In this document: positions 1 to 64,000 of the stretch, piece by piece | How the letters are laid out: every line of letters begins with the position of its first letter | Position numbering within the stretch: the first letter of the stretch is position 1 | Assembly: GCA_001782805.1 (NCBI GenBank) | Contig: MFPT01000021.1 | Span: 10,546-74,545, forward strand | Direction: 5' to 3' | Source: Candidatus Magasanikbacteria bacterium RIFCSPHIGHO2_01_FULL_41_23 | GTDB taxonomy: Bacteria; Patescibacteriota; Patescibacteriia; Magasanikbacterales; UBA922 | DNA length: 64,000 nucleotides | The notes under the pieces: model-generated | The model's database searches: none | Told to the model about the DNA's origin: nothing | What the model saw: the letters and a program-made list of their open reading frames with translations, nothing else | Made by a program: the position numbers and the translations under genes

Positions 1-32
1 GGGTAGAATTTTACCAGTTAAACTATCGGCCC
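1..32 (-). tRNA. Partial tRNA gene (5' acceptor strand, D-arm and start of anticodon stem); the rest lies beyond the window start
   Basis: Reverse complement reads GGGCCGA-TA-GTTT-AACTGGTA-AAAT-T-CTACC-C, a tRNA 5' half. Anticodon-stem 5' strand CTACC and C32 are identical to the tRNA at 36090-36166. The flank at 33-110 is ~80% identical to the flank of that tRNA (36167-36250). Confidence 0.3.
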
Positions 33-192
33 ATAATCCACCATCTATAACCATAACACAAACAACCTTAAGAAAGTCTTAAATTTTAAAAGTTATTCAC
101 AAATTATCCCCAATATTTTGAAACATTTATAAAGAGCTGTTTTTTGTCTTCATCTGTGTTATAATAATTTCATAAAGAATTTACTGATTTAC

Positions 193-3100
193 ATGAACTC
201 GCATCTCCGCTCCATGCTCGGACGACTGCAGTTATTGGCACAGAAAATTTGTCCCGCGTCGGGATCATCTTGGCGCACTCCGTGGATGGTATTTTTTGGT
301 ATATTGTTTTTGGGATTTTTTCTTTTAACCATTTCTCCGGCCAATGCTCAGTTCGAAACTGTAACCAATATTTTTATTATCGGCGCGGCGCATATTATGA
401 TTGTCGTCGCCAATATTGCCATTGGTTTAACTATTTTCTTTTTGCGTTTTTTCATCATGCTGGCCAGTTACAACAATTATATTGATGTTGACGTGGTGCA
501 ATTGGGCTGGATAATGGTGCGGGATGTGGCCAATATGTTTTTTGTCGTCGCGCTGTTGGTCATAGCCTTTGGCACTATTTTGGGTTTGGAAGAATATGAA
601 TGGAAAAAGAATTTGGTTAAACTTATTCTCGCCGCGATTTTAATTAATTTCAGCAATTTGATTTGCCAGCTGCTTATAGATGTTTCCCATGTTTTTAGCA
701 TTACTTTTTTGAATGCCATTTCGGCTACGGCCGGAGGCAATCTGATTAACATGTTCAAATTGGATCAAATAACGGCTTTGGCCGGTGCGGATGATACATC
801 GGGGATTGATATTGAATTGTTGGCCGCGGCTATACCGGCCATGATGTTCGCGCTTATGGCCGCGGCCGCGCTGGGATCATACGTGTATGTTATGGCGGCG
901 CGAGTGGTGGCATTGTGGGCTTTGATTATTTTTTCCCCGCTCGCTTTTATTTTTGGCGTTTTGCCCAAGACCAAAGGATATGCGGAAAAATGGTGGACTG
1001 AATTTAACAATAACATAATTGTCGTGCCGATAATGGTGTTTTTTTTGTGGCTGTCGTTTGCCACGTTGGGTTTGGGTAATATTGCGGAACAAATTCAAAC
1101 TGGTTTGCCCGCGGGTGTCCAGATAGATGGAGCGCAACAAGGTAAAACTGAATATAAGAAGACATCGTTATCATTATCCAAAGTAACCAGTTGGGAAAAT
1201 ATGGCCAGTTTTTTGGTTGCTTTTGCGTTTTTGATGCGCGGCATTCAAGAAACCGAACAAACCGGAGTTACTGGAGCCGGAGCCATCGGCTCGGCCGTGG
1301 ATTTTGCCAAAAAAGTCGGTACCATTGCCAGTGGGTATGCGGCGGGGAGATGGTTGGCGGGGAAGACGAGGGATGGAGTAGTTGGTGGATCCAAATGGGT
1401 GGGCAAAGAACTTGGTGTACATCTGGCCAAACGGGCCGGAGTTTACGATGTTCCCGAGCGAGTCGGTAATTGGTGGAAAGCCAGAGGCGTGGCATTTGAT
1501 AAACGAAGAAGCGAAGGTCCGCTTAGTGGTGTTGTCGATTCAAAAGAAGTAGGAGAAGGTGATCAAACTAAAGATGAAACGAAAAAATTGACCGATGAAC
1601 AAGTTAAGGCTGGTTGGTCAATGAGGTTTGATAGAGAAAAAAATAAAACTGTTGCCGAACAATGGGGTGTATTGAAAGATAAGGATGGAAATCCCAAATA
1701 CAAAAGTGGTTATCAAAAATTTCTCTCTCGTCGTCACGAAAAAATAATCGCTTCTCGCAAGACTTTGGAAAAAACCGAAGGAGAATTTAAAGATAATGAA
1801 GAATTAATGGGGAAGCGTACTGAGGCTCAGTCGTTTGTTACCGGTGCAGAAAGGAGAGAGAATAGAAAATTAGAAAAAGAAGGTTTTGTTGTCAAAGACT
1901 ATGATCGTGTCAAGCGTGGTATGCTTGAAATTGAAGAAGAACGGGCATCAGCAAAAACAGCCGAGTTTAAGAATAGAGGTAAAATGATTGCTCTTGGTAG
2001 CCAACGTCTAAAGGCAGAAGGAGGAAAACCTCTTGGTTTTCAAGAAGGCGGGACAGTTGCCGAGCAAATTGCGGGTCACAAAACCCGAGCGGAATTCTTT
2101 GAATCACGAGTTAACCAAATTCTCAAAACCGCAGAAAGTAAATATAAAGGCAGTGCAGCCGGTAAACGATTTTTGGAAGGAAAAATTCAAGCCGATTTGG
2201 AAATAAAGGCTCAAGAAGCAAAGACTAAAGAATTACAAGCAGGCGCCACGACGAGAATAGCTTTGACCGATACCACTGATGTTTTAGCGCGTACAATAGA
2301 GGCGGAAAAAGCCGCGCATTTAGAAGAACAAAGATTGGCAAGAGTCCAAAAAGCCGAAGAAAGAGAATTTTACAAAGGCGATCATGGCCAAGAAGAATTG
2401 CGTGAAGAAGCGGTTTTGAAAGAACAAATCGCGGCCAGTGAAGCGGGAATAAAAAAAGAAGAGGCTGAAGCCAAACGCGAAGTTGCTGAAGGTACAGGCA
2501 GTGGAGACGAAGCGAAAGAGCGAGAACACCTCTTTAAAGTAGCTCAAGACGAGAAAATCGCGGCGACAAAACAAGCAGGTGTTCGGGAATCTTTAGCGAC
2601 CAGTGTTGAAAAAAAGGCTGAATTGGTCTATGAGACATCAGACCCAGGTAAAGAAGAAAAAGAAAAAGAATTAACTGCCAAAGAAACCATTGCCGCCACC
2701 GAAGGAAAAATAAAGAAAGAAGAGGCTACTAGAAAAGCCGTACTTGCCACAGAAGACAGTAATGAATACAAGTTACAAATGGCGGAGAGGATTGCGGCGG
2801 AAAAAGGCGCAAAGTTGGAAGAGGGGAAGGTCGCGCTTGCAGAAAAAGAGGCCACCAAAGCGTATGTTTCTGGTACAGGTGCAGATACAATTACCCAAAC
2901 CAAAGAAGTTGAATTAAAAACAAAAGCCGAAGACGCGGAAATTAAACAACGTGAAGCCGAGGCAGACAGACAAGCGGCCAATAATTTAAAAGAAGTGTTT
3001 GCTAGAATCAATTTTTCGGAACAAGCAACAAAAGCGGCTGAAGATTTTGTAAAAAATATTAAAGAAGAAGACCTGAGAGATAAATTTAAATCAGCTTCTG

Positions 3101-5001
3101 AGCAAATGAAGGGATGGATGAAATTAGACGCCACGGCTTTGGCCACGGAAATTGAAAAATTTAAGACTGCCGGTCATACTCAAGGAATTGACGCGTATGT
3201 AGTGGCGTTGGGTCAAGCTCAATTGTTAAAAGTAACTACGAGTGATTCCGGTATTCGCCATAAACAAGCCGAGGATGCGGCGTCTGACGGTTTTGTGAAT
3301 AAATCTCGGTATGGAACCACTACTGCCTCAACTGCCTATTCTGATTTTTCCGATACCAAATTAAAGGATTATAAAAAACTGGAACGCACCGCCGCCATGA
3401 AAAAAGCCACCGATGTCCATGCTTTTTTAATGCACCAAAAAGAAAATTTGCCAGCGGGTCAAGAACTTGATCTTGATCAAACAGCGGAATTATATGCTGC
3501 CAGTTCTTATTTACAATCAGAAGCATGGAATGATGATCAGGCGGCGTATACATACTCTATGTTTGAAAAATTACAAAGACATCAAGCCGAAGTAGCGAAT
3601 AAAGGAAGTTCAACTGTCATGAAAACTGATGAAGCAGCACAGTGGACCACTATGGCGAAACAATATACTAGGTTGGGCTGGCTTGATAACAATGTTATTG
3701 ATGCTGGTGGTAATTTTGTATTGGATAATGAGAAAAAAGCAGATGGTACTGATGTCATTGATAAAACAAATGGAAAAGTAGTCAAAAAGGGGAAAGCCAT
3801 TGCCAAAAAATATACACGACAAAAAGCCGCGGATATGCAGAATTTAGCTGTTACAGGCGGTGATGTAAATTTAGTGGTTGCCCATCACCAAATTTCTGAA
3901 GCGGTTGATGCCAATGCTCGGGATGTTGAAAATGCTAAGCTTGAAGCAAGAAGTAGGATTATTGCGGATAAGAAAAGTGCTAATACAACATTAACAGACG
4001 AAACGGCCGCTGCATCGGCGGAAAAAGAAATTGAATCCGCAATGGCAGCTGCGGGTAAAGCTACAGCAAAAAATTATTGGGAATTGGCGGATGTTATTTT
4101 GAAATTAGGAACTAACACAACAGGCATCGTCGATGCTGCTGCTTTGAAAGTACGTTATGAAGAACATTCTGATTTGCTTCAAGACGCCACCAAATCATAC
4201 AAAGGTTTTGCACATGCCACCGGCCATGAAAAATTAGGTGGAAACCAAGGATTTGATGAAGAGGCTGATTCCTATCGTTTTATGACGGTAAGAGAGGGTC
4301 AGGCAGAAGTTCGGGCTGATCGGGTAAAAATGAAAACTCGCCAAATCTTAAATGGAGATCAGTATCATAGTAATGGTGGTGAATTAGATTTGGATACAGG
4401 GATAATTGATAATTTCTTGGAAGACACGCTTAATCTTACTATTGGTAAAATTACCCGATACCTTGATATGGTTGATATGCCTGAACGTTCTTTGAAAGGC
4501 GCGTTCTATTTACATAAAAATGAACAAGCAAAAGTAGTGCAAGGTACGGAAGGTGCTTTAAAAGATAAAAAAGTTGCGGTGTTGGGTGGAAATAAAGCCA
4601 TGCAAAAATTTGAAGCCGATGGTGATGTTGATGAAGAAAGTAAGACAAAGCATATGATGACACGTGGTGTTGTACCGGCTTTAATGTCAGGTCATAGAGG
4701 TTGGGCAGTCGCAGCCAGTAAATTATATGGCGGTCATGTTGTGGAGGCCGACGCTCAAAAAGGGACAATAAATATGCGGGTCGGTAATAAAGAATTTGCA
4801 ACTACGAAGAATGCGGCTGAACATGTTATTACTAATTTGGAATCAGATAAAGATTACTTTAAGGGTAGCGATCTTTATGGTCAAGAAAAAAGAATATTAG
4901 AGGCCATGAATCAGATTATCGCGGATTTTAATTCTGCACCTGCACCTGCATCTGCTGTTGATACTGCTGCTGCTGGTGAAGATGATACTCCTCCTACTTA
5001 A
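193..5001 (+). CDS. Giant polytopic membrane protein: N-terminal TrbL/VirB6-like multi-TM domain (~400 aa) plus a ~1200-aa K/E/A-rich low-complexity or coiled-coil C-terminal extension
   Basis: Uninterrupted 1602-codon ORF. The first ~330 aa carry 6-7 hydrophobic helices in a VirB6/TrbL-like layout. The rest is strongly biased to K, E, A, T and Q with EAK/KEE-type periodicity. It lies in one cluster with the PrgI-like and VirB4-like genes. Confidence 0.55.
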   Translation: MNSHLRSMLGRLQLLAQKICPASGSSWRTPWMVFFGILFLGFFLLTISPANAQFETVTNIFIIGAAHIMIVVANIAIGLTIFFLRFFIMLASYNNYIDVDVVQLGWIMVRDVANMFFVVALLVIAFGTILGLEEYEWKKNLVKLILAAILINFSNLICQLLIDVSHVFSITFLNAISATAGGNLINMFKLDQITALAGADDTSGIDIELLAAAIPAMMFALMAAAALGSYVYVMAARVVALWALIIFSPLAFIFGVLPKTKGYAEKWWTEFNNNIIVVPIMVFFLWLSFATLGLGNIAEQIQTGLPAGVQIDGAQQGKTEYKKTSLSLSKVTSWENMASFLVAFAFLMRGIQETEQTGVTGAGAIGSAVDFAKKVGTIASGYAAGRWLAGKTRDGVVGGSKWVGKELGVHLAKRAGVYDVPERVGNWWKARGVAFDKRRSEGPLSGVVDSKEVGEGDQTKDETKKLTDEQVKAGWSMRFDREKNKTVAEQWGVLKDKDGNPKYKSGYQKFLSRRHEKIIASRKTLEKTEGEFKDNEELMGKRTEAQSFVTGAERRENRKLEKEGFVVKDYDRVKRGMLEIEEERASAKTAEFKNRGKMIALGSQRLKAEGGKPLGFQEGGTVAEQIAGHKTRAEFFESRVNQILKTAESKYKGSAAGKRFLEGKIQADLEIKAQEAKTKELQAGATTRIALTDTTDVLARTIEAEKAAHLEEQRLARVQKAEEREFYKGDHGQEELREEAVLKEQIAASEAGIKKEEAEAKREVAEGTGSGDEAKEREHLFKVAQDEKIAATKQAGVRESLATSVEKKAELVYETSDPGKEEKEKELTAKETIAATEGKIKKEEATRKAVLATEDSNEYKLQMAERIAAEKGAKLEEGKVALAEKEATKAYVSGTGADTITQTKEVELKTKAEDAEIKQREAEADRQAANNLKEVFARINFSEQATKAAEDFVKNIKEEDLRDKFKSASEQMKGWMKLDATALATEIEKFKTAGHTQGIDAYVVALGQAQLLKVTTSDSGIRHKQAEDAASDGFVNKSRYGTTTASTAYSDFSDTKLKDYKKLERTAAMKKATDVHAFLMHQKENLPAGQELDLDQTAELYAASSYLQSEAWNDDQAAYTYSMFEKLQRHQAEVANKGSSTVMKTDEAAQWTTMAKQYTRLGWLDNNVIDAGGNFVLDNEKKADGTDVIDKTNGKVVKKGKAIAKKYTRQKAADMQNLAVTGGDVNLVVAHHQISEAVDANARDVENAKLEARSRIIADKKSANTTLTDETAAASAEKEIESAMAAAGKATAKNYWELADVILKLGTNTTGIVDAAALKVRYEEHSDLLQDATKSYKGFAHATGHEKLGGNQGFDEEADSYRFMTVREGQAEVRADRVKMKTRQILNGDQYHSNGGELDLDTGIIDNFLEDTLNLTIGKITRYLDMVDMPERSLKGAFYLHKNEQAKVVQGTEGALKDKKVAVLGGNKAMQKFEADGDVDEESKTKHMMTRGVVPALMSGHRGWAVAASKLYGGHVVEADAQKGTINMRVGNKEFATTKNAAEHVITNLESDKDYFKGSDLYGQEKRILEAMNQIIADFNSAPAPASAVDTAAAGEDDTPPT

Positions 5002-5022
5002 CAAATAATCTAGACTAATTTT

Positions 5023-6276
5023 ATGGATACTACACCATTAAAGAATCTGATTGATTGGTATAAAAAATATTCTCTAAGACAGGGAGAGACTTTTATATTG
5101 GAATTTTTTGAAAAATCAAAAAATAAGTCTGACTCTCCAGTGAATAATTTAGAAAAAATTATTCGTAGTCTGGTTGAATTTGTCACTGAATCAAAAAAAA
5201 ATCCGGAAGAATTCTTTTTATTTCCAAATGACAAAATCATTATTAGTAGTCTTGCGACCGTTGACAAAGATTATATCCATTCTGTTGTGCCAGTTATGTG
5301 GTATGGTCTTGGTTTGCAAACCGGAGATTATGATTTGTGGGAACCGGAACAGATTATCAAAGAATGTGAAGAGGTTTTTTCCGGCGCGGTTGATAATGTT
5401 CCGGTTCTTATACGCAACATCCGCGAAGTCGGAAAGAACGAGGATGCTATAAATTTTTGCCAGAAATTTATTAACCAGTTTATTCTGCTTGATAAATGCA
5501 CAATAATCACAGAATTAAATTGGCATAATTCTTTGATAATAGCGATTGCGCTTAATACGGTATATGAACGACTATATCAGCTTTCCGAAGACGAGCAAAA
5601 AATTATTCTTCAACACAGTCTTTATGTCGCTTTGTGCGCGGGCATCAATGTGCAAACGAGTCTGCAGGCTGTCTTGTATCACACCAAAACTATTTTTAGT
5701 TTTATTGCCACGTATGAACGACTGACACAGATTTTAGAAGAAAGTAATGAAACGGTGATTCAAATTAATGAAAATTCTATTCAAACTCTGGGGAGTTTGT
5801 GGAATGATTATTGTGAAAAAAATAAAAATGATTGGTCGGATATAAAAAAATTAAAATTTTTTTCTGACAGTCTGACAACCAATGAATTTCAGAAAGAAAA
5901 AATATTTGCAGGTTTTAAGATACTCCTTGATCTTAAGACAGCGGTTTTGCAACAAAAAAATTACAGTGATGATTATAATGAATCCGAAGAGTTTCGCAAT
6001 GATGTCATTAAATTAATTTTTTGGTTTGGAATCGGTGACGCCGGTTACGATGATCTAAAAAAATATTTTCAACAGACAGAAAAAAAAGTTTCTATTACTG
6101 CTTTTGTAAAAAGGCTAGTTGAAATTATTGGTCTACAAGATATGGAACAAATTGAAAATGTACTTCTTTTTTCTGGATTACTTCGCGAATTAAACTGGAT
6201 GCCGGAAGATGACAACTTAATCAGTTTCCACGAATCCACCTCCCAATTCCATTGGAATCAAGAATTATTATCCTAA
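5023..6276 (+). CDS. Hypothetical protein, paralog of the next gene
   Basis: 417-aa ORF. Segment EQKIILQHSLYVALCAGINVQTSLQAVLY aligns with EQQFILQHYFYYAIIMGVPVQSWLNVAF of the downstream ORF. A second shared block is WFGIGDAGYDD vs WYGNDAQGNQY. No recognisable family. Confidence 0.6.
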   Translation: MDTTPLKNLIDWYKKYSLRQGETFILEFFEKSKNKSDSPVNNLEKIIRSLVEFVTESKKNPEEFFLFPNDKIIISSLATVDKDYIHSVVPVMWYGLGLQTGDYDLWEPEQIIKECEEVFSGAVDNVPVLIRNIREVGKNEDAINFCQKFINQFILLDKCTIITELNWHNSLIIAIALNTVYERLYQLSEDEQKIILQHSLYVALCAGINVQTSLQAVLYHTKTIFSFIATYERLTQILEESNETVIQINENSIQTLGSLWNDYCEKNKNDWSDIKKLKFFSDSLTTNEFQKEKIFAGFKILLDLKTAVLQQKNYSDDYNESEEFRNDVIKLIFWFGIGDAGYDDLKKYFQQTEKKVSITAFVKRLVEIIGLQDMEQIENVLLFSGLLRELNWMPEDDNLISFHESTSQFHWNQELLS

Positions 6277-6277
6277 T

Positions 6278-7222
6278 ATGCCCGCTCCATTATTTTCCTA
6301 TTGCCAAAATAATCCGCTCAAAAATGTCTCTGCTTTGGAGCGGCTTATTATGGCAGTTGAGCCTAGTGCGATTACGGATACCGCGCTTAGTGGTGTCGTG
6401 GAATACGCGGCTTTGATTCTTTCCGGTTTGCGCGATTTGGAACCGCGCGGATTGGCCGACAGTTATGTTACGCAAGTTTTGGGATTTATTGACACAAAAC
6501 TTGTGGAGCAAGTGGCGACTGATCCAGCCAAATCCGCGAGTAATGATCTCAATGAATTGGCAGTGGAATTGCTCCACTCTGCGGCCGCGATTGGCGTGGT
6601 GGAAGAAATTACGCCGTATACGGTTGAAGAATTGACCGAGATTATCAACAGTTCTGACGTTGATTTTAATCATGCTATTTTGGCCTTCACTATTGGCTAC
6701 GCGATTGTGAGTGGAGAAAAAGATTATGGATCTCTATTAATGCACATTCTCATGAATCATAAAGATGAAGAATTGCAAACGCCATACGAATGGATGGATG
6801 CGTTTTTGCTCGGTTTATTAATTCATAGTGCGTGGAGTTATTTTCCCGATGCCACGGATCGTGAACAGCAATTCATACTCCAACATTATTTTTATTATGC
6901 CATTATCATGGGCGTGCCGGTACAAAGTTGGTTGAATGTGGCGTTTGCTGCCAATCCCAAATTATTGCCGCATATATTGATGCAAAAATTAAGCAGTTCG
7001 CAAGAAGTGATTCCGGAGAATTCCGGATTAAGCAGTAGTGCGGATTTTGCCAATGTCATACGCGATTATATGTCTGCAGTCAATCAAAATTCCATTCCCA
7101 CTTTGGCCGCGGAAAAATTTTTGGGCAAATGGTATGGCAATGACGCGCAGGGAAATCAATATCGTCTATGGTTGCGCGCCGCGCTTGGTACTGCCTATCG
7201 TTTGCAAACGCGGAATTTGTAA
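6278..7222 (+). CDS. Hypothetical protein, tandem paralog of 5023..6276
   Basis: 314-aa ORF starting 2 nt after the previous stop. Shares a ~60-aa conserved core with the upstream gene. Confidence 0.6.
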   Translation: MPAPLFSYCQNNPLKNVSALERLIMAVEPSAITDTALSGVVEYAALILSGLRDLEPRGLADSYVTQVLGFIDTKLVEQVATDPAKSASNDLNELAVELLHSAAAIGVVEEITPYTVEELTEIINSSDVDFNHAILAFTIGYAIVSGEKDYGSLLMHILMNHKDEELQTPYEWMDAFLLGLLIHSAWSYFPDATDREQQFILQHYFYYAIIMGVPVQSWLNVAFAANPKLLPHILMQKLSSSQEVIPENSGLSSSADFANVIRDYMSAVNQNSIPTLAAEKFLGKWYGNDAQGNQYRLWLRAALGTAYRLQTRNL

Positions 7223-7273
7223 TGCGATTTTTTTGTGATATACTTCAATTAATTTAATTTTAAAAGGAGGGAT

Positions 7274-7777
7274 ATGAATTACAATCAAAATAATTTTGCT
7301 TTTATTGACAGCCAAAATTTACATTTTGGAATTTTGGAACAAGGTTGGAAGATTGATTATCGAAAATTTCGTAATTATTTAAGGAATAAATACGATATTA
7401 CAAAAGTTTTTATGTTTATGGGGTATTTACCCTCAGAACAAGCTTTATATACATTTCTTAGACAATCAGGGTTTACGTTAATCTTCAAACATGTGTCTAA
7501 GTTACTTGACGGTTCGGTAAAAGGTAATTGCGACGGTGAGATGATTTTACAAGCTATGATAGAGTATCCGAATTATCACCAAGCTTTGCTCATTACAGGG
7601 GATGGGGATTTTGTATGTTTGATAAAATATTTACAAAAACAGAATAAATTGTTGCAAGTAATTGCTCCAACATTAGAAAATTGTTCTAAATTTATTCGTG
7701 AAGTTGCCGGTAAAAAATTATTGTTTTTTAACGATTTACAATCAAAATTGTCATATAAAGACAAAAAGACCCTATAA
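7274..7777 (+). CDS. NYN-domain (LabA-like / DUF88) putative RNase
   Basis: Motifs FIDSQNL near the N-terminus, GNCDGEMI and ITGDGDF match the PIN-like NYN domain acidic residues. AGGAGG RBS 6 nt upstream of the ATG. Confidence 0.65.
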   Translation: MNYNQNNFAFIDSQNLHFGILEQGWKIDYRKFRNYLRNKYDITKVFMFMGYLPSEQALYTFLRQSGFTLIFKHVSKLLDGSVKGNCDGEMILQAMIEYPNYHQALLITGDGDFVCLIKYLQKQNKLLQVIAPTLENCSKFIREVAGKKLLFFNDLQSKLSYKDKKTL

Positions 7778-7887
7778 AGACAAAACAGTATAGGGGCATT
7801 CTTGCTGGGAAGGACCATACAAAGACAAAACAGTGTACAGGATATTCCCTCATGATTACTTTCTAAAGTATACAACACTACAAATAG

Positions 7888-8922
7888 TTGTCAAGCCAAG
7901 TTATGCCCAATCAACCCACAATTCTCGTAAAAAAATCCGACGGAACGACAATCCGGATGACTCTTGACGAAGTCAAAAAAATGAAGGCGGAGAAAAAAGC
8001 AGATAATCCTTTGTTGCCACAAGAATTAGAGACAGCACCAGAAACAGTGATCAAAAAAGCTGTGGAAATGTTAAAAACTCCGGAATTGGAACCGGCACCA
8101 GTGGAATTTTTATTAAAAGCCAGCGCCGAGCCACATCTTTTGCATGAAGAAATAGAATCGCACGAAGTTACCAGACCGGAATTAGTGACCGCGGTTTCGT
8201 ACGATCGCACGGTTGACGCCGTGCTTAAAAATGCTCGCTTAACTCCGAGTCCGGAACTAATGCCGCGATTTCAGTCACTCATTATGTCGCTTATAAAAGG
8301 CGTGCGTACTGTGGCGCAAGTAATGGAATACGCGAGCGCGCCGCTTCTGCGCGGAGGTTTGGCACTTTCGATCGCCGAGGCAGAACGTCTTGCCACGGCT
8401 TTGAACACACAAACCGGTTTGCCCAATAACCGATCGATTATTATTCCCAAACCCATGACTGCGCCTGCCTCCACGCCCTCAAACATTCAGGGATCAGTCA
8501 AAAATAATCCAACTTCAAATCGTCCTCACAACACAGGCGCGGCTTTTGTCCAAATGCATGATGTGCAAGCGCCGCAGTCCGCGCCAAGCACAAGCAATAA
8601 AGCAGTCATGGGTCCTATAGAAGAAATGAAAATTTTTTCTCTCCTTGATTGGCGTCGTCTCGCGGCTACGCCGGATAAAGCCAAAGAAATAATTTTAAGT
8701 AAATTTTCCGGCTGGAAAGATGAATCATTTTTTTTGTATCGTGATACCAGATTGGCCTGGTTGGAATCGCCATTGGTGCGCGAATATCAAGAAAAAGTTA
8801 TCACTGCCATCAATCAAAGTACGCGTTTGTCTGATATGGCTTCCGGATTTGCGGTGAAAAAAACCCTGACACCGGCTGACATTGCCGCGCTCGTTGAAGT
8901 GAATAGGGTACTTGCGGTATAA
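7888..8922 (+). CDS. Hypothetical Pro/Ser/Ala-rich protein
   Basis: 344-aa ORF in the same orientation inside the T4SS-like cluster. No recognisable motifs. Confidence 0.5.
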   Translation: MSSQVMPNQPTILVKKSDGTTIRMTLDEVKKMKAEKKADNPLLPQELETAPETVIKKAVEMLKTPELEPAPVEFLLKASAEPHLLHEEIESHEVTRPELVTAVSYDRTVDAVLKNARLTPSPELMPRFQSLIMSLIKGVRTVAQVMEYASAPLLRGGLALSIAEAERLATALNTQTGLPNNRSIIIPKPMTAPASTPSNIQGSVKNNPTSNRPHNTGAAFVQMHDVQAPQSAPSTSNKAVMGPIEEMKIFSLLDWRRLAATPDKAKEIILSKFSGWKDESFFLYRDTRLAWLESPLVREYQEKVITAINQSTRLSDMASGFAVKKTLTPADIAALVEVNRVLAV

Positions 8923-8956
8923 TACTCCTACGGCCATGTAATCAAATTTTTACCGC

Positions 8957-9385
8957 ATGCAACAATTTGTTGTTCCACAATTTATTGAAGTGGAAGATAA
9001 AATTTTCGGGCCGATTACGACTCGGCAATTTTTAATTTTATTGGCCGCGGGCACAGCCATATTTTTGTCGTATCGGTTTGGCGATTTGGCTTTATTTATT
9101 TTTACGGTTGTTTTTGTCGGCGGTTTTTCCGCGATTTTGGCTTTTGTAAAAGTGAATGGTCAAAATTTTCATTATTTTTTGCTGAATATTATACAAACCA
9201 TGCGCAAACCATCATTGCGCATTTGGCAAAAAAGTTACAATAAAGAAGAACTGAATTATTTGCGCAAGCGCGATGCCGATATTAAAATAGAGCCGCTCAT
9301 CGTGGTCACAGCAGTAAAAAAAGATCGGATTCGCGACTTGGCTCTGTTGGTTAATACGGGCGGTTTTTACAAGCCCGAGGAATAG
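8957..9385 (+). CDS. PrgI-family (VirB3-like) small membrane protein of Gram-positive-type conjugation / T4SS systems
   Basis: The N-terminus VPQFIEVEDKIFGPITTRQFLILLAAG matches the PrgI-family signature (VPK..ee.KIFG.T.RQ followed by two TM helices). It lies immediately upstream of the VirB4-like ATPase, as PrgI lies upstream of PrgJ. Confidence 0.65.
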   Translation: MQQFVVPQFIEVEDKIFGPITTRQFLILLAAGTAIFLSYRFGDLALFIFTVVFVGGFSAILAFVKVNGQNFHYFLLNIIQTMRKPSLRIWQKSYNKEELNYLRKRDADIKIEPLIVVTAVKKDRIRDLALLVNTGGFYKPEE

Positions 9386-9403
9386 CGCGCGTTCACCATA
9401 AAT

Positions 9404-10093
9404 ATGTCTGACGAAAAAATGAGAAAAAAAACCAAAAAACGGCCTTCATCACAGGCTCATTTGCCCATCGCGGAAATCAAAGACAGCGTGGTGATTTTAA
9501 AAGACGGCACATTGCGCGCGGTTATTTTGGTTTCCAGTTTGAATTTTGCTCTAAAATCCGAAGATGAACAAAATGCGATTATTTCCGCGTACGTTGGTTT
9601 TCTTAATTCACTGGATTTTCCAATTCAAATTGTAGTCCAATCGCGCAAATTGCAAATCAAACCCTATTTGGAAAAATTGCAGGGGATTGAACGGACACAA
9701 ACCAATGAATTGTTGCGCATCCAAACCGCGGATTATCGCGCGTTTGTGGAAGAGTTGGTGGAGATCGGGCAGATTATGACCAAACGTTATTATGTCATTG
9801 TGCCCTATGATCCGCTGAATAATCGGCGCAAGAATTTTTGGGCACGATTTAAAGAAGCGCTTAAACCGGGAATTACCATTCGTTTGCGTGAAGAGCGATT
9901 TCAGACACGCAAAAGTGAAATTGATTTGCGTTTGCGTCACATTATTGGCGGACTGTCCGGCATGGGACTCACCACAGTTCAGCTGGATACGCAATCTTTG
10001 ATTGAATTATATTATTCCACTTACAATCCGGATATCGCTTTTGCCGAAACATTGGGCACGATTGGCGATCTCCAAATTGAAGATATTTCATAA
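9404..10093 (+). CDS. VirB4/TraC-type ATPase, N-terminal domain (separate ORF; frame differs from the ATPase domain ORF)
   Basis: IKDSVVILKDGTLRAVILVSSLNF resembles the conserved N-terminal 'IxDGiixtkdGslxrvievepin' region of VirB4/TrbE/PrgJ. The stop at 10093 is followed 2 nt later by the ATG of the ATPase-domain ORF in another frame. Confidence 0.55.
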   Translation: MSDEKMRKKTKKRPSSQAHLPIAEIKDSVVILKDGTLRAVILVSSLNFALKSEDEQNAIISAYVGFLNSLDFPIQIVVQSRKLQIKPYLEKLQGIERTQTNELLRIQTADYRAFVEELVEIGQIMTKRYYVIVPYDPLNNRRKNFWARFKEALKPGITIRLREERFQTRKSEIDLRLRHIIGGLSGMGLTTVQLDTQSLIELYYSTYNPDIAFAETLGTIGDLQIEDIS

Positions 10094-10095
10094 GT

Positions 10096-11955
10096 ATGCC
10101 ATTTAAACCCATTGCCACCAATAAAAAAGGAATCAGTTCGGCAGCGCCGGACATTGAGAAAAAAAAACTGCAAAAAGAATTGATTACTTTGGAAGAAGAA
10201 CGGGTGTATCGCGAAGGCACGGTGGCCATTCGCGATTTGGTCGCGCCGTCCGCACTATCGGTTCAGTCCAATTTTGTGCAATTGGGCACGACTTTTTTGC
10301 GTACGATTTTTGTGATTACGTATCCGCGTTATATGTCAGTCGGCTGGAGTTCGCCGATTTTAAATTTAAATTTGACCATGGATTTGGCTATGTTTTTTTA
10401 TCCGGTCAATTCGGAAATTATTTTAAAACAGCTCAAGAAAAAAGTTGGCGCGCTGGAAGCGCAATTGTCCGGTGACGCGGAAAAAGGCGCGGCGCGTGAT
10501 CCGTTGCGCGAAACTGCTTTGCGCGATATTGAACAACTGCGCGATGATTTAACGCAAGGCGTGGAACATTTTTTTCAATTTGCTTTTTACGTTACGCTTT
10601 ACAGCCAAGACAAAAAAGAATTGGATAAAGTTACGGAAGACATTCAGAATATTTTTGGTTCCAAATTAATTTACAGCAAAAATGTTTTGTATCAGGCCGA
10701 ACAAGGTTTTACTTCAACGTTGCCGCTGGGGATTGATGAGTTGACGATTTCTTTTAACATGAATTCCTCGCCGATCGCGGCCTCGTTTCCGTTTATTTCC
10801 TCGGAATTAAGCAGTGATGATGGAATTTTGTATGGCATCAATCGCCATAATAACAGTTTAATTTTGTTTGATCGTTTTTCTTTGCAAAATGCCAATATGG
10901 TGGTTTTTGCCACTTCCGGAGCGGGAAAATCTTATGCTATTAAATTGGAAGTTTTGCGTAGTTTAATGATGGGAACTGACGTGATTGTGATTGATCCGGA
11001 AATGGAATATGAGCATTTGGCCGAGGCGGTTGGCGGAACTTATATCAGTATTTCTTTGGCTTCGGAAAGCAAAGTCAATCCGTTTGATTTGCCGCGTCCG
11101 GTTGGTCAGCAAATTTCCACCGAAGATATTATTCGCAGCGCAGTAATTACGATGAAAGGTTTGTTGCGGATTATGTTTGGCACACTGACGCCGCAGGAAG
11201 ATTCAATTTTGGATCGCGCGCTTTTGGAAACGTACGCGAAAAAAGACATTACAGCTACAGTTGATCTGACCACAGTCGAGCCGCCGATTATGCAGGATTT
11301 GCTGGATATTTTGGAAGGCATGACGGGCGCGGAAGTATTGGTTTTAAAATTGCGCAAATATACCGAAGGCACGTTTGCCGGATTATTCAATTCTCCGACC
11401 AATGTGAATGTGACCAATCAATTGGTTATTTTTAGCGTGCGTGATTTGGAAGATGAATTGCGGCCAATGGCGATTTATACGTTGGTGAATTATATTTGGA
11501 ATTTAGTTCGTTCCGAACAAAAACGGAGAATTTTGATTATTGATGAAGCGTGGTGGCTTATGAGTCACGAGGATTCGGCCAAATTCATTTACGCGCTCGT
11601 GAAGCGTTGTCGCAAATATTATTTGGGTGTGACGACCATTACCCAGGATGTGAATGATTTTTTACGTTCGCCATACGGACAGGCGATTGTAACCAATTCG
11701 GCTTTGCAACTTTTGCTCCGTCAATCACCCGCGGCCGTGGATATGATTCAACGCGTGTTTATGTTGACCGAAGGAGAAAAATATTTGCTTTTGGAAGGCG
11801 CGGTCGGTGAAGGCATATTTTTTGCCGGCAATAAACACGCGGCCATCAAAGTCGTGGCGTCTTATACCGAAGATCAACTCATCACGTCTGATCCCAAACA
11901 ATTATTGGAAATTGAAAAAGCCAAAAAAGAATTTGAAGAACAAATGGGAAAATAA
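10096..11955 (+). CDS. virB4: VirB4/TrbE/PrgJ-like T4SS ATPase, central and C-terminal ATPase domains
   Basis: Walker A VVFATSGAGKSYAIK and Walker B ILIIDEAWWLM. The architecture resembles VirB4/CagE/TraC. Together with the upstream ORF it gives ~848 aa, a typical VirB4 length. Confidence 0.75.
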   Translation: MPFKPIATNKKGISSAAPDIEKKKLQKELITLEEERVYREGTVAIRDLVAPSALSVQSNFVQLGTTFLRTIFVITYPRYMSVGWSSPILNLNLTMDLAMFFYPVNSEIILKQLKKKVGALEAQLSGDAEKGAARDPLRETALRDIEQLRDDLTQGVEHFFQFAFYVTLYSQDKKELDKVTEDIQNIFGSKLIYSKNVLYQAEQGFTSTLPLGIDELTISFNMNSSPIAASFPFISSELSSDDGILYGINRHNNSLILFDRFSLQNANMVVFATSGAGKSYAIKLEVLRSLMMGTDVIVIDPEMEYEHLAEAVGGTYISISLASESKVNPFDLPRPVGQQISTEDIIRSAVITMKGLLRIMFGTLTPQEDSILDRALLETYAKKDITATVDLTTVEPPIMQDLLDILEGMTGAEVLVLKLRKYTEGTFAGLFNSPTNVNVTNQLVIFSVRDLEDELRPMAIYTLVNYIWNLVRSEQKRRILIIDEAWWLMSHEDSAKFIYALVKRCRKYYLGVTTITQDVNDFLRSPYGQAIVTNSALQLLLRQSPAAVDMIQRVFMLTEGEKYLLLEGAVGEGIFFAGNKHAAIKVVASYTEDQLITSDPKQLLEIEKAKKEFEEQMGK

Positions 11956-11956
11956 T

Positions 11957-12150
11957 CCAATGCAACACCAAAACATCCACTATACCAATAAGCAAAATGG
12001 AGACGAATATACTTTTGCTGAAAGCTGAGTATATTGACTTGTTGAGAATGCATAATCCGTCAGACTATCAGTTGAACAAAAGGATATCGTTGAATTTTGC
12101 TTAAGACTTAGAATAAATAAAGTTTGATTAAGACTTAGAAAATGGAGTTT
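11957..12150 (+). repeat. Copy 1 of a ~200-nt dispersed intergenic repeat (second copy at 35643..35900)
   Basis: Near-identical blocks: AATGCAACACC..AATAAGCAAA.TGGAG.., GAAAGCTGAGTATA.TGACTTGTT.AGAATGCATAATCCGT.AGACTATCAGTTGAACAAAAGGATATCGT.GAATTTTG.TTAAGACTTAGAA..AATGGAGTTTG. There is an internal direct repeat TTAAGACTTAGAA. Confidence 0.7.
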
Positions 12151-12177
12151 GATTACGAGGGAATAAGATGCTATACT
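12149..12177 (+). promoter_or_regulatory. Putative sigma70-type promoter (TTGATT-17-TATACT) with the -10 only 8 nt from the ATG of the next gene (leaderless-like)
   Basis: Hexamers read directly from the sequence. Spacing 17 nt. ATG at 12186. Confidence 0.3.
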
Positions 12178-12185
12178 AAATACAT

Positions 12186-12788
12186 ATGATGACTCTCCGC
12201 AAACGCATTTTTATCATTAACATTATCGTTACGGCCATAATTTTGGCAATTTTTTTGTATTTGGTATATGGTCGCGAATCTGACACTAGTATAATAACTT
12301 CTGACAGCGAATCCGAAACATCGCCTACAGCGCCAAAAACCATTACCAATCAAGATAAAACCAACATAACAAAACCAGCCATCGCCAAACCGATTTTAGC
12401 TTTGCCGGCGTATTCCGAAGAATTATACGTCCGTCAACTAGCCAAAATTTTTGTGGAACGTTTTGCCAGTTATTCCACGCAAAATGATAATAATAATATC
12501 ACTGATTCACTTGATTTGGCGACAGTTAGTATGCAAACTTGGATGAAAACACAGCTAAAGCCGGGAAGTCGAGATTATGAAGGCGTGGTAACTCAAGTTC
12601 TGGCTTCTTCGGTTAAAGAAAAAACCGCTTCCAGCGCCACTGTTGACTTGCAAATTCAACAAAATTTTGAACAAAAAACCGCCACAGCCGTTGGCGCTAC
12701 GCAAAAAGAAATGCGTCAAAAAAAAGGAACGGTTAAATTGCTTAAAATTGGCGATCAATGGAAAATTGATGGTCTGTATTGGGAATAA
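12186..12788 (+). CDS. Hypothetical membrane-anchored protein (N-terminal TM helix; possible NTF2-like / VirB8-like periplasmic domain)
   Basis: 200-aa ORF. The N-terminus RKRIFIINIIVTAIILAIFLYLVY is a single TM helix. The remainder is soluble and ends in a beta-rich region. Size and topology resemble VirB8-type proteins, but there is no sequence-level proof. Confidence 0.45.
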   Translation: MMTLRKRIFIINIIVTAIILAIFLYLVYGRESDTSIITSDSESETSPTAPKTITNQDKTNITKPAIAKPILALPAYSEELYVRQLAKIFVERFASYSTQNDNNNITDSLDLATVSMQTWMKTQLKPGSRDYEGVVTQVLASSVKEKTASSATVDLQIQQNFEQKTATAVGATQKEMRQKKGTVKLLKIGDQWKIDGLYWE

Positions 12789-12804
12789 TAGTATGAAGGA
12801 GGGG

Positions 12805-13467
12805 ATGAAAAAACTAACTGATTTTTTACTGGATTGCGTATTTCCTTATTTTTGTTTACAATGCGGCGCATCTGATGTTTATTTTTGCTTTCTTTGTCGA
12901 CAAGCCGATTGGTTTAAAAATCCGACGGGAATTTTTGTGCATGGCAACGAGATTGATTCTTCCTTAACTCGAATCATCAGTTTGACTAAATATAATTCGG
13001 AAGTTGACGCGGCACGACTGATTGAGGATTTTAAATATGGTTTTATAAATCAGGCCAGTACGGAAATTAACGTCTGGCTAAAAAATACCGCGTGGTTAAA
13101 TAAAGAAATCGCAGATTGTGATTTAATAATTCCCGTGCCACTGCATCGCCGTCGTTTTGCCGAACGAGGATTTAATCAAGCGGAAATTATTGCCGGTTTT
13201 ATGAGTACGATTATACATCGTCCGATTGATTTTTTGTCTTTAATTCGTGCTAAATCAACCAAACAACAAGCCAAACTGGGTCGCGAAAAACGACTGAAGA
13301 ATGTGATTGACGCCTTTGTCTGCAAAAATAAAGAAAAAATTGTCGGCCAAAATATTTTGTTGGTTGACGATGTGTACACCACCGGCGCTACATTGGAGGA
13401 ATGCGCTAAAGTTTTATTGGCGACGGGCGCGAAAAATGTTTCCAGTTTTACTTTGGCTCACGGCTAA
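12805..13467 (+). CDS. comFC: ComF-family protein (ComFC-like phosphoribosyltransferase, competence-associated)
   Basis: N-terminal Cys-rich zinc-finger-like region (CLQCG..CFLCRQ). PRTase motif ILLVDDVYTTGATL near the C-terminus. GGAGG RBS 5 nt upstream of the ATG at 12805. The ORF track extends the frame upstream to 12643, which overlaps the previous gene. Confidence 0.7.
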   Translation: MKKLTDFLLDCVFPYFCLQCGASDVYFCFLCRQADWFKNPTGIFVHGNEIDSSLTRIISLTKYNSEVDAARLIEDFKYGFINQASTEINVWLKNTAWLNKEIADCDLIIPVPLHRRRFAERGFNQAEIIAGFMSTIIHRPIDFLSLIRAKSTKQQAKLGREKRLKNVIDAFVCKNKEKIVGQNILLVDDVYTTGATLEECAKVLLATGAKNVSSFTLAHG

Positions 13468-13485
13468 TAATTCCAGAAATAATAT

Positions 13486-14244
13486 TTAATTATATTGTGC
13501 CTCAACACTGCAATGTTTGCCATTGCCGATTATCACATGATCGATCAAATGAATTCCCATTATTTTGCCGGCGGCAATCAGTTGTTCGGTTATTTCTATA
13601 TCAGCCGCGCTGGGAGTAACAATTCCCGATGGATGATTGTGTACCAAAATTACAGCCGCGGCTCCGTATTCCACGGCTGGTTTAAATACTTCGCGCGGAT
13701 GGATCAAATTGGCATTGATTGTGCCAATCGATAAAACTTCATCATGAATTACGCGATAATGAGAATTTAAATAAATGCCGCGCAGATGTTCTTTGGGCAA
13801 GCGTTCCATATCGCGCGCATAATTAAATACATCTTTGGCTGTGCGCACCATTGTCAATCCGCTTTTATTTTTTTGGAAAAAGCGTCGACCAAGTTCACCA
13901 CATGCTACGATCTGCGCGGCTTTGTGAATGGGAATTTCCAAGTCTGTTGCCAGCGTGGCCGGATTGGTTTGGGCGGACAATGCTCGCTCGCCATATTCCT
14001 TGACTACGCGCGCTGACATCGCCAATACATCTTCTTTTGTAGAGCCGGTGTTAATAATTACTGCCAAAAGTTCTTGTACGGTCAAATTGCTTGGACCATA
14101 TTTGAGCAATTTTTCGCGCGGTTTGTCTTCGCTGGGCATGTCTTTGATGCGCAAAAAATACGTACGACCACTGGACAAAGCATCGGCTTCCAGCAAAATC
14201 AAACCGGTTTCGGGAATTGTATACGTATTCGTTTGAATATTCAT
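13486..14244 (-). CDS. radC: RadC-family (JAB/MPN domain) DNA repair protein
   Basis: HhH-type N-terminal region. JAMM-like motif VHNHPSG. C-terminus AADIEITEQL. Typical UPF0758/RadC architecture. Confidence 0.8.
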   Translation of the reverse strand: MNIQTNTYTIPETGLILLEADALSSGRTYFLRIKDMPSEDKPREKLLKYGPSNLTVQELLAVIINTGSTKEDVLAMSARVVKEYGERALSAQTNPATLATDLEIPIHKAAQIVACGELGRRFFQKNKSGLTMVRTAKDVFNYARDMERLPKEHLRGIYLNSHYRVIHDEVLSIGTINANLIHPREVFKPAVEYGAAAVILVHNHPSGIVTPSAADIEITEQLIAAGKIMGIHLIDHVIIGNGKHCSVEAQYN

Positions 14245-14378
14245 AAGGAAAAATTAAACATTACCAATGTAATCCTCAGTATCATATCACGAAAAAAAAT
14301 CTCCAGCAATGTGGTTTACCCTGAGCTTGTCGAAGGGAATTGTCCACATTTTTGGGGATAAATATCATTTTTCCATTA

Positions 14379-14408
14379 TTGACAAGAGTGATTTTTAATT
14401 ATAAAATA
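14379..14408 (+). promoter_or_regulatory. Putative sigma70-type promoter TTGACA-17-TAAAAT upstream of the 14417 ORF, in a divergent intergenic region with radC
   Basis: Perfect -35 TTGACA at 14379, 17-nt spacer, TAAAAT -10. ATG at 14417. Confidence 0.4.
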
Positions 14409-14416
14409 AAAATACT

Positions 14417-14722
14417 ATGAAACAAATTTGGGATAAATTAAAAGAACATGACAAGCGATTTGACCAGATTGATGGTCAAATTGATTTTTTGGCCATTAAA
14501 GTGTTGGAACATGACGATAGGTTGCAAAGAATTGAAGAAAATATGGCAACCAAAGCCGATTTGCGGACAATTTCCGATACTCTTGATAAATTAGTCGGAT
14601 TAGCCCTCAAAAAAGATCAGGAAGTAACTTTTTTGACCCATAGTGTAAAAGGGTTATGGAATAAATTTGAAGAGTATGATCTAGATATAAAGCAAATGAA
14701 ATTATTGTTAGAATTAGGTTAA
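14417..14722 (+). CDS. Hypothetical small coiled-coil protein
   Basis: 101-aa ORF with heptad-like charged/hydrophobic periodicity. No known motif. Confidence 0.4.
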   Translation: MKQIWDKLKEHDKRFDQIDGQIDFLAIKVLEHDDRLQRIEENMATKADLRTISDTLDKLVGLALKKDQEVTFLTHSVKGLWNKFEEYDLDIKQMKLLLELG

Positions 14723-14783
14723 GAGAAATAAAAAAATAATAGGTTAAATAAATTAACACCTTGGATGGTGTTAATTTTATGGC

Positions 14784-14873
14784 TGGCGGAGAGGGAGGGA
14801 TTCGAACCCTCGAGGGATTTGACTCCCTGCAGCTTTAGCAAAGCTGTACGATCGGCCACTCTGACACCTCTCC
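14784..14873 (-). tRNA. tRNA-Ser (anticodon GCU), class II long variable arm, CCA encoded
   Basis: The reverse complement folds as GGAGAGG..T-arm GGTTCGAATCC..CCTCTCC-G-CCA. Anticodon loop UUGCUAA. Long variable arm and G73 discriminator. Confidence 0.8.
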
Positions 14874-14930
14874 ATTTTTTATTTTTTTTGCTTGCTCTGA
14901 GCGATCCCGACATAGTCGGGAGAGTCGAAG

Positions 14931-15019
14931 GGCGGAGAGATAGAGATTCGAACTCTAGAGGCTCTTGCGAGCCCGGCAGTTTAGTAAACTGCTGCCTTAA
15001 ACCACTCGGCCATCTCTCC
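14931..15019 (-). tRNA. Class II (Ser-type) tRNA with atypical anticodon loop UUACUAA (apparent anticodon ACU); CCA not encoded
   Basis: GGAGAGA-U-GGCCGAGUGGUUUAAGGC-A-GCAGU-UUACUAA-ACUGC-long arm-UAGAG-UUCGAAU-CUCUA-UCUCUCC-G. The body closely parallels the adjacent tRNA-Ser(UGA). Its loop differs from the tRNA-Ser(GCU) loop only by A at position 34. Confidence 0.55.
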
Positions 15020-15094
15020 ATAAATTCTGATATTGTGGGCTTGCCCTGAGCGAGCGACTTGTGGTGAGCGGAGTCGAAACCAAGCGAGTCGAAG

Positions 15095-15183
15095 GGCGGA
15101 GAGAGTGAGATTCGAACTCACGGAGGACTTGCATCCTCAACAGTTTTCAAGACTGTCGCCTTAAACCACTCAGCCATCTCTCC
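15095..15183 (-). tRNA. tRNA-Ser (anticodon UGA), class II
   Basis: GGAGAGA-U-GGCUGAGUGGUUUAAGGC-G-ACAGU-CUUGAAA-ACUGU-long arm-GUGAG-UUCGAAU-CUCAC-UCUCUCC-G. Confidence 0.8.
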
Positions 15184-15282
15184 AGAACTTTATCCTATAA
15201 ACAGAAAAACTATAGCAAAATTAAGTATTTTTCGCAAGTGTATTGTGCCGTGATTTTTGCCATGATATACTCAAGTTGAACT

Positions 15283-15735
15283 ATGGCTCAACACATAAAA
15301 AAAAGTTATTTGCTTCCATTAGTTAAAAATTTTGTTGAACCTGATTATAGCTTGGCTCAAACCTGGCCATTTGGTGATGAACATTGGAGCACGGCGGAAA
15401 CCGAAGGTAAATTGGCAGTTGACGTAATTGAAACCGAAACATCCATCATTGTAATTACCACTATTGCCGGAGCCCGCTTGGAAGCAATCGAAGTTTTTGC
15501 CCACAATGATATAATTACTATTCGTGGTCGTCGTGATGCTCCTATTGCAGTCGAAGACGGAGTTGAATTTATTCATACTGAATGTTTTTGGGGACCGTTT
15601 TCCCGAACCATTGTTTTGCCCGCGGAAATTAAAGCCGAACAAGCGCGCGCTGAATATAAAAATGGCGTGTTGACAATTCGCATTCCCAAGCGTAAAGTTG
15701 ATACCAAGATTTCCGTAAAAATTATTGAGGAATAA
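15283..15735 (+). CDS. Hsp20 / alpha-crystallin family small heat-shock protein
   Basis: Alpha-crystallin domain pattern: KLAVDVIETETSIIVITTIAGARLEAIEVFAHNDIITIRGRR ... NGVLTIRIPK. Confidence 0.8.
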   Translation: MAQHIKKSYLLPLVKNFVEPDYSLAQTWPFGDEHWSTAETEGKLAVDVIETETSIIVITTIAGARLEAIEVFAHNDIITIRGRRDAPIAVEDGVEFIHTECFWGPFSRTIVLPAEIKAEQARAEYKNGVLTIRIPKRKVDTKISVKIIEE

Positions 15736-15769
15736 AGTGGGAGTTTTATGTGGCGAGAGTATAAAAATT

Positions 15770-17701
15770 ATGCGTGGATTTAGAATAATCTTGATAACAT
15801 CCACTTTTTTATTATTGGCCGGTCTGGGAACAGTGGCTAGTTTTGCTTTTTTTTATCAAGATAGAATTTTGCCTTCTCTCTCCATTGGATCGGTTGATGT
15901 CGGTGGTAAAACAGAATCGGAAGTGCGTCGCATTATTCAAGAACATTATAATAAAACGATTAAATCCGGAATTAATGTTTTGTATGACAAAGGTCAAGGC
16001 AATGAGGAAATAGTGGTTGTCGTACCAGTGCAGTTTGATCTTGACGCGGCCGCGCGCGCTGTGATGCGTTATGGAAAAGAGGGGAATTATTTAAATCGCG
16101 GTTTTCAGGTTATTTTAAGTTATTTCGGTCAAGCCAGCATCGTCTTGCCCGGCTTGTCAGTCACACAGACTGATATTGAGTCAGCCATTCGGACAAAACT
16201 CTCACCATTTGAACAACTCGCGCGCAATGCTGAATTGAAGATTACCAATCTTGATCCTTTAAAATATACTATTTCAGCCTCAAATCCCGGAGTGGTTTTT
16301 AATTATAATGAAATTGGTGCCGGAGTTTTGCGCAATTGGAAACAATTATTGCCGGCTCGTGTTCAACTTTCATCTCAAATTGATTATCCAAATCTGACAG
16401 AAATTGAAATCGCGAGTGTGGCTTCAAATATGGCGGTAATTTTTTCCACGCCAATCAACTTAACTTATTATGACGCGCACACGAAACGTTCATATCAATG
16501 GTCAATAAAGCGTCAGCAAATTGTCGATTGGATTAATCCTATCAAGAATGAAAATAATTTGATTCAATTGACTTTGGCAACTGATCCGTTGACAGCGTTT
16601 ATTTCGAGTACGATTAAAGCGGTCGTGGATGTGCCAGCTCTTGACGCGGTTTTCAAACTAAATACTTCCACCACAAAAGTCATTCAATTTGTCGGTGCTC
16701 GTCCAGGTGTCACTGTCGATGTTCCCGCTACACAGCGTGGCGTGGCCTTGCTTTTTAATAAACGTCAAAACGGAGAAACAGTCACTTCCACTCCGCTCAT
16801 AATTTCCAAAGTCGAGCCAAAAATAAAAACCGAAGACACAAATAATTTGGGAATTAAAGAAATTTTAGGCGTTGGTTTTTCCAATTTTTCCGGCAGTCCG
16901 AAGAATCGAATTTTAAATATCAAAAACGCGGTCATGAATAAATTGAATGGCACATTGGTTGCGCCCGACACTGAATTTTCATTGGTCAAGACATTAAGTC
17001 CATTTACGTTAGAAGCCGGATATTTACCTGAATTGGTTATTAAAGGCGATCGCATAACTCCGGAAATCGCTGGCGGACTGTGTCAAGTTGGCACGACGAT
17101 GTTTAGGAGTACGATGAATTCCGGTTTACCCGTTACTGCACGGACGAATCATGGTTTGGTGGTTTCTTACTATAATGATCCGGCCAATGGAAATCCGGGA
17201 ACAGACGCCACGATTTATGATCCATCGCCTGATTTTCGTTTCAAAAATGATACTGGCCGCCATCTTTTGATTACCACTGACATGAAAACTAAAACCGGTG
17301 AACTGACATTTACGATTTGGGGGACAAATGATGGTCGGAAAGGCTATTATACGCCGCCAAAAGTTTTGTCTCGGATTCCGGCGCCTGAGTTTCAAACTAT
17401 TGAAACCGATGATTTGCCTCCGGGTAAAAAAGAATGTCAAAGCGTTCATCCCGGAGCAGTTGCTACGTTTAATTATATTCGTGAATTGGCCAGTGGTGAA
17501 CGTGAAGTTCGTGAATTTAAAAGCGTGTATCGCGCTGTTTCGGCTCGCTGTTTTGTAGGGAAAGATCCCAATAAACCAACTTGTCCTGAAGGCGAACCAA
17601 ATTGCGCACCTCCCCCGACAATCGGGGAACAAACTTCGCCAACGGTTGACACTGAAAAACCACTGGCCGATGTTTCTCCTCCAATCCCAATTGCTGAATA
17701 A
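15770..17701 (+). CDS. VanW-family protein (membrane-anchored, C-terminal VanW domain)
   Basis: N-terminal TM helix. C-terminal GGLCQVGTTMFRSTMNSGLPVTARTNHG matches the VanW core. An in-frame GTG at 15737 with an upstream GAGGA is an alternative start. Confidence 0.7.
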   Translation: MRGFRIILITSTFLLLAGLGTVASFAFFYQDRILPSLSIGSVDVGGKTESEVRRIIQEHYNKTIKSGINVLYDKGQGNEEIVVVVPVQFDLDAAARAVMRYGKEGNYLNRGFQVILSYFGQASIVLPGLSVTQTDIESAIRTKLSPFEQLARNAELKITNLDPLKYTISASNPGVVFNYNEIGAGVLRNWKQLLPARVQLSSQIDYPNLTEIEIASVASNMAVIFSTPINLTYYDAHTKRSYQWSIKRQQIVDWINPIKNENNLIQLTLATDPLTAFISSTIKAVVDVPALDAVFKLNTSTTKVIQFVGARPGVTVDVPATQRGVALLFNKRQNGETVTSTPLIISKVEPKIKTEDTNNLGIKEILGVGFSNFSGSPKNRILNIKNAVMNKLNGTLVAPDTEFSLVKTLSPFTLEAGYLPELVIKGDRITPEIAGGLCQVGTTMFRSTMNSGLPVTARTNHGLVVSYYNDPANGNPGTDATIYDPSPDFRFKNDTGRHLLITTDMKTKTGELTFTIWGTNDGRKGYYTPPKVLSRIPAPEFQTIETDDLPPGKKECQSVHPGAVATFNYIRELASGEREVREFKSVYRAVSARCFVGKDPNKPTCPEGEPNCAPPPTIGEQTSPTVDTEKPLADVSPPIPIAE

Positions 17702-17733
17702 ATTTTTCTTCTTAACTTAAAAAATTTAGGTAT

Positions 17734-19047
17734 ATGTTAAAACTTTTAAGCAAGATGGTTTTATTTGTATTTATAGTCTTACTATTTTCTCTATCTTTTA
17801 CATCTTTCACACTTGCTATTTCGGTTTCAGAGTCTAATATCGACACTACGTACATGGTGGAGGATATGGTCGTGGATAGTTCGGGCAATATTCATACTGT
17901 TGTTATCCAATCAGTCAGCCAAACGGCGAATAATTTAGTATACAAAAAATATAATGGATCAAGTTGGAGTGCGACAACTGTTAGTAGCACGGTGAATATA
18001 TCTTACTATGCCAGTATAAAACTGGATTCCAGTGGTAATCCGGGGATTGCTTTTGCTGAATGGAATAGTGGTGTTGGAACACGAGCACTTTATTATAAGA
18101 AATATAATGGCAGTACTTGGGGAACAACAGTTGAAGTCGAAACAGGAATGGACAATGCTTCCGGAAGACCGGCATTGGAATTTTACAAAGAAGACGTGGA
18201 TGCAAACTATCCCACGATTTTCACTTGTCACGGATCTACGTATATTGTAGAAGAACATAAAGCGACTGGCAGCGGAACAGAACCAACTTTTGCCGCTCCC
18301 GCGAGTGTTTCCAATAACAATGACCATGATTGTTCGTCAATTGATGCGCATATTTCCGCGACAGATTATAGAGAAATTGTTATATCCCCAAAAGGTAGTC
18401 CCGGCACGACTGCATACGCTTTAAGTAATGATGGAAGTGGCTGGAATGCTAGCACTCTTTTTACCAGTGTTGATGTTATAAATGGCAGTGTGATTTTTTT
18501 GGATTATGATGGCAGTGAATATCATGCGGTAATAATAGATGATGCTTCGGCCAGCACTACGGATAATATTCTATATAGTAAAATGTCAGGCGGAAGCTGG
18601 TCGGCACAAGAAACAGTCGTTTCCGGAGCGCGACTTGGTCAAAATTATGTTGATATAGTTGCTGATACGGACAATTCTATTCCGTATGTTCTTTATTTTG
18701 ACAATGCCAACAATCTGCTTAAATATTCCTACAAACAAAATGGAAGCTGGACAGCCGGTACAATTGACAGTGGATTTAGCTTGGGGACAATGCAAGGAGA
18801 TTATAATAATTTTGTCGCCGGAGATTATTATTCCGGAGGATCAAAATTGATTGTTTTGGGTACACAATATTTGTCTGGTCCACCCAAATCATTTGAATTC
18901 AATAAATACGATTTAACCGGTCTCCCCACTCAAAGTCAAGAGGGTTCGGGAGTGCCGGAATTTAGCACCTATATGTATACTCTAATTCTTATTATGGGAT
19001 TTGGTTTTTTATACAGACGTTTTGGAGGAGAATTTTCTTTAAGATAA
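17734..19047 (+). CDS. Secreted repeat protein (YNGSxW beta-propeller-like repeats) with a C-terminal PEF/PEP-CTERM-like sorting signal
   Basis: N-terminal signal/TM segment. Repeated blocks KKYNGSSWSATTV and KKYNGSTWGTTV. The C-terminus is GSGVPEFSTYMYTLILIMGFGFLYRRFGG: a VPEF motif, a hydrophobic helix and an RR basic patch. Confidence 0.55.
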   Translation: MLKLLSKMVLFVFIVLLFSLSFTSFTLAISVSESNIDTTYMVEDMVVDSSGNIHTVVIQSVSQTANNLVYKKYNGSSWSATTVSSTVNISYYASIKLDSSGNPGIAFAEWNSGVGTRALYYKKYNGSTWGTTVEVETGMDNASGRPALEFYKEDVDANYPTIFTCHGSTYIVEEHKATGSGTEPTFAAPASVSNNNDHDCSSIDAHISATDYREIVISPKGSPGTTAYALSNDGSGWNASTLFTSVDVINGSVIFLDYDGSEYHAVIIDDASASTTDNILYSKMSGGSWSAQETVVSGARLGQNYVDIVADTDNSIPYVLYFDNANNLLKYSYKQNGSWTAGTIDSGFSLGTMQGDYNNFVAGDYYSGGSKLIVLGTQYLSGPPKSFEFNKYDLTGLPTQSQEGSGVPEFSTYMYTLILIMGFGFLYRRFGGEFSLR

Positions 19048-19342
19048 ATTTGAATCAATGGAAAGGGGTGGCCACTAAGGCTATCCCCAGACAGAACTTG
19101 ACAAAAGTTCTGGGTTTTGGTATTGTTCTGCGTTACATTGTAATCTTGTGTCCACTATCTCGACTTAGTCGGGACGAGCGAGGATATAGGGTATGTGCGT
19201 GTTTCTTCCTTAAGTAGGATAGCAAATAAGTATTACCCTGTATCCACGACAAGCATGGAGGTGTGAAGTAGGGAAGAGCAGGCTCACGCTCGCCTTTACC
19301 TATGTCACACCTTCTTGGATACGGGTAGGTTTATCCTATATA

Positions 19343-19394
19343 AAAAAAGCCTTCTTCGACACGGGTTTATCCCGAGCTTGTCGAGGGAGGCTTT
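19343..19394 (-). terminator. Rho-independent terminator downstream of clpP (minus strand)
   Basis: On the minus strand: AAAAGCCTCCCTCGACAAGCTCGGGATAAACCCGTGTCGAAGAAGGC followed by TTTTTTT. The hairpin contains a copy of the dispersed GTTTA.CC.GAGCTTGTCGA.GG motif. Confidence 0.45.
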
Positions 19395-19397
19395 TGT

Positions 19398-20012
19398 TTA
19401 TATGACTTTATCCGCCAAACCATAGGCCACGGCTTCGGTTGGATCCATAAAATGATCGCGATCAGTGTCTTGTTCTATGCGACTGATTGGTTGTCCGGTA
19501 TGATCAGCCAAGATTTGATTGAGTCGGTCTTTAATTTTTAAAATGCGTTCGGCGTGAATTTTGATATCACTGGCTTGGCCTTGCGCGCCGCCCAATACTT
19601 GATGAATCATAATTTCGCTGTTGGGCAAACAAAAACGTTTGCCTTTTTGACCGGCGGCCAAAAGCACTGATGCCATGCTCGCGGCCAAACCAATACAAAT
19701 GGTGGAAACATCGGATTTTATATATTTCATGGTGTCATAAATCGCCATGCCGGCTGTGACCGATCCACCCGGGGAATTGATGTACAATTTGATATCTTTT
19801 TCCGGATCTTGGTTTTCCAAAAATAAAAGTTGCGCAATCACAATATTGGCCACATGATCATCAATTTCCGTGCCCAAAAAAATGATCCGGTCTTTGAGCA
19901 GGCGCGAATAAATATCATACGCGCGCTCGCCGGACGATGTTTTTTCAATGACAGTGGGGATGAGATATTGGGCGGTGGGCGCAATGGTATTTTTAATACT
20001 GGTATTATTCAT
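19398..20012 (-). CDS. clpP: ATP-dependent Clp protease proteolytic subunit
   Basis: Full-length ClpP pattern: [24 protein letters not shown], catalytic Ser region [14 protein letters not shown], and the His/Asp region. Confidence 0.9.
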
Positions 20013-20265
20013 ATATATCGTGATTTCCTATATGTATAAAAATTACTTCGTTATTATTTCTGAATTGAAATATTATACGTAGTTTGTATGTTAAACGAAA
20101 AGACCATAAATCCAACAGATGTCCCTTTAGTTTGTGAGTTTGCAATGTATTGTCAAATGGATTTATGCAAAATATTTTTTCTTTTTCTTTAGCAGTTGCC
20201 TTTGTTTCATCGGTACATTTTTTATACTCCCGAATAAAAGATTTTGCATAATAAATATATAGCAT
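20005..20265 (-). CDS. Type II toxin-antitoxin system toxin, RelE/YafQ family
   Basis: 86 aa. The C-terminus [41 protein letters not shown] fits the RelE/StbE/YafQ signature. Paralog of 48482..48739. G-rich RBS 8 nt upstream of the ATG. Confidence 0.7.
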
Positions 20266-20283
20266 ACCCCCCCTTTTTTTATT

Positions 20284-20481
20284 TTAATTATCCAAATCTT
20301 TTAGTGAAGACAGATGATAAATTCTACCTTTTTTTATATCGCGCATTGACGGCCATAATTTCCACAACAAAATATATGGACTAATGGCGTGACGGAATCG
20401 AAAATATAACCCACTACGATTGGGGATTTTATTTTTCCGTGTATCGAGATTACACTGTAGAGTCGCAGTTATTTGTTCCAT
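20284..20481 (-). CDS. Putative cognate antitoxin-like small protein (member of a 3-copy paralog family; RelB/DinJ-like by position only)
   Basis: 65-aa ORF ending 18 nt before the toxin start. The C-terminus DIKKGRIYHLSSLKDLDN aligns with the C-termini of 48757..49023 (EREFRAGKGKILHSFADLDKD) and 49554..49784 (QRQFKAGKAIKLNSLADLD). Confidence 0.4.
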   Translation of the reverse strand: MEQITATLQCNLDTRKNKIPNRSGLYFRFRHAISPYILLWKLWPSMRDIKKGRIYHLSSLKDLDN

Positions 20482-20514
20482 ATATTCATATCATACGGTA
20501 AAAAAATTCATTCG

Positions 20515-22734
20515 TCAAACGGTCGTTGCCATTTCTTTTTTAAATCCACAGCCCTTGGTCGCACACTTAACCGTTCCTTTGGCGCCAAAGATAAGCGGAG
20601 CATAACACTGTGGACACATTTCTCCGGTTGGTTTGGTTGGTAAAATATTTTTGCATTCCGGATACTGATTGCAACTGTAAAAAATTCCACGTTTGCCTTT
20701 TTTCCCCACAAATTCTCCGACTTTACAAAGATTGCACATCACACCGGTTTTATTTTCTTTCTTTTTAATGTTTTTGCATTCGGGATATCCACTGCAACCA
20801 AGGAATGAACCAAAACGACCACGTTTGAGCGCCATTGGTTTGCCGCATTTTTCACAAACTTCTTTGATTTCATTGGCGAGCTCGGCCGCTTCTGCACTTC
20901 CTGGAATTGGTTTGGTGCTTTTGCACGTGGGATAATTAGTGCAGGCAATGAATTTTCCAAATCGGCCGATTTTTATGACCATGGCACTTTGGCATTTCGG
21001 ACAAATTTCATCGGTTTTTTCCTCGGTAATATCTTTTTTAACCAATGTTTCGGTTTTTTCAACAAGATTTTTGTGGAAAGGTTCATAAAATGTGGCGATA
21101 ATCGGTTGCCAATCTTTGGTGCCTTCGGCAATCGCGTCCAAATTTTCTTCCATTTTGGCGGTAAATTGATAATCCACAATATCGCCGAAATGTTCAACCA
21201 ACAAATCATTGACCACGAGCGCGATGTCAGTGGGTTTAAAGCGTTTATGTTCATCGCGTTCCACATAATTGCGATCTTCAATTGTGGCAATCGTTGGCGC
21301 GTACGTTGATGGCCGGCCGATGCCATATTCTTCCAAGGCTTTGACTAAAGTAGCGTCCGAATAACGCGCGGCTGGTTCGGTAAAATGTTGTTCTTTTTTT
21401 AATTCTGTGCAGGGAATAATCGCGTTGATTTTTAAATCCGGCAAAATCGTTTCCGTGCCAGTGTCGGGCATAATCGCCAGCCAGCCGGGAAAAAGAAGGG
21501 TTTGGCCGGTGGCGCGGAAAATATACGGATTACTGGCAATATCCACGCTTACTCGATTGAGTTTGGCCGCAGTCATTTGCGTGGCAACTGCGCGTTGCCA
21601 AATTAAACTGTACAATCTTAATTGATCGTTGCTCAAGTATTGTTTAATTGATTCCGGCGATAATCCGGCTTCGGTCGGGCGAATCGCTTCGTGCGCTTCT
21701 TGTGCGTTTTTGGATTTGGTGGCATAACGACGTGGTTTTTCCAGTGCGTAATCAGAACCGAATTTTTGCATTACAAATTCACGCGCGTCAGTCGTGAATT
21801 TTTCCGACATATTAAGCGAATCCGTACGCATGTAAGTGATAAGACCGGTATGTCCGGCCGCGCCCAATTCCACGCCTTCATATAATTGTTGCGCCAAACG
21901 CATAGTATTTTTGGCGGAATATCCCAAACGTTGATTCGCGGTTTGTTGCAGTGTGGACGTAGTAAATGGTGGTGGCGGAACACGCGCGGCTTCTTTTTTT
22001 ATAACGTCTTTAATGGTAAATGTCTTACCGACTAATTCGCTGATTATTTTTTGCGCTTCAATTTCAGTTTCAATACTCAATTTATGTAATTTTTTGTCTC
22101 CTATCGCAATGAGTGTTGCCGGAAATTCGTGCGGATGCGCATTAAAAATTCCAATAATACTCCAATATTCTTGGGTTTTAAAGGCTTGAATTTCTCGTTC
22201 TCGCTCCACCACCAAACGTACGGCCACTGATTGCACGCGTCCGGCGGATAATCCACGCGTTACTTTTTTCCACAAAAATGGGGATAATTCATAGCCAACC
22301 AAACGATCAAGTACGCGACGCGCTTGTTGTGCGTCTACTAATTTTTGATCAATGTGGCGCGGATTGGCAATCGCCGTATCCAGCGCGTGTTTGGTAATTT
22401 CATGAAATACTATTCGCTCGGCAGTTTCAACCGGAATGTTGCAGACGTGAGCCAAGTGCCAGGAAATGGCTTCTCCTTCCCGATCTTCATCAGTCGCGAA
22501 TATAATGCGGTCGCTTTTTTTTGCCAAGTCTTTTAATTTTTTTACTTGCGCGGCTTTTTCTTTGGGAATTATATATGTTGGCAAAAAAGTTCCGCCCTCA
22601 ATGTCAATGCCGATTTTGCTTTTGGGCAAATCACGAATATGACCGAAAGATGACTCGACTGTGTAGCCGCGTCCCAGAAATTTAGTAATAGTTTTGGCTT
22701 TGGCCGGAGATTCAACGATAACCAATGTTTTCAT
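20515..22734 (-). CDS. topA: DNA topoisomerase I with C-terminal C4 zinc-ribbon repeats
   Basis: Toprim N-terminus MKTLVIVESPAKAKTITKFLG. Active-site region around LITYMRTDS. Four CxxC..CxxC zinc-ribbon modules at the C-terminus. Confidence 0.9.
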   Translation of the reverse strand: MKTLVIVESPAKAKTITKFLGRGYTVESSFGHIRDLPKSKIGIDIEGGTFLPTYIIPKEKAAQVKKLKDLAKKSDRIIFATDEDREGEAISWHLAHVCNIPVETAERIVFHEITKHALDTAIANPRHIDQKLVDAQQARRVLDRLVGYELSPFLWKKVTRGLSAGRVQSVAVRLVVEREREIQAFKTQEYWSIIGIFNAHPHEFPATLIAIGDKKLHKLSIETEIEAQKIISELVGKTFTIKDVIKKEAARVPPPPFTTSTLQQTANQRLGYSAKNTMRLAQQLYEGVELGAAGHTGLITYMRTDSLNMSEKFTTDAREFVMQKFGSDYALEKPRRYATKSKNAQEAHEAIRPTEAGLSPESIKQYLSNDQLRLYSLIWQRAVATQMTAAKLNRVSVDIASNPYIFRATGQTLLFPGWLAIMPDTGTETILPDLKINAIIPCTELKKEQHFTEPAARYSDATLVKALEEYGIGRPSTYAPTIATIEDRNYVERDEHKRFKPTDIALVVNDLLVEHFGDIVDYQFTAKMEENLDAIAEGTKDWQPIIATFYEPFHKNLVEKTETLVKKDITEEKTDEICPKCQSAMVIKIGRFGKFIACTNYPTCKSTKPIPGSAEAAELANEIKEVCEKCGKPMALKRGRFGSFLGCSGYPECKNIKKKENKTGVMCNLCKVGEFVGKKGKRGIFYSCNQYPECKNILPTKPTGEMCPQCYAPLIFGAKGTVKCATKGCGFKKEMATTV

Positions 22735-22795
22735 ATTTCGGTTGACTCAATATAAATATCGCGTAGAGCATAGTGGATATTTAGCTGATTGTCAA

Positions 22796-24160
22796 TTAAG
22801 CTATTTTTTTTGTATTGTTATTTTTGATTAATGTCGGTCGCAATTCTCCGCTTAGATAAATTGACCCAGTGACAAGAATAATACCTTTAGTTTCAGCTTG
22901 TTTTTTTGACCAAGCCACGGCTTCGATTGGATCAAGAAAAATTTCAGTTTTTATTTCCGGAGAATATTTTTTTACGATTTTTTGCATGGCATCAAGATTC
23001 AGCGTTTTTCTGAATACATTCGTGATATTTTTAGTGCAGGCTACGGACGTTGGTTTAAGAGTTAGGAGTTTTTTAATCATGATATTTGTTTTTTTGTCGC
23101 CGGAAAATCCCATGACCAAATGAATTGGTTTATCGCCCAAAACCAGTCGTAATTTTTTTATTGTTTCAATCGTAGCGGAAATTTTTTGCGGATTATGCGC
23201 GCCGTCTAAAATGATATGCGGATTATTTTGTATGATTTCAAATCTAATCGGCTGGACGGTTTTTTTTAGTCCGGTTTTGATGGCGGTTTGATTAATGCCA
23301 AAATGCTTGGCAACTGTAATGGCCAATGCCGCGTTTCGTGCCTGATGCATGCCAAGAGCTTTAATTTCATAATTATTTCCGCGGTATGTAAAATTCGTGC
23401 TTATTTCAGAAATGGAAATTGATTTTTTTTCAGCCGAGGATAAATGAGAATGTATGACTATGGCTTTTTTATGATCCGCGGCTTTTTTTATGATTTTTAA
23501 AACAGCGCTACTTTCACTCATCGTAAAAACCGGCGCGTTGGTGGTAATGATGCCGGCTTTTTCGGCGGCAATTTGAGAAATAGTCGTGCCCAAATGTTTG
23601 GTGTGATCCAACCCAATGTCAGTAATAATGGCGGCATCTTTTCGTGGTATTATATTTGTGGAATCAATTCGTCCGCCCATCCCAACTTCCAGTACCGCAC
23701 AATCGACTTTTTTTCTAGCAAAATAATGCAGAGCCATAACCGTATAAATTTCAAACAATGATGGCACGTCATATGGACTCGTGCGGATGTATGTTTCCAA
23801 TGCTGTTTTAATTTCTTGCACTAAAATAATAAATTCGGTTTTTGATATTGGTTTATTATTAATTTGCCAGCGTTCTCGAATATCACTGATATAGGGAGAT
23901 AAAAATAAGCCGGTTTTGCGTCCGGCACATTGCCAAATTGAACTTAAATACGCGCAAACCGAACCTTTACCACTGGTTCCCGCCACATGCAAATAATGAG
24001 GAATTTTTTTCTCCGGATTATGCAATATATCCAGCAAAAATTGCGTTCGTTTAAAAAAATGATTATCCGAGTCATTATTTTTGTTCGCGCTATCCGAATA
24101 TTCCCGTCGATTGATGGTTTTGAAAGAATCAAGTAATTGGATGGCATTCTGATAATTCAT
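22796..24160 (-). CDS. folC: Folylpolyglutamate synthase / dihydrofolate synthase (Mur ligase family)
   Basis: P-loop HVAGTSGKGSVCAY. Mur-ligase middle and C-terminal domains. Confidence 0.8.
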   Translation of the reverse strand: MNYQNAIQLLDSFKTINRREYSDSANKNNDSDNHFFKRTQFLLDILHNPEKKIPHYLHVAGTSGKGSVCAYLSSIWQCAGRKTGLFLSPYISDIRERWQINNKPISKTEFIILVQEIKTALETYIRTSPYDVPSLFEIYTVMALHYFARKKVDCAVLEVGMGGRIDSTNIIPRKDAAIITDIGLDHTKHLGTTISQIAAEKAGIITTNAPVFTMSESSAVLKIIKKAADHKKAIVIHSHLSSAEKKSISISEISTNFTYRGNNYEIKALGMHQARNAALAITVAKHFGINQTAIKTGLKKTVQPIRFEIIQNNPHIILDGAHNPQKISATIETIKKLRLVLGDKPIHLVMGFSGDKKTNIMIKKLLTLKPTSVACTKNITNVFRKTLNLDAMQKIVKKYSPEIKTEIFLDPIEAVAWSKKQAETKGIILVTGSIYLSGELRPTLIKNNNTKKIA

Positions 24161-24205
24161 AAGAAGAGACGCGTTGACTGATTTTTTAATTCATCATTTT
24201 TTATT

Positions 24206-25273
24206 TTAAGAGCATATATATCGATTTCCCAGAATGGCCTGTATCATCCCTTTAATTTCCATTTCCGTCAAGAGGACAGCCACATGATGGGCGGGCAGAT
24301 TAAGTTTTTGGACAATCGCATCACCAGTTTGCGGTTCGTTTGCCAGAAACGCCATAATTATATTTTCGATTGGGTTTGAGGAAATAGGTACTGTACTCTG
24401 CGATTTCTTTTTTTGATTAAGATTAAAAACCGCACGCAAATCATTGACGCTGGTAATTATGGTGGCACCGTCTTTAATTAAATTATTCGGACCAACACCA
24501 ACAAGTGAAAAAATAGAATGAGGAACTGCCAATACTTCGCGGCCTTGCTCCAGTGCGCAGCTGGCAGTGATGAGTGCGCCGGATTTAATTCCGGCTTCAA
24601 TAACGAGTGTCGCTTTGGCTAAACCGGAAATAATCCGGTTACGTTTGGGAAAAGTATAATTGGTTGAAGCAGTGCCTGGGGGATATTCAGTAATTACGGC
24701 TCCGCCTGAAGCAATAATTTGTTCACTGATTTTTTTTCGCTCCGCGAATAATTCATTGCTATCAAATCCCGCGCCCAAAACTGCGATGGTGTAAGCATTA
24801 ACATTGAGAGCGGCTTGATGAGCAAAACTGTCTATGCCATAGGCCAAACCGGAAACAATGCCGATTTCCTTGGCAAACGGCTCGACAATTTTTTCGATAA
24901 TTTGTTTTCCAACAAAAGTATTTTGGCGTGTGCCGACCACGGCTAAGAGCGGTTGATTGTTTTTTAATTGTCCTTGAACAAACAATGTGTATGGCGGATC
25001 AAAAATTGCCGCGAGTAATGGCGGATAATCAGGATCGACAATGGTAATAATTCGCGCGTTGGCTTTTTTTAGATCATTTTCGCATTTTTGTTCATCAAGA
25101 CTGTCTCGCCAGACAATAAATTTATCAAGTGTTTCTTTTGGCCACTTTAATTTTTGTAAATCAGATTTTTGCGTTTGCCAAAAATTATCAAGCGAACCAA
25201 ATAGCGCGATGATAGTTTTGTAACGCGGCACACTGATGTGCAGCCAAAAAGCCAGAAGTCCCTCCTTGGTCAT
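24206..25273 (-). CDS. dprA: DNA processing protein A (Smf/DprA family), competence/recombination mediator
   Basis: Rossmann-like DprA core GLAYGIDSFAHQAALN ... AVLGAGFD. C-terminal winged-helix-like extension. Confidence 0.8.
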   Translation of the reverse strand: MTKEGLLAFWLHISVPRYKTIIALFGSLDNFWQTQKSDLQKLKWPKETLDKFIVWRDSLDEQKCENDLKKANARIITIVDPDYPPLLAAIFDPPYTLFVQGQLKNNQPLLAVVGTRQNTFVGKQIIEKIVEPFAKEIGIVSGLAYGIDSFAHQAALNVNAYTIAVLGAGFDSNELFAERKKISEQIIASGGAVITEYPPGTASTNYTFPKRNRIISGLAKATLVIEAGIKSGALITASCALEQGREVLAVPHSIFSLVGVGPNNLIKDGATIITSVNDLRAVFNLNQKKKSQSTVPISSNPIENIIMAFLANEPQTGDAIVQKLNLPAHHVAVLLTEMEIKGMIQAILGNRYICS

Positions 25274-25276
25274 AAT

Positions 25277-25822
25277 TTATATAATTTTTTTAAGAGCCGC
25301 GACCGCTTTTTCAATTGATTGATGAGCAGTTCGTCGTTCCAATAAACTGAATTTTTTTAAAACAAAATGCGCCATATCAGACATTTTTTTAGGATCGGTG
25401 CTGGCAATTCCCACGCGGAGTCGGGTAAAATTTTGCGTGCCCAGTTCAGCTACAATGGAAATTACGCCGTTATGTCCGGCTGAGCCGCGATTAGTTTGAA
25501 TTTTCATTTCTCCCAAAACAATATCTTTATCATCGTGCACGACGATAATTGATTCGGGATCAATTTTATAAAAGCTGGTCGCTAGTTGCACGGCAATGCC
25601 GGACGCGTTCATGTACGTAAGCGGTTTCAGCAGAATAACTGTTTCCGTGCCAATCGTCCCTTTACAGATCTCCGCGTTGCATTTTTTGCTGATTTCCCAG
25701 CCTGACCATTGGGCTTCGTTCGCAGTGAATTTTTTTAATTCATCCAATATTATAAACCCAACATTGTGTCGAGTTTTTTGATATTGTTTGCCTGGATTGC
25801 CAAGACCGACGACCAGTTTCAT
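25277..25822 (-). CDS. pth: Peptidyl-tRNA hydrolase
   Basis: MKLVVGLGNPG..YQKTRHNVGF N-terminus and HNGVISI motifs. The ORF track allows an upstream start at 25861, but the conserved Pth N-terminus begins at MKLVVGLGNPG. Confidence 0.85.
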   Translation of the reverse strand: MKLVVGLGNPGKQYQKTRHNVGFIILDELKKFTANEAQWSGWEISKKCNAEICKGTIGTETVILLKPLTYMNASGIAVQLATSFYKIDPESIIVVHDDKDIVLGEMKIQTNRGSAGHNGVISIVAELGTQNFTRLRVGIASTDPKKMSDMAHFVLKKFSLLERRTAHQSIEKAVAALKKII

Positions 25823-25869
25823 ATTTCGATAGTTCAGCGAGTTCACTACAAGTAAACTCAATATAAATA

Positions 25870-27288
25870 TTATCGTTTCATTTTGGTTAATTTAATCACA
25901 ATGGGCGCGCCGATAAAATTAAACTGTTCACGCAATTTATTTTCAATAAAATGAACGTAGGACAAATGGAGCGATGTCTGATATTTGATAAACAATTCAA
26001 AAATCGGCGGTGCCGCATTTATTTGACTAAGGCCAAGTAATCCCGGTTGACGCGTCCCTTTGCCTTTGGCCGGTTTGTGCAATCGTTTGATCGTGCGGAA
26101 AAATTCATCCAGCTCCTTGGAATCAATGATGGTTTTGCGCGCTGCGTTTACTTCCAATAGTAATGGAAAAATTTGATGGACGCGATAACCGGTTTTGCCG
26201 CTCACCATTACAATCGGCGCGAATTTAAGATGAGGGAAATGCTGATAAATTTTTTCTTTTACGTCTTGACGATGCGCATCAGAAACATCATCGGTCAGAT
26301 CCCATTTGTTCAGCACGATAATAACACTGCGACTGTGCCGTTCCAACAGTCCGCCAAGTTGTAAATCTTGGCTTGATAATGCTTCATTCGCATCAAGCAC
26401 CAAAAGAACAATATCTGATCGTTCAATTGATTCCAGACTTTTGTGCACTCCTTGATTTTCCAATCCGCCTTCCACTCGTGATTTGCGACGAATACCGGCC
26501 GTGTCAACAAAGGTAATGTGATGTTTTATTTTGTCTGCTTCATAGACAAGAGTCGTATCAAATGATTCACGCGTCGTGTGTGCGATGGGACTGACAATTA
26601 CTTTTTCTTCGCCGATTAATTTATTGAAGAGAGATGATTTTCCCACGTTTGGTTTGCCGATTAAGGCTACACGCAGGGGATTTTTTGGCTCCACGAGAGA
26701 TAAAATTTTTGGTCGCTTATTTTTTTTACCAAGAGCGGTGTACAATACATCCAAAAAATCACCTACGCCTCGACCACTGGCGGCAGAAACAGCCAAAGGT
26801 GAACCAAGACCAAGACCAAGCCATTCTTGATTGTAAATTTCCAATTCATATTTGGGTTTATCGCATTTGTTGGCAACGAAAATAATCGGAATATTTTTGC
26901 CTAGAAAGCGTTGGCGGATTTTTTTTATCAGTTCTAGTTCTTGGGGCAAAATACCCACTTGTGTGTCAGCGACAAATACAATCGCGTCAGCCAACTGGAG
27001 CGCGCTGTCTGCTTGCGCCAAAATTTCTTCGGCAAAAAATTCATTTTCCGCTGTATCTTGTCCGCCCGTGTCAATGATTTTGATGTTTTTACCGCGCCAC
27101 AAAACTTCGCCTTCATTATTGGTACGCGTGGTTCCGGCAACATTGGAAACCAAGGCTTTGCTATCTTCGATTACGCGATTGAACAAGCTGGATTTACCGA
27201 CGTTGGCTCGACCGATAATCACGGCGATTGGTAAATTGCGTGTTGGTTTGGTTGTTGGAGTTGCCATATAATTAATCAATAAAATCAT
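25870..27288 (-). CDS. der: Ribosome-associated GTPase Der/EngA (tandem GTPase domains plus KH-like domain)
   Basis: Two G1 motifs, GRANVGKSS and GKPNVGKSS. DTGG/DTAG G3 motifs. NKxD motifs NKCD and NKWD. Confidence 0.9.
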   Translation of the reverse strand: MILLINYMATPTTKPTRNLPIAVIIGRANVGKSSLFNRVIEDSKALVSNVAGTTRTNNEGEVLWRGKNIKIIDTGGQDTAENEFFAEEILAQADSALQLADAIVFVADTQVGILPQELELIKKIRQRFLGKNIPIIFVANKCDKPKYELEIYNQEWLGLGLGSPLAVSAASGRGVGDFLDVLYTALGKKNKRPKILSLVEPKNPLRVALIGKPNVGKSSLFNKLIGEEKVIVSPIAHTTRESFDTTLVYEADKIKHHITFVDTAGIRRKSRVEGGLENQGVHKSLESIERSDIVLLVLDANEALSSQDLQLGGLLERHSRSVIIVLNKWDLTDDVSDAHRQDVKEKIYQHFPHLKFAPIVMVSGKTGYRVHQIFPLLLEVNAARKTIIDSKELDEFFRTIKRLHKPAKGKGTRQPGLLGLSQINAAPPIFELFIKYQTSLHLSYVHFIENKLREQFNFIGAPIVIKLTKMKR

Positions 27289-28801
27289 CGCCGAGCATAA
27301 TTAAAATATCGGTCGAAGTGGATGGATGAATGGTCGAAGGAATATTTTGGGTGGTGGAAATTTTTAATTCATCAACCAATATATCCAGTATTGTTGACGG
27401 CGTATTTTTTTGCAAGACATATATTTTGCTTTGGCTGATTGGTTTTTCTTGAGTATTGTTGACGGTAGTAATTGCAATGGATCGAAATTCCAAACGCCGA
27501 CGGACTCTCGCGGCCAATCCCGCGTTCCATGTGCCGTTTTGAATTTCCAAAATCGGTTCTACGGTTTTTGGCGCAAAAGTTTCAACCGGATTTTTTTCTT
27601 TATTTTTAATATCCGCGTTGAAAAAAGGATTTTCCGCTGACGCGTTCGTGAGGGCAATTGCTTTGTTTGGATCACCATTAAAAATTAATTTAATGGAGTC
27701 ATTGATGGCGTTAAAATTATCGGTTTTGGGATACAAGATGTATGCGCCGCTTGAGGTAAATGTGCTTTTCAGAAAGCCATCGGGATTGGAATCCAAAACT
27801 AGAGAAATGATGCGGCCGGTATCAAGTGTTTGGCCTGTTTTTGCCAAAGAAACCAATTCGTCAAATTCCATGTTGGTCGTCAAATGCGATTCAAGTGAAT
27901 TCATAATATTGTTCGCGCGAAGGGGATTGAGGTATGTTCCAATGTCAGATAATTTTTGCTTAAGAGCCAAAAGAATTTTTTGTTGTCGTCGAGCCCGTGC
28001 AAAATCCGATCCCTCGTTGTTATTGCCATGTCGGGAGCGTGCGAATGTGAGGGCAGTTTGTCCATCCATGGTTTGCTCTCCAGCGGTAAATGACACTGTT
28101 TGGTATTCGTCATAGGGCGCCGGAAACATGGGATCGGTAAAACTGCGATCCACGGTTACCGTTACCCCATCCAGTTCATTAATTATTTCCGCAAAGGCTT
28201 TGAAATCCAATCGAATGTAGTAGGGAATGTCAATGTTGAATGTTTGGGAAATGAGTTCTGTGGCCGCGGCCGCGCCCCAATTGGGTTTTTTTAACTCGCC
28301 ATAGGCATTGACATGATTGATTTTTTGGTAACCATAACCGGGAATATCCACGCCCAAATCGCGAGGAATGGAAATTAAAGCCACTTGTTTGGTGGATGGT
28401 TTGATGCTGGCAATCATTATCGTGTCAGTTAGGAATGGTCCATCGTGACCTGGCCCGCCCATTCCCAAAAGCAAAATATTTATCCGATCAGTTTTGGCTC
28501 CAGCCAGATTTGAATTTCCTGTTTCACTGTTACCAAAGGCGATGTAACTTATTTTTTTCAATAAACTTTTTGGTTTTTTGGGTTCTAGAGTTACTCCGGC
28601 ACGGATTGTATCTGTTGTAACAGTTAAACTATTATACCACCACATGCTTCCAGCCAGCAAAAATATCGCCAGCAACAAAAAAAGCGCTTTCTTGCGGCGT
28701 CCTTTTCCCTCTTTAGCCAATTCATTCGGTTCAAAATCGCGAGGCGGATGATTTGACGGTTCTTCAACCTCGCTCATAAAATTAATCGCATGTGGCACCA
28801 T
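27272..28801 (-). CDS. LytR-CpsA-Psr (LCP) family cell-envelope phosphotransferase, membrane anchored
   Basis: N-terminal TM helix. LCP core NILLLGMGGPGHDGPFLTDTIMIASIKP ... ALISIPRDL. Confidence 0.75.
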   Translation of the reverse strand: MVPHAINFMSEVEEPSNHPPRDFEPNELAKEGKGRRKKALFLLLAIFLLAGSMWWYNSLTVTTDTIRAGVTLEPKKPKSLLKKISYIAFGNSETGNSNLAGAKTDRINILLLGMGGPGHDGPFLTDTIMIASIKPSTKQVALISIPRDLGVDIPGYGYQKINHVNAYGELKKPNWGAAAATELISQTFNIDIPYYIRLDFKAFAEIINELDGVTVTVDRSFTDPMFPAPYDEYQTVSFTAGEQTMDGQTALTFARSRHGNNNEGSDFARARRQQKILLALKQKLSDIGTYLNPLRANNIMNSLESHLTTNMEFDELVSLAKTGQTLDTGRIISLVLDSNPDGFLKSTFTSSGAYILYPKTDNFNAINDSIKLIFNGDPNKAIALTNASAENPFFNADIKNKEKNPVETFAPKTVEPILEIQNGTWNAGLAARVRRRLEFRSIAITTVNNTQEKPISQSKIYVLQKNTPSTILDILVDELKISTTQNIPSTIHPSTSTDILIMLGDDFID

Positions 28802-28925
28802 AGCTTTAACACTATAACGGATTTTTTTGGTTTTGGCAAGGGATTTTTAGGAGAGTTATTATCCTGATTTGACACACAAAACAAGATGTGGAATAATTCT
28901 TTCATAATTTATTAACTAAAATTCT

Positions 28926-29378
28926 ATGTCAGGTCCAGAAGGATCAGGAGAATCATGTCCACAATGTAACCAACCAAAGTTTGCTTGTAAATGTCCCAAG
29001 ACTACGGCAGAAGCACAGGGAGGTCAAGCACCAGAAATTTCGGCAAATTTACAGGATCAAGATACTGCATCAAATGAAAAATATCCAAGACCTGGTTCTC
29101 CTGAAGCACAAGAACTTCATCGTTTACACGAAGAATTTTATAGAAATAATGGAGGACCTACCCCAAGAGAAGCTGGGTTAGAACAGTTACAATATAATTG
29201 GCAACAAGAAGAAATATTGGGTGTACCGCGTGATCAAAGAGGGAAGGAACAATATGAAAATCCAAATAGTAGACAGAATCTTACTGATAAAGCGTTTTTT
29301 CAGACACCAGAGGCCGTAGCAGAATTCGAAAAGAATGGATGGACTCTACCAAAAAGTGGAGTTGATGAGAATAAATAA
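28926..29378 (+). CDS. Hypothetical protein with N-terminal CxxC..CxC zinc-ribbon-like motif
   Basis: 150-aa hydrophilic ORF beginning SCPQCNQPKFACKCP. Confidence 0.4.
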   Translation: MSGPEGSGESCPQCNQPKFACKCPKTTAEAQGGQAPEISANLQDQDTASNEKYPRPGSPEAQELHRLHEEFYRNNGGPTPREAGLEQLQYNWQQEEILGVPRDQRGKEQYENPNSRQNLTDKAFFQTPEAVAEFEKNGWTLPKSGVDENK

Positions 29379-29394
29379 TAAAAGAAAGATTTTT

Positions 29395-29427
29395 AACCGG
29401 TTATTTCTACATAGCCGGTTTTTTTAT
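29395..29427 (+). terminator. Rho-independent terminator
   Basis: AACCGGTTATTTCTACATAGCCGGTT hairpin followed by TTTTTTT. Confidence 0.5.
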
Positions 29428-29543
29428 ATCGTTGACAAAAAGAATAATTTGGAGAATAATTAAAACATAAGAGGCCACATCTTCGCCGAATTTTTTGATT
29501 CGACGAGGTTTTTTATTTTACAAAAGAAAATTTTAAAATTAAT

Positions 29544-29858
29544 ATGGAGGTTCAGTTTTTTGATAAAAAAATAGAAGAATTTATTGATCATTTAGATAAT
29601 ATTGTTAATCCGAAAGTATTTCGGGTAATTGCTCTTTTGGAAGAATTTGGACCAAGTCTAGGAATGCCGCAAAGTAAGAAAATTGGTCAGCGACTGTTTG
29701 AGCTCAGGATACTTGGTAAACAGCATATTCGTATTATATATACTTTTCATCGAGATTCGGCGATCTTGTTGCATGGATTTATTAAAAAATCAGAAAAAAT
29801 TCCTCTGAAAGAAATTTGCCTTGCCAAAGCTAAATTATCGGTTCTTGACAGAAGATAA
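29544..29858 (+). CDS. higB: Type II TA toxin, HigB-like (RelE/ParE superfamily, Gp49/DUF891-type)
   Basis: 104 aa. The pattern LFELRILGKQHIRIIYTFHRDSAILLHGFIKKSEKIPLKEI matches the HigB/Gp49 C-terminal signature. It precedes an HTH antitoxin, which is the HigBA gene order. Confidence 0.7.
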   Translation: MEVQFFDKKIEEFIDHLDNIVNPKVFRVIALLEEFGPSLGMPQSKKIGQRLFELRILGKQHIRIIYTFHRDSAILLHGFIKKSEKIPLKEICLAKAKLSVLDRR

Positions 29859-29880
29859 CATATACGTTATATTAATCTAT

Positions 29881-30156
29881 ATGAAAAACTTTTCAACTTT
29901 TAGGGAGGAACAGTTCAAAAAAAAACCAGGTCTTCGGGAGGCCTATGAAGCCCTTGGGCCGGAATATGAGTTAATTGCTCAGCTTATTCGGAAGCGTCTT
30001 AATAAAGGCCTAACTCAATCAGCCTTGGCCAAAAAAATTGGAACAAAACAGTCGGCGATTGCTCGTTTGGAGTCAGGAAACTATAACGCTTCGATTGCTT
30101 TCTTGGAAAAAGTTGCCAAGGCGCTGGATGCAAAGCTGGTCGTTTCAATTTTATAG
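29881..30156 (+). CDS. higA: HTH XRE-family antitoxin (HigA-like)
   Basis: Helix-turn-helix LTQSALAKKIGTKQSAIARLESGNYNASIAFLEKVAKAL. The ORF track extends the frame upstream to 29821, overlapping the toxin. The ATG at 29881 follows the toxin stop. Confidence 0.7.
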   Translation: MKNFSTFREEQFKKKPGLREAYEALGPEYELIAQLIRKRLNKGLTQSALAKKIGTKQSAIARLESGNYNASIAFLEKVAKALDAKLVVSIL

Positions 30157-30173
30157 ATTTTATTTTTACAAAA

Positions 30174-30725
30174 TTGTGGTATACTTCTCATTATCGTAAA
30201 GATACGACCACTATGCCGCAAATAATTGGAAAAGAAGGAAGTACTGTTTTAACCGGCCAAATTTTGCATACTTGGGAAGTTTCCGAGTATGAACAGCATG
30301 ATCGGCCGATGCGCTGGTATCTCATTATGTTGGTGCTTGGTCTATTTTTGGTTGGTTACGGCCTGTTTACCAATAATTTTTTGTTTGCGCTGATTGTTAT
30401 ATTGTTTTCCATTATTATTTTTTTGCAATCGCATCAGATTCCGCATCGTGTGCCGTTTAGCATCACTGATCTTGGTGTTCTCGTCAACAATCGCTTTTAT
30501 ATGTATTCCGAGTTTATGGATTTTTATATAATTTATAATCCACCGCAGGTAAAAACATTATTTTTGGAACCGGAAAGTACTTTTCGTCCGCGCTTGCGTG
30601 TGTTGCTTGGAGAAGAGGATCCCAATGAAATTAAATTTACGCTTCGCCAGTTTTTGTCGGAAAATGTGACCAAAGAAGAAGAGCCGTTATCGGACAAGAT
30701 GGCGCGGGAATGGATGATACATTGA
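30174..30725 (+). CDS. Hypothetical membrane protein (two TM helices)
   Basis: 183-aa ORF. Hydrophobic helices YLIMLVLGLFLVGYGLF and FLFALIVILFSIIIFL. Alternative start at 30213. Confidence 0.5.
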   Translation: MWYTSHYRKDTTTMPQIIGKEGSTVLTGQILHTWEVSEYEQHDRPMRWYLIMLVLGLFLVGYGLFTNNFLFALIVILFSIIIFLQSHQIPHRVPFSITDLGVLVNNRFYMYSEFMDFYIIYNPPQVKTLFLEPESTFRPRLRVLLGEEDPNEIKFTLRQFLSENVTKEEEPLSDKMAREWMIH

Positions 30726-30784
30726 CGGGTTGGAAATTTTTTGCTATAGTCACTGCGTTTTACCGCGTCTAAAATACGCAAAAC

Positions 30785-30856
30785 GCACCCGTCGTTCAAT
30801 GGATAGGACAAGAGTTTGCGGAACTCTAGATCTAAGTTCGATTCTTAGCGGGTGCA
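30785..30856 (+). tRNA. tRNA-Arg (apparent anticodon GCG)
   Basis: GCACCCG-UC-GUUC-AAUGGAUA-GGAC-A-AGAGU-UUGCGGA-ACUCU-AGAU-CUAAG-UUCGAUU-CUUAG-CGGGUGC-A. A20 in the D-loop. Preceded by the hairpin GCGTTTTACCGCG..CGCAAAACGC. Confidence 0.6.
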
Positions 30857-30901
30857 CCGATTATTATTGATTTGTTCTGACGTATTCAAGAAGTTCGCAC
30901 A

Positions 30902-32962
30902 ATGAATCTCCAAACTCCCATTACACAATTGAATAAAGTGGGGGATGTGTTGAGCTCTCGTTTGAAACGTCTGGGAATTTTTTGCGTACAGGATTTATTA
31001 TATTATTTTCCGTTTCGGTACGAAGACTTTAGTGAATTGGCCAAAATTGCGGATTTGGTTGAAGGAAAACAAGTAACAGTGCAGGCGAAAATTGAATTGA
31101 TTATGACGCGACGAAGTCCGCGCAAGCGAACAGTGTTAACTGAAGCCATGGTCTCGGATGAAAGTGGTCAGCTTCGCATTATTTGGTTTGGTCAGCCCTT
31201 TATTGCTCAAAATTTGCACGTTGGAGATGAAATTTATTTTTCCGGAAAAGTAACGCGCGATCGGTTGGGGTTACAAATGATTAGTCCGGAATACGAAAAA
31301 GTAAAAATTGAGACTGCGCATACAGCGCGAATTGTGCCTTTGTATCCTTTAACTGAAGGCATAACGCATAAACAGATGCGGTATTGGTTGAGGCAAGTAA
31401 TTCATTTGGCCGAAACAATAGAGGATTGGTTGCCACTGGAAATTTTAAAAAAAGCGAGTTTACCTGGACTTGGGAAAGCCATGCGCGGCATTCATTTTCC
31501 GGAAAATGAAGAAGATTTGAAAATAAGCACAGCGCGACTTAAGTTTGATGAGTTGTATATTTTGCAATTGCGAGCGGAAATGATGCGGCAATTATTGGCG
31601 CGATCCGTTGCGCCCCGCATAAAATTTGTGACCGAGCCAATTAAAAAATTTGTGGCTGATTTGCCATTCACTTTAACCAATGATCAAAAAGTCGCGGCGT
31701 GGGAAATTTTTAAAGATTTGGAACGCGCGACACCAATGAATAGATTGTTGGAAGGAGATGTGGGTTCGGGAAAAACTGTGGTCGCGGCGCTGGCAATGTA
31801 TTTGGCGATTGAAAATGGTTATCAATGTGCGCTCATGGCGCCGACGGAAATTTTGGCTACGCAACATTATGCGACAATTACAAAATTATTGGATAAAAAA
31901 ATTACTTCGATTGGTTTGTTGACGGGCAGTACTAAACCAAAAGAAAAAATCACGATTGGCGCGCGATTGGAGGCGGGAGAAATTTCAATTATTATCGGCA
32001 CGCATGCGTTGTTGTCTGAAAGCGTGCAATTTAAAAATTTGGGCTTGGTGATTGTGGATGAACAACATCGGTTTGGTGTGGATCAACGCCGGAAAATGCG
32101 CGCACATAATAATGACGATACAGCGCCGCATTTTTTGAGCATGACTGCCACGCCGATTCCGCGTTCTTTTGCACTGACGTTATTTGGCGATTTGGATGTG
32201 TCCATTATTAAACAAATGCCGGTCGGTCGCAAACCAATAAAAACACGCGTGGTCGCGCCGCATAATCGCGAGAAAGCGTACGCGTTTATTCGCGAGGAAA
32301 TAAAAAAAGGCAGACAGTGTTTTGTGATTTGTCCGTTGATTCAAGAAGATACTACTTCTGTTCCAACTCAGTCAAAATTATTGCGTGGCGAACAAAAAAC
32401 AGTTTTAAAAGAATATGAACATTTGTCCAAAGAAATTTTTCCGAATTTACGCGTGGGATTTTTGCATGGCAAAATGAAGGCGAAAGAAAAAAATACGACA
32501 ATGCAAAAATTTGCTAATGGCGAAACCGATATTTTAGTTGCGACTTCGGTTGTGGAAGTTGGTGTCAATATTCCCAATGCCAGCGTGATGATGATTGAAG
32601 GCGCGGAACGATTTGGTTTGGCGCAATTGCATCAATTTCGCGGACGCGTGGGAAGAGCGGAACATCAATCATATTGTTTTTTATTTACTGACAATGACAC
32701 ACAAAAAGTCACGGAGCGTTTGGCTTTATTTGAAAAAACTTTGGATGGTTTTGCCCTCGCTGAATATGATTTGGAAACGCGCGGGCCGGGCGAAGTATAC
32801 GGCACTGCTCAAAGTGGTATGATGAATCTGCGTTTGGCCACGATGCGTGACATTGGTCTGATAAAACTGGCACGCGAACTGGCGCGCGGGACAAATTTTA
32901 CGAAATTTTTACAATTAAAAGAAAAAGTAAAAGAATGGGAAGAAAGGACGCATTTGGAATAA
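30902..32962 (+). CDS. recG: ATP-dependent DNA helicase RecG
   Basis: N-terminal wedge/OB region. Helicase motifs GDVGSGKT (Walker A), DEQH (motif II) and QFRGRVGR (motif VI). Confidence 0.9.
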   Translation: MNLQTPITQLNKVGDVLSSRLKRLGIFCVQDLLYYFPFRYEDFSELAKIADLVEGKQVTVQAKIELIMTRRSPRKRTVLTEAMVSDESGQLRIIWFGQPFIAQNLHVGDEIYFSGKVTRDRLGLQMISPEYEKVKIETAHTARIVPLYPLTEGITHKQMRYWLRQVIHLAETIEDWLPLEILKKASLPGLGKAMRGIHFPENEEDLKISTARLKFDELYILQLRAEMMRQLLARSVAPRIKFVTEPIKKFVADLPFTLTNDQKVAAWEIFKDLERATPMNRLLEGDVGSGKTVVAALAMYLAIENGYQCALMAPTEILATQHYATITKLLDKKITSIGLLTGSTKPKEKITIGARLEAGEISIIIGTHALLSESVQFKNLGLVIVDEQHRFGVDQRRKMRAHNNDDTAPHFLSMTATPIPRSFALTLFGDLDVSIIKQMPVGRKPIKTRVVAPHNREKAYAFIREEIKKGRQCFVICPLIQEDTTSVPTQSKLLRGEQKTVLKEYEHLSKEIFPNLRVGFLHGKMKAKEKNTTMQKFANGETDILVATSVVEVGVNIPNASVMMIEGAERFGLAQLHQFRGRVGRAEHQSYCFLFTDNDTQKVTERLALFEKTLDGFALAEYDLETRGPGEVYGTAQSGMMNLRLATMRDIGLIKLARELARGTNFTKFLQLKEKVKEWEERTHLE

Positions 32963-33030
32963 GGTATATTTGCTCATATATCTTCCGTTTGATACACTAA
33001 GTAACGGTTTTATTTTTGGTTTAGTTTTTT

Positions 33031-34464
33031 ATGAATTCCATTCCGATCGCTTTAACCTACGATGATGTTTTAATTGTGCCGCGACGTTCCGGTCTTAATT
33101 CACGCAGTGAAGCCGTGACAACAACGCGGTTAACCAAGAAAATAAATTTGCATATTCCATTGGTCAGCGCGAATATGGACACGGTGACTGAATCGCAAAT
33201 GGCGATTGCGTTGGCGCGATTGGGCGGGATTGGAATTTTGCATCGCTTTATGACGATTGAAGAAAATATCGAAGAAGTAAAACGAGTTAAGCGCGCGCAA
33301 AATTTTGTGGTTCGCGATCCATACAGCATTGATCCGAATAAAACAATTGGTCAAGCCAAAGAATTTATTGCCAAATGCGGTGTAACGGGTTTGGTAGTGG
33401 CGAATGATGATGGACGTTTGCACGGGATTCTTTCGCGTCGAGATATGATGTTTGCGGAAAATGACCACGCACTTGTTTCGGAAATTATGACGCCGCGTGC
33501 CAAATTAATTGTGGGTGTTCCATCAACCACATTTGAAGAAGCCAAAAATATTTTTGCGCAAAATAAAATAGAAAAATTGCCGCTTGTGGATGAAGACAAT
33601 AAAATTATTGGTTTAATTACCAGTGATGATATTCGGTTGAGGATTGATTATCCATTGGCTAATACTGATGAGAAAGGCAATCTTTTGGTGGGCGCTTCAA
33701 TTGGCGTGAAAGGGGATTATATTGAGCGCGCGCAAGAATTAATTAAAGCCGGAGTGGATGTGCTGGTGATTGATATTGCGCACGGACACTCGGATTTAAT
33801 GTTTGACGCGATTAAAAATGTTCGCGCGGCTTGCACAGATGTGCAATTGATTGCAGGTAATATCGCGACAAGCGGAGCGGCGCAAGAATTATGTGAAGCC
33901 GGAGTTGATGGTTTAAAAGTGGGAGTGGGTCCGGGAACAATTTGCATTACTCGTTTGGTGACCGGATGTGGCGTGCCGCAATTATCCGCGGTGATGAATG
34001 TGGCCGCGACCGCACAAAAATATAATGTTCCGGTAATTGCGGACGGAGGAATTCAAAAATCCGGTGATATTGTAAAAGCGATTGGTGCGGGTGCGGATAC
34101 GGTTATGCTGGGCGGATCTTTGGCTGGAACACATGAAAGTCCCGGTCTGATAATTAATCGCGATGGCAAGAAATATAAAGTTTGCCGCGGTAGCGCCAGT
34201 TTTGCGATTGCTGAACGTAGGCAAAAAGTGGGGCAAGAAAAAAAGGAAATGAATGAAGTTACGCCAGAAGGCGTGGAAGCAGTTGTGCCGTATAAAGGGT
34301 ATTTGGCGGAAATTGTCGGTCAATTTATTGGTGGTTTAAAATCAGGGATGAGCTATACCAATTCGCGAACGATTGGTGAATTGCAAAAAAATTGTGATTT
34401 TGTGCGGATTACGAACGCGGGTTTGCGCGAAAGCGGGCCGCATGATTTGCAGGATGTGCGCTAG
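33031..34464 (+). CDS. guaB: Inosine-5'-monophosphate dehydrogenase (IMPDH) with CBS pair
   Basis: TIM-barrel IMPDH motifs IDIAHGHS and GVGPGTICITRLVTGCGVPQLSAV (catalytic Cys loop). Two CBS domains in the middle. Confidence 0.9.
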   Translation: MNSIPIALTYDDVLIVPRRSGLNSRSEAVTTTRLTKKINLHIPLVSANMDTVTESQMAIALARLGGIGILHRFMTIEENIEEVKRVKRAQNFVVRDPYSIDPNKTIGQAKEFIAKCGVTGLVVANDDGRLHGILSRRDMMFAENDHALVSEIMTPRAKLIVGVPSTTFEEAKNIFAQNKIEKLPLVDEDNKIIGLITSDDIRLRIDYPLANTDEKGNLLVGASIGVKGDYIERAQELIKAGVDVLVIDIAHGHSDLMFDAIKNVRAACTDVQLIAGNIATSGAAQELCEAGVDGLKVGVGPGTICITRLVTGCGVPQLSAVMNVAATAQKYNVPVIADGGIQKSGDIVKAIGAGADTVMLGGSLAGTHESPGLIINRDGKKYKVCRGSASFAIAERRQKVGQEKKEMNEVTPEGVEAVVPYKGYLAEIVGQFIGGLKSGMSYTNSRTIGELQKNCDFVRITNAGLRESGPHDLQDVR

Positions 34465-34527
34465 AACTTGAATAAACTAGAAGCTGAATAACTATTTAAG
34501 ACTAAAAACAATTAATTTTTTTGGTGA

Positions 34528-34561
34528 GGGGGCTCCGACTTCATGTCGGAGCCCCCTTTTT
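34528..34561 (+). terminator. Strong rho-independent terminator after guaB (12-bp GC stem plus T5)
   Basis: GGGGGCTCCGAC-TTCAT-GTCGGAGCCCCC followed by TTTTT. Confidence 0.7.
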
Positions 34562-34580
34562 GTTCTTCCTCCTTTCTTCG

Positions 34581-34820
34581 CTAGGCGAAGTTCCCGTAGT
34601 AGCTCATGACGTGACCGAAGCCTCCGCGTGGCGAAGCGCGTCGGTGATGCTCGTTGTCGTCAGATCCCCCCTTCTTCTTAGGGGGATCCACGATCGGCGA
34701 CCGGTTTGTGGACAGGCTCCGCGGCGGACGGTAGGGGGTTCCATCGGCCGAGGGGATGTCCTCGGCACGTCGGAGGGGGTTTCCCTTGTCATCCAGCGTC
34801 GCGGCACGAAATCTTTCCAT
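34581..34820 (-). CDS. Hypothetical small basic protein encoded in the GC-rich island
   Basis: 80-aa ORF on the minus strand (MERFRAATLDDKGNPLRR...KKKGGSDDNEHHRRASPRGGFGHVMSYYGNFA). GC content far above the genome background. The coding call is uncertain. Confidence 0.25.
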   Translation of the reverse strand: MERFRAATLDDKGNPLRRAEDIPSADGTPYRPPRSLSTNRSPIVDPPKKKGGSDDNEHHRRASPRGGFGHVMSYYGNFA

Positions 34821-35033
34821 GGTCAATGATCCTTGTGTCCCGACTTCGTCGGGACGGTTTGAGATGAAGAAGATTATAAATAATTGTGATGCTTTTGTCA
34901 ATAATTTTAGGCTAAAAAATTTTAAAAAAATGTTCGGTTTGACTTTTTTGCTTTTTTATTTTATTCTTTGAACAGATTGTTTTAATTTGGCTGAACAATG
35001 AGGGGTTGTTTGGTCAACTAAGGGGTTTTTTCA

Positions 35034-35231
35034 ATGAAGGTTTTGATGGTCACCCTGACTACCAAGAACAGCCGTGGAGAGGACATCCATTTCTCGATCT
35101 CGAAGGAGGGCGCGCGGGAGGCCGGAATCCTCCCTGATTCTCGATCCTGGGATCGTGCCCAGGGTGTCTCGGCGGGAAACCGCCAGTACATGAAGCGCCT
35201 CGTTCGTCGACTCGACGAGATCGGATCGTAA
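35034..35231 (+). CDS. Hypothetical small protein in the second GC-rich segment
   Basis: 65-aa ORF (MKVLMVTLTTKNSRGEDIHF...). GC-rich. A terminator follows at 35378-35405. The coding call is uncertain. Confidence 0.25.
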   Translation: MKVLMVTLTTKNSRGEDIHFSISKEGAREAGILPDSRSWDRAQGVSAGNRQYMKRLVRRLDEIGS

Positions 35232-35377
35232 GCGATCCGAACCAACGCCGTTGATTCGCCGCCACTCGCGGATCCGGCACGATCGTTCTTCATCAAGTAG
35301 CCCACCAGTTTCTGTCCCACCTTTGTTCCTTCCTCGGGCTCAGACTTCACGTCCGAGCCCTCCCACCAAAATTAAAA

Positions 35378-35405
35378 CTCTCCGAGATTGTCGGAGGGTT
35401 TTTTT
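35378..35405 (+). terminator. Rho-independent terminator
   Basis: CTCTCCGA-GATTG-TCGGAGGG hairpin followed by TTTTTTT. Confidence 0.55.
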
Positions 35406-35642
35406 ATGACAATAAATACATCAAGGAAATCAATTTAAATCGAATCAATTTAAGTCGACTTAAAATAAATCAAATCAACATGAATTTCAGTAATAGGTAA
35501 TTTTCTTTTCAGTAAAACTCGCTATTCTTCTCCTCTCCTCGTCTCTATCCTTATTGATATATTAAATCTACTTTAACCAAGTAAGCGGAAAGAAAGCTCG
35601 TACACATTACTAAAAAGAAAATTACCTACTACTGAAATTACC

Positions 35643-35900
35643 CCAATGCAACACCGAAAAATTTAATATACCTAATAAGCAAACTGGAGTGAGATCTTTT
35701 TCTCGATGCCCGAGCCTGTTTACCCTGAGCTTGTCGAAGGGTCGAGGGTCGAGAAAAACGGTCTCACGAAGTTTGCTTAAGACTTAGAAAGCTGAGTATA
35801 ATGACTTGTTAAGAATGCATAATCCGTTAGACTATCAGTTGAACAAAAGGATATCGTCGAATTTTGTTTAAGACTTAGAAAATGGAGTTTGCTTATGAGC
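35643..35900 (+). repeat. Copy 2 of the ~200-nt dispersed repeat (see 11957..12150), carrying a ~65-nt internal insertion of the short GC-rich repeat family
   Basis: Blocks align with copy 1 at ~85-90% identity. Extra segment ..GCCCGAGCCTGTTTACCCTGAGCTTGTCGAAGGGTCGAGGGTCGAG.. is inserted between the first two blocks. Confidence 0.7.
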
Positions 35901-36089
35901 AAACAAAGCATGAATTTTGATTACAATTTGGCATATAAAAAATATAAAAGTCCAGTGTTTACCGGACTTTTATATGACACGTAGAAGTTTTGCCAATGAA
36001 GCACTGGCTCACTACCCTTTAATGTAAATTATATCAAGATTTATTATTTTGTCAAATAAAAAACACAACGAGAAGTTGTGATTTTTAGG

Positions 36090-36166
36090 TGGTGGACCTG
36101 ACGGGAATCGAACCCGTTCTACTACGTGTCAAGGGTAGTGTGCTCAACCAGATACACCACAGGCCC
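36090..36166 (-). tRNA. tRNA with short variable arm, CCA encoded, anticodon loop CUUGACA (apparent anticodon UGA); isotype uncertain
   Basis: GGGCCUG-UG-GUGU-AUCUGGUUGA-GCAC-A-CUACC-CUUGACA-CGUAG-UAGA-ACGGG-UUCGAUU-CCCGU-CAGGUCC-A-CCA. The stem has a C31.C39 mismatch, position 37 is C, and there is one acceptor-stem G.U pair. Confidence 0.55.
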
Positions 36167-36255
36167 TAGGTCCACCATGTACTACCATAACATAAACCAC
36201 ATTAAGAAAGTCTTAAGTTTTTGTAGTTATCCACAAAGTATGCACAAAAACAATA

Positions 36256-36285
36256 AAACTCCTTTTTGAGGAGCTTTATTGTACG
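36256..36285 (-). terminator. Rho-independent terminator downstream of radA (minus strand)
   Basis: On the minus strand: AAAGCTCCTCAAAAAGGAGTTTTATTGTTTTTG. Confidence 0.45.
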
Positions 36286-36357
36286 AATATAGAATTGTTA
36301 CTGTAGTGCAGGTTGATAATATCCTTATAAACTATAATATAGTAAGAAAATTATTTG

Positions 36358-37743
36358 TCAAGTATGTGTAATCAACTCCGCGATATTTTTTACGCCGATT
36401 ATTTTTAATCCCGATTTATCGTAATTTTTCCCTTCTGATAATTTGGGATTGGGATTTATTTCGACAGTCGTGGAATTTTTAGTAGAACTCGCGGCCGTAA
36501 TCACGCGACGCATCCCAAGATTGGCGGATTCTTTAATTCTTTTTTCCGCTTGGGAAACTCTGCGCACTTCGCCGCCCAAACCAACTTCACCAAAAACTAC
36601 CAGATCCGCGCCCAATGCCTTATCTTTATATGAACTCGCAATTGCCAAACAAACCGTCAAATCCGCGGCCGGCTCGCCGGCATTAATTCCCCCGACAACA
36701 TTAATGTGAATGTCATATTGTCCGAGCGACAAACCCGCGCGTTTTTCCAGAACCGCAACCAAAACGTGAAGTCGATTCAAATCAAAACCACTGGCTTTGC
36801 GCACGGGATAGCCAAAGACAGTTTTGTTGACGAGCGCTTGAATTTCCACGAGCATGGGACGTGTTCCTTCCATTAAACAAGTCAAAATACTGCCGGACAC
36901 GGCTTCACCCCGATCCGCAATAAACGCGGCCGAGGAGTTTTTTACTTCCACCAAACCATGTTCTTGCATAGCAAAAATCCCCACTTCATCCGTGGCGCCA
37001 AACCGATTTTTTACCGTGCGCAATAAACGATAACTGTGATGGCGTTCACCTTCCAAATAAAGAACCGTGTCCACCAAATGTTCCAAAGTTTTGGGTCCGG
37101 CCACAGTGCCTTCTTTGGTGACATGCCCAATAATAACAATCGCAGTATTCGTTGATTTGGCAGTTTCCAAAAGTTTTACAGTCGCGGCGCGGACTTGATT
37201 GGGATTGCCGGCTTCGCCGAGCACATCATGGGAAGTAATTGTTTGGATAGAATCAATAACTGCGAGGGTTGGTTTTTCCGCGGTTATGGTCGCGCAGATT
37301 GTTTCCACGTTGGTTTCATTGCCTAAACGAAAATTTATTTTTTTTGTAAACAAACGATCCGCGCGCAATTTTATTTGTCCGACTGATTCTTCGCCGGATA
37401 AATATAAAGTAGGGGAGATGAGTGTGGCGAGTTGTAATGCCAGTGTTGATTTGCCAATTCCCGGTTCGCCACCAAGCAAAATTAAACTGCCCGGCACAAT
37501 TCCACCGCCGAGTACGCGGTCAAGTTCAGACAGGCCAGTCGCGATACGCGGCGTATTTTCGCCTTTAATTTCATCCAGAGAAACAGTTTTTGCAGCCGCG
37601 GTTTTATTTTTTTCTGTTTCAGATTTTTTGACCGCGGATTCGCTAATCGTTCCCCATTGCCCGCATTCCAAACAGCGCCCAATCCATTTTTGGTATTGCG
37701 CGTCGCAGTGGGAACAGAGGAAGATGGTGGTGGATTTGGGCAT
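36358..37743 (-). CDS. radA: DNA repair protein RadA/Sms
   Basis: N-terminal C4 zinc finger CSHCDAQYQKWIGRCLECGQW. Walker A GGEPGIGKSTL. KNRFG motif. C-terminal Lon-protease-like domain. The ORF track starts at 37797, but the conserved N-terminus begins at MPKSTTIF (37743). Confidence 0.85.
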   Translation of the reverse strand: MPKSTTIFLCSHCDAQYQKWIGRCLECGQWGTISESAVKKSETEKNKTAAAKTVSLDEIKGENTPRIATGLSELDRVLGGGIVPGSLILLGGEPGIGKSTLALQLATLISPTLYLSGEESVGQIKLRADRLFTKKINFRLGNETNVETICATITAEKPTLAVIDSIQTITSHDVLGEAGNPNQVRAATVKLLETAKSTNTAIVIIGHVTKEGTVAGPKTLEHLVDTVLYLEGERHHSYRLLRTVKNRFGATDEVGIFAMQEHGLVEVKNSSAAFIADRGEAVSGSILTCLMEGTRPMLVEIQALVNKTVFGYPVRKASGFDLNRLHVLVAVLEKRAGLSLGQYDIHINVVGGINAGEPAADLTVCLAIASSYKDKALGADLVVFGEVGLGGEVRRVSQAEKRIKESANLGMRRVITAASSTKNSTTVEINPNPKLSEGKNYDKSGLKIIGVKNIAELITHT

Positions 37744-37765
37744 ACCTACTAAGATGTTAGAAATA

Positions 37766-40063
37766 TCAGCCTGATCCTCCATGATCCTCGGTCGCAATTT
37801 TGTCCTCTTCTTCTGTCAGTTGTTTTCCATGTTCCAAAGGGCATATTTTATAATACCACAAAGCCCGAGCCATGGCAGGATCACTGACGCGGTTGCATTT
37901 AAAGGCTTCGGTAATAGTGGGTTTATTAATACATTTACCTGTGCCTCCACTAGTTATCAATCGAACTCCAGCCTCAAGTCCCGTGTCAGGATTTAGTAAA
38001 TCAGTGACCGTATACCAACGATCGTACATATTAACCGCCCACTCAGAACCAAGTGGACCATTTATCTTTTTTGCTTCAAAACCACCCCCTTCTGGGAAAA
38101 TAGTAATGCCCATAAAAAAACCATGAGAAAATCTCCAATCAATGTCATAGTCTGGTGGATTGCTAAAATCGTTTCCTGTTTTGCCACCATGGTAATGCAA
38201 GTCATCATTTGATTGTCCTCCACCGGTTTTTTTTGGACTGGCAGGGTAATTGTTCCAATATTTTTTTCCACCTAAATCGTACTGAGATTCGTTCATTGGT
38301 GTAAAAGCGACACCTTTATATGTTACACCGGACATTAAAAATTTTTTTCTAGCAAGGACAGGTTTGTTATTATTTTGATAACCCTCATCGCCTCCGAGTA
38401 TTAAAGTTGACGCACCACCCTTTTCATTTCCCGATTCTTTATTGGCCCAAGCCCAGGCGTAACAGGCGTCTATCTTTAATTTTTCGGCAAGGTCAGCGAT
38501 ATTTTGGTTTGTAATTTTTCCGCTTGCCTTAGCTGGAATACTGTTGTGATGAAAATTAGTATCGCTCACCAAAGTACCATTAGAATTCATTTGATTTATA
38601 TATTGCGTAAAATCGGCTTGACGCGCATATAAAACTTTTAAGTTTCTAAATTGAACAAGTTCCGGATTAATGGTAAAGAGAATAACATAAGAAGTTGAGC
38701 TGATTAATAATCCGGTAACTGCTTGCACAATCATATTTTTGCCCGATGACTTGCTGTTTCCACTCGTATCGGGAATCGTAAATAAAAATCCGCCAATTAT
38801 AATCCGAACAAGACAAAAAATTCCGGCAATAACCACTAAATATTTGTAGACTGCGGCCAGATATTCTCCCAGAAAAGGAATATTCAAATAAGTGTTTCCC
38901 AAATCATCGCCACTTAATTCTCCCTCAATAGTTATATCAGAAAAATTAAGGCCGGGGATTTTTATTTTTGGTTGAGGTTTTTGTAATAATTGCCGAAGTT
39001 CATCCTCGGATAATGATGTATTTTTAATGGCGTGCGCAACATCACTTGATGCGGTCGCATCGGTGGCCGGCGCGGTTTTATCAGCCTCGATACTTATGGG
39101 GTATTTTGTTCCTTGTACAGAGCCAACACAAAAATGAAGGGCGTGAGCATCATCAATTCCACCATCATTTTTACATTCCCATGTTTCGTCGGCTGTGGAT
39201 TTGCCATAAGCGTTTTCACAATCAACATTTTTATTACACACGCAAATATTAGCATTTGCTCCATCGAGATCACTGTCTTCACAATCCAATTTATTTGGAC
39301 AATCAGAGTTGCTAACCCAATTTTTACATTGTTTTCCAATTCCATATTCGAGGGCTTTGGGATCAGTAGTTACAACAGGATTGTTTTTTGGAGCAGACGC
39401 AGGCAGAGGTACATCCTTGCCATACGCCGCGCTCATTACCGCTTTGAAAAGTAAAGCATGGCCAGCGTCATTGGTGTGTAGAGCATTATTACCCAAACCA
39501 GTATCAATCGCATCATCGCCGTTTTTGTCAATAAGAGCAGCATAATCAATATAAATATCAACTTTAGTTTTGAACCACGCATTATTTTTTTTGAGATTTT
39601 CACTCCACAGAGGAGTCCATGCGCCCCAACCTTTGAAAGGTTGGGCGCCGACACCAATTATACGCATGCCTTCTTTTTTTGCCTCAGTAATAATCTTATC
39701 TAGATCCGCTTGATTTTTGACTGTAGTATTTTCCAAACCATTTAATCCCGCGTATAATATAAGTTCTTTAAAACCATTATTAGCAACTCCTCCTTGCATG
39801 GTAAATTGTTCTAAAAAATAAGTGGAATTTGTACTAAGTTTGGCGAAACAAGTAAAATTGTAATCAGGCAAAGCTTTCTTAAGTTGCATGACAAAACCAT
39901 TCGTCACATTATTTTTTTCAGGTTTTGAACCAATACAACCATCATCGAACGTTGATGAACCAACAACCGCTACATTAGTTTTGGCCAAGGCTGTTAAAGG
40001 AAAAAAAATAAAAGCAAAAGTAAGAATGATAATTTGTAATGCTCTATACTTCATATTTAACAT
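37766..40063 (-). CDS. Large secreted/membrane protein: N-terminal SGNH/GDSL-hydrolase-like domain, Cys-rich region, two internal TM helices, C-terminal unknown domain
   Basis: Signal peptide MKYRALQIIILTFAFIFFPLTALA. SGNH blocks VAVVGSSTF (Ser), GxND-like and NDAGHAL (DxxH). About 20 Cys in 120 aa. A TM hairpin YLVVIAGIFCLVRIIIGGFLF..NMIVQAVTGLLISSTSYVILFTI. Located next to a DsbA-like gene. Confidence 0.55.
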   Translation of the reverse strand: MLNMKYRALQIIILTFAFIFFPLTALAKTNVAVVGSSTFDDGCIGSKPEKNNVTNGFVMQLKKALPDYNFTCFAKLSTNSTYFLEQFTMQGGVANNGFKELILYAGLNGLENTTVKNQADLDKIITEAKKEGMRIIGVGAQPFKGWGAWTPLWSENLKKNNAWFKTKVDIYIDYAALIDKNGDDAIDTGLGNNALHTNDAGHALLFKAVMSAAYGKDVPLPASAPKNNPVVTTDPKALEYGIGKQCKNWVSNSDCPNKLDCEDSDLDGANANICVCNKNVDCENAYGKSTADETWECKNDGGIDDAHALHFCVGSVQGTKYPISIEADKTAPATDATASSDVAHAIKNTSLSEDELRQLLQKPQPKIKIPGLNFSDITIEGELSGDDLGNTYLNIPFLGEYLAAVYKYLVVIAGIFCLVRIIIGGFLFTIPDTSGNSKSSGKNMIVQAVTGLLISSTSYVILFTINPELVQFRNLKVLYARQADFTQYINQMNSNGTLVSDTNFHHNSIPAKASGKITNQNIADLAEKLKIDACYAWAWANKESGNEKGGASTLILGGDEGYQNNNKPVLARKKFLMSGVTYKGVAFTPMNESQYDLGGKKYWNNYPASPKKTGGGQSNDDLHYHGGKTGNDFSNPPDYDIDWRFSHGFFMGITIFPEGGGFEAKKINGPLGSEWAVNMYDRWYTVTDLLNPDTGLEAGVRLITSGGTGKCINKPTITEAFKCNRVSDPAMARALWYYKICPLEHGKQLTEEEDKIATEDHGGSG

Positions 40064-40068
40064 TCAAA

Positions 40069-40725
40069 TTAATTACTTTTGATGGCCAATATATCCGCCC
40101 ATCCCTCCACTGTCTCCGCCTCTTCAACTTGTTTATTATCCACAAAAAAAGTCGGTACGGCTTGAATGTTTAATTGCAAGGCCAGATTTTTGTTTTGAAA
40201 AATATAATTTTCGGTTGCAGGCGCGGCCAGACATTTTTCCAAATCAGTCGAATCCAAAGCAATATCAACCGCGATTTTTTTTAAAGTTGCGTCTGATAAT
40301 TGATCGTTTAAAATAAATGCCTGATTTTTAAATTCAGTGAATTTTTTTTGACTATGCGCGCAAAAACCATATTTCAAAGCTAATTCACTGGGATAAGGAA
40401 AACGCGTTACGGGTAATCCTTTCCAAATAATTTTTATGGCATTGGGATGCTTGGCCACCAATTGCGTGAGGATTTCATCATACTGTTTACAGCGATGACA
40501 ACCAAAATCTTCAAACGCGACAATTGTTTTGCCCGCGCGTTTTTGGCCGATAATAGGATCAGTGATGGAAAATGGAATGGAAAATTCCGGTGGTTTTTCT
40601 CCATCAGACGACGAGGTATTTTTTTTGGGAAAAAGTGGTTCGTAACGGAGAACTTGGATAAAGAGAGCAAAACCAACAACTAAAAGAGCGGGAATAAAAA
40701 TCAATATCATTTTTTTTATACTCAT
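40069..40725 (-). CDS. DsbA-family thiol:disulfide oxidoreductase (membrane-anchored thioredoxin fold)
   Basis: N-terminal TM helix. CxxC active site FGCHRCKQYD. DsbA-like helical insertion. Confidence 0.75.
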   Translation of the reverse strand: MSIKKMILIFIPALLVVGFALFIQVLRYEPLFPKKNTSSSDGEKPPEFSIPFSITDPIIGQKRAGKTIVAFEDFGCHRCKQYDEILTQLVAKHPNAIKIIWKGLPVTRFPYPSELALKYGFCAHSQKKFTEFKNQAFILNDQLSDATLKKIAVDIALDSTDLEKCLAAPATENYIFQNKNLALQLNIQAVPTFFVDNKQVEEAETVEGWADILAIKSN

Positions 40726-41972
40726 ATTGTCGTTACTTTAAACGCTCCGGATTTATTTTTATCAGTTATATAGAGTGATTGTCCATCTTCGCTCACGGAA
40801 ATAGTGTCTACGGTAAAATTATTTTCCGTGGGAATTTCGGTTTTTATGCCCGTAACCGTGTCAATTTTATACAAGATGTCGGGTGTTTGGTTGGCAATGG
40901 CTGGCGCAAATCCCGCACCAGTATCCAGTTGTTCGGGGACTCCGCAATAAATAAATCGTTCATCGCCCATAGCGCATTTGCTGGCCCAAGTTTGGACGTT
41001 TAACAGTTTACGATTTCCCCCCACTGAATCCGGCTTAGCATCCACAATCCATAATTCCGGTTTGAAATCACTGTTCGCGCTGTATACGCTATGCAAAAGT
41101 TTGGTTCCTTCTTTTGACCATTTGGTTTGGAGTCCACGACCTTCCACCACCAATCCGCGAAAATTTTCTTTGTTTAATCCTACCAATAAAATTTGTTGGC
41201 GATCATCGCCCAGCGGTTCGCCCGTGCGAGACAAGGCCACCACTTGCCGGTTCGGTGACCAATCCATAATTACTTTATCTTGATTTGTGCCCATTGGTTC
41301 AATCAAACGGACACTACTGCCATCGGGCGCGGCCGTAATGATCCAGCGATTTTCCGGCGCAATCCCAATACTTTTGGCCGCGATTTGGTCGCCTTGCGGT
41401 GAAAAAGAAAATTCATCCCAATGTTTGGGCAAAGTAACTTGTTTTTTTGTTTCAAAATTATAGTAAATGTTTGCGCCGTCAGGATACTGGATAATGCTTT
41501 CGTTATTTTTTGGTGACCATGCCACGTCTTTGACATTATAAAATACTTGGTCATCCAAAGTTACAACAGTTCCGTTGGAATCGATTTTATAAAATTTTCC
41601 ATCTTCGGAATTGTAAAATTTGGTTGTTCCGCCGACTGTGGTAACACTGCGCACGGGAGTTTCCACAACTGTGCTGACGCGATCAAAGGTATAATTGGTT
41701 GTTATTTTTTTCGGAGTTTCGATAATTTCCTCAGAAACAAAAGTAGGTTGATTGGTTTGGCTGGTTGGCAAATTGGCCGGAGCAGTGTCAGGCGTGATTG
41801 GTTTTCCTTCGCCGGCAGTGGGAAAGGCGTTTTGTCCGACAGTGGGTTTTTTTCCGATTGGCGCGGTGGACAGTGGCGTGGTTTTGCGAAAAAAAACAAA
41901 ATAAATGGCGTAGGCCATGAGTGCGGAAACAAGGAGAAAAAGAATAATTAATAAAATGCGTTTTTTGTCCAT
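40722..41972 (-). CDS. Membrane-anchored beta-propeller protein (PD40/TolB-like repeats)
   Basis: N-terminal TM helix, Pro-rich linker, then repeated ..W(S/A)P..G..ia/..sG...lw.. beta-propeller-like blocks. The family assignment is tentative. Confidence 0.45.
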   Translation of the reverse strand: MDKKRILLIILFLLVSALMAYAIYFVFFRKTTPLSTAPIGKKPTVGQNAFPTAGEGKPITPDTAPANLPTSQTNQPTFVSEEIIETPKKITTNYTFDRVSTVVETPVRSVTTVGGTTKFYNSEDGKFYKIDSNGTVVTLDDQVFYNVKDVAWSPKNNESIIQYPDGANIYYNFETKKQVTLPKHWDEFSFSPQGDQIAAKSIGIAPENRWIITAAPDGSSVRLIEPMGTNQDKVIMDWSPNRQVVALSRTGEPLGDDRQQILLVGLNKENFRGLVVEGRGLQTKWSKEGTKLLHSVYSANSDFKPELWIVDAKPDSVGGNRKLLNVQTWASKCAMGDERFIYCGVPEQLDTGAGFAPAIANQTPDILYKIDTVTGIKTEIPTENNFTVDTISVSEDGQSLYITDKNKSGAFKVTTI

Positions 41973-41989
41973 AGTTGTACTCCCTAAAG

Positions 41990-43726
41990 TTAGACGGCGG
42001 ATTGTTGTTTAGAACGTTGTTGTTTTAATGTAGTCAGCAGTGATTGATTTATTATTCTAAACCGTTGTTGAGCCAATTTGGCAATTTGCTGGCTGATATT
42101 TTTTAATTTTTTTCGTTTTTCATCACGTTCTTTTTTCTTTTTTTCCATTTTTTTATCAAGATCTGCAATTTTTAGGTCTACGGCTTTCCTGAGAACTTGG
42201 GGGATATTGGAAGCAGTCCAAACCATGGGCGCAATCGGGACAATGAAGAGAAAAATAATCGTCGCGGCCAGAATTGCGGCTAAAACTTTTATGAGAATTT
42301 CAATTGCCAATAATGTCCAGCTGGCAATGGTTAATGCTTTGTGTTCTCGTTCCAAGGGCTTAAGAAATTCATCGATGGTTTTGATTTCTTTTTGTAATTT
42401 TTTTTTGTCTTGGTTAAGTTGTTCGGCTTTTTTGTCTATCTCAGCGATTAACTGTTTGTTCCGTCGTTCATTAAACTTTTGCATTAGTATACCACGTTGT
42501 TGGAGATTTTGTCCGCTCGTTTGTTGTTGAGTCGCATTTTGGTTTGGATCTGTTGTAGTTTGGTTTTGTGGCTGGCCTGATTGGGAATTTTGATTTTGTC
42601 CCGACGCGTTGGGATTAGTTTGTCCTGATGCTTGTTCTTGATTCTGTCCATTTTGTCCGCGTGGTTGGGGATGGCCGGCATCATCTGTCTTAACCAGTGG
42701 TTCGCCAAGCGAAGCTTGATCGTCTTGGTTGGCAGTCATGGGATTTTTTTCCGGTTCCGGTGGTTTTTCTTCGGGAGTTGGTTCTTCCGGCTTTTTTTCT
42801 CCCTCCGATTCTCTTTCTTTTGCTTTTTCCGGCGCGTCTTCTTTTGATTTGGCGTCGTCCTCTTCTTTTTTTCTCTCTTCATCAGCTGACGGATTTGATT
42901 TGTCTGATTCAGTTTTTCCACCTTCAGGAGTTGGTGCTCCTTGTTTTGTTTTTTCCTGTTCTCTTTCTGGTTGTTTTTCTTCCGGTGTTTCTCCAGGATT
43001 TTCTGCATTAGTTGGAGTTTCAGTCGGAGAAGGAGTTGCTTCCTCTTCTGGTTTTGTTTCGGCTTGTTCAGAATTTGGTGTTGATTCGGCATTTTTATTC
43101 GCGGAACGATTATCGGCTGCTTTATCCGCGCCTTGTTGCATTCGATCTTTTTTTTGTGGAGCCCCTCGACTTCCCTCGACTCCGCTCGGGACAAGTTGCT
43201 CGGGGTAAACTGGTTCGGCTTGATCCGGTTCAACATCAGAATCATCAGGTATTTCTTGGTCATCATTGGCCGCTTCATCTGTTGACAGTGAGTCTGCCGA
43301 ATCTGTTGGATCAGCGCCAAAAGAATTAATTGCATCCGTTGGATTTATGCCACTATCAGGCATTTCCACATTATCATTGGCCGCGCTGTTTATGTTAAAT
43401 TCATCAGCCAATAATTCTTCTGCTTCTTTTTCCGCAATTGTTTCCGCAACCGCATTTGCCACTTCTTGATCCAGCATTTCTTTGGTTTCCATTTCTAAAT
43501 TAGTGTTTGCCGCCACTTGATCCACCATTTGTCGGCCAATTTGGGCAATCAAATCAGTTACTTTAGTCAGTCCTGATCCGCGTATTTCACTGGAGCTGAC
43601 GGTTTTTTTTAAAATATTTTCCGCTTGATTATTTTGGCCGCTCAAATAATCGCCGACTCCTTGGGAAATTGGATCGGGTTTTGCTGGATCTGGTTTACGT
43701 TGGGGTAAAGCCACAGCCGAATTCAA
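41990..43726 (-). CDS. Hypothetical acidic low-complexity protein with C-terminal coiled-coil and TM helix
   Basis: 578-aa ORF with long E/K/P/T/Q-rich disordered stretches. TM helix LAIEILIKVLAAILAATIIFLFIV near the C-terminus. Carries an in-frame copy of the short GC-rich repeat (peptide ..LVPSGVEGSRG..). Confidence 0.5.
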   Translation of the reverse strand: MNSAVALPQRKPDPAKPDPISQGVGDYLSGQNNQAENILKKTVSSSEIRGSGLTKVTDLIAQIGRQMVDQVAANTNLEMETKEMLDQEVANAVAETIAEKEAEELLADEFNINSAANDNVEMPDSGINPTDAINSFGADPTDSADSLSTDEAANDDQEIPDDSDVEPDQAEPVYPEQLVPSGVEGSRGAPQKKDRMQQGADKAADNRSANKNAESTPNSEQAETKPEEEATPSPTETPTNAENPGETPEEKQPEREQEKTKQGAPTPEGGKTESDKSNPSADEERKKEEDDAKSKEDAPEKAKERESEGEKKPEEPTPEEKPPEPEKNPMTANQDDQASLGEPLVKTDDAGHPQPRGQNGQNQEQASGQTNPNASGQNQNSQSGQPQNQTTTDPNQNATQQQTSGQNLQQRGILMQKFNERRNKQLIAEIDKKAEQLNQDKKKLQKEIKTIDEFLKPLEREHKALTIASWTLLAIEILIKVLAAILAATIIFLFIVPIAPMVWTASNIPQVLRKAVDLKIADLDKKMEKKKKERDEKRKKLKNISQQIAKLAQQRFRIINQSLLTTLKQQRSKQQSAV

Positions 43727-43730
43727 AAAT

Positions 43731-44078
43731 TTATAATGCGCTCACTGCGCGCAAAAGTTTGGCGCAATCGCGGTAATAATGCGTGATGAGTTCTTTGGTT
43801 CTCATGTCTTCGGTCGCGCTTTTTTGATTATGTAAATCCACGATAAAAATTGTTGTCTGCTCCGCGCGCAATTTAATAAGACGATCCGTGATTTGATTTC
43901 TGTTTTCGATTGGCGCGGCCAAAAGTCGTTGTTTCCAATAACTTAATTCTTCATCAATATGTTTTAATCGTTGTTCTTTTTTCAAACCACGAGTTTGTTG
44001 ATGGCGATTTTTGGCAAATTGATGCGCGCGCGCTTGATCGGTCGTGGGCACTATATTATTTAAGTACATAGGCCTCAT
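43731..44078 (-). CDS. Hypothetical protein overlapping the 3' end of clpC
   Basis: 115-aa ORF with a 23-nt overlap with clpC, suggesting co-transcription. No motif recognised. Confidence 0.35.
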   Translation of the reverse strand: MRPMYLNNIVPTTDQARAHQFAKNRHQQTRGLKKEQRLKHIDEELSYWKQRLLAAPIENRNQITDRLIKLRAEQTTIFIVDLHNQKSATEDMRTKELITHYYRDCAKLLRAVSAL

Positions 44079-46593
44079 GCTCTTGAGTCAACGTATAATG
44101 AGATTTGCGTCCTCGAGTTTTCGTTTGTTTTTTTAATAATTCAATTATCAGTTCAGGCACAATGCGTTCAATTAAATTCTGCACGGGTCGCGCTCCCAGA
44201 TCCGGGTGATATGACTCTTTAGCCAATGCCGCCAGTACGGTTTGATCAGCCGAAATGCTTAAACTTTTGGCAGTCATAAGTTCACGACTGAGCTGGGCAA
44301 TTTGCTGGGCGATTATTTGTTCAATCGTATCTTTATTGAGTGGCGCGAAAATACAGAGTTTATCCAAGCGACTCATAATAGCCGCTCCCAATTCTTCTTT
44401 GACCGCGGCAGTGATTTTTTTGTCTGTATCCGTGCCATAGATTGCGCCAATTGCGCTTTCGCCAAAACCAAAGCCATTGGTTTTGAAAATTTCCGCACCA
44501 ATGTTCGCGGTCATAATTATAATCGCGTGATTAAAATGGACTTTTTTGCCGCCCGCGTCAGTAAGTTCACCTTCGTCTAAAATTTGCAATAATAGCCGAC
44601 GCACATCAGCATGCGCTTTGTCTATTTCATCGAGTAAAATAATTGAATATGGCCGACGACGTAATTCATCGAATAAGCGATTGCGATCTTTGTACCCGAC
44701 ATAGCCGGCGGGTGAGCCCAAAATTTTGGCCACGCTGTGCGGCTCGGCAAATTCGCTCATGTCTAATTTTATCAGTGCTTTTTCATCATGGTATAAACCT
44801 TCGGCCAATAATTTGGCCAGTTCGGTTTTGCCTACGCCGCTCGGACCAACAAACAAAAATGAGGCAAATGGTTTTCCTTTGCGACCCAAACCCAAGTAAC
44901 GTTCCTTCAGTGTGCGCACAATGTTGTCAATGACCATGTCTTGACCAACTAATAGTTTTTTAAGCATATCTTTGGCCTGATCAAGCATATCCCATTCACT
45001 GCTTTCCAATACCGCACGATCAACTCCCAAACGATCAGCCAACGTTGACACAATATCTGCCGGCGAAACTACTATGGGATTTTTTATATTTTTTTTAACC
45101 GTGAACTGACGAATTTTGACCGCGAGTTTTTTCATTTCGTTCTGTAATTTGCTTAAGGTTTTTTTGTATGTTTTGGCGCCATTGATATTTTTTGCTTCCA
45201 ACGCCGCGGTTTTTTGTTTTTCTATTTCCGTGATTTTTCGTTCCAATTGAACTAATTTTTGACTCTCTGAATTTTTATATTTTTTAACTTTTACCGCGGC
45301 CGAGGCTTCGTCCAGCAAATCAATCGCTTTATCCGGCTGATACGCATCATGCAGATATTTGCCACTCAAAGCCACTGCAGTTTCAATCGCGGCCGGAGTA
45401 ATGGTCAAATGATGAAATTCCTCATAATATTTTTTGACGCCGTTTAAAATAGCAATTGTCTGTGTTGTAGTTGGTTCAGCCACAAAGACCGGCTGAAAAC
45501 GACGTTCCAAGGCCGGATCAGCCGCCACATATTTTTTATACTCATCGTACGTAGTCGCGCCAATGCAGTGTAATTGACCGCGAGCCAGAGCCGGCTTGAG
45601 AATATTCGCGGCATCAAGCGTTCCTTGATTGGAACCGGCTCCGATAATAGTATGCAGTTCATCAATAAACAAAATACTATGTTCGCTTCGTGACAACTCG
45701 TCAATCACTTGTTTTAAACGCGATTCAAATTCACCGCGATAAATTGTGCCCGCGATCATCAGCGTTAAATCAAGTGACAGAATTTTTTTGCGGCGCAAAA
45801 TATCCGGCACATCATCGGCACAAATCCGTTTGGCCAAGCCTTCCACAATCGCGGTTTTGCCCACGCCCGGCTCGCCAATAAGAATAGGATTATTTTTGGT
45901 GCGTCGACAAAGAATATTTATCACTCGATTGATTTCTGTGTCGCGTCCAATCACCGGATCCAATTTTTTTTCTACTGCCTTGTCGGTTAAATTTACGGTA
46001 AAATATTGAACTGCGCTTTGTTCCGCTTTTTTCTTTTTACTTCCGCGCAAGGTATTTTCCGCCGCGTCATTTTGTTCATCAGCTTTATGAGTCAAAGAAT
46101 CCATGGTTTCAATCATGTCATCAATCGTCGTGCTTTGGCCGCTGGTTTCCAACGCGGTTCTGACAAGTTTTGCCAATTCACCACGTTCAGTTTTGGCCTT
46201 GGAAAAAATAGTAGTTAATTCTTTGTCATCGTTTTCCAACAACGCCAGCAATAAATGTTCAGTGCCAATATAGCTGTGTCCGCGTTCAAACGCGATGAGG
46301 AGCGATTTTTCAATTGTCCGACTGGCTCCTTGGCTTAAATCAGGCAATGACGGTCGTCCGTCTTCGGTTTTTTCAATTGGCCGTCGTTCAGCGCTGTGCC
46401 GAATTTCTTCTACGGGAAAATTGGCTTTTTTTAAAATTTCCACAGCTACCGAACCCGGCTCTTCCATCAGGCCGATAAATAAGTGATATGGTTCCACTTG
46501 AGCCAAGTGGGCATTGTGCGCCAGAGAAATCGCACGCGCGATGACATTTTTGAGATGAGTGGAAAAATTGTCCAGCAGTTTTTGGGGGGTCAT
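44056..46593 (-). CDS. clpC: Clp/Hsp100 AAA+ chaperone ATPase, ClpC-type (two AAA domains, Clp-N repeats, middle linker)
   Basis: Clp_N repeats at the N-terminus. AAA-1 Walker A GEPGVGKTAIVEGLA. AAA-2 Walker A VGPSGVGKTELAKLLA. Sensor-2 and Clp D2-small domain. 845 aa is ClpC-like. Confidence 0.85.
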   Translation of the reverse strand: MTPQKLLDNFSTHLKNVIARAISLAHNAHLAQVEPYHLFIGLMEEPGSVAVEILKKANFPVEEIRHSAERRPIEKTEDGRPSLPDLSQGASRTIEKSLLIAFERGHSYIGTEHLLLALLENDDKELTTIFSKAKTERGELAKLVRTALETSGQSTTIDDMIETMDSLTHKADEQNDAAENTLRGSKKKKAEQSAVQYFTVNLTDKAVEKKLDPVIGRDTEINRVINILCRRTKNNPILIGEPGVGKTAIVEGLAKRICADDVPDILRRKKILSLDLTLMIAGTIYRGEFESRLKQVIDELSRSEHSILFIDELHTIIGAGSNQGTLDAANILKPALARGQLHCIGATTYDEYKKYVAADPALERRFQPVFVAEPTTTQTIAILNGVKKYYEEFHHLTITPAAIETAVALSGKYLHDAYQPDKAIDLLDEASAAVKVKKYKNSESQKLVQLERKITEIEKQKTAALEAKNINGAKTYKKTLSKLQNEMKKLAVKIRQFTVKKNIKNPIVVSPADIVSTLADRLGVDRAVLESSEWDMLDQAKDMLKKLLVGQDMVIDNIVRTLKERYLGLGRKGKPFASFLFVGPSGVGKTELAKLLAEGLYHDEKALIKLDMSEFAEPHSVAKILGSPAGYVGYKDRNRLFDELRRRPYSIILLDEIDKAHADVRRLLLQILDEGELTDAGGKKVHFNHAIIIMTANIGAEIFKTNGFGFGESAIGAIYGTDTDKKITAAVKEELGAAIMSRLDKLCIFAPLNKDTIEQIIAQQIAQLSRELMTAKSLSISADQTVLAALAKESYHPDLGARPVQNLIERIVPELIIELLKKQTKTRGRKSHYTLTQEHEAYVLK

Positions 46594-46643
46594 AATTTTG
46601 ACTTTTAGGCGTTAGCTTTATACAATAACTATACTTTATTTAA

Positions 46644-48476
46644 ATGAAAATTTCCAGCCCTTATAATATTGAAAGTATGAGAGAAGGTCTAAGTACTATA
46701 TTGGCTCAAATCAAGGATAAAAAGGTTTTGTCCCCAGAGGCTCTTGTTAATCTCACGATTTGGCTCACCCGAGAAGATATGGCGGAATTTCGTGTCGAGA
46801 TTTTTGACTTATTAAACCAGGGAAATTATGAACACTTAGAAGATGCTTTTTATACGCGAATTAAAGTTGGTACGGGAGGAATTAGGGGTATTATTGGTGT
46901 TGGATCAAATCGAATTAATCGTCGTACCATTGCTGAAGCCGCTCAAGCTTTGGCTGATTTTATTGCTGATTTTGGTGGAATCGCCAAACAGCATAGTGTA
47001 GTGATTGGATATGAAGCTCGAACCAATGCCAAAGAATTTGCTGAAATGTGTGCCGAAGTATTTGCGGCCAACGACATTAAATCATACATTTTTGATGGAC
47101 TACGCGCCACGCCTGAAATTTCTTTTGCTGTCCGTTTTTTGGGAGCAACTGCGGGTGTGCAAATTACCGCTTCGCATAATCCTCGCACGGACAATGGTTT
47201 TAAATTTTATTGGTCAGATGGTGGGCAGGTGGTACCGCCATTGGATTTAAAGTTTATGGAGTTGGTACAAAAAGTTGATCGCATACAATACCTAAAGTTT
47301 AGTGACGGGTTAAGAAAAAATTTAATTACCTTTATTGGTAAGGAGATTGACGAGGTATATTATCAAGCGATTCACGGTTTATCGCTTTCTCAAAGTCGTT
47401 CAGCCACGATTGTATTTAGTCCGATTCATGGTGCGGGAATCATGAACGTTTTACCCGTACTGCGTAATGCAGGGTATATGGTTGAGGTTGTTCCGGAACA
47501 AGCTGTGCCTGATGCACAATTTCCAACGGCAAAAGGCGATTTGATAAATCCTGAATATGAGGAAGTCATGGAATTGCCTATAAAATTGGCGGAAAAATTA
47601 GAGTATGACTTGGCAATTAATTCTGATCCTGATGCCGATCGGATCGGTGTTGCCGCTAAGAAAAAAATGAACGAAAGTACTGTCCAATTTTTGACCGGTA
47701 ATGAAATCGGCATTGCACTTGCTCACTTTATATTATCAGCCAGACAAGCGAAAGGAGAGTTAACTAGCCATCATTTGCTTGTGGAAACATATGTCACCAC
47801 GTCGCTCATCGGTGACATTGCTCGGCGTTTCGGTATCACAGTTAAAGATGATTTATTGGTGGGATTTAAATTTATTGGTGAAGTGATTGAAAAATTAAGC
47901 GATAAAAAAGATTTTGTATTCGCGGCCGAAGAAAGTTTGGGATATCTAGCTGGTACGTTTGTCCGTGACAAAGATGCTGCGATTGCCGCTCTTTTATTGG
48001 CGGAGCTGGTATCCGAATGTAAAGATAAAGGCCAAACTTTAGTTGGTTATCTTGATGATATTTATCGTGTCTACGGTTATTACAAAAATCGTTTGCACAT
48101 GGCCGAATTTCCCGGCAAAAAAGGTTTTCAAAATATTCGTCGTATTATGATTGGTTTTCGTCAGAAACCTCCGACTGATTTGGCTGGCATTCCGATTTTG
48201 AAAGTGCTTGATCGTTTACCAGAAGCACAGCGTTCCGCTGAAACTTACAAAGTAGGTGCAACGGGGGATCAATTGACATTTATTTTTTCCGCTGATGAAA
48301 AAACTCGGGTTACAGTTCGCCCATCGGGTACAGAACCAAAGGTAAAATTTTATATACAAGACCGTTCCGATGTTGTCGGTGATTTGGAGGAAACGCGTTT
48401 GCATACAGACGCACGGGTTAATCTGTTGACGTTTGATATCATTGAATATAGCCGGCAATTTGTGCGAGAAGATTAA
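46644..48476 (+). CDS. Alpha-D-phosphohexomutase family (phosphoglucomutase/phosphomannomutase)
   Basis: Active-site Ser loop GVQITASHNP. Metal-binding loop DPDADR. Sugar-binding GEESLG-like EESLG. Four-domain PGM/PMM architecture. Confidence 0.85.
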   Translation: MKISSPYNIESMREGLSTILAQIKDKKVLSPEALVNLTIWLTREDMAEFRVEIFDLLNQGNYEHLEDAFYTRIKVGTGGIRGIIGVGSNRINRRTIAEAAQALADFIADFGGIAKQHSVVIGYEARTNAKEFAEMCAEVFAANDIKSYIFDGLRATPEISFAVRFLGATAGVQITASHNPRTDNGFKFYWSDGGQVVPPLDLKFMELVQKVDRIQYLKFSDGLRKNLITFIGKEIDEVYYQAIHGLSLSQSRSATIVFSPIHGAGIMNVLPVLRNAGYMVEVVPEQAVPDAQFPTAKGDLINPEYEEVMELPIKLAEKLEYDLAINSDPDADRIGVAAKKKMNESTVQFLTGNEIGIALAHFILSARQAKGELTSHHLLVETYVTTSLIGDIARRFGITVKDDLLVGFKFIGEVIEKLSDKKDFVFAAEESLGYLAGTFVRDKDAAIAALLLAELVSECKDKGQTLVGYLDDIYRVYGYYKNRLHMAEFPGKKGFQNIRRIMIGFRQKPPTDLAGIPILKVLDRLPEAQRSAETYKVGATGDQLTFIFSADEKTRVTVRPSGTEPKVKFYIQDRSDVVGDLEETRLHTDARVNLLTFDIIEYSRQFVRED

Positions 48477-48481
48477 AATTT

Positions 48482-48739
48482 TTAATGGTAAATACTGTGT
48501 CGGCCGATTTTATAAAAAATATATTTATTTTCTTTTTCAATTTTAAAAATTACTCGGTAGTCTCTGGTGATGGAAAAAGACCAATGTTCATTCCACGATC
48601 CGTTTAACTTATGAGTCTTTAGGCTAGAATTGAAAGGATCTACACGAAAAATATCCTCCCTTTCTTTGAATGATTGCTGTATATTTTTTGGACATTTTTT
48701 GTAAAGTCGACAAAAAATAGGTAAATAAATAATTTCCAT
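48482..48739 (-). CDS. Type II TA toxin, RelE/YafQ family (paralog of 20005..20265)
   Basis: 85 aa. KTHKLNGSWNEHWSFSITRDYRVIFKIEKENKYIFYKIGRHSIYH aligns with the other toxin copy and with the RelE/StbE signature. Confidence 0.7.
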   Translation of the reverse strand: MEIIYLPIFCRLYKKCPKNIQQSFKEREDIFRVDPFNSSLKTHKLNGSWNEHWSFSITRDYRVIFKIEKENKYIFYKIGRHSIYH

Positions 48740-48756
48740 ACCCTCCTTAAAATAAT

Positions 48757-48963
48757 TTAATCTTTATCTAAGTCAGCAAACGAATGAAGAATTTTACCTT
48801 TTCCGGCACGGAATTCTCGTTCGGCTAATTTGATATGTATTATATCCCACAGATAATACCAAAAATATTTTATCCGGTGCTGTAACAAAGCAAAACCCCT
48901 TAATTTTTTTGGTTTTATGTCAAACTGTGCTGATTGAAGAATTGATTGATTACTATAATTCAT
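48757..48963 (-). CDS. Putative antitoxin-like small protein (paralog family member), upstream of the RelE/YafQ-like toxin
   Basis: Conserved core IKPKKLRGFALLQHRIKYFWYYLWDIIHIKLAEREFRAGKGKILHSFADLDKD. The ORF track start at 49023 overlaps the SDR fragment. An internal Met at 48963 avoids the overlap. Confidence 0.4.
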   Translation of the reverse strand: MNYSNQSILQSAQFDIKPKKLRGFALLQHRIKYFWYYLWDIIHIKLAEREFRAGKGKILHSFADLDKD

Positions 48964-48974
48964 AAAAAAGTAGG

Positions 48975-49520
48975 CTACAATAATATATTTCGCATTATCT
49001 TTGTTGTCAAAGCTCTCGGACAAACGCGCAATAATTGAATAATTATTTTATGGCGCCAACTGGGAATGATAATTCTTTTATTTTTCATTAAACCAGCATA
49101 GGCGATTTCCGCCACAGAGCGCGCATTCATTACTCCGTTGTTTTTAAAAATTTCTGTTTTGTCAGCTCCGGCTCTATTTTGAAATGAAGTTTTTGTCGGT
49201 CCGGGACAAAGCGCGGAAACAGTCACGCCAGTGTGGCGAGTTTCTTCACTCAATGCTTCGGAAAGTGACAAGACGTATGCTTTGGTGGCAAAATATACGG
49301 CCATAAATGGCCCGGGCTGAAAGGCCGCGGTTGAAGCCACGTTTAAAATTTTACCGGACTTTCTCGCCATCATTTCCGGAAGAAATAAACGGCACAGCGA
49401 CGTCAGCGCAGTTATATTCAATTGAATCATTTCAATATTTTTTTGGTCATTGGTTTCGGCAAATTCACCATAATCGCCAAAGCCTGCGTTGTTGACTAAA
49501 ATTAAGGGAAAATGCGCACT
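48975..49520 (-). pseudogene. 5'-truncated short-chain dehydrogenase/reductase (SDR) gene fragment
   Basis: Encodes ..LILVNNAGFGDYGEFAE.. (NNAG motif) and the YxxxK active site (AVYFATKAY). The N-terminal Rossmann TGxxxGIG region is absent. The frame is closed by a TAA just upstream, adjacent to the orphan antitoxin-like gene. Confidence 0.55.
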
Positions 49521-49553
49521 GATCTTTTAATTTTCCGTCCTTTTTAAATAGTA

Positions 49554-49784
49554 TTAATCCAAATCCGCAAGTGAATTGAGTTTTATTGCTTTCCCAGCTT
49601 TAAATTGTCGTTGGCTTATTTTTACGTTAATGTAATCTCTGGTATCGTACCAATGAAATTGCATACGATGCCATATATGAAGAAAAAACCCGACTTTTTT
49701 ACGGTGAGTAATTGGTTTGGAAACGACCTGATTCACAATAACTAAATTCATAATATGAGAAAATATATTTTTACTATACCACAA
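49554..49784 (-). CDS. Orphan antitoxin-like small protein (third paralog), inserted upstream of the truncated SDR
   Basis: ITHRKKVGFFLHIWHRMQFHWYDTRDYINVKISQRQFKAGKAIKLNSLADLD aligns along ~55 aa with 48757..48963. No adjacent toxin. Confidence 0.4.
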   Translation of the reverse strand: MWYSKNIFSHIMNLVIVNQVVSKPITHRKKVGFFLHIWHRMQFHWYDTRDYINVKISQRQFKAGKAIKLNSLADLD

Positions 49785-49830
49785 ATAATATATTAGTCAA
49801 CCTGAAATTGTGAGGAAAAAATCGTTTTTG

Positions 49831-50703
49831 TTAAACCATCTCGCGTAATTGTTTGATCCGCTCAATAATCGGCGGATGCGTGGAAAAAAGATTGGTTAGA
49901 TTTTTTCCTTTAAAAGGATTGGAAATAAATAAATGAGCCGTGGCCGTGGATGCGGTTTCCAGCGGTTGATTGGAAGCCGAAATTTTTTCCAGTGCCCGCG
50001 CCAAGCCTTCGGGATAACGGGTCAAAAGCGAACCAGAAGCATCTGCTAAAAATTCGCGTTTGCGCGACACTGCCAATTTGATGAGCTCGGCAATAATCGG
50101 TGACAAAAGAATTAAGACAAGGCCGGCAATCGCCAAAATCCCGCCGCTTTTATTGTCATTATCCGATGATCGTCGCCAATTGGAGTGTAAAAACCAATTA
50201 GCCATAAGGGAAATGGCGCCAACCAACACAATGACAATCGTCATGACGCGGATATCATAATTTTTGACATGCGATAATTCGTGCGCGATCACGCCTTCCA
50301 ATTCTTCATTTTCCAACGCCTGAATAATTCCCGTAGTAAACGCAATTGATGAATGTTTGGGATCGCGTCCGGTGGCAAAGGCATTTAAAGCCGGGCTGTT
50401 AATGATATAAATTTTAGGCACGGGCAAGCCGGCAGTAATACACAAATTTTCCACTAAATTATACAAATAAGGATTGTCTTTTTTGGCGATGTGTCGCGCG
50501 CTAGTTGAACGCAAGGCAACTTTGTCACCATGATAATAACTGAATAATGTCATGACGAGTGAAATGAAAACAGCCAAAACAATCGCTTCCGATCCATAAC
50601 CAAACCAGGTTTTCAAAACCCAACCAAGCCCGGTGATAAACGAGATGAAAATCAAAATTAAAATAATGGTGCGATGTTTGTTGGCGTCGATTTGGGAATA
50701 CAT
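49831..50703 (-). CDS. htpX: Zinc metalloprotease HtpX (M48 family)
   Basis: HEXXH motif AHELSHV. Four TM helices. Typical HtpX length. Confidence 0.85.
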   Translation of the reverse strand: MYSQIDANKHRTIILILIFISFITGLGWVLKTWFGYGSEAIVLAVFISLVMTLFSYYHGDKVALRSTSARHIAKKDNPYLYNLVENLCITAGLPVPKIYIINSPALNAFATGRDPKHSSIAFTTGIIQALENEELEGVIAHELSHVKNYDIRVMTIVIVLVGAISLMANWFLHSNWRRSSDNDNKSGGILAIAGLVLILLSPIIAELIKLAVSRKREFLADASGSLLTRYPEGLARALEKISASNQPLETASTATAHLFISNPFKGKNLTNLFSTHPPIIERIKQLREMV

Positions 50704-50704
50704 A

Positions 50705-51268
50705 TTAAAATTTAACCGTTACATTTTCTCGTTCAGTCGCATCGGCAATTTCAAAGAAATCAAATTTCACAAACTTAAGCGTGTTGCCAATCAGATTCGT
50801 GGGAAATACTTCCAGTTTAGTATTAAAGTCCCGTGTTTGGCCATTGTAAAAGCGGCGGGCGGCCATAATTTTATTTTCCGTGTCAGATAATTCATCCATG
50901 AGTTGCGCCACGTTCGTATTAGCTTTAAGATCAGGATAGGCTTCCATGCTAACGCGCAGATTGCCCAATAAATTACCAAGCATACTTTCAGCTTTGGCCA
51001 GATCAGTGTGCGAGCCGGATTTTTGCGCTTCCATGGCTTGCGAACGGGATTTGGTAATGTTTTCCAATAATCCGCGTTCGTGACTTAAGTATCCTTTGAC
51101 ACTTTCCAACAAATTGGGAATTAAATCATGTCGGCGTTTGAGTTGAACATCAATATCACTCCACGCTTCTTTGGTGCGATTGCGCGCGGTAACTAAACCA
51201 TTGAATGTTACCACGAGCCAAATAACAAAAACCGCCAATATAATAAGTAAAATCATTGACATTTCCAT
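50705..51268 (-). CDS. lemA: LemA-family membrane protein
   Basis: N-terminal TM helix followed by ..AWSDIDVQLKRRHDLIPNL.. of the LemA family. Forms the common lemA-htpX pair. Confidence 0.8.
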   Translation of the reverse strand: MEMSMILLIILAVFVIWLVVTFNGLVTARNRTKEAWSDIDVQLKRRHDLIPNLLESVKGYLSHERGLLENITKSRSQAMEAQKSGSHTDLAKAESMLGNLLGNLRVSMEAYPDLKANTNVAQLMDELSDTENKIMAARRFYNGQTRDFNTKLEVFPTNLIGNTLKFVKFDFFEIADATERENVTVKF

Positions 51269-51343
51269 ATAGTTTTATTAGTGGCTTGAACTCAAGCCTT
51301 AATTATGTAATAATCCTTATTATTCTAACTCGCTTACTTTCAA

Positions 51344-52519
51344 TTGTCAATTATGTTTACCTTTATTATTTTTCTTTTGGTCTTAAGTTTGGTTGTTTTG
51401 GTGCATGAATTCGGACATTTTTTTGTGGCGCGGTTAAGTGGCATGAAAGTTTTTGAATTTGGCTGGGGATTTCCGCCGCGGGCGATTGGTTTTTATCGTG
51501 ATCCTCTTACCAAAAAAATTGTTTGGGTTTGGAAAAGTCGAGCGAATGATTTGGCGGAAACTGTTGGTGGCGTGCCGAGAGAACAACAATTTCCCGCGAC
51601 ATTATATTCAATAAATTGGCTGCCATTGGGTGGTTTTGTCAAAATTAAAGGAGAAAACGGGGACACAGAAGACGAAGATAGTTTTAGCGCCAAAAAATTT
51701 GGTCCTAAATTAGCGACACTTTTGGCCGGAGTAGTGATGAATTTTATTTTAGCCGCAATTTTGTTGGGCGTTGGTTTTATGATTGGTTTGCCCACTGATT
51801 TATCCAACTTGGGCGATGAACGAGCCATTATAGTGAAATCGGCCGAAGTAATGATCCAACATGTGGAAAAAGATTCGCCCGCGGCCATTGCCGGATTAAA
51901 AACCGGTGATGTGATTAGAACAGTGAATGGAACTGCGGTGCAAAATACGAGCGTTTTGATTAACTTATTTCGTGAATCAGAAAAAAAGGTTTTAAATTTG
52001 GAAATTAAACGTGACGAATTAATTTTTAATCAGGCGGTTACTCCTGTTTACATTGAAAAAGATGGCGTTCCTCGGCTGGGAGTTGGTTTGGCCGATGCGG
52101 GAGTAATTCGTTTTCCTTGGTATTTGGCGTTTTATAAAGGATTTGTTGCGGCCGGAATGGGTTTTTTGAATGTTTTTGTGGCTTTTTATATTTTGGTGCG
52201 CGAGCTTATTTTGGGTAATGGTTTGGCCTTTGGCGTGAGTGGTCCGGTGGGAATTGCTGTCGCGGTCGGTGAAAGCGCGCGCTTAGGCTTTAGTTATTTG
52301 TTAAATGTAACGGCTATGATTTCGTTGAGTTTGGCCGCGTTGAATGTTTTGCCCATTCCCGCGCTGGATGGTGGACGGGCATTGTTTGTGATTATTGAAA
52401 AATTATTTCGGCGCAAAATTCCCATTAAAGTGGAACAAATCACGCATACGGTGGGTTTTGTGGCTTTGTTATTTTTGATTGTGGTTATCACGTGGCGTGA
52501 TATTAGCGCGTTATTCTAA
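51344..52519 (+). CDS. rseP: RIP site-2 protease RseP (M50 family) with PDZ domain
   Basis: HEXXH VHEFGHFF in the first TM helix. PDZ domain GLKTGDVIRTVNG. LDG motif ..ALDGGRALF.. in the C-terminal TM region. Confidence 0.85.
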   Translation: MSIMFTFIIFLLVLSLVVLVHEFGHFFVARLSGMKVFEFGWGFPPRAIGFYRDPLTKKIVWVWKSRANDLAETVGGVPREQQFPATLYSINWLPLGGFVKIKGENGDTEDEDSFSAKKFGPKLATLLAGVVMNFILAAILLGVGFMIGLPTDLSNLGDERAIIVKSAEVMIQHVEKDSPAAIAGLKTGDVIRTVNGTAVQNTSVLINLFRESEKKVLNLEIKRDELIFNQAVTPVYIEKDGVPRLGVGLADAGVIRFPWYLAFYKGFVAAGMGFLNVFVAFYILVRELILGNGLAFGVSGPVGIAVAVGESARLGFSYLLNVTAMISLSLAALNVLPIPALDGGRALFVIIEKLFRRKIPIKVEQITHTVGFVALLFLIVVITWRDISALF

Positions 52520-52555
52520 AATATGGATGCATCTTTTGTATGAAAATAAATTAAT

Positions 52556-53614
52556 ATGTCCAAAGATTTACAAAAATTACATAATGAGAGTTTGGTGCAC
52601 ATTGCGACTGCGCTTGATTTGGCACAATTGGAAGCGGTTGAATTATCGTTATTTTCGCGCCAAAACGGTCGACTGACTATGCTCATGAAAGAAATAGCTA
52701 CTGTTTTGCCGGCGGAAAAAAAAGCGTATGGTGAATCTTGCAACACAGTAAAAGAAGAATTAATCGGTTCGATTGCCAAGCGTCGTGAAGAATTGACGAA
52801 TGTGCGCTGGAAAACAATTGCCAATGATGAGCGGATTGATCCCTCGGCTCCGCTCGGGACAAGTTCTTCGTCCATGACAAGAGCACAAAAAAAGAATTAC
52901 GGTTCGCTTCATCCCATAAGTCGCGTGCAATACGATTTGGAGGATTTGTTTACTTCCATGGGGTTTATGGTGCTGGATGGTCCGGAATTGGAAAGCGATT
53001 ATTATAATTTTGAAGCGCTTAATATTCCGGCCGATCATCCGGCGCGCGACATGCATGATACTTTTTATCTTAAAAATAATCCGAGTTGGGTAATGCGCAC
53101 GCATACCTCGCCGGTTCAAGTCAGAGCTATGGAAAAATATGGTGCGCCTTTACGCGCGATTGTTCCCGGACGTTGTTTCCGGAATGAAGCAACTGATCCG
53201 CGCCACGAGCATACGCTATATCAATTGGAAGGATTGGTGATTGATCGCGGTATTAATTTTGCGCATTTGAAAGGCATTATTGCCACAGTGGCCAAACATT
53301 TGTATGGAGGGGAAACCAAAGTTCGATTTCTGCCAAAATTTTATCCTTTTGTTGAGCCGGGAGTGCGCGGCGAAGTTACGTGTTTTTTGTGTCATGGCAC
53401 TGGCTGTCGCGTGTGCAAAAATACGGGTTGGCTGGAAATTTTTGGCGCGGGCATGATGCATCCGAATGTTCTCCGTGCTGGGAAAATTGATCCGGAAAAA
53501 TATTCCGGCTTGGCGTTTGGACTTGGTTTGTCGCGTTTGGTAATGCTTAAATACGCGATTCCGGATGCGCGCTATGCACTGGGCGGAGATTTGCGATTTT
53601 TAAATCAGTTTTAA
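52556..53614 (+). CDS. pheS: Phenylalanine--tRNA ligase alpha subunit
   Basis: Class II aaRS motifs: motif 2 ..FRNEATDPRHEHTLYQLEG.. and motif 3 ..GLAFGLGLSRLVML... Contains an in-frame copy of the short GC-rich repeat (peptide DPSAPLGTSSS). Confidence 0.9.
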   Translation: MSKDLQKLHNESLVHIATALDLAQLEAVELSLFSRQNGRLTMLMKEIATVLPAEKKAYGESCNTVKEELIGSIAKRREELTNVRWKTIANDERIDPSAPLGTSSSSMTRAQKKNYGSLHPISRVQYDLEDLFTSMGFMVLDGPELESDYYNFEALNIPADHPARDMHDTFYLKNNPSWVMRTHTSPVQVRAMEKYGAPLRAIVPGRCFRNEATDPRHEHTLYQLEGLVIDRGINFAHLKGIIATVAKHLYGGETKVRFLPKFYPFVEPGVRGEVTCFLCHGTGCRVCKNTGWLEIFGAGMMHPNVLRAGKIDPEKYSGLAFGLGLSRLVMLKYAIPDARYALGGDLRFLNQF

Positions 53615-53671
53615 TGTATGTTTACAAAATAAAAATCTTATTTTGTTACTAATCCGGTTAAATTATTTTGT

Positions 53672-56125
53672 ATGTTGATTTCAAAAAATTGGCTCCGCGA
53701 TTTTGTTTTTTTGCCTGATGCGTTTGATGCGCTGGATTTGGCGCGGCGATTGTCATTGTCAACGGTTGAAGTGGAAAATGTGACTGAACAAAGCGCGGCA
53801 TTTGCTGGTTTGGTTGTCGGAAAAATTATGGCGATTGAATCACATTCGGACGCGCAAAAATTAAAAGTCTGTGAAGTTGATGTGGGCGATAAAACTTTGT
53901 CCATTGTGTGCGGAGGAGCAAATCTTTCGGTGGGAATGAAAGTGGTAGTGGCGAAAATTGGTGCTCGTGTGCGTTGGCATGGAGAAGGGGAATCTATTGT
54001 TTTGGAATCAGCGACGATTCGCGGCGTAAAATCATTTGGCATGATTTGCGCGAGCGATGAAATTGGTTTATTGGATCGTTTTCCGAAAAGCGTGGCCAAT
54101 GAAATTATTGATTTAAGTAAGCATAAAGCTCGGTCGGGAACTGCTTTGTCCGAAGCTCTGGGCTTGGATGATGTGATTTTTGAAATTGATAATAAATCAA
54201 TGACGAATCGACCGGATTTGTGGAGCCATTATGGCGTCGCGCGTGAGATTGCGGCTTTGACCGGAAAAAAATTTAAAACGATTAAACCGCCAATGATACT
54301 TGAAGGTAATACAATAAAGATATCGGTTAAAAATGGAGCAAAAGATTTGTGTTCGCGGTATATGGCGGTGGCGATGAATGATGTGTCGCCGATTGCGTCG
54401 CCGGAATGGTTGCGCGCGCGTTTGGAAGCGATTGGTCAGCGATCCATAAATGCAATTGTGGATTTGACTAATTATGTGATGTTTGAACTTGGTCAGCCTT
54501 TGCACGCGTTTGATGCCGATAAAATCGGGAATCATAACGGTGAAGTGGCTTTGACCGTACGTTTGGCCAATGCGGGAGAAAATTTTATTACACTTGATGC
54601 CAAAAAGTTGACATTAACAAATACTACGTTGGCGATTGCCAATGATACGGAAATATTGGCGCTCGCAGGAATTAAGGGCGGAGAAAATAGCGGAGTTGAT
54701 ACCAAAACCACTCGCGTTATATTTGAAGCGGCCACGTTTAATGCCGGTTCAGTGCGTAAAACTTCCACGGCTTTGGGAATTCGTACTGATTCTTCGGCTC
54801 GATTTGAAAAAAGTTTGGATCCACATTTGCCCGCAGTTGCTTTGCGTCGCGTAGTTGAATTGGCACAGAAGATTTGGCCTATGGCAACAGTCGCGAGTAT
54901 AGTTGTTGATATCACTAATTTTTCTTCGACTCCTATTATCGTTAATTTAACCTGCTCTTTTATCAATGAGCGTTTGGGAGTTCAGATAGAAGAAAAAAAA
55001 ATCGTGAATATTTTGGAACGATTGGGTTTTGCAGTTGTTAGAAAAAAGGATGCTTTGGCAGTTACCGTACCAAGCTGGCGTGCAACCAAAGACATTTCGA
55101 TCAAAGAAGATATTGTGGAAGAAGTGGTGCGATTGTATGGTTATGAAAATATTCCGGCCGAATTTCCTCTGTGCCAGATTGCTCCGGCCGCGCCCAATGA
55201 ATTGCGTAATTTGGAACGAGAAATCAAAGAAATTTTAGCGCGCGAATGTGGTTTTACTGAAGTGTATAATTATTCTTTTGCGTCGTCTGAATGGCTCGCT
55301 CGTTTAGGATTATCAACCGAAAATTTTTTGGCGTTGGATAATCCAATCGCCAAGGATCGGCCATTATTGCGTCGCGATCTTATTCCCGGACTTTTGGAAA
55401 ATATTGAATATAATGCTCATCGTTTTGACAATGTTAGTTTATTTGAAATCGGCCGAGTGTATCGCTCGGATACAGCGGGAGAGCGGGCTCGACAAAATTC
55501 CGGCGAATTATTGCCTGATCAGCCATTAATGCTTGGTTTGGCTGTGCTGGAAAAAAATAATAATCAGCCATTTTTTATTTTGGCTGACGCGATTCGGAAT
55601 ATTGGCGAGCGGCTGGGATATTTTTTTTCTTTTTCCGAAATGGAAAATTCCTTGCCACTTTTTCATCCTGGCCGGATAGCACACATTATGTGCGGGGAAA
55701 TTGAGTTAGGTAAAATTGCGGAAATTCATCCGGAGAAACAATTAAAGTTAGGCATTGATGCTCGTGTTGCCGTGGCGGAATTTTCTTTATCCGCGTTGCT
55801 ATTATTGGCATCGACGCCGCGTCGCTATGTTTCCATCCCTAATTTTCCCGAAGTTGAACGCGACATTGCAATTATTGTTGACAAAAAGAAATCACATTCT
55901 GAAATAGAAACAATTATGCTTGGCGCTCATTCTCTTTTGCAGCGCGTAGAATTGTTTGATATATATGAAGATACACAGATTGGGCCAGATAAAAAAAGTA
56001 TAGCATATCATGTGACGTATGCCTCAGACGATCATACTCTTGCCACGGCGGAAATTGATGCGGCACAGGCCGTAATTTTGAAAATTCTTACCAAAAAATG
56101 CGGCGCAATGTTGCGTGGTGAATAG
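53672..56125 (+). CDS. pheT: Phenylalanine--tRNA ligase beta subunit
   Basis: N-terminal tRNA-binding OB-fold domain, B3/B4 domain, B5 domain and C-terminal FDX anticodon-binding domain. 817 aa. Confidence 0.9.
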   Translation: MLISKNWLRDFVFLPDAFDALDLARRLSLSTVEVENVTEQSAAFAGLVVGKIMAIESHSDAQKLKVCEVDVGDKTLSIVCGGANLSVGMKVVVAKIGARVRWHGEGESIVLESATIRGVKSFGMICASDEIGLLDRFPKSVANEIIDLSKHKARSGTALSEALGLDDVIFEIDNKSMTNRPDLWSHYGVAREIAALTGKKFKTIKPPMILEGNTIKISVKNGAKDLCSRYMAVAMNDVSPIASPEWLRARLEAIGQRSINAIVDLTNYVMFELGQPLHAFDADKIGNHNGEVALTVRLANAGENFITLDAKKLTLTNTTLAIANDTEILALAGIKGGENSGVDTKTTRVIFEAATFNAGSVRKTSTALGIRTDSSARFEKSLDPHLPAVALRRVVELAQKIWPMATVASIVVDITNFSSTPIIVNLTCSFINERLGVQIEEKKIVNILERLGFAVVRKKDALAVTVPSWRATKDISIKEDIVEEVVRLYGYENIPAEFPLCQIAPAAPNELRNLEREIKEILARECGFTEVYNYSFASSEWLARLGLSTENFLALDNPIAKDRPLLRRDLIPGLLENIEYNAHRFDNVSLFEIGRVYRSDTAGERARQNSGELLPDQPLMLGLAVLEKNNNQPFFILADAIRNIGERLGYFFSFSEMENSLPLFHPGRIAHIMCGEIELGKIAEIHPEKQLKLGIDARVAVAEFSLSALLLLASTPRRYVSIPNFPEVERDIAIIVDKKKSHSEIETIMLGAHSLLQRVELFDIYEDTQIGPDKKSIAYHVTYASDDHTLATAEIDAAQAVILKILTKKCGAMLRGE

Positions 56126-56196
56126 TGCTGTGGTATACTTTATTTAATTAAAAAACCTGATAAAGTTTTTTAAACTTTCATTTTTAAATTTTAAGT

Positions 56197-56529
56197 ATGC
56201 CTGTCACGTCTACTCAAGATTTTTTGTTTATTGTTTTATCGTTATGTGTTTTGTGGTTTACGGTTTTTTTATGTTGGCTGTTGTACCAAGCGGGCCGAGT
56301 TCTGCGCAACGCCAACAGAATTATTGAAGGCTTGACCAACAAATTGGAATTGATTTCCGAAGCAGTGGAATTTATCAAGAAAAAAGTTGATGGTTTATCC
56401 AGCAATATGGGAATTGTCAGTTCACTCGCGAGTGGAGTGATGGAACGATTTGTCGTGGGCAAAATCGCCAAAAAATTTGAAGAACGGGTGGAAGAGAACA
56501 AAAAGAAAAAAGTAGGGAAGAGAAGATAA
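56197..56529 (+). CDS. Hypothetical membrane protein (N-terminal TM helix plus coiled-coil, DUF948-like)
   Basis: 110-aa ORF. TM helix FLFIVLSLCVLWFTVFLCWLL followed by a charged helical region. Confidence 0.45.
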   Translation: MPVTSTQDFLFIVLSLCVLWFTVFLCWLLYQAGRVLRNANRIIEGLTNKLELISEAVEFIKKKVDGLSSNMGIVSSLASGVMERFVVGKIAKKFEERVEENKKKKVGKRR

Positions 56530-56542
56530 TAATCGAATATAA

Positions 56543-56570
56543 AAAAATCCCCTTAACGAAGGGGATTTTT
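56543..56570. terminator. Bidirectional rho-independent terminator between convergent genes
   Basis: AAAAATCCCCTT-AACG-AAGGGGATTTTT, with T/A runs on both sides. Confidence 0.6.
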
Positions 56571-56582
56571 AATGTTATAAAT

Positions 56583-57422
56583 TTATTCCACTACCAAAGT
56601 TCCTTTCATGGATTTGTGTCCGGAACCGCAGAAAACACTGCAGGTGAATGGGAATGAGCCGGATTTATCCGCAACAAATTCTACGTTTACCGTTTCTCCG
56701 GCTTTAAATTTTTTGTTTACATTAAATTCAGGCAAAGCAAAACCATGTTCAACATCAGTACTAGTAATCGTTAATTTTACCGTATCGCCTTTTTTGACGC
56801 TTATTGTTGAGGGAGAAAATTCCCAGTTTTTCGCAGTCAATGTGAATGATTTTACCGCTGATTTGAGATCAACTTTAACTTCTGTTTTTGTTTCAGTTTT
56901 TAATTCTGGTTTTACTTCTACGGTAATTTTAGCGTTGGTGTTGGCTGAGGTTTTTGTATCGGTTTCTCCAGCTGATTTGGTTACTTGAAATGAACCGGAC
57001 ACTCCTACATTGTTGACGGTTACAGGGACATCATCTCCGGGAAATTCAAAAATTCCTTTTTTATTAAGATCAACATGGAGCATCACATGCACAATTGGCG
57101 TGACTTTTTTCGCGTCAACTGTAACTTTTACATCCGTATGTTCTCCGGTTAAAACAGCTGTTTGACCAATTATTTCGCTTGGCACACCGTCTTTATCCGC
57201 ATGAACCACGACCCAGCCATCAGTGGTCAATATAACTTTTGGCACATAAACGGTTGAATTGACGAGTGTTTGGTTTGCAACGTTAACTGAGGCAGTCACA
57301 AGTTCTTTGTACGCAGTGGTAGACAAATCACTCTCGATTTTCGTTTTTTGGCCGCAACCGCCACCAATTAATAACAAAGCAGTCAAAGCGAGTCCAAGCG
57401 ATAGAGTGGTTTGTGTGCGCAT
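56583..57422 (-). CDS. Lipoprotein with C-terminal CuA-type cupredoxin domain (cytochrome oxidase subunit II-like fold)
   Basis: Lipobox LLIGGGCGQ. C-terminal ..VEHGFALPEF...FTCSVFCGSGHKSMKG.. carries the H..C-x3-C..H..M ligand pattern of CuA/cupredoxin domains. Confidence 0.6.
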   Translation of the reverse strand: MRTQTTLSLGLALTALLLIGGGCGQKTKIESDLSTTAYKELVTASVNVANQTLVNSTVYVPKVILTTDGWVVVHADKDGVPSEIIGQTAVLTGEHTDVKVTVDAKKVTPIVHVMLHVDLNKKGIFEFPGDDVPVTVNNVGVSGSFQVTKSAGETDTKTSANTNAKITVEVKPELKTETKTEVKVDLKSAVKSFTLTAKNWEFSPSTISVKKGDTVKLTITSTDVEHGFALPEFNVNKKFKAGETVNVEFVADKSGSFPFTCSVFCGSGHKSMKGTLVVE

Positions 57423-57545
57423 AGTATTAAATTAAGAATTATTTTTTAAGTATAAGCCGTGTAAAAATTGTCGTCAACCCCACTTTACACTCTCTCCAAA
57501 AAACCGTACAATCCACTTTACTAGTTCGACAGGCTCACTATAAAT

Positions 57546-60500
57546 ATGACTGATTTTGTCCATCTTCATGTCCACTCGCATTATTCGCTCTTGAATGGCT
57601 TAACCAAAATAAAAGCCTTGGTTAAGGCGGCGAAAGCGCGGGGATTTTCCGCTTTAGCATTGACTGATTATGGATCAATGTATGGCGCTATTGAATTTTA
57701 TCAAGCGTGTTTGGCCGAAGGAATTAAACCGATTATTGGATTTGAAGCATACATTGCTCCACGAAGTAGACTTGATAAAGATCCGGCGCATGATTCGACA
57801 TTGTATCATTTAATATTACTCGCGGAAAATTATAATGGCTATAAAAATTTAATGAAGCTGTCGTCGTTTGGCCATTTGGAAGGATTTTTTAATGGGAAAC
57901 CACGCATTGATAAAGAATTGTTGCGGAAATATCATGAAAATATAATTGTTTTGTCCGGACCGATTGAAGGCGAAATTCCCACATTAATAAAAAATGGTGA
58001 GATTGCCAAAGCCAAAGCAGTGGCGCGGGAATATCAAGAAATGTTCAGTTCGACTTCGCTCACCGCGAGTGGATCGGATTATTTTTATTTGGAATTGGAA
58101 GATCATCCGGCAATCTCCGGCCAAATTGAAGTGAATACTAAATTAATTGAATTGGGAAAAGAATTGGGAATTCCGTTGGTGGTAACGCGTGATGTACATT
58201 ATTTAAATCCGGATGATGATGAGGCGCAAGATATTTTGCGTTGTATTGCCGAAGGTTGGCGCGTGGATCAGCCGAATAGAATTGATTATCGCGGCGTTGA
58301 TCGGTCGTTCGCGACTGGCGATGATATTGCCGCGCGTTTTCGGCATGTTCCGGAAGCAATTGCCAATACGATAAAAATTGCGGAGCGTGTGAACATTCAA
58401 ATAGAATTAAACAAATGGCATTTTGCGCCAGTGGAATTACCTCCGGGCAAAACTGCGGACGATGTTTTGGCCGAAGAAGCACATAATCGCGTTACGATTT
58501 ATTTTAAAGAAAAAACGGCTGAACTTACTGAACGTTTGAATTATGAATTGGAAATTATTAAAACAAAAAAATATTCGCCGTATTTTTTGTGCGTGGCGGA
58601 TTTTGTGCGTTATGCCAAAGATCATGGGATTGTGGAATCAACGCGTGGTTCAGCCGCTGGTTCATTGGTGTCGTATGTTATGGGAATTACGACTGTGGAT
58701 CCGATGCGATTTAATTTGCCGTTTGAACGATTTTTAAATCCGTTTCGTCCCAGTCCACCGGATGTGGATACGGATTTTGCCGATGATCGTCGCGATGAAA
58801 TGATTGAATATGTCACGAAAAAATATGGCGCGGATAAAGTGGCGCAAATTATTACGTTTGGAACTATGGCCGCGCGCGCCAGTGTGCGCGATGTTGGTCG
58901 TGCTTTGGGATTCGCGTATTCTTTTTGCGATCAAGTGGCCAAATTAATTCCGCAAGGCGCGCAAGGTTTTCCCATGACGATTGGTCGCGCACTGACGGAA
59001 GAACCGGATTTGAAAAAATTATATGAACAAAACGCGGATGTAAAACGTTTGTTGGATTTGGCGCGAAAAGTTGAAGGCTGTGCGCGGCATACTTCCATTC
59101 ATGCGGCCGGAGTGGTGATTGCGCCGACCGCGCTGATGGATTTTTCGCCCGTGCAATATGAAACCGGTGGCACGCGGATTACCACGCAATATGAAATGAA
59201 ATCCGTGGAAGCGGCCGGAGTTTTAAAAAATGATTTTTTGGGAATTCGCAATTTGGCGATTTTGGGAAACGCGGTGGAATTCGTGAAAAAAACCACGGGT
59301 CAAGAAATTGATATTTATAATTTACCGTTGGACGATGCCAAAGTTTATGAAATGTTGGCGCGCGGAGAAACGATGGGTGTTTTTCAGCTTGGTGGTTCGG
59401 GTATGACGCGCTGGCTAAAAGAACTGAAACCAAACCGGATTGAAGATATTATGGCCATGGTGGCGCTGTATCGTCCTGGACCAATGGAATCTATTCCCGA
59501 ATATATTCGCCGCAAATATAATCCTGAGGCGGTAAAATTTTTTGATTCGCGGTTGGAAAAAATTCTCGGCGCTTCGTATGGATTGTTGGTATATCAAGAC
59601 GATGTGATGTTGACTGCGATCGCACTCGCTGGTTATGATTGGATGGAAGCGGATAAGTTTCGCAAAGCCATGGGCAAAAAAATTCCCGAAGAAATGGCCA
59701 AACAAAAAGAACAATTTTATAAAGGTTGTCAGGAAATAGGCAAAGTAAAAAAAGATATTGTTGATGAAATTTGGCATGCGATTGAACCGTTTGCCGCGTA
59801 TGGGTTTAATAAATGTTTGGTAGGAGAGACTGAAATTGTGGACGCGGCAACCGGAGCAATAAGAACCATCAAGGAAATGTACGAGCAAAAATCGAGGATG
59901 TCGGTATTAAGTTTGTCGGGCTATAAGAAATTAATTAAAAGAAAAATAATTGATATCTATAAAAACGGGAAGAAGCCAGTGTGGGAAATTACTATTCGCA
60001 GTGGCCGGAAAATTACTGCCACGGGCAATCATCCCTTTTTAAAATTTGGCGGCTGGTTCAATTTAGAAAAATTATGTGTCGGTGATTTGATCGCCGTACC
60101 AAGAAAAATTGACTATCGGCCGAGTGCTGATTTAGATTCTAAAAAATTAAAAGTATTGGGCTATTTGTTATCAGAAGGAAATCTCTGTCATCCTTACGGC
60201 GTTTATTTTTATTCTTCAGTCGAGGTAGAAATCCAAGATTTTATTACCGCTGTAAAATCATTTTCTAATTCTAATGTTACGATTAATAGAAGTAAAAGCG
60301 CAGCAGCTGTCTATGTGGGGCAAATCAATCCCAAATTTAGGAACAATTTAATGTTGTGGCTTAAAGAGCTGGGTTTGTATAACAAAAAAGCCACGGAAAA
60401 ATTTATTCCCGAATTTATTTTCAAATTATCACCGGAAAAAATCGCAGTGTTGGTTGGATCGATGTGGCAGGGCGATGGCTGTGTACATGATGACAAAAAT

Positions 60501-62366
60501 GGGCAAATATATTACGCGACCAGTTCAGAAAAGTTAGCTCAGCAAATGCAACACTTACTTTTGCGGTTGGATATTTTGAGTACGATTTATACCAAAAAAT
60601 TTACTTATAGGAATGGCCTAAAAATTGGTTATACGATTAATATCAGCCGTTATAATAACTTGGCCAATTTTGCGCACACGGTGGGTCAACATTTATTGCC
60701 AAACAAAAAAATCATCTTGAATAATATTATTAAAAAAAATAAAATTCTGAATGGCACACTACACACTGGCGTGGCTCGAGGCAGTAAAGATGTTGTGCCG
60801 GCACAAATTTTGGAGTTGATAAGAAAAGAGTTGGGGCAGAAAGGAATAACCATAAAGACAATATCCCAAGAATTGAAAATAGCTGAAAGATTATTTTATC
60901 AAGATACAAAACGGAAAGGCTATTTGCGGGAGACAGTTGGGAAAATCGGCATCTATTTGAAAAGCACTAAATTGTTACAGGAAGCGCGTTCAGAATTGTA
61001 TTGGGACGAAATTGTTTCGATAAAGTCGCGGGGCATGCAAGAAACCTATGATTTGACTGTCCTAGGCGAACATAATTTTGTCGCCAATGATTTCGTGGTG
61101 CATAATTCGCATGCCGCCAGTTATGGCATTGTCGCTTATCAAACCGCGTATCTCAAAGCGCATTATCCGGTGCAGTTTATGACCGCCATTTTGCAAGCCG
61201 AAGCCAGTGATTTGGAAAAAGTGGCGGCCATTGTGTATGAGTGCGGACGCATGGGCATTGAAGTTTTGCCGCCGGACATCAATGAAAGTTTTAAAAGTTT
61301 TGCGATGGTTTCCAAACCCGGACTCCTCGACCCTGCTCAGGGTAAACCCGGTCGGATTCGGTTTGGTTTAAATGCGATTAAAAATGTCGGCGAACATATT
61401 TGTGAAGTTATTTATCGCGAACGCAAAGAACATGGCGCGTATCAATCTCTGGAAAATTTTTTGGAGCGAATTACGGATAAAGATTTGAATAAAAAATCAT
61501 TGGAAAGTTTAGTCGTGGCCGGAGCGCTGGATTGTTTTGGATTTGATCGCAACGTACTTTTTGCCAACAGCGAAAATATGTTATTTTTTTACCGACAAGC
61601 GCGCGACAGGGAATTGACCAAACAAGATTCATTGTTTGCGGCCACGGATATTAGTTTGGATTCCAAAGTAATGCTTAAGCCAGCGCCGAACGCGACGATG
61701 GAACAGAAATTAACTTGGGAAAAAGATTTGTTGGGATTATATTTGTCCGCGCATCCGTTGCATCCATTCGTGGATGCGTTAAAAGGTGTGGTGATTCCTT
61801 TAGCCGAAGTGGAATCTGCGCCGCGCGACAGTTGGGTCGTATGTTTTGGTGTGGTGGAATCCATCAAGAAAAAAATTACTAAAAAAGGCGATATGATGTT
61901 GTTTGTGGTAATTCAGGATTTGTCCGCCACAATGGAACTGTTGGTTTTTCCCAAGACGTACGCGCGCACCAAAGATCTGTGGTTGGAACGCGCGCTGATT
62001 TGTATTGTGGGGAAAACGCCGCGCGAAGAAGGAGAAAATAAAATTTTTGTGGAAAATGCCTATGAATTGCGGCGTGAAACTATTTCCGACTTGGCGCGGC
62101 AACTGGCATTATCCGTAGGGCAGAAATTAAATTCCGACGTTGGTGCCGTGCCCGAAAAATATCTGCGCATTATTTTGTCCGCGGATGAATTACAAACATC
62201 AGCCGAACCAATTAAAACCATTTTGGCCACGCATCCAGGAGATACGACGGTTTATTTGCAAGTAGGAACAGGTACGATTAAAGTGGGAACTAAAGTGAAT
62301 GCGAGCGAAGAACTTTTGTCCGAGTTGATTAAAATTTTAGGAGATGCAAAAGTTGAAATGTTTTGA
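57546..62366 (+). CDS. dnaE: DNA polymerase III alpha subunit (DnaE) interrupted by a full-length intein
   Basis: PHP domain HLHVHSHYSLL. Pol IIIalpha core motif FAAYGFNK / SHAASYGIVAYQTAYLKAHYP is split by the intein. OB-fold at the C-terminus. Carries an in-frame short GC-rich repeat (peptide KPGLLDPAQGKPG). Confidence 0.9.
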   Translation: MTDFVHLHVHSHYSLLNGLTKIKALVKAAKARGFSALALTDYGSMYGAIEFYQACLAEGIKPIIGFEAYIAPRSRLDKDPAHDSTLYHLILLAENYNGYKNLMKLSSFGHLEGFFNGKPRIDKELLRKYHENIIVLSGPIEGEIPTLIKNGEIAKAKAVAREYQEMFSSTSLTASGSDYFYLELEDHPAISGQIEVNTKLIELGKELGIPLVVTRDVHYLNPDDDEAQDILRCIAEGWRVDQPNRIDYRGVDRSFATGDDIAARFRHVPEAIANTIKIAERVNIQIELNKWHFAPVELPPGKTADDVLAEEAHNRVTIYFKEKTAELTERLNYELEIIKTKKYSPYFLCVADFVRYAKDHGIVESTRGSAAGSLVSYVMGITTVDPMRFNLPFERFLNPFRPSPPDVDTDFADDRRDEMIEYVTKKYGADKVAQIITFGTMAARASVRDVGRALGFAYSFCDQVAKLIPQGAQGFPMTIGRALTEEPDLKKLYEQNADVKRLLDLARKVEGCARHTSIHAAGVVIAPTALMDFSPVQYETGGTRITTQYEMKSVEAAGVLKNDFLGIRNLAILGNAVEFVKKTTGQEIDIYNLPLDDAKVYEMLARGETMGVFQLGGSGMTRWLKELKPNRIEDIMAMVALYRPGPMESIPEYIRRKYNPEAVKFFDSRLEKILGASYGLLVYQDDVMLTAIALAGYDWMEADKFRKAMGKKIPEEMAKQKEQFYKGCQEIGKVKKDIVDEIWHAIEPFAAYGFNKCLVGETEIVDAATGAIRTIKEMYEQKSRMSVLSLSGYKKLIKRKIIDIYKNGKKPVWEITIRSGRKITATGNHPFLKFGGWFNLEKLCVGDLIAVPRKIDYRPSADLDSKKLKVLGYLLSEGNLCHPYGVYFYSSVEVEIQDFITAVKSFSNSNVTINRSKSAAAVYVGQINPKFRNNLMLWLKELGLYNKKATEKFIPEFIFKLSPEKIAVLVGSMWQGDGCVHDDKNGQIYYATSSEKLAQQMQHLLLRLDILSTIYTKKFTYRNGLKIGYTINISRYNNLANFAHTVGQHLLPNKKIILNNIIKKNKILNGTLHTGVARGSKDVVPAQILELIRKELGQKGITIKTISQELKIAERLFYQDTKRKGYLRETVGKIGIYLKSTKLLQEARSELYWDEIVSIKSRGMQETYDLTVLGEHNFVANDFVVHNSHAASYGIVAYQTAYLKAHYPVQFMTAILQAEASDLEKVAAIVYECGRMGIEVLPPDINESFKSFAMVSKPGLLDPAQGKPGRIRFGLNAIKNVGEHICEVIYRERKEHGAYQSLENFLERITDKDLNKKSLESLVVAGALDCFGFDRNVLFANSENMLFFYRQARDRELTKQDSLFAATDISLDSKVMLKPAPNATMEQKLTWEKDLLGLYLSAHPLHPFVDALKGVVIPLAEVESAPRDSWVVCFGVVESIKKKITKKGDMMLFVVIQDLSATMELLVFPKTYARTKDLWLERALICIVGKTPREEGENKIFVENAYELRRETISDLARQLALSVGQKLNSDVGAVPEKYLRIILSADELQTSAEPIKTILATHPGDTTVYLQVGTGTIKVGTKVNASEELLSELIKILGDAKVEMF
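59814..61106 (+). mobile_element. Intein (431 aa) with LAGLIDADG/DOD homing-endonuclease domain, inserted in the conserved GFNK|SHAA motif of DnaE
   Basis: Starts with Cys (CLVGETEIVD), ends with ..VVHN, and is followed by Ser (+1). LAGLIDADG-like blocks LKVLGYLLSEGNL and IAVLVGSMWQGDG. The extein junction reconstitutes GYGFNKSHAASY. Confidence 0.85.
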
Positions 62367-62399
62367 CTTTTTGCCTAAATTATCCTAAACTATCAGTGT

Positions 62400-62606
62400 A
62401 TGTACAATTGGACAGTAGATATTAAAGAATTAAAAAAAGATAAAAAGCAGTATGCCATTTGGAAACTGGAACAGATGGTTAATTTTGGTTTGAACGGTAA
62501 AAAATTAAACAAAGCCGATTTGAAAAAGTACTGGTTACAGTTGAATTTAGATCCTAAAAAGAAAAAGTATCTGTCACTTATTTTATGGCCGGCAAAACAA
62601 TCTTAA
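62400..62606 (+). CDS. Hypothetical small lysine-rich protein upstream of the AbiEii-like gene (possible partner)
   Basis: 68-aa ORF overlapping the start of the next gene by 22 nt. No motif. Confidence 0.3.
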   Translation: MYNWTVDIKELKKDKKQYAIWKLEQMVNFGLNGKKLNKADLKKYWLQLNLDPKKKKYLSLILWPAKQS

Positions 62607-63250
62607 GTGAAAATCAACGAAAATTATTAAAAATAATCGGTAATAATAAAAATATCTGCCAATATTTTTATTTGACCGGGGGCACGGCTTTGGCGGAATT
62701 TTATTTGCACCATCGTCTTTCGGAAGACTTGGATTTTTTTTCCGAAGAAGAAATTGATTCTCAAATCGTATTTGCGTTTCTGAAATCAATTCAAAAATCA
62801 GCCGGAATAAAAAAAATCGATGCCCAACAAAGTTTTAATCGCAATTTATTCTTTTTACATTTGCCAGACGGCGATGTTATTAAAACTGAGTTTACTTACT
62901 TTCCTTTCCCCAGAATTGAAAAGAAAAATAAAATTGACAATTTGTTGGTAGATAGTGTGCTTGATATCGCAGTTAATAAAATTTTTACTATTTATCAAAA
63001 GCCGCGGGCGCGCGATTTCATTGATTTATATTTAATTCTTCAAATAAAAAAATGGGGAATAGCTGATTTAGTTAAAAAAGCCAAAGTAAAATTTGATTGG
63101 CATATTGATCTTCTGCAATTGGCAAGTCAGTTTTTGCAAGCCCGAGAAGTGAAGGATTATCCCAAAATGATTGATCCTTTGAAACCGGAAGTGTGGCAAA
63201 AGTTTTTTGAAGAAGAAGCAAAGAAATTAAAAAATCAAATAGTACAATAA
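62585..63250 (+). CDS. Nucleotidyltransferase of the AbiEii/AbiGii (DUF1814) type IV toxin family
   Basis: YLTGGTALAEFYLHHRLSEDLDFFS matches the AbiEii N-terminal GGTAL..R.SEDIDL nucleotidyltransferase signature. Confidence 0.6.
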   Translation: MAGKTILSENQRKLLKIIGNNKNICQYFYLTGGTALAEFYLHHRLSEDLDFFSEEEIDSQIVFAFLKSIQKSAGIKKIDAQQSFNRNLFFLHLPDGDVIKTEFTYFPFPRIEKKNKIDNLLVDSVLDIAVNKIFTIYQKPRARDFIDLYLILQIKKWGIADLVKKAKVKFDWHIDLLQLASQFLQAREVKDYPKMIDPLKPEVWQKFFEEEAKKLKNQIVQ

Positions 63251-63261
63251 TTTTTCCTAAT

Positions 63262-64000
63262 ATGCCCGAACATCAACTTAATCCGGAAATAATAACGACC
63301 ACTCCAGAATCTGAACCAAACTCCGTTCCACCGGAAATTGTACAGCTCCTGAATTTGCTTGATTTGCAGGAAAAGTTGGTGTATTGGAATAGGCATAATA
63401 TCCACGATTTGGCACTTGTTCTGGAAACAGATGAAGACTCTCCGCGTCTCAAAAAAGACGAAGCCAAAGCCATTGCCGAACGAACCGAAGAATTAACAAC
63501 GGCGATTGAAGCCACATTGGCTACATTGACTACGGCAATTGCGGTTAGTATTCAATCAGAAGAAATGCAGAAAACCTGGCAAACACTGATACCTGGAGAA
63601 CATTTTGCGACACCGGATGAAGCGCAACATTTTGCACAGGAACTCTTGGGATCTTTTTATATTCAATACACACGGCGTCTGAGAAAATTATCATCTTCGG
63701 TTAACCATGATGACAAGACTGTTGATCCGATCAATGCTGAGGAACAGGCGATTGATGTGGCATGGGAATTAACCGGCGTTGCTCAGCCCATTGAGTCGAC
63801 TGGAGATCCGGCGACACTGGCTGAAAAACGTGCTACACAAGCAGAAGCATGGGATGAGCTTATTCAAACTCTTTCAGTATTGCCTGGACCGCATCATCCG
63901 GCTTTGCAGGCGTATTTGAAAGACAAAAATGCCACTTCCGCGCGCGCCTTAGTTTTGTCATATAAAAAGTTTACTAATATTGATAAAAATCAGCGACGTA
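63262..64000 (+). CDS. Hypothetical protein, 3' end beyond the window (not in the supplied ORF track)
   Basis: Reading from the ATG at 63262 (MPEHQLNPEIITTTPESEP...) I find no stop codon through position 64000 (at least 246 codons). Acidic and helical. No motif. Confidence 0.4.
   Translation, partial: MPEHQLNPEIITTTPESEPNSVPPEIVQLLNLLDLQEKLVYWNRHNIHDLALVLETDEDSPRLKKDEAKAIAERTEELTTAIEATLATLTTAIAVSIQSEEMQKTWQTLIPGEHFATPDEAQHFAQELLGSFYIQYTRRLRKLSSSVNHDDKTVDPINAEEQAIDVAWELTGVAQPIESTGDPATLAEKRATQAEAWDELIQTLSVLPGPHHPALQAYLKDKNATSARALVLSYKKFTNIDKNQRR

Follow-up and report, generated by a model that had tools for sequence, protein, structure and literature searches.

A probable chromosomal, relaxase-less type IV secretion operon of Candidatus Magasanikbacteria carries two conserved orphan genes and comF

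The 64-kb stretch of DNA analysed here (the window) is 100% identical to the Rifle-aquifer MAG contig MFPY01000010.1 (GCA_001782895.1), and its nearest relatives are Candidatus Magasanikbacteria (ABY1 class, Patescibacteria). Seven contigs, i.e. six from metagenome assemblies and one GenBank MAG record, were compared with the window and matched it apart from two single-base differences, located in two of the contigs. Nine genes, all on the plus strand, were confirmed as open reading frames within positions 193–12788 (Table 1). A first-pass annotation had counted ten same-strand genes in this interval; strand and coordinates held, while the tenth gene is comF, which lies just outside, begins 4 nt past the gene for the VirB8-like protein and is the final gene of the operon. 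The intergenic gaps are operon-like (21, 1, 34, 18, 2 and 4 nt), except for 52 and 125 nt around the NYN nuclease gene and 230 nt ahead of the VirB8-like gene.

Table 1. [quoted passage not shown]
Gene	Product	Length (aa)	Position	Strand	Basis or remark
virB6-like	Extended VirB6/TrbL-like polytopic membrane protein (likely)	1602	193–5001	+	TM pattern and PF04610 matches of homologues
parA	Long form of an orphan helical-repeat family, predicted all-alpha, cytoplasmic	417	5023–6276	+	
parB	Short paralogue of parA	314	6278–7222	+	
NYN	Stand-alone NYN (LabA-like) nuclease gene	167	7274–7777	+	PF01936, E 1.2e-14, 55.5 bits against a cut-off of 24.2
PS	Conserved orphan cytoplasmic protein	339 (344 from TTG)	7903–8922	+	Alternative start TTG at 7888
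prgI/virB3	PrgI/VirB3-family small membrane protein	142	8957–9385	+	PF12666, E 2.5e-10, 41.2 bits against a cut-off of 27
trsD-like	TrsD-like protein, the VirB4 N-terminal domain as its own gene	229	9404–10093	+	VirB4 models, NF041427
virB4	VirB4-type ATPase (MPF-FATA / CD1110 family)	619	10096–11955	+	NF045971, PF19044, PF12846
virB8-like	Bitopic membrane protein, tentatively VirB8-like (PrgL-like, NTF2-like)	200	12186–12788	+	Family profile against the PDB
comF	ComF (ComFC-type; zinc finger and phosphoribosyltransferase-like domain)		12793–13467	+	TIGR00201, PF00156
recG			30902–32962		In window, neighbour of the ABY1 pattern
radA			36358–37797	-	In window, neighbour of the ABY1 pattern

Gene order was compared over 82 related loci, with denominators that vary by gene, and the conserved order is extended VirB6, par (in one or two copies), PS, PrgI/VirB3, TrsD-like, VirB4, VirB8-like and ComF. 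Around VirB4, TrsD was retained in 75/78 loci, PrgI in 75/76, PS in 64/66, par in 45/56, VirB6 (upstream) in 41/44, the VirB8-like gene in 73/75, and ComF, directly downstream, in 59/71.

The giant protein encoded by the first gene has a signal-like segment and about six to seven TM helices between residues 30 and 350, with seven hydrophobic segments in its first 300 residues, and continues into a hydrophilic, Lys/Glu/Ala-rich tail of ca. 1250 residues. No known domain was found in the tail, nor any Pfam domain in the tails of nine relatives, and variation of the tail spreads the total length of the homologues over about 800–2100 aa. The window copy returned no Pfam match even at E ≤10, and a profile of the N-terminal part matched no VirB6 in the PDB, the top hit being a GPCR (E 0.04). 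However, 8/31 members of the family match the TrbL/VirB6 model PF04610 (best E 2.6e-6) and the window protein has about seven TM segments, so that the VirB6/TrbL identity proposed at first pass is likely, as a transitive assignment via the homologues. The layout resembles that of the extended VirB6 paralogues of Rickettsiales (PMC12857230), in which an N-terminal block of at least five TM helices precedes a large hydrophilic C-proximal domain; the present protein differs in belonging to another, monoderm lineage and in its tail, which has the composition and lack of domains given above and a very variable length. A 1606-aa ORF at 57546 was considered as a paralogue of the giant protein and rejected, as it is DnaE with an intein.

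The remaining core genes were placed by HMM searches, which bore out the earlier PrgI/VirB3, VirB4 and NYN assignments. The PrgI/VirB3 protein has a hydrophobic hairpin at residues ca. 22–70. VirB4 scores 342.1 bits (E 6.4e-102) against NF045971 conju_CD1110, which has a cut-off of 325, carries the Walker A motif SGAGKS and the Walker B motif IIDEAW, and matches 4ag5 (E 3e-45) and TrwK (E 8e-6) in the PDB; it also matches the model of the archaeal DNA importer CedB, with an E-value of 6.5e-13 and a score that falls far short of that model's cut-off. The TrsD-like protein aligns to the N-terminal ca. 100–230 positions of VirB4 models and to NF041427 TrsD/TraD (E 5e-5, with a score under the cut-off), and PF26593 TraC-like is recorded for an identical protein. 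TrsD and VirB4 are separate genes in 75/78 loci, so their division has been conserved and is not due to a frameshift. The 200-aa protein has a single, N-terminal TM segment, and the best PDB match of its family profile is PrgL (7aed, E 0.0027; hhalign probability 69%), which agrees with the tentative VirB8-like call of the first pass and suggests, weakly, that the protein is VirB8-like; homologues are named 'Tim44-like' or 'DUF3828' in UniRef. Direct scans of Pfam, NCBIfam, PADLOC and PHROG gave nothing significant for the giant protein, parA, parB, PS and the 200-aa protein.

Between VirB6 and VirB3 lie two conserved operon genes without known relatives, par and PS, which are new; no mention of either was found in the available sections of the text of PMC12102498. 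The two tandem paralogues recognised at first pass are indeed one family: parB matches parA by BLASTP (E 5e-7), and a single family profile recovers both. ParB aligns to profile positions 1–292 only and lacks the C-terminal ca. 100 residues, which bear the most conserved motif of the family. The par family, represented by 255 cluster representatives, is real, T4SS-linked and fast-evolving. Its position between VirB6 and VirB3 was seen in 45 of the 56 loci with enough sequence, and again in two further loci reached independently via the paralogue. The initial linkage of the paralogues to the T4SS holds for the family; two copies occur in only 8/82 loci (the window, L010–L013, L020, L030 and L046 of the comparison set), which are mostly the nearest relatives; par is single-copy in most loci and is enlarged in some lineages.

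The predicted structure of par, the check proposed for the paralogues, is a confident, all-alpha, well-packed helical-repeat model for which no specific structural relative was found, and no enzymatic or toxin-like domain was detected in it. Searches of the PDB with profiles of par and of the PS C-terminal domain were empty, and word-indexed homologue searches with parA, the par alignment and the PS C-terminal alignment returned two to four matches each. PS consists of three small folded modules, i.e. an N-terminal beta-hairpin with a helix, a middle helical domain and a C-terminal helical domain, with two disordered low-complexity linkers between them. Its earlier description as a Pro/Ser-rich protein applies to one linker, in which both residues are concentrated, whereas the overall content is 8% Pro and 7% Ser. 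Neither par nor PS has a TM segment or a signal peptide, and no DNA-binding fold was detected in either. Both change much more quickly than the ATPase core, and no gene of the operon diverges faster than par, with 39% identity where VirB4 has 89%, beyond which BLAST is mostly blind. In the two most divergent loci one polypeptide combines a par-like region with the PS domains, as recognised by a par profile from which those proteins had been excluded (E 1e-7 and 2e-6); a second par profile did not reproduce this signal. The apparent fusion proteins, in L083 and L084, lack both a C-terminal beta-hairpin of par (residues 400–411) and the N-terminal beta-hairpin of PS (residues 6–20), two elements that might dock on each other. 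The slot between VirB6 and PS also collects other, lineage-specific ORF families.

The NYN gene also lies in this slot. It was also identified by PADLOC as LabA-like NYN (E 5.8e-8), its translation contains the motifs FIDSQN, NCDGE and GDGDF, with D12, D87, D110 and D112 as the acidic motif residues by inspection, and it has a strong Shine-Dalgarno sequence of its own, AAAGGAGGGATA, ahead of the ATG. NYN genes were found in 3/56 VirB4-anchored loci and are absent from the close relatives L010–L013; in a second locus, L092, NYN stands between two par genes together with a Bro-N gene. Relatives at 43–52% identity have quite different neighbours, with pilC and a pilin gene next to them in one setting and dnaK and dnaJ on either side in another. 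Dispersal away from T4SS genes is the outcome that the first pass had named as refuting its proposal, and for NYN the trio with the paralogues is not supported. In the lineage of the window par has been duplicated and an unrelated NYN gene inserted; judged from gene content and sequence, NYN is a sporadic insertion at a variable site, after par and ahead of PS, and not a T4SS component. This removes a false lead, the nuclease being a wandering small gene.

The searches for relaxase, coupling protein (T4CP) and integrase covered 74 kb, i.e. the window and 10 kb upstream, with Pfam and NCBIfam scans of window ORFs of at least 120 aa and of the called genes upstream. They returned neither a relaxase nor a coupling-protein domain in this range, nor an integrase or replication module. 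A simple hydropathy scan of the window turned up no small ORF whose pair of hydrophobic helices would fit a VirB2-like pilin, and no ORF there matched a pilin model of Pfam; a VirB1-like hydrolase was absent from operon and window alike. The absence of relaxase, coupling protein and pilin from the window had been asserted at first pass, and these scans agree with it. The flanking genes are housekeeping ones (rsmB, asnS/aspS, recO, ruvX, radC, tRNA-Ser, hsp20, clpP and topA), with dprA, recG, radA, radC and topA inside the window and recO and ruvX upstream of it, and the GC content of the locus resembles that of the remainder of the window. The 74 kb does not hold a classical conjugative element, plasmid or ICE, as the first pass had also suggested, given the housekeeping context and the order kept in 82 loci.

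These observations identify the locus, with high confidence, as one operon encoding a vertically inherited, chromosomal, relaxase-less Patescibacteria T4SS in its ABY1/Magasanikbacteria form. Chromosomal, relaxase-less T4SSs derived from MPF-FATA have been described in Patescibacteria (Quinonero-Coronel et al. 2025; PMC12102498), and the identification agrees with that source and with PMC12857230; a non-conjugative reading likewise fits the published view of these systems (PMC12102498; PMC10633639). Shared with them are an MPF-FATA VirB4, a separate TrsD-like gene, PrgI/VirB3 and a likely VirB6, the absence of a relaxase and a nearby T4CP, and housekeeping surroundings on the chromosome. The ABY1 systems further share the VirB8-like protein and comF, recG and radA in the neighbourhood, and this ABY1-specific association with comF, recG and radA is already noted in PMC12102498. 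To call the gene complement unusual, as at first pass, overstates its novelty, since ABY1 loci have been described with VirB6, PrgI, TrsD, VirB4, a VirB8-like protein and comF close by. Unlike the described systems, the present operon has the hydrophilic VirB6 tail, par and PS between VirB6 and VirB3, and ComF within the operon. Patescibacteria T4SSs often, though not always, have a VirB2-like pilin gene or pilin array close to virB4; the present operon and window have neither the VirB2-like pilin array nor the VirB1-like hydrolase of the Saccharibacteria cluster.

Among Gram-positive MPF-FATA conjugative systems (pGO1/pSK41 Trs, pCF10 Prg, pIP501 Tra and CTn2 CD1110), the last provides the best NCBIfam model for VirB4, and in pGO1, as here, TrsD is a separate small protein. 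Further likenesses are the PrgI-family VirB3, the PrgL-like VirB8 candidate and a monoderm architecture without VirB7, VirB9 and VirB10. Unlike these systems, the present one has no relaxase, T4CP, VirB1-type hydrolase or surface adhesin and is not on a plasmid or ICE, and its accessory genes are unrelated. With Helicobacter pylori ComB and crenarchaeal Ced (CedA/CedB) it shares a VirB4-family ATPase without relaxase or coupling protein and, in ComFC, DprA and RadA, a neighbourhood of transformation genes. ComB differs as a diderm VirB2–B10 system without an operon link to comFC, and Ced has other membrane parts than the present system, for which DNA import is only proposed.

ComF matches TIGR00201 comF (E 2.2e-28) and PRK11595 GntX (E 3.9e-25), both with scores under the curated cut-offs. 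Its adjacency persists down to 68–70% VirB4 identity but is missing in 12/71 loci; where ComF is not adjacent, an orthologue of RadA lies two genes downstream. The published description has comF nearby, whereas in Magasanikbacteria and related bacteria it closes the T4SS operon itself. The operon membership of ComF and the TrsD-like identity of the 229-aa gene had both been missed by the first-pass annotation. ComF usually partners ComEC and type IV pili, and its adjacency here could therefore reflect co-regulation only.

The most likely function, as read from the gene content, is a VirB4-driven transfer of macromolecules across a single membrane, with ssDNA passing to ComF. In such a machine the channel across the one cytoplasmic membrane would be built from VirB6 and the VirB8-like protein. 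At its cytoplasmic face VirB3 and TrsD would hold the split VirB4 ATPase in place and make it complete, and par and PS might act there as adaptors or scaffolds that replace the missing coupling protein. The ssDNA substrate would be handed to ComF, or taken over from it, and would go on to the nearby DprA, RadA, RecG and RecO. In favour of DNA count the adjacency of ComF, RadA where ComF is not adjacent, the proximity of dprA, recG, radA, radC and topA, and the CedB score; the cytoplasmic nature of par and PS, from the lack of TM segments and signal peptides, and their apparent occurrence as a single polypeptide in the two most distant loci count for the mechanism as well. Against it weigh the 12/71 loci without an adjacent ComF, the transitive VirB6 and weak VirB8-like assignments, the failure of a second par profile to recover the fusion signal, and the searches of par and PS that detected no DNA-binding fold. 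We put the probability that the locus is both an ABY1 T4SS operon and an importer or exchanger of ssDNA, rather than a conjugative donor, at about one half. Its most specific version, a monoderm machine for DNA import or cell-to-cell exchange with a split VirB4 motor, ComFC as the ssDNA receiver and par with PS as a substrate adaptor of a new type, is speculative and rather improbable as a whole. If true, it would be a third independent DNA importer of T4SS type, beside ComB and Ced, and would offer organisms unable to make nucleotides a route to take DNA straight from the host cell.

The main rival to ssDNA transfer is protein export for an epibiotic lifestyle, in which par would be the effectors or their chaperones, PS a recruiting adaptor, and ComF merely co-located. 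The T4SS cluster SEML1_0006–0019 of Southlakia epibionticum is essential (Wang et al. 2023; PMC10633639) and, like the present operon, has no T4CP or relaxase; Wang et al. suggested that this Saccharibacteria system 'may instead export proteins', and in the same species comEC, comF and dprA are not essential, so that the essential role in that lineage is not competence. The divergence of par, at 39% identity against 89% for VirB4, its duplication or enlargement in some lineages and the lineage-specific ORF families gathered between VirB6 and PS would all suit effectors. However, the predicted helical-repeat fold is typical of scaffolds, without an enzymatic or toxin-like domain, par is near-constant and single-copy (45/56) rather than a variable set of cargo, and the adjacency of ComF and RadA is left unexplained. 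Export is accordingly the less favoured reading and somewhat unlikely, with ssDNA transfer preferred. Patescibacteria T4SSs are essential in the one lineage tested, yet lack relaxase and coupling protein; par and PS occupy the slot expected for a substrate-recruiting module and are candidates with which DNA handling could be separated from effector export.

A narrower proposal, in which the paralogue pair and NYN form a dedicated accessory or effector module, e.g. an RNase effector with its partners, is largely refuted for NYN and is very unlikely. In its favour, NYN lies within the operon in the same orientation, the acidic residues in its motifs suggest an active nuclease, and L092 likewise has NYN between two par genes; but in L092 it travels with the Bro-N gene, its 3/56 occurrence excludes the closest relatives L010–L013, its relatives lie beside pilC and pilin or between dnaK and dnaJ, and the gene keeps its own ribosome-binding site and flanking spacers. 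That an integrated conjugative element, acquired from a monoderm donor, has decayed here into a non-functional remnant without relaxase and T4CP is barely credible: a VirB4 of the MPF-FATA conjugation class (PMC12102498), the relaxase and T4CP not found in 74 kb and the unrelated NYN insertion would fit it, but there is neither an integrase in the range searched nor a composition anomaly, all nine genes are intact and tightly spaced, the TrsD/VirB4 split is conserved (75/78) without a frameshift, and VirB4 is 68–92% identical over 81 related loci, with gene order kept and housekeeping flanks.

The locus comprised nine same-strand ORFs with intergenic spacing near zero, and a tenth, ComF, started 4 nt past the end of the ninth, the VirB8-like gene. 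The overall observation of a T4SS-like locus in the first-pass annotation was accurate, and the ten genes that it had counted within the locus are nine plus the adjoining ComF. For comparison, 80 loci were fetched around VirB4 relatives (68-92% identity) in species-representative genomes, one metagenome contig found through parA was added, and their ORFs were labelled with profiles derived by iteration from the window's own proteins. Presence, counted for each gene in loci with enough flanking sequence, gives a conserved operon of VirB6 - par - PS - VirB3 - TrsD - VirB4 - VirB8-like - ComF (see table). Median identity to the window proteins dropped steeply along the operon; in L010, one of the four closest relatives, VirB4 was 89% identical and parA merely 39%. 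Loci without adjacent ComF had a RadA ortholog, 47% identical to the window RadA, two genes downstream.

Features of the window, with presence in compared loci (of those with enough sequence) and median identity to the window protein
Feature	Position	Strand	Loci	Identity (%)
T4SS-like locus	193-12788	+
Extended VirB6	193-5001	+	41/44	43 (N-terminal domain)
parA (par family values)	5023-6276	+	45/56	27 (mostly undetectable by BLAST)
parB	6278-7222	+
NYN	7274-7777	+	3/56
Direct repeat	7752-7837
PS	7903-8922	+	64/66	28
PrgI/VirB3	8957-9385	+	75/76	55
TrsD-like	9404-10093	+	75/78	58
VirB4	10096-11955	+		75
Non-coding gap	11956-12185
Promoter-like site	12149-12177
VirB8-like	12186-12788	+	73/75	31
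ComF	12793-13467	+	59/71	35
100-aa ORF (spurious)	14719-15021	-
Three tRNA-Ser	14784-15184	-
HSP20 and VanW genes	15283-17701	+
ORF-poor interval	34465-36089
tRNA-Ser(TGA)	36090-36166	-
Two adjacent ORFs	40722-43726	-
DnaE	57546-62366	+
AbiEii-type toxin	62585-63250	+

The VirB4 and PrgI/VirB3 genes had been named as such, and both names held: the ATPase was unambiguously VirB4 (NF045971, E 6e-102, exceeding the curated cut-off; PDB VirB4 C-terminal domain 4ag5, E 3e-45), and the PrgI/VirB3 gene exceeded the Pfam cut-off. Between them a 229-aa gene, previously missed, matched the TrsD/TraD family and, in VirB4 models, the N-terminal ca. 200 residues, and from these matches VirB4 is judged to be encoded split, as in pGO1. 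A frameshift was ruled out as the cause, since 75 of 78 related loci likewise had TrsD as a separate gene. The last gene, proposed as possibly VirB8-like, encodes a bitopic protein whose family profile had its best PDB match (E 0.0027; hhalign probability 69%) in PrgL, the pCF10 protein that is VirB8-like; homologs of the window protein carried NTF2-like domain names in UniRef, and the assignment is tentative. The gap before this gene measured 230 nt, against ca. 10 nt in L010, and included a promoter-like site of the extended -10 type.

The giant protein called VirB6/TrbL-like returned no match to VirB6/TrbL models even at E≤10, but PF04610 was matched by 8 of its 31 unmistakable homologs (best E 2.6e-6). 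With about seven hydrophobic helices in residues 1-350 and a hydrophilic tail of ca. 1250 residues, it has the same architecture as the "extended VirB6" described in PMC12857230. In more distant loci (L035, L039, L074, L076, L083, L084 and others), a family of large proteins (ca. 800-1300 aa where complete) was located directly 5′ of the VirB6-like gene; the window has no equivalent of this family, and there rsmB is the upstream neighbour.

The two tandem genes of the orphan par family are, as noted at first pass, paralogs (BLASTP E 5e-7), and by this similarity true though distant ones, parB being without the C-terminal third of parA. Two copies were found in 8 of 82 loci, mostly the nearest relatives, and one copy in most. 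When 1.84 billion cluster representatives were scanned in full by HMMER with a profile of four sequences, 255 members passed E≤1e-3, of which 196 also passed E≤1e-10. Two family members, picked from this list independently of VirB4, were both located between a giant membrane protein and PS, the second conserved orphan, and one locus ran on through PrgI-TrsD-VirB4-VirB8-like-ComF. The two most distant loci, L083 and L084, had no separate par gene and an enlarged PS protein, of which the N-terminal ca. 300 residues matched a par profile built without these two proteins (E 1e-7 and 2e-6, among 4994 ORFs). Such a putative fusion suggests joint action of par and PS, and is graded as no more than suggestive because the match did not recur with another par profile.

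The nuclease gene between them was confirmed as a clear NYN member (PF01936), but the module of paralogs plus NYN, earlier regarded as candidate accessory or effector components, was half wrong: par is conserved in the operon, and NYN is a dispersed small gene that landed in a variable slot. Dispersal away from T4SS genes had been named at first pass as grounds for rejecting the proposal, and for NYN this is what the comparison showed. Among VirB4-anchored loci NYN was present in the window, L030 and L031 only, and it was absent from the four closest relatives (L010-L013). In L092, another T4SS locus, NYN and an adjoining Bro-N domain gene (4767-6195) were flanked by two par genes; the par-PS slot seems to attract small mobile-looking genes. 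A metagenome scan gave eight relatives (43-52% identity), all on short contigs, with no par, PS or VirB6 in those short flanks. One of them was located directly upstream of pilC (T2SSF type) and a gene for a pilin (L096, NYN at 24-563), and another between dnaK and dnaJ (L099, NYN at 2255-2767), which suggests a small gene inserting into operons of unrelated function. In the window, a strong ribosome-binding site of its own precedes NYN, and spacers of 52 nt and 125 nt separate the gene from its neighbours. In other lineages the VirB6-PS stretch held unrelated ORF families, with lineage-specific ORFs of 385-425 aa (L054-L058, L067-L069) or 404-482 aa (L030, L031, L046) in the par-PS slot, for which BLAST showed no relation to par. 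A short direct repeat overlaps the NYN end and the following spacer; its two 28-nt copies, AAAGACCCTATAAAGACAAAACAGTATA and AAGGACCATACAAAGACAAAACAGTGTA, are separated by 45 nt, and a 15-nt core occurs three times.

The system is of a kind already described, given a survey of Patescibacteria T4SSs (Quinonero-Coronel et al. 2025, PMC12102498) and the finding that epibiotic growth of Saccharibacteria requires the T4SS but not comEC, comF or dprA (Wang et al. 2023, PMC10633639). According to the survey, Patescibacteria VirB4 forms a monophyletic clade related to MPF-FATA, with TrsD, PrgI/VirB3 and VirB6 homologs abundant nearby and VirB8 homologs almost only in ABY1; relaxases are nearly absent, T4CP genes rarely near virB4, location is chromosomal, and comF, recG and radA are frequent near ABY1 T4SS genes. 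The first-pass proposal of a non-conjugative, host-interaction or DNA-uptake T4SS was right but already published. Neither the text of the survey nor a wider literature search yielded mention of the two families par and PS, of how fast they change or of an operonic ComF, and the assembly accession did not occur in the supplementary text searched. These families, their rates and ComF as operonic, not merely neighbouring, appear to be undescribed. What remains new is a pair of conserved orphan components together with the coupling to ComF; they offer useful handles for experiments and do not amount to a new kind of system.

The identity of the system is held with a probability of about 0.9. Gene content, order and conservation, along with predicted topology and folds, are what the analysis shows; the mechanism is inferred along established T4SS lines: VirB6 and the VirB8-like protein would form the membrane channel, VirB3 and TrsD would tether the VirB4 ATPase, and an outer-membrane core would be absent because the cell is monoderm. 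In our own proposal, par and PS may be cytoplasmic adaptors at the machine base, and the operonic ComF would point to ssDNA as substrate, binding it and linking it to recombination, as reported for ComFC (Damke et al. 2022, cited in PMC10633639). The outcome would be a DNA importer or exchanger that resembles ComB or Ced in its logic; DNA handling is advanced tentatively, at even odds or slightly less. The main rival, effector export with par as cargo, would account for the rapid evolution of par, but is rather unlikely, fitting poorly with the predicted scaffold-like par fold, the near-universal single copy and the linkage to ComF and RadA. A decayed ICE is highly improbable; GC of the locus (0.37-0.44) was not distinct from the window as a whole.

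The remaining window is ordinary chromosome (radC, three tRNA-Ser, hsp20, VanW protein, clpP, topA, Mur ligase, dprA, pth, der, LytR protein, recG, guaB, radA, clpC, pheST, dnaE), preceded 5′ of the window by rsmB, Asn/Asp-tRNA ligase, recO, ruvX and map. The first 21 kb were 100% identical to GenBank MAG contig MFPY01000010.1 (GCA_001782895.1) and matched six more metagenome-assembly contigs (ENA, JGI), with two single-base differences in two of them; the closest other genomes carried, without exception, the label Candidatus Magasanikbacteria or Patescibacteria.

Just downstream of the locus, three tandem tRNA-Ser genes carried anticodons GCT, ACT and TGA, of which ACT (A34) is unusual; a 100-aa ORF overlapping them was rejected as spurious. 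Next come genes for HSP20 and for a VanW/PG_binding_4 protein of 658 aa, a pair seen again 3′ of the T4SS operon in 18 loci from Magasanikbacteria; this cell-wall-binding protein may be a VirB1-like T4SS partner. A ca. 1.6 kb interval next to a second tRNA-Ser(TGA) had neither an ORF of at least 120 aa nor a match to Rfam at the gathering threshold. Two neighbouring ORFs of 416 and 578 aa, with no Pfam match, sit where AT skew reaches its extreme for the window (-0.38 at 42-44 kb). The 1606-aa DNA polymerase III alpha subunit is interrupted at about aa 757-1190 by an intein, which matched DnaB-type mini-inteins, and the sequence on either side matched DnaE structures. The window end holds a gene for an AbiEii-type nucleotidyltransferase toxin (type IV toxin-antitoxin).

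What the first reader, a model, noticed from the sequence alone, without database searches (positions are those of the whole stretch)
193..5001. 1602-aa membrane protein: VirB6-like N-terminus fused to a ~1200-aa K/E/A-rich low-complexity tail
The first ~330 residues are a multi-pass membrane domain. Everything after is hydrophilic, strongly charged and repetitive in composition (EAK, KEE, AAEK) with no Cys and few aromatics. This looks like an extended coiled-coil or fibrillar surface/periplasm-spanning stalk. Canonical VirB6/TrbL proteins have far shorter hydrophilic tails.
Basis: seen in the sequence. Interest (0 to 1): 0.6.

Follow-up and report, generated by a model that had tools for sequence, protein, structure and literature searches.

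The report
Giant VirB6 subunit of CPR T4SS
This 1602-residue gene is real and encodes the VirB6 channel subunit of the chromosomal type IV secretion system of a Magasanikbacteria (CPR) bacterium; its long tail is not low-complexity filler but a charged spacer followed by a folded, lineage-specific ~650-residue domain with no match among solved structures, probably displayed outside the cell.

Summary
The ORF 193..5001 (1602 aa) is real. The identical protein was read on 23 contigs, including separate ENA and NCBI assemblies, and all 67 related reading frames with an in-locus stop are at least 950 codons. The organism is a Candidatus Magasanikbacteria (CPR) MAG.

A family-wide signal-peptidase site, the R388 VirB6 architecture and near-total cysteine exclusion (0.011%, against 0.10-0.24% in cytoplasmic operon partners) suggest an extracytoplasmic tail. 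Topology and function remain inferred.

It is a new variant of the known "extended-VirB6" kind within the already described Patescibacteria T4SS.

The parts
193..5001 (+). Whole gene: extended VirB6-like T4SS subunit, 1602 aa (stop codon 4999-5001)
   Evidence: ORF listed. The 100% identical protein P0001 comes from Candidatus Magasanikbacteria RIFCSPHIGHO2_01_F.... The same gene appears in separate assemblies.
193..348 (+). aa 1-52: basic N-region, ~20-residue hydrophobic core and P-A-N-A|Q site; predicted cleavable Sec signal peptide (or N-in anchor)
   Evidence: Ala at -1 is invariant in 40/40 family members, position -3 is A/V/T/S/I in 40/40, and Pro is at -4 in 22/40; family-average 7.3 K/R before the hydrophobic core.
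349..1260 (+). aa 53-356: VirB6/TrbL-fold helical membrane domain, the most conserved part of the protein
1261..1500 (+). aa 357-436: conserved G/W/K/R-rich juxtamembrane segment (motif GKKVATIASGYAAGRWL)
   Evidence: Consensus. Family-average 13.6 K/R against 6.2 D/E over aa 351-436. AF2 confidence is low beyond aa ~397.
1501..2292 (+). aa 437-700: charged region conserved in about half of the family (motif DRxxxGxLExExxRSxAKTxE)
   Evidence: BLAST coverage of 61-67 of 119 homologs over aa 451-650, falling to 38 by aa 651-700. Consensus. Windows are 29-52% charged.
2293..2979 (+). aa 701-929: K/E/A-rich, poorly conserved linker of variable length; the only markedly biased stretch
   Evidence: aa 700-960 are A 16.9%, K 13.4%, E 20.3%. 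Only 7-8 of 119 homologs align at aa 751-850. The C-module starts at very different positions in homologs, from aa 578 to aa 1384. PDB profile hits here are compositional only (TolA domain II, bias above score).
2980..4947 (+). aa 930-1585: folded C-terminal module with two sub-modules (about 934-1130 and about 1270-1580); lineage-specific, no neighbour among solved structures. The first ~100 residues (aa 930-1030) are modelled with low to moderate confidence.
4948..4998 (+). aa 1586-1602: A/P/D-rich, probably disordered C-terminal end
   Evidence: pLDDT 35-37 in the last two blocks. Not conserved.
5023..7222 (+). Two soluble proteins of unknown function (417 and 314 aa), variably present next to the VirB6 gene
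   Evidence: No Pfam, NCBIfam or PHROG hit. No TM segment. Found in 11 and 18 of the related loci.
7888..8922 (+). g344: conserved soluble protein always placed between the VirB6 gene and prgI; unknown function
   Evidence: No family hit. Present in 61 related loci at the same position.
8957..9385 (+). PrgI (VirB3-like), 142 aa, 2 TM
   Evidence: Pfam PF12666, E 2.5e-10. TM segments. Syntenic in 58 loci.
9404..10093 (+). TrsD-like protein (resembles the VirB4 N-terminal domain), 229 aa; not a split VirB4
   Evidence: NCBIfam NF041427 TrsD/TraD at E 5.2e-5, plus matches to VirB4 N-terminal regions, all below the curated cut-offs. Precomputed PF26593 TraC-like. TrsD is a described component of the Patescibacteria T4SS (PMC12102498). 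Syntenic in 57 loci.
10096..11955 (+). VirB4-type ATPase, 619 aa
   Evidence: Pfam PF19044 at E 2.3e-29 and PF12846 at E 1.1e-10. Syntenic in 55 loci.
12186..12788 (+). g200: bitopic protein with an N-terminal TM anchor; VirB8 candidate by position
   Evidence: TM at aa 8-26. Same position, size and topology as the NTF2/VirB8 gene of the pLS20 family operon (PMC8557374). Cys 0.029% in 36 orthologs. No direct family hit, so this assignment is an inference.

Best explanation
The gene encodes the VirB6 subunit of the chromosomal, relaxase-less type IV secretion system that Patescibacteria (CPR) carry, in an 'extended-VirB6' form typical of Magasanikbacteria. Shown: it has a VirB6-fold N-terminal domain; it heads a conserved operon VirB6ext-(g417/g314)-g344-PrgI/VirB3-TrsD-VirB4-g200; and its tail is modular, ending in a confidently folded ~650-aa lineage-specific domain. 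Inferred: the N-terminal signal peptide is cleaved, leaving the mature N-terminus outside. The VirB6 domain assembles, probably as a pentamer as in R388 and Dot/Icm, into the membrane-proximal dome or channel above the PrgI/VirB4 motor. The C-terminal extension then emerges on the extracytoplasmic side. There the charged, variable-length helical or disordered spacer (about aa 437-929) carries the Cys-free globular module through the wall towards the cell surface. At the surface the module most plausibly forms the distal part of the conduit or contacts the partner (host) cell, a role taken in diderm systems by VirB5 and the pilus, and in the F plasmid by the periplasmic C-domain of TraG.
Against: No direct topology predictor or experiment was available. 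The weakly hydrophobic, conserved helix at aa 337-350 could be a seventh membrane span, which would put the tail in the cytoplasm. The 86 residues that follow are K/R-rich (13.6 K/R against 6.2 D/E), which the positive-inside rule reads as cytoplasmic. From my own knowledge (not checked here), reporter fusions placed the C-terminus of Agrobacterium VirB6 in the cytoplasm. The cysteine argument is weakened in three ways: the whole T4SS operon is Cys-poor, a DsbA-like gene is present in the window, and at least one envelope-type protein of the window (VanW/PG_binding_4, 6 Cys) is not Cys-free. The query itself has no Pfam hit. The N-terminal model is of only moderate confidence (pLDDT 73). Nothing indicates what the C-terminal module binds or does. 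Pentamer formation was not modelled.
Confidence: 0.6

Rival explanations
1. It is the same VirB6 subunit, but the tail is cytoplasmic. In this reading it acts as a docking or recruiting platform at the base of the machine for VirB4, TrsD, g344, g417 and g314 or for substrates, and so substitutes for the missing coupling protein (T4CP).
For: No T4CP or relaxase is present in the window or, according to PMC12102498 and PMC10633639, in most Patescibacteria T4SS clusters. The juxtamembrane segment is K/R-rich. A possible seventh span lies at aa 337-350. Several soluble proteins of unknown function are encoded next to the gene. From my own knowledge, the Agrobacterium VirB6 C-terminus was mapped to the cytoplasm.
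Against: Tail cysteine is 9-22 times lower than in the cytoplasmic partners from the same operons and matches the bitopic g200. The family has a signal peptide followed by an even number of strong hydrophobic helices. In the R388 structure everything after alpha2 is periplasmic. The C-module shows no P-loop or other NTPase signature in Pfam, NCBIfam or PDB searches.
Confidence: 0.27
2. One reading: the ~1200-aa tail is one continuous low-complexity coiled-coil or fibrillar stalk.
For: Residues 700-960 are A/K/E-rich. The family profile matches TolA domain II, a long periplasm-spanning helix, at E 1.9e-6. The AF2 model of aa 930-1030 is helical but of low to moderate confidence.
Against: The TolA match is compositional, with bias 56 against a score of 29. 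No repeats were found. Hydrophobic heptad power is at noise level and hydrophobic content is only 14-26% in the charged windows between about aa 431 and 982. Only 21% of tail windows are K/E/A-rich. Residues 930-1585 form a globular alpha/beta domain with pLDDT 85.
Confidence: 0.08
3. The long ORF is an artefact: a frameshift or misassembly has fused a VirB6 gene to one or more downstream genes.
For: Its size is unusual for VirB6, and the query has no direct Pfam hit.
Against: The identical protein was read on 23 contigs from separate assemblies. Homologs are collinear over 94-98% of the query. All 67 related reading frames with an in-locus stop are 950-2164 codons. The C-module is found almost only at the C-termini of such long proteins; the few short hits look like contig-end fragments.
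Confidence: 0.01

Closest known systems
VirB6/TrbL family (Pfam PF04610), e.g. TrwI of plasmid R388 (PDB 7O3V) and DotA of Legionella Dot/Icm
   Different: The query itself falls below Pfam detection. It carries a family-wide cleavable-type signal peptide. It is about 5 times longer than canonical VirB6 (~300 aa). No VirB5 or VirB2 gene was recognised in the window.
Extended-VirB6 proteins of monoderm conjugation systems (pLS20 gene 49, 690-1135 aa; MPF_FA VirB6 homologs of 700-900 aa) and F-plasmid TraG (a VirB6 homolog per PMC12624023; its periplasmic C-domain and its role in mating-pair stabilisation and entry exclusion are from my own knowledge)
   Same: The architecture matches: a polytopic VirB6 N-domain followed by a large hydrophilic C-proximal region (PMC12857230). 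The operon order VirB6ext, small 2-TM protein, soluble ~200-aa protein, VirB4, N-anchored ~200-aa protein is collinear with pLS20. The proposed role of the C-domain outside the membrane mirrors F TraG.
   Different: No sequence similarity to any plasmid-encoded protein (tblastn against 72,556 plasmids found nothing). The system is chromosomal and lacks a relaxase and T4CP. It is larger (family 950-2164 aa). The review describes the extra regions of MPF_FA homologs as unstructured, whereas here the C-module is confidently folded and has no PDB neighbour.
Patescibacteria (CPR) T4SS described by Wang et al. 2023 (PMC10633639) and Quinonero-Coronel et al. 2025 (PMC12102498)
   Same: The component set is the same: VirB4, TrsD, PrgI/VirB3 and VirB6. 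The location is chromosomal, there is no relaxase, and comF, recG and radA lie nearby as reported for class ABY1.
   Different: The passages of those papers read here do not mention VirB6 size, a C-terminal module or its topology. No VirB2-like pilin array was seen in this cluster, unlike Southlakia (pilins elsewhere in the genome are not excluded).
TolA domain II (long K/E/A-rich periplasm-spanning helix)
   Same: The composition of aa ~570-910 is similar, and the family profile matches TolA at E 1.9e-6. The proposed spacer role across the envelope is also similar.
   Different: The match is compositional only, with bias exceeding the score. There is no homology to TolA domains I or III and no Tol-Pal context.

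Membership tests
VirB6/TrbL (PF04610) | Direct match of the protein to the Pfam TrbL (or TrbL_3, PF19590) profile at the gathering score | tested here: not met
   hmmscan of the 1602-aa query against Pfam-A gives 0 families at E <= 1.
VirB6/TrbL (PF04610) | Homology to profile-positive members (transitive) | tested here: met
   P0022, P0035 and P0117 are 41-47% identical to the query N-domain at E < 1e-107. They score 27.6, 27.9 and 26.1 bits against a cut-off of 25.9, over residues ~110-315. Six of 22 homologs hit at E <= 0.01.
VirB6/TrbL (PF04610) | VirB6 three-dimensional fold | tested here: met
   [not shown]
VirB6/TrbL (PF04610) | Five or more hydrophobic helices in the N-terminal part | tested here: met
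   Kyte-Doolittle segments lie at 32-50, 60-78, 112-130, 144-162, 209-227, 238-256 and 275-293. They are conserved in the family-averaged profile.
VirB6/TrbL (PF04610) | Encoded with virB3- and virB4-type genes | tested here: met
   PrgI, TrsD and VirB4 lie 4-5 kb downstream. The same order holds in 55-58 related loci.
VirB6/TrbL (PF04610) | Pentameric assembly at the base of the channel | not testable with these tools
   No multimer prediction was available. This is inferred from R388 and Dot/Icm (PMC9259494, PMC12857230).
Extended-VirB6 subclass | VirB6 domain plus one or more large central or C-proximal hydrophilic domains | tested here: met
   About 1250 hydrophilic residues follow the VirB6 domain. 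The definition is quoted from PMC12857230.
Patescibacteria MPF_FATA-related T4SS | VirB4, TrsD, PrgI/VirB3 and VirB6 clustered on the chromosome | tested here: met
   Housekeeping genes flank the cluster.
Patescibacteria MPF_FATA-related T4SS | No relaxase or coupling protein in the cluster | tested here: met
   Pfam scans of the ORFs of at least 120 aa that are not overlapped by a larger gene found no relaxase or T4CP domain. The rest of the genome was not examined.
Patescibacteria MPF_FATA-related T4SS | VirB2-like pilin genes in the cluster (as in Southlakia) | tested here: not met
   Among small ORFs (45-160 aa) with hydrophobic segments in window positions 1-16,000, only PrgI is credible; the others overlap real genes in other frames. 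This was a crude screen, and pilins may lie elsewhere.
   Fourier power at period 3.5 is 0.0-0.6, about noise level, in 42-aa windows across aa 341-1012. This was a crude test; no COILS or DeepCoil was available.
   No tandem or internal repeats. The compositional bias is confined to about aa 664-930 and about 1240-1320. Residues 930-1585 are globular.
TolA | Sequence homology beyond composition | tested here: not met
   The hit to TolA domain II has bias 56.3 against a score of 29.4 and is restricted to the K/E/A-rich stretch.

The most novel reading that the evidence does not exclude
The five tails of a VirB6 pentamer form a built-in extracellular stalk and tip. The charged spacers act as a length-adjustable shaft through the wall and S-layer. 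The fold-novel C-terminal modules assemble into a distal cap that recognises or breaches the host cell. In this epibiotic CPR lineage that would replace the VirB2 pilus and VirB5 tip, and the divergence and swapping of the C-module would track host specificity.
Probability: 0.2. Interest if true: 0.75.

Novelty: new variant of a known kind. Interest (0 to 1): 0.45.

Why it matters
The T4SS is one of the few machines shown to be essential for the epibiotic life of a cultivated Patescibacterium (PMC10633639). What it transports, and how it reaches the host, are unknown. The role of the extra domains in extended-VirB6 proteins is also stated to be unknown (PMC12857230).

This family adds a concrete handle. 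It has a large, confidently folded, Cys-free C-terminal module that is restricted to the lineage and has no relative among solved structures. The module sits on a variable-length spacer attached to the channel subunit. If it is surface-exposed, it is a prime candidate for the part of the machine that touches the host, and for a host-range determinant. That makes it a defined target for structural work and for localisation experiments.

If the tail is instead cytoplasmic, it is a candidate substitute for the missing coupling protein. Either outcome would inform how relaxase-less CPR T4SSs work.

Tried and rejected
(1) Direct family scans of the query found nothing. Pfam gave none. NCBIfam gave only a spurious 14-bit antiporter hit. 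PHROGs gave only a spurious holin hit.

(2) A sequence search of the query against PDB gave no hit. A profile of the full-length alignment A1 hit only K/E/A-rich proteins (TolA, CFAP46, TAF3 and others) with bias above score; I rejected these as compositional.

(3) A link to the second giant ORF of the window (57546-62366) was rejected. BLASTP shows no similarity, and it is DnaE with an intein.

(4) A 'split VirB4' (9404-10093 plus 10096-11955, in different frames) was considered and rejected. The first ORF is better explained as TrsD, a known separate component.

(6) The afdb50 fold library was not available.

(7) A profile search of the 5.8-billion-protein database with A3 returned no hit at all, not even the family itself. 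This is probably a word-prefilter failure and is uninformative.

(8) tblastn against 72,556 plasmids gave no match.

(9) Promoter and terminator scans were not clearly different from shuffles.

(10) A positive-inside analysis gave conflicting signals and could not settle the topology.

Full report
**1. The observation**

The ORF 193..5001 (+) is real and uninterrupted, at 1602 codons. The public annotation of the identical protein starts 7 codons later, giving 1595 aa. That protein (P0001) is labelled 'hypothetical protein A2821_02260, Candidatus Magasanikbacteria bacterium RIFCSPHIGHO2_01_F...'.

Exactly this protein was read on 23 contigs. They include separately assembled ENA samples and NCBI GCA_001782895.1, contig MFPY01000010.1. 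On these contigs the gene follows housekeeping genes: RsmB-type methyltransferase, a class II aminoacyl-tRNA synthetase, RecO, RuvX and MetAP. Several homologs align over 94-98% of the query. In species-representative genomes, all 67 related reading frames with an in-locus stop, measured stop-to-stop, are 950-2164 codons, with a median of 1292. A frameshift or misassembly is therefore excluded.

**2. Composition**

Seven strongly hydrophobic 19-residue segments lie between aa 32 and 293. A weaker conserved one lies at 337-350.

The tail is hydrophilic and has no cysteine, where 11.1 would be expected from the 0.89% in 36 other ORFs of the window (P = 1.5e-5). It is not uniformly low-complexity:
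- Residues 700-960 are A 16.9%, K 13.4% and E 20.3%.
- Residues 960-1602 have ordinary composition.
- Only 21% of 60-aa tail windows reach K+E+A >= 45%.
- There are no DNA tandem repeats beyond two trivial hexamer runs, and no internal protein repeats in aa 431-1000.

**3. Architecture from conservation**

BLAST coverage over 119 homologs divides the protein as follows:

| Residues | Conservation |
|---|---|
| 50-400 | present in essentially all homologs |
| 400-700 | present in about half |
| 750-850 | present in almost none (variable linker) |
| 950-1550 | directly alignable in about a third |

By transitive links, 85 of 120 family members share a related C-terminal module, and three smaller alternative module groups exist. 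The C-module starts anywhere from residue 578 to 1384 in homologs, so the spacer length is highly variable.

**4. The N-terminal domain is VirB6**

The query itself has no Pfam hit. Three lines of evidence still support the assignment:
- Six of 22 homologs hit TrbL/VirB6 PF04610 at E <= 0.01, and three pass Pfam's gathering score.
- Downstream lie PrgI/VirB3 (PF12666), a TrsD-like protein and a VirB4 ATPase.

The order VirB6ext-(g417/g314)-g344-PrgI-TrsD-VirB4-g200 recurs in about 55-60 species-level genomes, nearly all labelled Magasanikbacteria. The core is collinear with the pLS20 conjugation operon of Bacillus: extended-VirB6 of 906 aa, a small 2-TM protein, a soluble ~190-aa protein, VirB4, then an N-anchored NTF2/VirB8 protein (PMC8557374). 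That makes g200 a VirB8 candidate by inference.

**5. Relation to what is published**

The Patescibacteria T4SS has been described (PMC12102498). It comprises VirB4, TrsD, PrgI/VirB3, VirB6 and VirB2-like pilins, is related to MPF_FATA, mostly lacks a relaxase, and in class ABY1 is often next to comF, recG and radA. It is essential in Ca. Southlakia epibionticum (PMC10633639).

This window fits that description. It carries ComF-like, RadC, DprA, RecG and RadA genes, and no relaxase or coupling protein was found among the ORFs scanned.

'Extended-VirB6' proteins are a recognised subclass whose extra domains have unknown roles (PMC12857230). The passages I read do not describe the size, tail architecture or C-terminal module of the Magasanikbacteria proteins. 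A literature search for 'Magasanikbacteria' with 'secretion' found nothing relevant.

**6. The C-terminal module**

AlphaFold2 on aa 930-1602 with 22 homologs gives a confident model (mean pLDDT 85.4, pTM 0.83). It is mixed alpha/beta, and only the first ~30 and last ~17 residues fall below pLDDT 50; the first ~100 residues are of low to moderate confidence.

No relative was found among solved structures:
- Foldseek against PDB gives a best probability of 0.20 and TM 0.09.
- A domain-only profile finds no PDB sequence even at E <= 10.

An exhaustive phmmer search of 1.84 billion cluster representatives finds only 57 proteins at E <= 0.001. Nearly all are 900-1900 aa long with the match at their C-terminal end. 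The matches fall into two sub-modules, at about aa 934-1130 and 1270-1580. Conserved polar motifs exist (EAWNDD, QNLAxTGGD, GHxxLGxNQxFD), but their function is unknown.

**7. Where is the tail?**

Three indirect lines point outside the cytoplasm.

- **Signal peptide.** The family has a textbook signal-peptidase I site: a basic N-region, about 20 hydrophobic residues, then P-[AVTS]-x-A|, with Ala invariant at -1 and a small or aliphatic residue at -3 in 40/40 sequences. The mature N-terminus is therefore outside.
- **Helix count.** Six strong hydrophobic helices follow the signal peptide, an even number. In the R388 structure only alpha1 and alpha2 of VirB6 cross the membrane, and the other predicted TM helices form the periplasmic dome (PMC9259494). 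Both counts place the C-terminus outside.
- **Cysteine exclusion.** There are 14 Cys in 123,143 tail residues of 119 homologs, and 106 tails have none. In 71 genomic loci the tails have 0.011% Cys. That compares with 0.029% in the bitopic g200, 0.10% in TrsD, 0.16% in g344, 0.24% in VirB4, 0.42% in the VirB6 N-domain, and 1.25% in a crude background of all long ORFs in those loci.

Four points argue against an outside location. The conserved helix at 337-350 might be a seventh span. The following 86 residues are K/R-rich. The operon as a whole is Cys-poor. A DsbA-like gene is present.

I put the probability of an outside tail at about 0.6-0.65.

**8. The charged spacer**

Between about aa 431 and 982, 42-aa windows are 29-52% charged and only 14-26% hydrophobic, with noise-level heptad periodicity. 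A canonical coiled coil is therefore unlikely. If about 490 residues were fully helical they would span up to about 70 nm, but this is an upper bound.

**9. Verdict**

The 'low-complexity coiled-coil tail' description is largely wrong.

The gene is the extended-VirB6 subunit of the known CPR T4SS. Its new feature is a lineage-restricted, confidently folded C-terminal module without a PDB relative, on a variable spacer and probably extracytoplasmic. This is a new variant of a known kind and is moderately interesting. The function of the module is unknown, and the mechanism proposed here (a distal conduit or host-contact element) is an inference.

Noticed in passing
window 57546-62366 (+): The second giant ORF (1606 aa) is DNA polymerase III alpha (DnaE). 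It is interrupted by an intein with a LAGLIDADG homing-endonuclease domain at about aa 772-1187. It is unrelated to the finding.
   Followed up: partly
window 9404-10093 and 10096-11955 (+): A 229-aa ORF resembling the VirB4 N-terminal domain lies 2 nt upstream of the 619-aa VirB4 ATPase, in a different frame. It looks like a split gene, but it matches the TrsD component described for Patescibacteria, and the pair is conserved as two ORFs in about 55 related loci.
   Followed up: yes
window 7274-7777 (+): An NYN-domain (predicted RNase) gene sits inside the T4SS cluster between g314 and g344. A homolog was detected in only one of the 80 related loci (L011, and at a different position), so it looks like a local insertion.
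   Followed up: partly
window 7888-8922 (+) and 12186-12788 (+): Two conserved cluster genes have no family assignment. g344 is soluble and always lies between the VirB6 gene and prgI, in 61 loci. g200 has an N-terminal TM anchor, is nearly Cys-free, always follows virB4, and is a VirB8 candidate by position and size.
   Followed up: partly
window 41990-43726 (-): A 578-aa Cys-free protein rich in D/E/K/Q/N/P, highly low-complexity, with a hydrophobic segment near the C-terminus and no Pfam hit. It accounts for the strong AT skew (-0.38) at 42-44 kb.
   Followed up: no
window 14784-15184 (-): Three tandem tRNA-Ser genes. ARAGORN assigns one of them (14930-15020) the unusual anticodon ACT.
   Followed up: no
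window 12643-14244, 20515-25273, 30902-32962, 36358-37797: Competence and recombination genes are concentrated around the T4SS cluster: ComF-like PRTase, RadC, topoisomerase I, DprA, RecG and RadA. This matches the ABY1-class pattern noted in PMC12102498 and recalls (from my own knowledge) DNA-uptake T4SSs such as Helicobacter ComB.
   Followed up: partly
window 40069-40725 (-): A DsbA-like thioredoxin-fold protein. It is relevant as a caveat to the cysteine-exclusion argument, because the organism may be able to oxidise exported cysteines.
   Followed up: no
window 62585-63250 (+): An AbiEii-type nucleotidyltransferase toxin (type IV toxin-antitoxin / abortive infection) lies at the window's right end.
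   Followed up: no
[not shown]
   Followed up: no
loci L005, L006, L009 and many others: Many GTDB representative MAGs that carry this Magasanikbacteria-type cluster have record titles reading 'uncultured Gammaproteobacteria bacterium'. This is almost certainly a mislabel in the submitted records.
   Followed up: no

Follow-up and report, generated by a model that had tools for sequence, protein, structure and literature searches.

A conserved pair of paralogues in a type IV secretion-like gene cluster of Magasanikbacteria, and an optional NYN-domain gene beside it

Gene clusters for MPF-FATA-like type IV secretion systems (T4SS) have been described for Patescibacteria; they are chromosomal, share a module of VirB6-like, PrgI/VirB3, TrsD and VirB4 genes, have no relaxase or coupling protein gene nearby and, in ABY1 loci, are accompanied by comF, recG and radA, of which comF is typical (PMC12102498; PMC10633639). 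These traits recur, with the VirB6-like gene as a putative one, in the stretch of DNA analyzed here, which is 64,000 nucleotides long and is called the window below. Genes without a profile match were left unannotated in both papers, and the two genes that are the subject of this work, A and B, are not described there, nor is gene C downstream of them. In Southlakia epibionticum, the VirB6-like proteins SEML1_0013 and SEML1_0011 carry C-terminal domains annotated as "ARM repeat" on the basis of structure (Wang et al., 2023, Table S2, PMC10633639).

An initial annotation had placed A, B and a downstream NYN-domain gene inside a T4SS-like cluster, and the neighbouring PrgI, TrsD, VirB4 and VirB6-like giant genes bear this out. 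Its coordinates for the three open reading frames are correct, the peptides it quoted are found in their translations, and the single nucleotide between the stop codon of A and the start of B is as claimed. The cluster contains the following features.

193..5001, + strand: the giant, 1602 aa, with an N-terminal signal-like segment, six hydrophobic helices and a hydrophilic, K/E-rich stretch of about 1300 aa
5023..6276, + strand: gene A, 417 aa, A-type paralogue; matches the A-family HMM with E=3.5e-87, the sequence itself being in that alignment
5596..5682, + strand: best-conserved motif of the A/B family in A, EQKIILQHSLYVALCAGINVQTSLQAVLY, with its counterpart in B at about 6866-6952; motif columns from 146 members
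6278..7222, + strand: gene B, 314 aa, B-type paralogue, starting 1 nt past the stop codon of A
7274..7777, + strand: NYN-domain (PIN-like) nuclease gene, 167 aa, a lineage-variable insertion between B and C
7903..8922, + strand: gene C, about 339 aa, its ORF opening with TTG at 7888; a conserved soluble protein unrelated to A and B
8957..9385, + strand: PrgI/VirB3-like membrane protein with TM segments; PF12666, E=2.5e-10, 41.2 bits (cut-off 27)
9404..10093, + strand: TrsD-like (VirB4 N-terminal-like) protein; NCBIfam matches to TrsD (E=5.2e-5) and to VirB4 N-terminal models (E=6.6e-10), all below the curated cut-offs
10096..11955, + strand: VirB4-family ATPase; PF19044, E=2.3e-29, 102.7 bits; AAA_10, E=1.1e-10, 41.6 bits
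12186..12788, + strand: bitopic protein, 200 aa, one N-terminal TM helix, present in every locus
12643..13467, + strand: ComF-type phosphoribosyltransferase, PF00156; true start likely near 12793
13486..14244, - strand: RadC/JAB protein, PF04002, E=1.5e-40; convergent, marking the end of the cluster

The hydropathy peaks of the giant lie within residues 32-293 and give six to seven hydrophobic helices. Its match to the TrbL/VirB6 Pfam model is weak (E=0.0025, 18.1 bits, under the cut-off of 25.9), and in a JGI locus the gene at its position matches PF04610 TrbL; we regard the giant as a putative extended VirB6/TrbL-like membrane protein. Homologues of the TrsD-like protein bear PF26593 (TraC-like), and the bitopic protein could be a VirB8 analogue. 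For gene C no relative was found in Pfam or the PDB, and it was ruled out as a third paralogue by an hhalign probability of 0.8% against the A family. No relaxase and no VirD4-type coupling protein (T4CP) were detected among the ORFs of at least 110 aa from the 64-kb window that were scanned with Pfam, nor was a VirB2-like pilin array found beside the cluster among the window ORFs scanned. Genes for RadC, DprA, TopA, RecG and RadA lie near the cluster in the window.

The related loci examined share a fixed gene order: giant (extended VirB6-like)-A-B-C-PrgI/VirB3-TrsD-VirB4-bitopic-ComF. This synteny is seen in L001, L003, L004, L005, L008/L009, L011/L014, L013, L017 and L018 and, over the part of the cluster that they cover, in L002, L010 and L012; a homologue of the giant occupies the same slot wherever the upstream end is covered, and ComF is kept downstream wherever that end is covered. 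A and B are separated by 1-6 nt in eight of ten loci. The conserved unit is this series without the NYN gene. One further JGI locus has A followed by an unassigned 428-aa gene in place of a typical B, which would speak against A and B as a fixed pair.

The initial annotation had also proposed that A and B arose by an old duplication, with a shared core of about 60 aa and a second conserved block. Homology of the two proteins is well supported, although its restriction to a 60-aa core is wrong: residues 1-314 of B pair with residues 1-313 of A. Compared by BLASTP, window A and window B gave E=5e-7, and hhalign gave E=1.8e-5 with small family profiles and a probability of 100% (E=1.9e-63, 323 columns) with large profiles of 83 B-type and 63 A-type sequences. 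An HMM built from B-type sequences only matches all 63 A-type proteins, window A scoring 64 bits. The age of the duplication is borne out by a neighbour-joining tree that splits the two types, one clade holding 81 of the 83 B-type and none of the 63 A-type sequences, and by the presence of one gene of each type in all 11 loci with both positions and DNA. The second block, in contrast, was mis-paired: in the family profile alignment WFGIGDAGYDD and WYGNDAQGNQY are not homologous. The former (A 343-353) falls in a C-terminal extension specific to A, and the segment of A that pairs with B 285-298 (WYGNDAQGNQYRLW) lies at about 283-293; BLASTP pairs the second block of B with A 90-106 instead. A and B are ancient paralogues across the entire length of B.

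Word-indexed searches returned just 2-5 proteins, whether the query was B, A or an alignment of 7 B sequences, and the family then seemed tiny. A metagenome scan with a subset alignment returned six loci and a scan of genome contigs two, and the exhaustive HMM search yielded 191 clusters for the A/B family. It falls into two length classes, told apart by the C-terminal motif; the 83 B-type and 63 A-type members were used here. All named members come from Candidatus Magasanikbacteria or "Patescibacteria group bacterium", and window B shows 100% identity with a protein of Candidatus Magasanikbacteria RIFCSPHIGHO2_01 annotated as hypothetical. As had been noted by eye, no known family is recognizable: window A and B have no curated family match in Pfam, NCBIfam, PHROGs or PADLOC, the remaining 144 members gave one or two scattered chance matches in a search against Pfam only, and PDB profile searches with A and B gave E-values no better than 0.019. 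The family is undescribed and restricted to Patescibacteria.

Members are acidic (pI 4.8 for A, 4.6 for B and about 4.8 in all 146). A hydropathy scan found no signal peptide or TM helix in A or B; the maximal 19-residue hydropathy of 1.39 and 1.33, respectively, is under the threshold of 1.6 used, and we rejected the possibility that they are membrane proteins. Fold prediction succeeded for A, for which the AF2 model is confident (pLDDT 92.4, pTM 0.84) and all-alpha with a terminal hairpin, and not for B, for which the model is poor (pLDDT 54, 5 sequences) and was left out of the fold searches; by its alignment to A, B would be all-alpha as well. In A, residues 1 to about 313 form a B-like all-alpha domain, which is followed by a C-terminal extension of about 100 aa; the model of this extension has helices at 320-389 and, bearing SFHESTSQFHWN, a beta-hairpin at 400-411. 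This conserved hairpin, FHExDGxFHWN (general form F-x-E-x-x-G-x-F-x-W), closes the C-terminal module of A, and the motif is missing from B. A metal site in the hairpin is unlikely, because its two His vary across the family. The best-conserved motif, Q-x-[FL]-L-L-Q-N-Y-F-Y-x-A-I-V-x-G-V-P-V-R, is common to both types, and the conserved residues of A and B are mainly aromatic or structural.

The nearest structural neighbours of A are ARM/HEAT-type solenoids; Foldseek found nothing significant in the PDB or BFVD. The Southlakia ARM modules sit on the VirB6-like component and are encoded just upstream of PrgI-TrsD-VirB4, as A and B are; they are fused to polytopic membrane proteins, whereas A and B are free-standing and soluble, and the likeness is drawn from the published description only. 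As a lead, these domains set a precedent in Patescibacteria for alpha-solenoid modules on VirB6-like proteins.

Among the genes of the cluster, A and B diverge most and evolve fastest. Between L001 and L003, identity is 99% for VirB4, 96% for TrsD, 94% for PrgI, 80% for C, 75% for the 200-aa protein D200, 56% for B and 28% for A; ComF and the bitopic protein are about as divergent as B. In-frame indels were found in A between sequences otherwise identical or 99% identical. The GC content of gene A is low (33%); A exceeds B in AT content in 10 of 11 loci, which makes low GC a trait of the family and not a sign of recent acquisition.

On balance, we slightly favour the reading that A and B are fixed paralogues of the T4SS cluster that probably act as a cytoplasmic hetero-oligomeric scaffold or adaptor, with the NYN gene outside the unit. 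As translationally coupled members of a chromosomal MPF-FATA-like cluster, they hold a slot between the extended VirB6-like giant and the C-PrgI(VirB3)-TrsD-VirB4 module, and would form a cytoplasmic hetero-oligomer, probably a heterodimer, that could dock on the hydrophilic part of the giant and/or the TrsD-VirB4 ATPase, possibly with the C-terminal hairpin of A as the docking element. We infer the heterodimer and the docking roles from the paralogy of the proteins, the coupling of their genes and the class of fold. Cytoplasmic contact with the giant is uncertain, since its hydrophilic domain may lie inside or outside the cell. Fast evolution of both genes, together with the in-frame indels in A, suggests co-evolution with variable partners, for which the variable region of the giant, substrates or the host are candidates. 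Against a role as subunits stands that core subunits of the machine are usually better conserved than A.

Platforms for substrate recruitment are known from other T4SS. IcmS/IcmW/LvgA-DotL of Legionella and CagF/CagZ of Helicobacter are small to medium-sized, acidic, soluble and hetero-oligomeric, are encoded with the machine and act via a VirD4-type coupling protein. A and B are likewise acidic, soluble and encoded with their machine, whereas the coupling protein of those systems is missing around them, and neither PDB profile nor fold searches found any similarity to T4SS adaptors in sequence or fold. Where neither a coupling protein nor a relaxase is encoded nearby, recruitment roles might fall to the A-B complex.

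It is unlikely, if worth serious consideration, that A and B are not subunits of the machine but its translocated substrates (effectors, tip or host-interaction factors), exported without a Sec signal, with the hairpin of A as a secretion or docking signal and an arms race with hosts driving their rapid divergence. The fastest-evolving proteins of the secretion cluster would suit such a role: they have no signal peptide, A is polymorphic in length and bears its motif at the extreme C-terminus, and T4SS effectors often have helical-repeat folds. Protein export by Patescibacteria T4SSs has been proposed in published work. Effectors, however, usually vary in number and location, whereas a single A and a single B, translationally coupled in a fixed operon position, were found in 11 of 11 loci with both positions and DNA. 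In addition, the C-terminal motif is confined to A, and B diverges much as ComF and the bitopic protein do.

Somewhat further from our expectation is that A and B form a variable specificity module, a hyper-evolving, exchangeable pair that is exported or gates export and sets the host or substrate, with the junction between A and B as a hotspot for cassette insertion; the NYN gene and other accessory genes would then have been recruited at this junction. A six-fold duplication of the junction is seen in L007, around an uncharacterized ORF, an NYN gene and a Bro-N gene.

We give a similarly small chance to a role unrelated to secretion, in which A and B would be a conserved pair of cytoplasmic proteins, such as regulators or DNA-processing factors tied to ComF, RadC, DprA and RecG, and their synteny with the VirB4 genes would be incidental; the whole cluster would be an apparatus for DNA uptake or processing, and A and B would handle incoming DNA. 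ComF always follows the cluster, the other genes for DNA handling, with TopA and RadA, lie near it, the literature reports comF, recG and radA from ABY1 T4SS loci, and the strong acidity of A and B would fit a nucleic-acid mimic or a protein-binding role. The same acidity makes them unfit for direct DNA binding, and they show no nucleic-acid-binding or enzymatic motif, their conserved residues being chiefly aromatic or structural. Their genes are placed between the VirB6-like and VirB3-like genes, away from ComF.

The tight spacing of the genes had led to the proposal of a three-gene operon of A, B and the NYN gene. The NYN domain itself is well supported (PF01936, E=1.2e-14, 55.5 bits with a cut-off of 24.2, residues 10-132; PDB relative 2qip, E=4.6e-10; PADLOC NYN model, E=5.8e-8), and RNase activity is predicted. 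With NYN/LabA-like PIN-fold nucleases (PF01936; PDB 2qip, VPA0982) the protein shares the profile and the acidic motifs IDSQN (D12), NCDGE (D87) and GDGDF (D110, D112), but it stands alone at 167 aa, lacks an OST-HTH or any other fused domain, and belongs to a Patescibacterial subfamily seen repeatedly inside T4SS clusters. D87, D110 and D112 are invariant in five homologues and D12 in the four full-length copies; the copy in L005 is N-terminally truncated and has lost D12 and the first catalytic motif. Two further features flank the gene.

7217..7273, + strand: AT-rich spacer upstream of the NYN gene with a promoter-like site and a strong ribosome-binding site, AAAGGAGGG
7752..7837, + strand: short direct repeats straddling the NYN stop codon, the third copy partial

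The promoter-like site, TTGTAA-16-TATACT with a TG extension, is a consensus match only, as is the ribosome-binding site. Two repeat copies (7765-7792 and 7810-7837) are 28 nt each and 86% identical, and AAAGACAAAACAGT occurs twice against 0.01 expected. Around the NYN genes of the window, L002, L005 and L012, the search for target-site-like duplications found only short repeats, and L007 alone shows duplications of the junction. The gene has a GC content of 29.2%, compared with 44-47% for its neighbours, and is deviant (AT-rich) in five of five loci.

Co-occurrence contradicts the proposed operon. The NYN gene was found in five of about 14 distinct loci and is absent from nine (it is missing at the equivalent position in L001, L003, L004, L008, L010, L011, L013, L014, L017 and L018), and its site varies: three loci have it after B, one has it between A and B (the truncated copy), and one has it upstream beside a Bro-N gene. 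No phage relative was matched; plasmid relatives share less than 60% identity (27.8-29.1% in the ten listed), and in the two plasmid records examined for a T4SS context they are orphan genes with no T4SS neighbours. The NYN gene is an accessory or mobile gene, an optional AT-rich insertion outside the conserved operon. It would be self-expressed and belong to a specific NYN subfamily that has landed repeatedly in the A-B-C interval. That A, B and NYN work together as a trio, such as a nuclease plus two partners for regulation or immunity in a toxin-antitoxin-like or defence module, is very improbable and already largely refuted by the co-occurrence data: the three are adjacent on one strand in the window and L002, the subfamily always lies inside the A-B-C interval in its five loci and a PADLOC NYN model is matched, but nine of about 14 distinct loci retain A and B with no NYN gene, its position varies, one copy has no first catalytic motif, its GC is deviant in all five loci, it has its own ribosome-binding and promoter-like sites, and no PADLOC model matches A or B. 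A misleading lead is thereby removed, the NYN gene being an optional insertion and no operon partner.

For few machines of cultivated Patescibacteria has it been shown that epibiotic life depends on them, and the T4SS is one of these. Its substrates and their recruitment are unexplained, since it lacks the usual coupling protein and relaxase. A and B, a conserved paralogous soluble pair with no known relatives and a confident fold for A, are concrete candidates for the missing cytoplasmic layer of recruitment or specificity in the Magasanikbacteria lineage sampled. Their family can be defined by HMM, which lets many "hypothetical" genes be annotated.

The initial annotation had called three open reading frames, as tandem paralogues (A and B) and a NYN nuclease gene; their coordinates proved exact, and every peptide it quoted was found in the translations.

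5023-6276: gene A, 417 aa
6278-7222: gene B, 314 aa
7274-7777: NYN gene, 167 aa, Pfam PF01936

B matches a hypothetical protein from Candidatus Magasanikbacteria RIFCSPHIGHO2_01 at 100% identity. The genes had been placed in a T4SS-like cluster, and PrgI/VirB3, a TrsD-like protein, VirB4 and a VirB6-like giant protein indeed surround A and B. The cluster order is giant, A, B, NYN, C (a soluble protein of about 340 aa encoded between NYN and PrgI/VirB3), PrgI/VirB3, TrsD-like protein, VirB4, a bitopic protein (200 aa), ComF and a convergent RadC. The giant (1602 aa) has a signal-like segment, six further hydrophobic helices and then a long K/E-rich tail, and matches the TrbL/VirB6 profile weakly (18.1 bits, under the cut-off). 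The apparent split of VirB4 at 9404-11955 is no frameshift: TrsD and VirB4 lie here side by side, as has been described in Patescibacteria. The cluster is of the published Patescibacterial MPF-FATA-like T4SS type, which is reported to come without relaxase and coupling protein; ABY1-class T4SS have been reported beside comF, recG and radA. Outside the cluster the window is ordinary chromosome, encoding TopA, a MurE-like ligase, DprA, Der, Pth, RecG, RadA, ClpB, PheS/T and DnaE. In the DnaE (Pol III alpha) gene (57546-62366) sits an intein whose homing-endonuclease domain is of the LAGLIDADG type. Close to the end of the window, 62585-63250 encodes a nucleotidyltransferase toxin of the AbiEii type (type IV TA system).

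BLASTP aligned A with B at E=5e-7 across 116 residues, so their similarity is not due to chance. Only a few A/B relatives came up in word-indexed searches; an exhaustive HMM search with a five-sequence B profile yielded 191 clusters (at 50% identity) at E<=1e-3 and 140 at E<=1e-10. B-type proteins have about 310-340 aa and a C-terminal ...WLRE.L..., A-type proteins about 400-510 aa and a C-terminal [IL]xFHExDGxFHWN, the motif with which A of the window also ends (SFHESTSQFHWNQELL). Profile-profile comparison of 83 B-type with 63 A-type sequences gave a probability of 100% (E=1.9e-63, 323 columns) and paired B 1-314 with A 1-313, and a B-type-only HMM matched 63/63 A-type proteins. One clade of the NJ tree contained 81 of the 83 B-type and no A-type sequences, and one gene of each type was present in all 11 loci with both positions visible and DNA available. 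By these results the duplication is old, as had been proposed, and it spans the full length of B. A consists of a B-like domain followed by roughly 100 aa of C-terminal extension. The similarity noted in a core of ~60 aa was real, but the homology covers all of B. Of the two blocks noted, the first is the best-conserved motif of the family, Q-x-[FL]LLQNYFY-x-AIV-x-GVPVR; the second was mis-paired, since WFGIG of A sits in the C-terminal extension, and WYGND... of B aligns with A about 283-293. All named family members are from Magasanikbacteria or a 'Patescibacteria group bacterium'.

Neither a TM helix nor a signal peptide was found in A or B, and the pI is about 4.8 across all 146 family members. 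The initial statement that no family is recognisable was upheld: a Pfam scan of the 146 members assigned none (1-2 scattered chance matches), A and B of the window had no match in NCBIfam, PHROGs or PADLOC, and no sequence relatives were found in the PDB. AF2 predicted A confidently from the 63-sequence alignment (pLDDT 92.4, pTM 0.84) as some 20 helices that end in a beta-hairpin bearing the C-terminal motif; Foldseek with this model found nothing significant in PDB and BFVD. Conserved residues are for the most part aromatic, Glu and Arg, and no catalytic constellation is recognisable among them.

Gene context was compared across about 14 distinct related loci. Wherever the region is visible, the order giant, A, B, C, PrgI, TrsD, VirB4, bitopic protein, ComF is kept, even at about 73% identity of VirB4 and about 22% of B, and in 8/10 loci A and B are separated by 1-6 nt. 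Two MAG contigs titled 'uncultured Gammaproteobacteria' (CAYYQC010000007.1, locus L003, and CAZHNI010000019.1, L004) have this Patescibacteria-type cluster as well; their VirB4 proteins share 89% and 75% identity with that of the window, and the titles are probably taxonomic mislabels. A JGI 3300072015 contig has a 428-aa gene after A in place of typical B and C, and a bAvd / 23S_rRNA_IVP-family gene inserted between the bitopic gene and ComF; bAvd is an accessory protein of diversity-generating retroelements.

A and B evolve fastest among the cluster genes. Between L001 and L003 identities are 99% for VirB4, 96% for TrsD, 94% for PrgI, 80% for C, 75% for the bitopic protein, 56% for B and 28% for A, and DNA similarity is lost from the hydrophilic part of the giant, through A, into the first half of B. 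The window and L002 share 83% in NYN, 66% in B and 25% in A. A also varies by in-frame indels: 126 nt (42 aa) between L008:8473-9849 and L009:2277-3779, two loci otherwise 100% identical, and a 61-aa deletion in P0005, a relative otherwise 99% identical to A of the window. Such differences point to length polymorphism at the population level or to assembly variants. GC content is lower in A than in B in 10/11 loci, the difference ranging from 1 to 18 points and reaching at least 7 in seven loci (33% versus 44% in the window). Seen so widely, this is a family trait and no sign of recent transfer; it could stem from amino-acid composition, relaxed selection or repeated replacement.

The NYN domain is bona fide (PF01936, 55.5 bits, cut-off 24.2; nearest solved relative 2qip, E=4.6e-10), and the acidic motifs IDSQN, NCDGE and GDGDF are all intact. 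The proposed three-gene operon A-B-NYN was not supported by co-occurrence: only five of about 14 loci have a member of this NYN subfamily, and its position varies. It follows B in the window, L002 and L012, lies between A and B in L005 (a copy without the first catalytic motif), and adjoins a Bro-N gene upstream of B in L007. Loci without NYN have a B-to-C spacing of 0-15 nt. In 5/5 loci the GC content of NYN is 7-20 points under that of B, and the window gene is preceded by an RBS of its own (AAAGGAGGG) and by a -10-like site with a TG extension. Direct repeats at 7752-7837, two 28-nt copies (86% identity) and a partial third, span its stop codon, with AAAGACAAAACAGT occurring twice (0.01 expected); this repeat was absent from the related loci searched. 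L007:1-3700 contains six copies of a repeat of about 150 nt, each consisting of an A-type gene 3' end (encoding ..FHWNDALI[SN]GEEKTMEIAK*), a GC hairpin and about five CGAAATNN octamers. They bracket a 137-aa ORF, the NYN gene and the Bro-N gene, all upstream of B, an arrangement suggestive of cassettes inserted serially, with the A|B junction duplicated in the process. Patchy presence, shifting position, low GC, the gene's own RBS and -10-like site and the L007 repeats argue that NYN is an accessory, probably mobile, passenger gene. L007 alone has a 680-aa SH3 + SLT transglycosylase (VirB1-like) gene between B and C (4696-6738).

The cluster type is already known, and the A/B family, its paralogy, fold and rate behaviour are undescribed in the published accounts of Patescibacterial T4SS consulted (among them Wang et al., 2023, PMC10633639; Quinonero-Coronel et al., 2025, PMC12102498). 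The data establish A and B as part of the T4SS cluster: they are helical paralogues, both soluble and acidic, which are conserved and encoded together. The main alternative, that they are exported substrates or specificity factors, would agree with their high evolutionary rate, the C-terminal motif and their having no signal peptides, but is less likely given that one of each type holds a fixed position in 11/11 of the loci with both positions and DNA. We favour a role of A and B in the T4SS-like machine as a hetero-oligomeric adaptor or scaffold in the cytoplasm, possibly docking onto the giant and/or TrsD-VirB4, for which the terminal hairpin of A may be the docking element. By their published description, the C-terminal ARM-repeat domains of Southlakia VirB6-like proteins, encoded just upstream of PrgI-TrsD-VirB4 (Wang et al., 2023), fit such an adaptor. 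A and B would then stand in for recruitment functions supplied elsewhere by coupling proteins.
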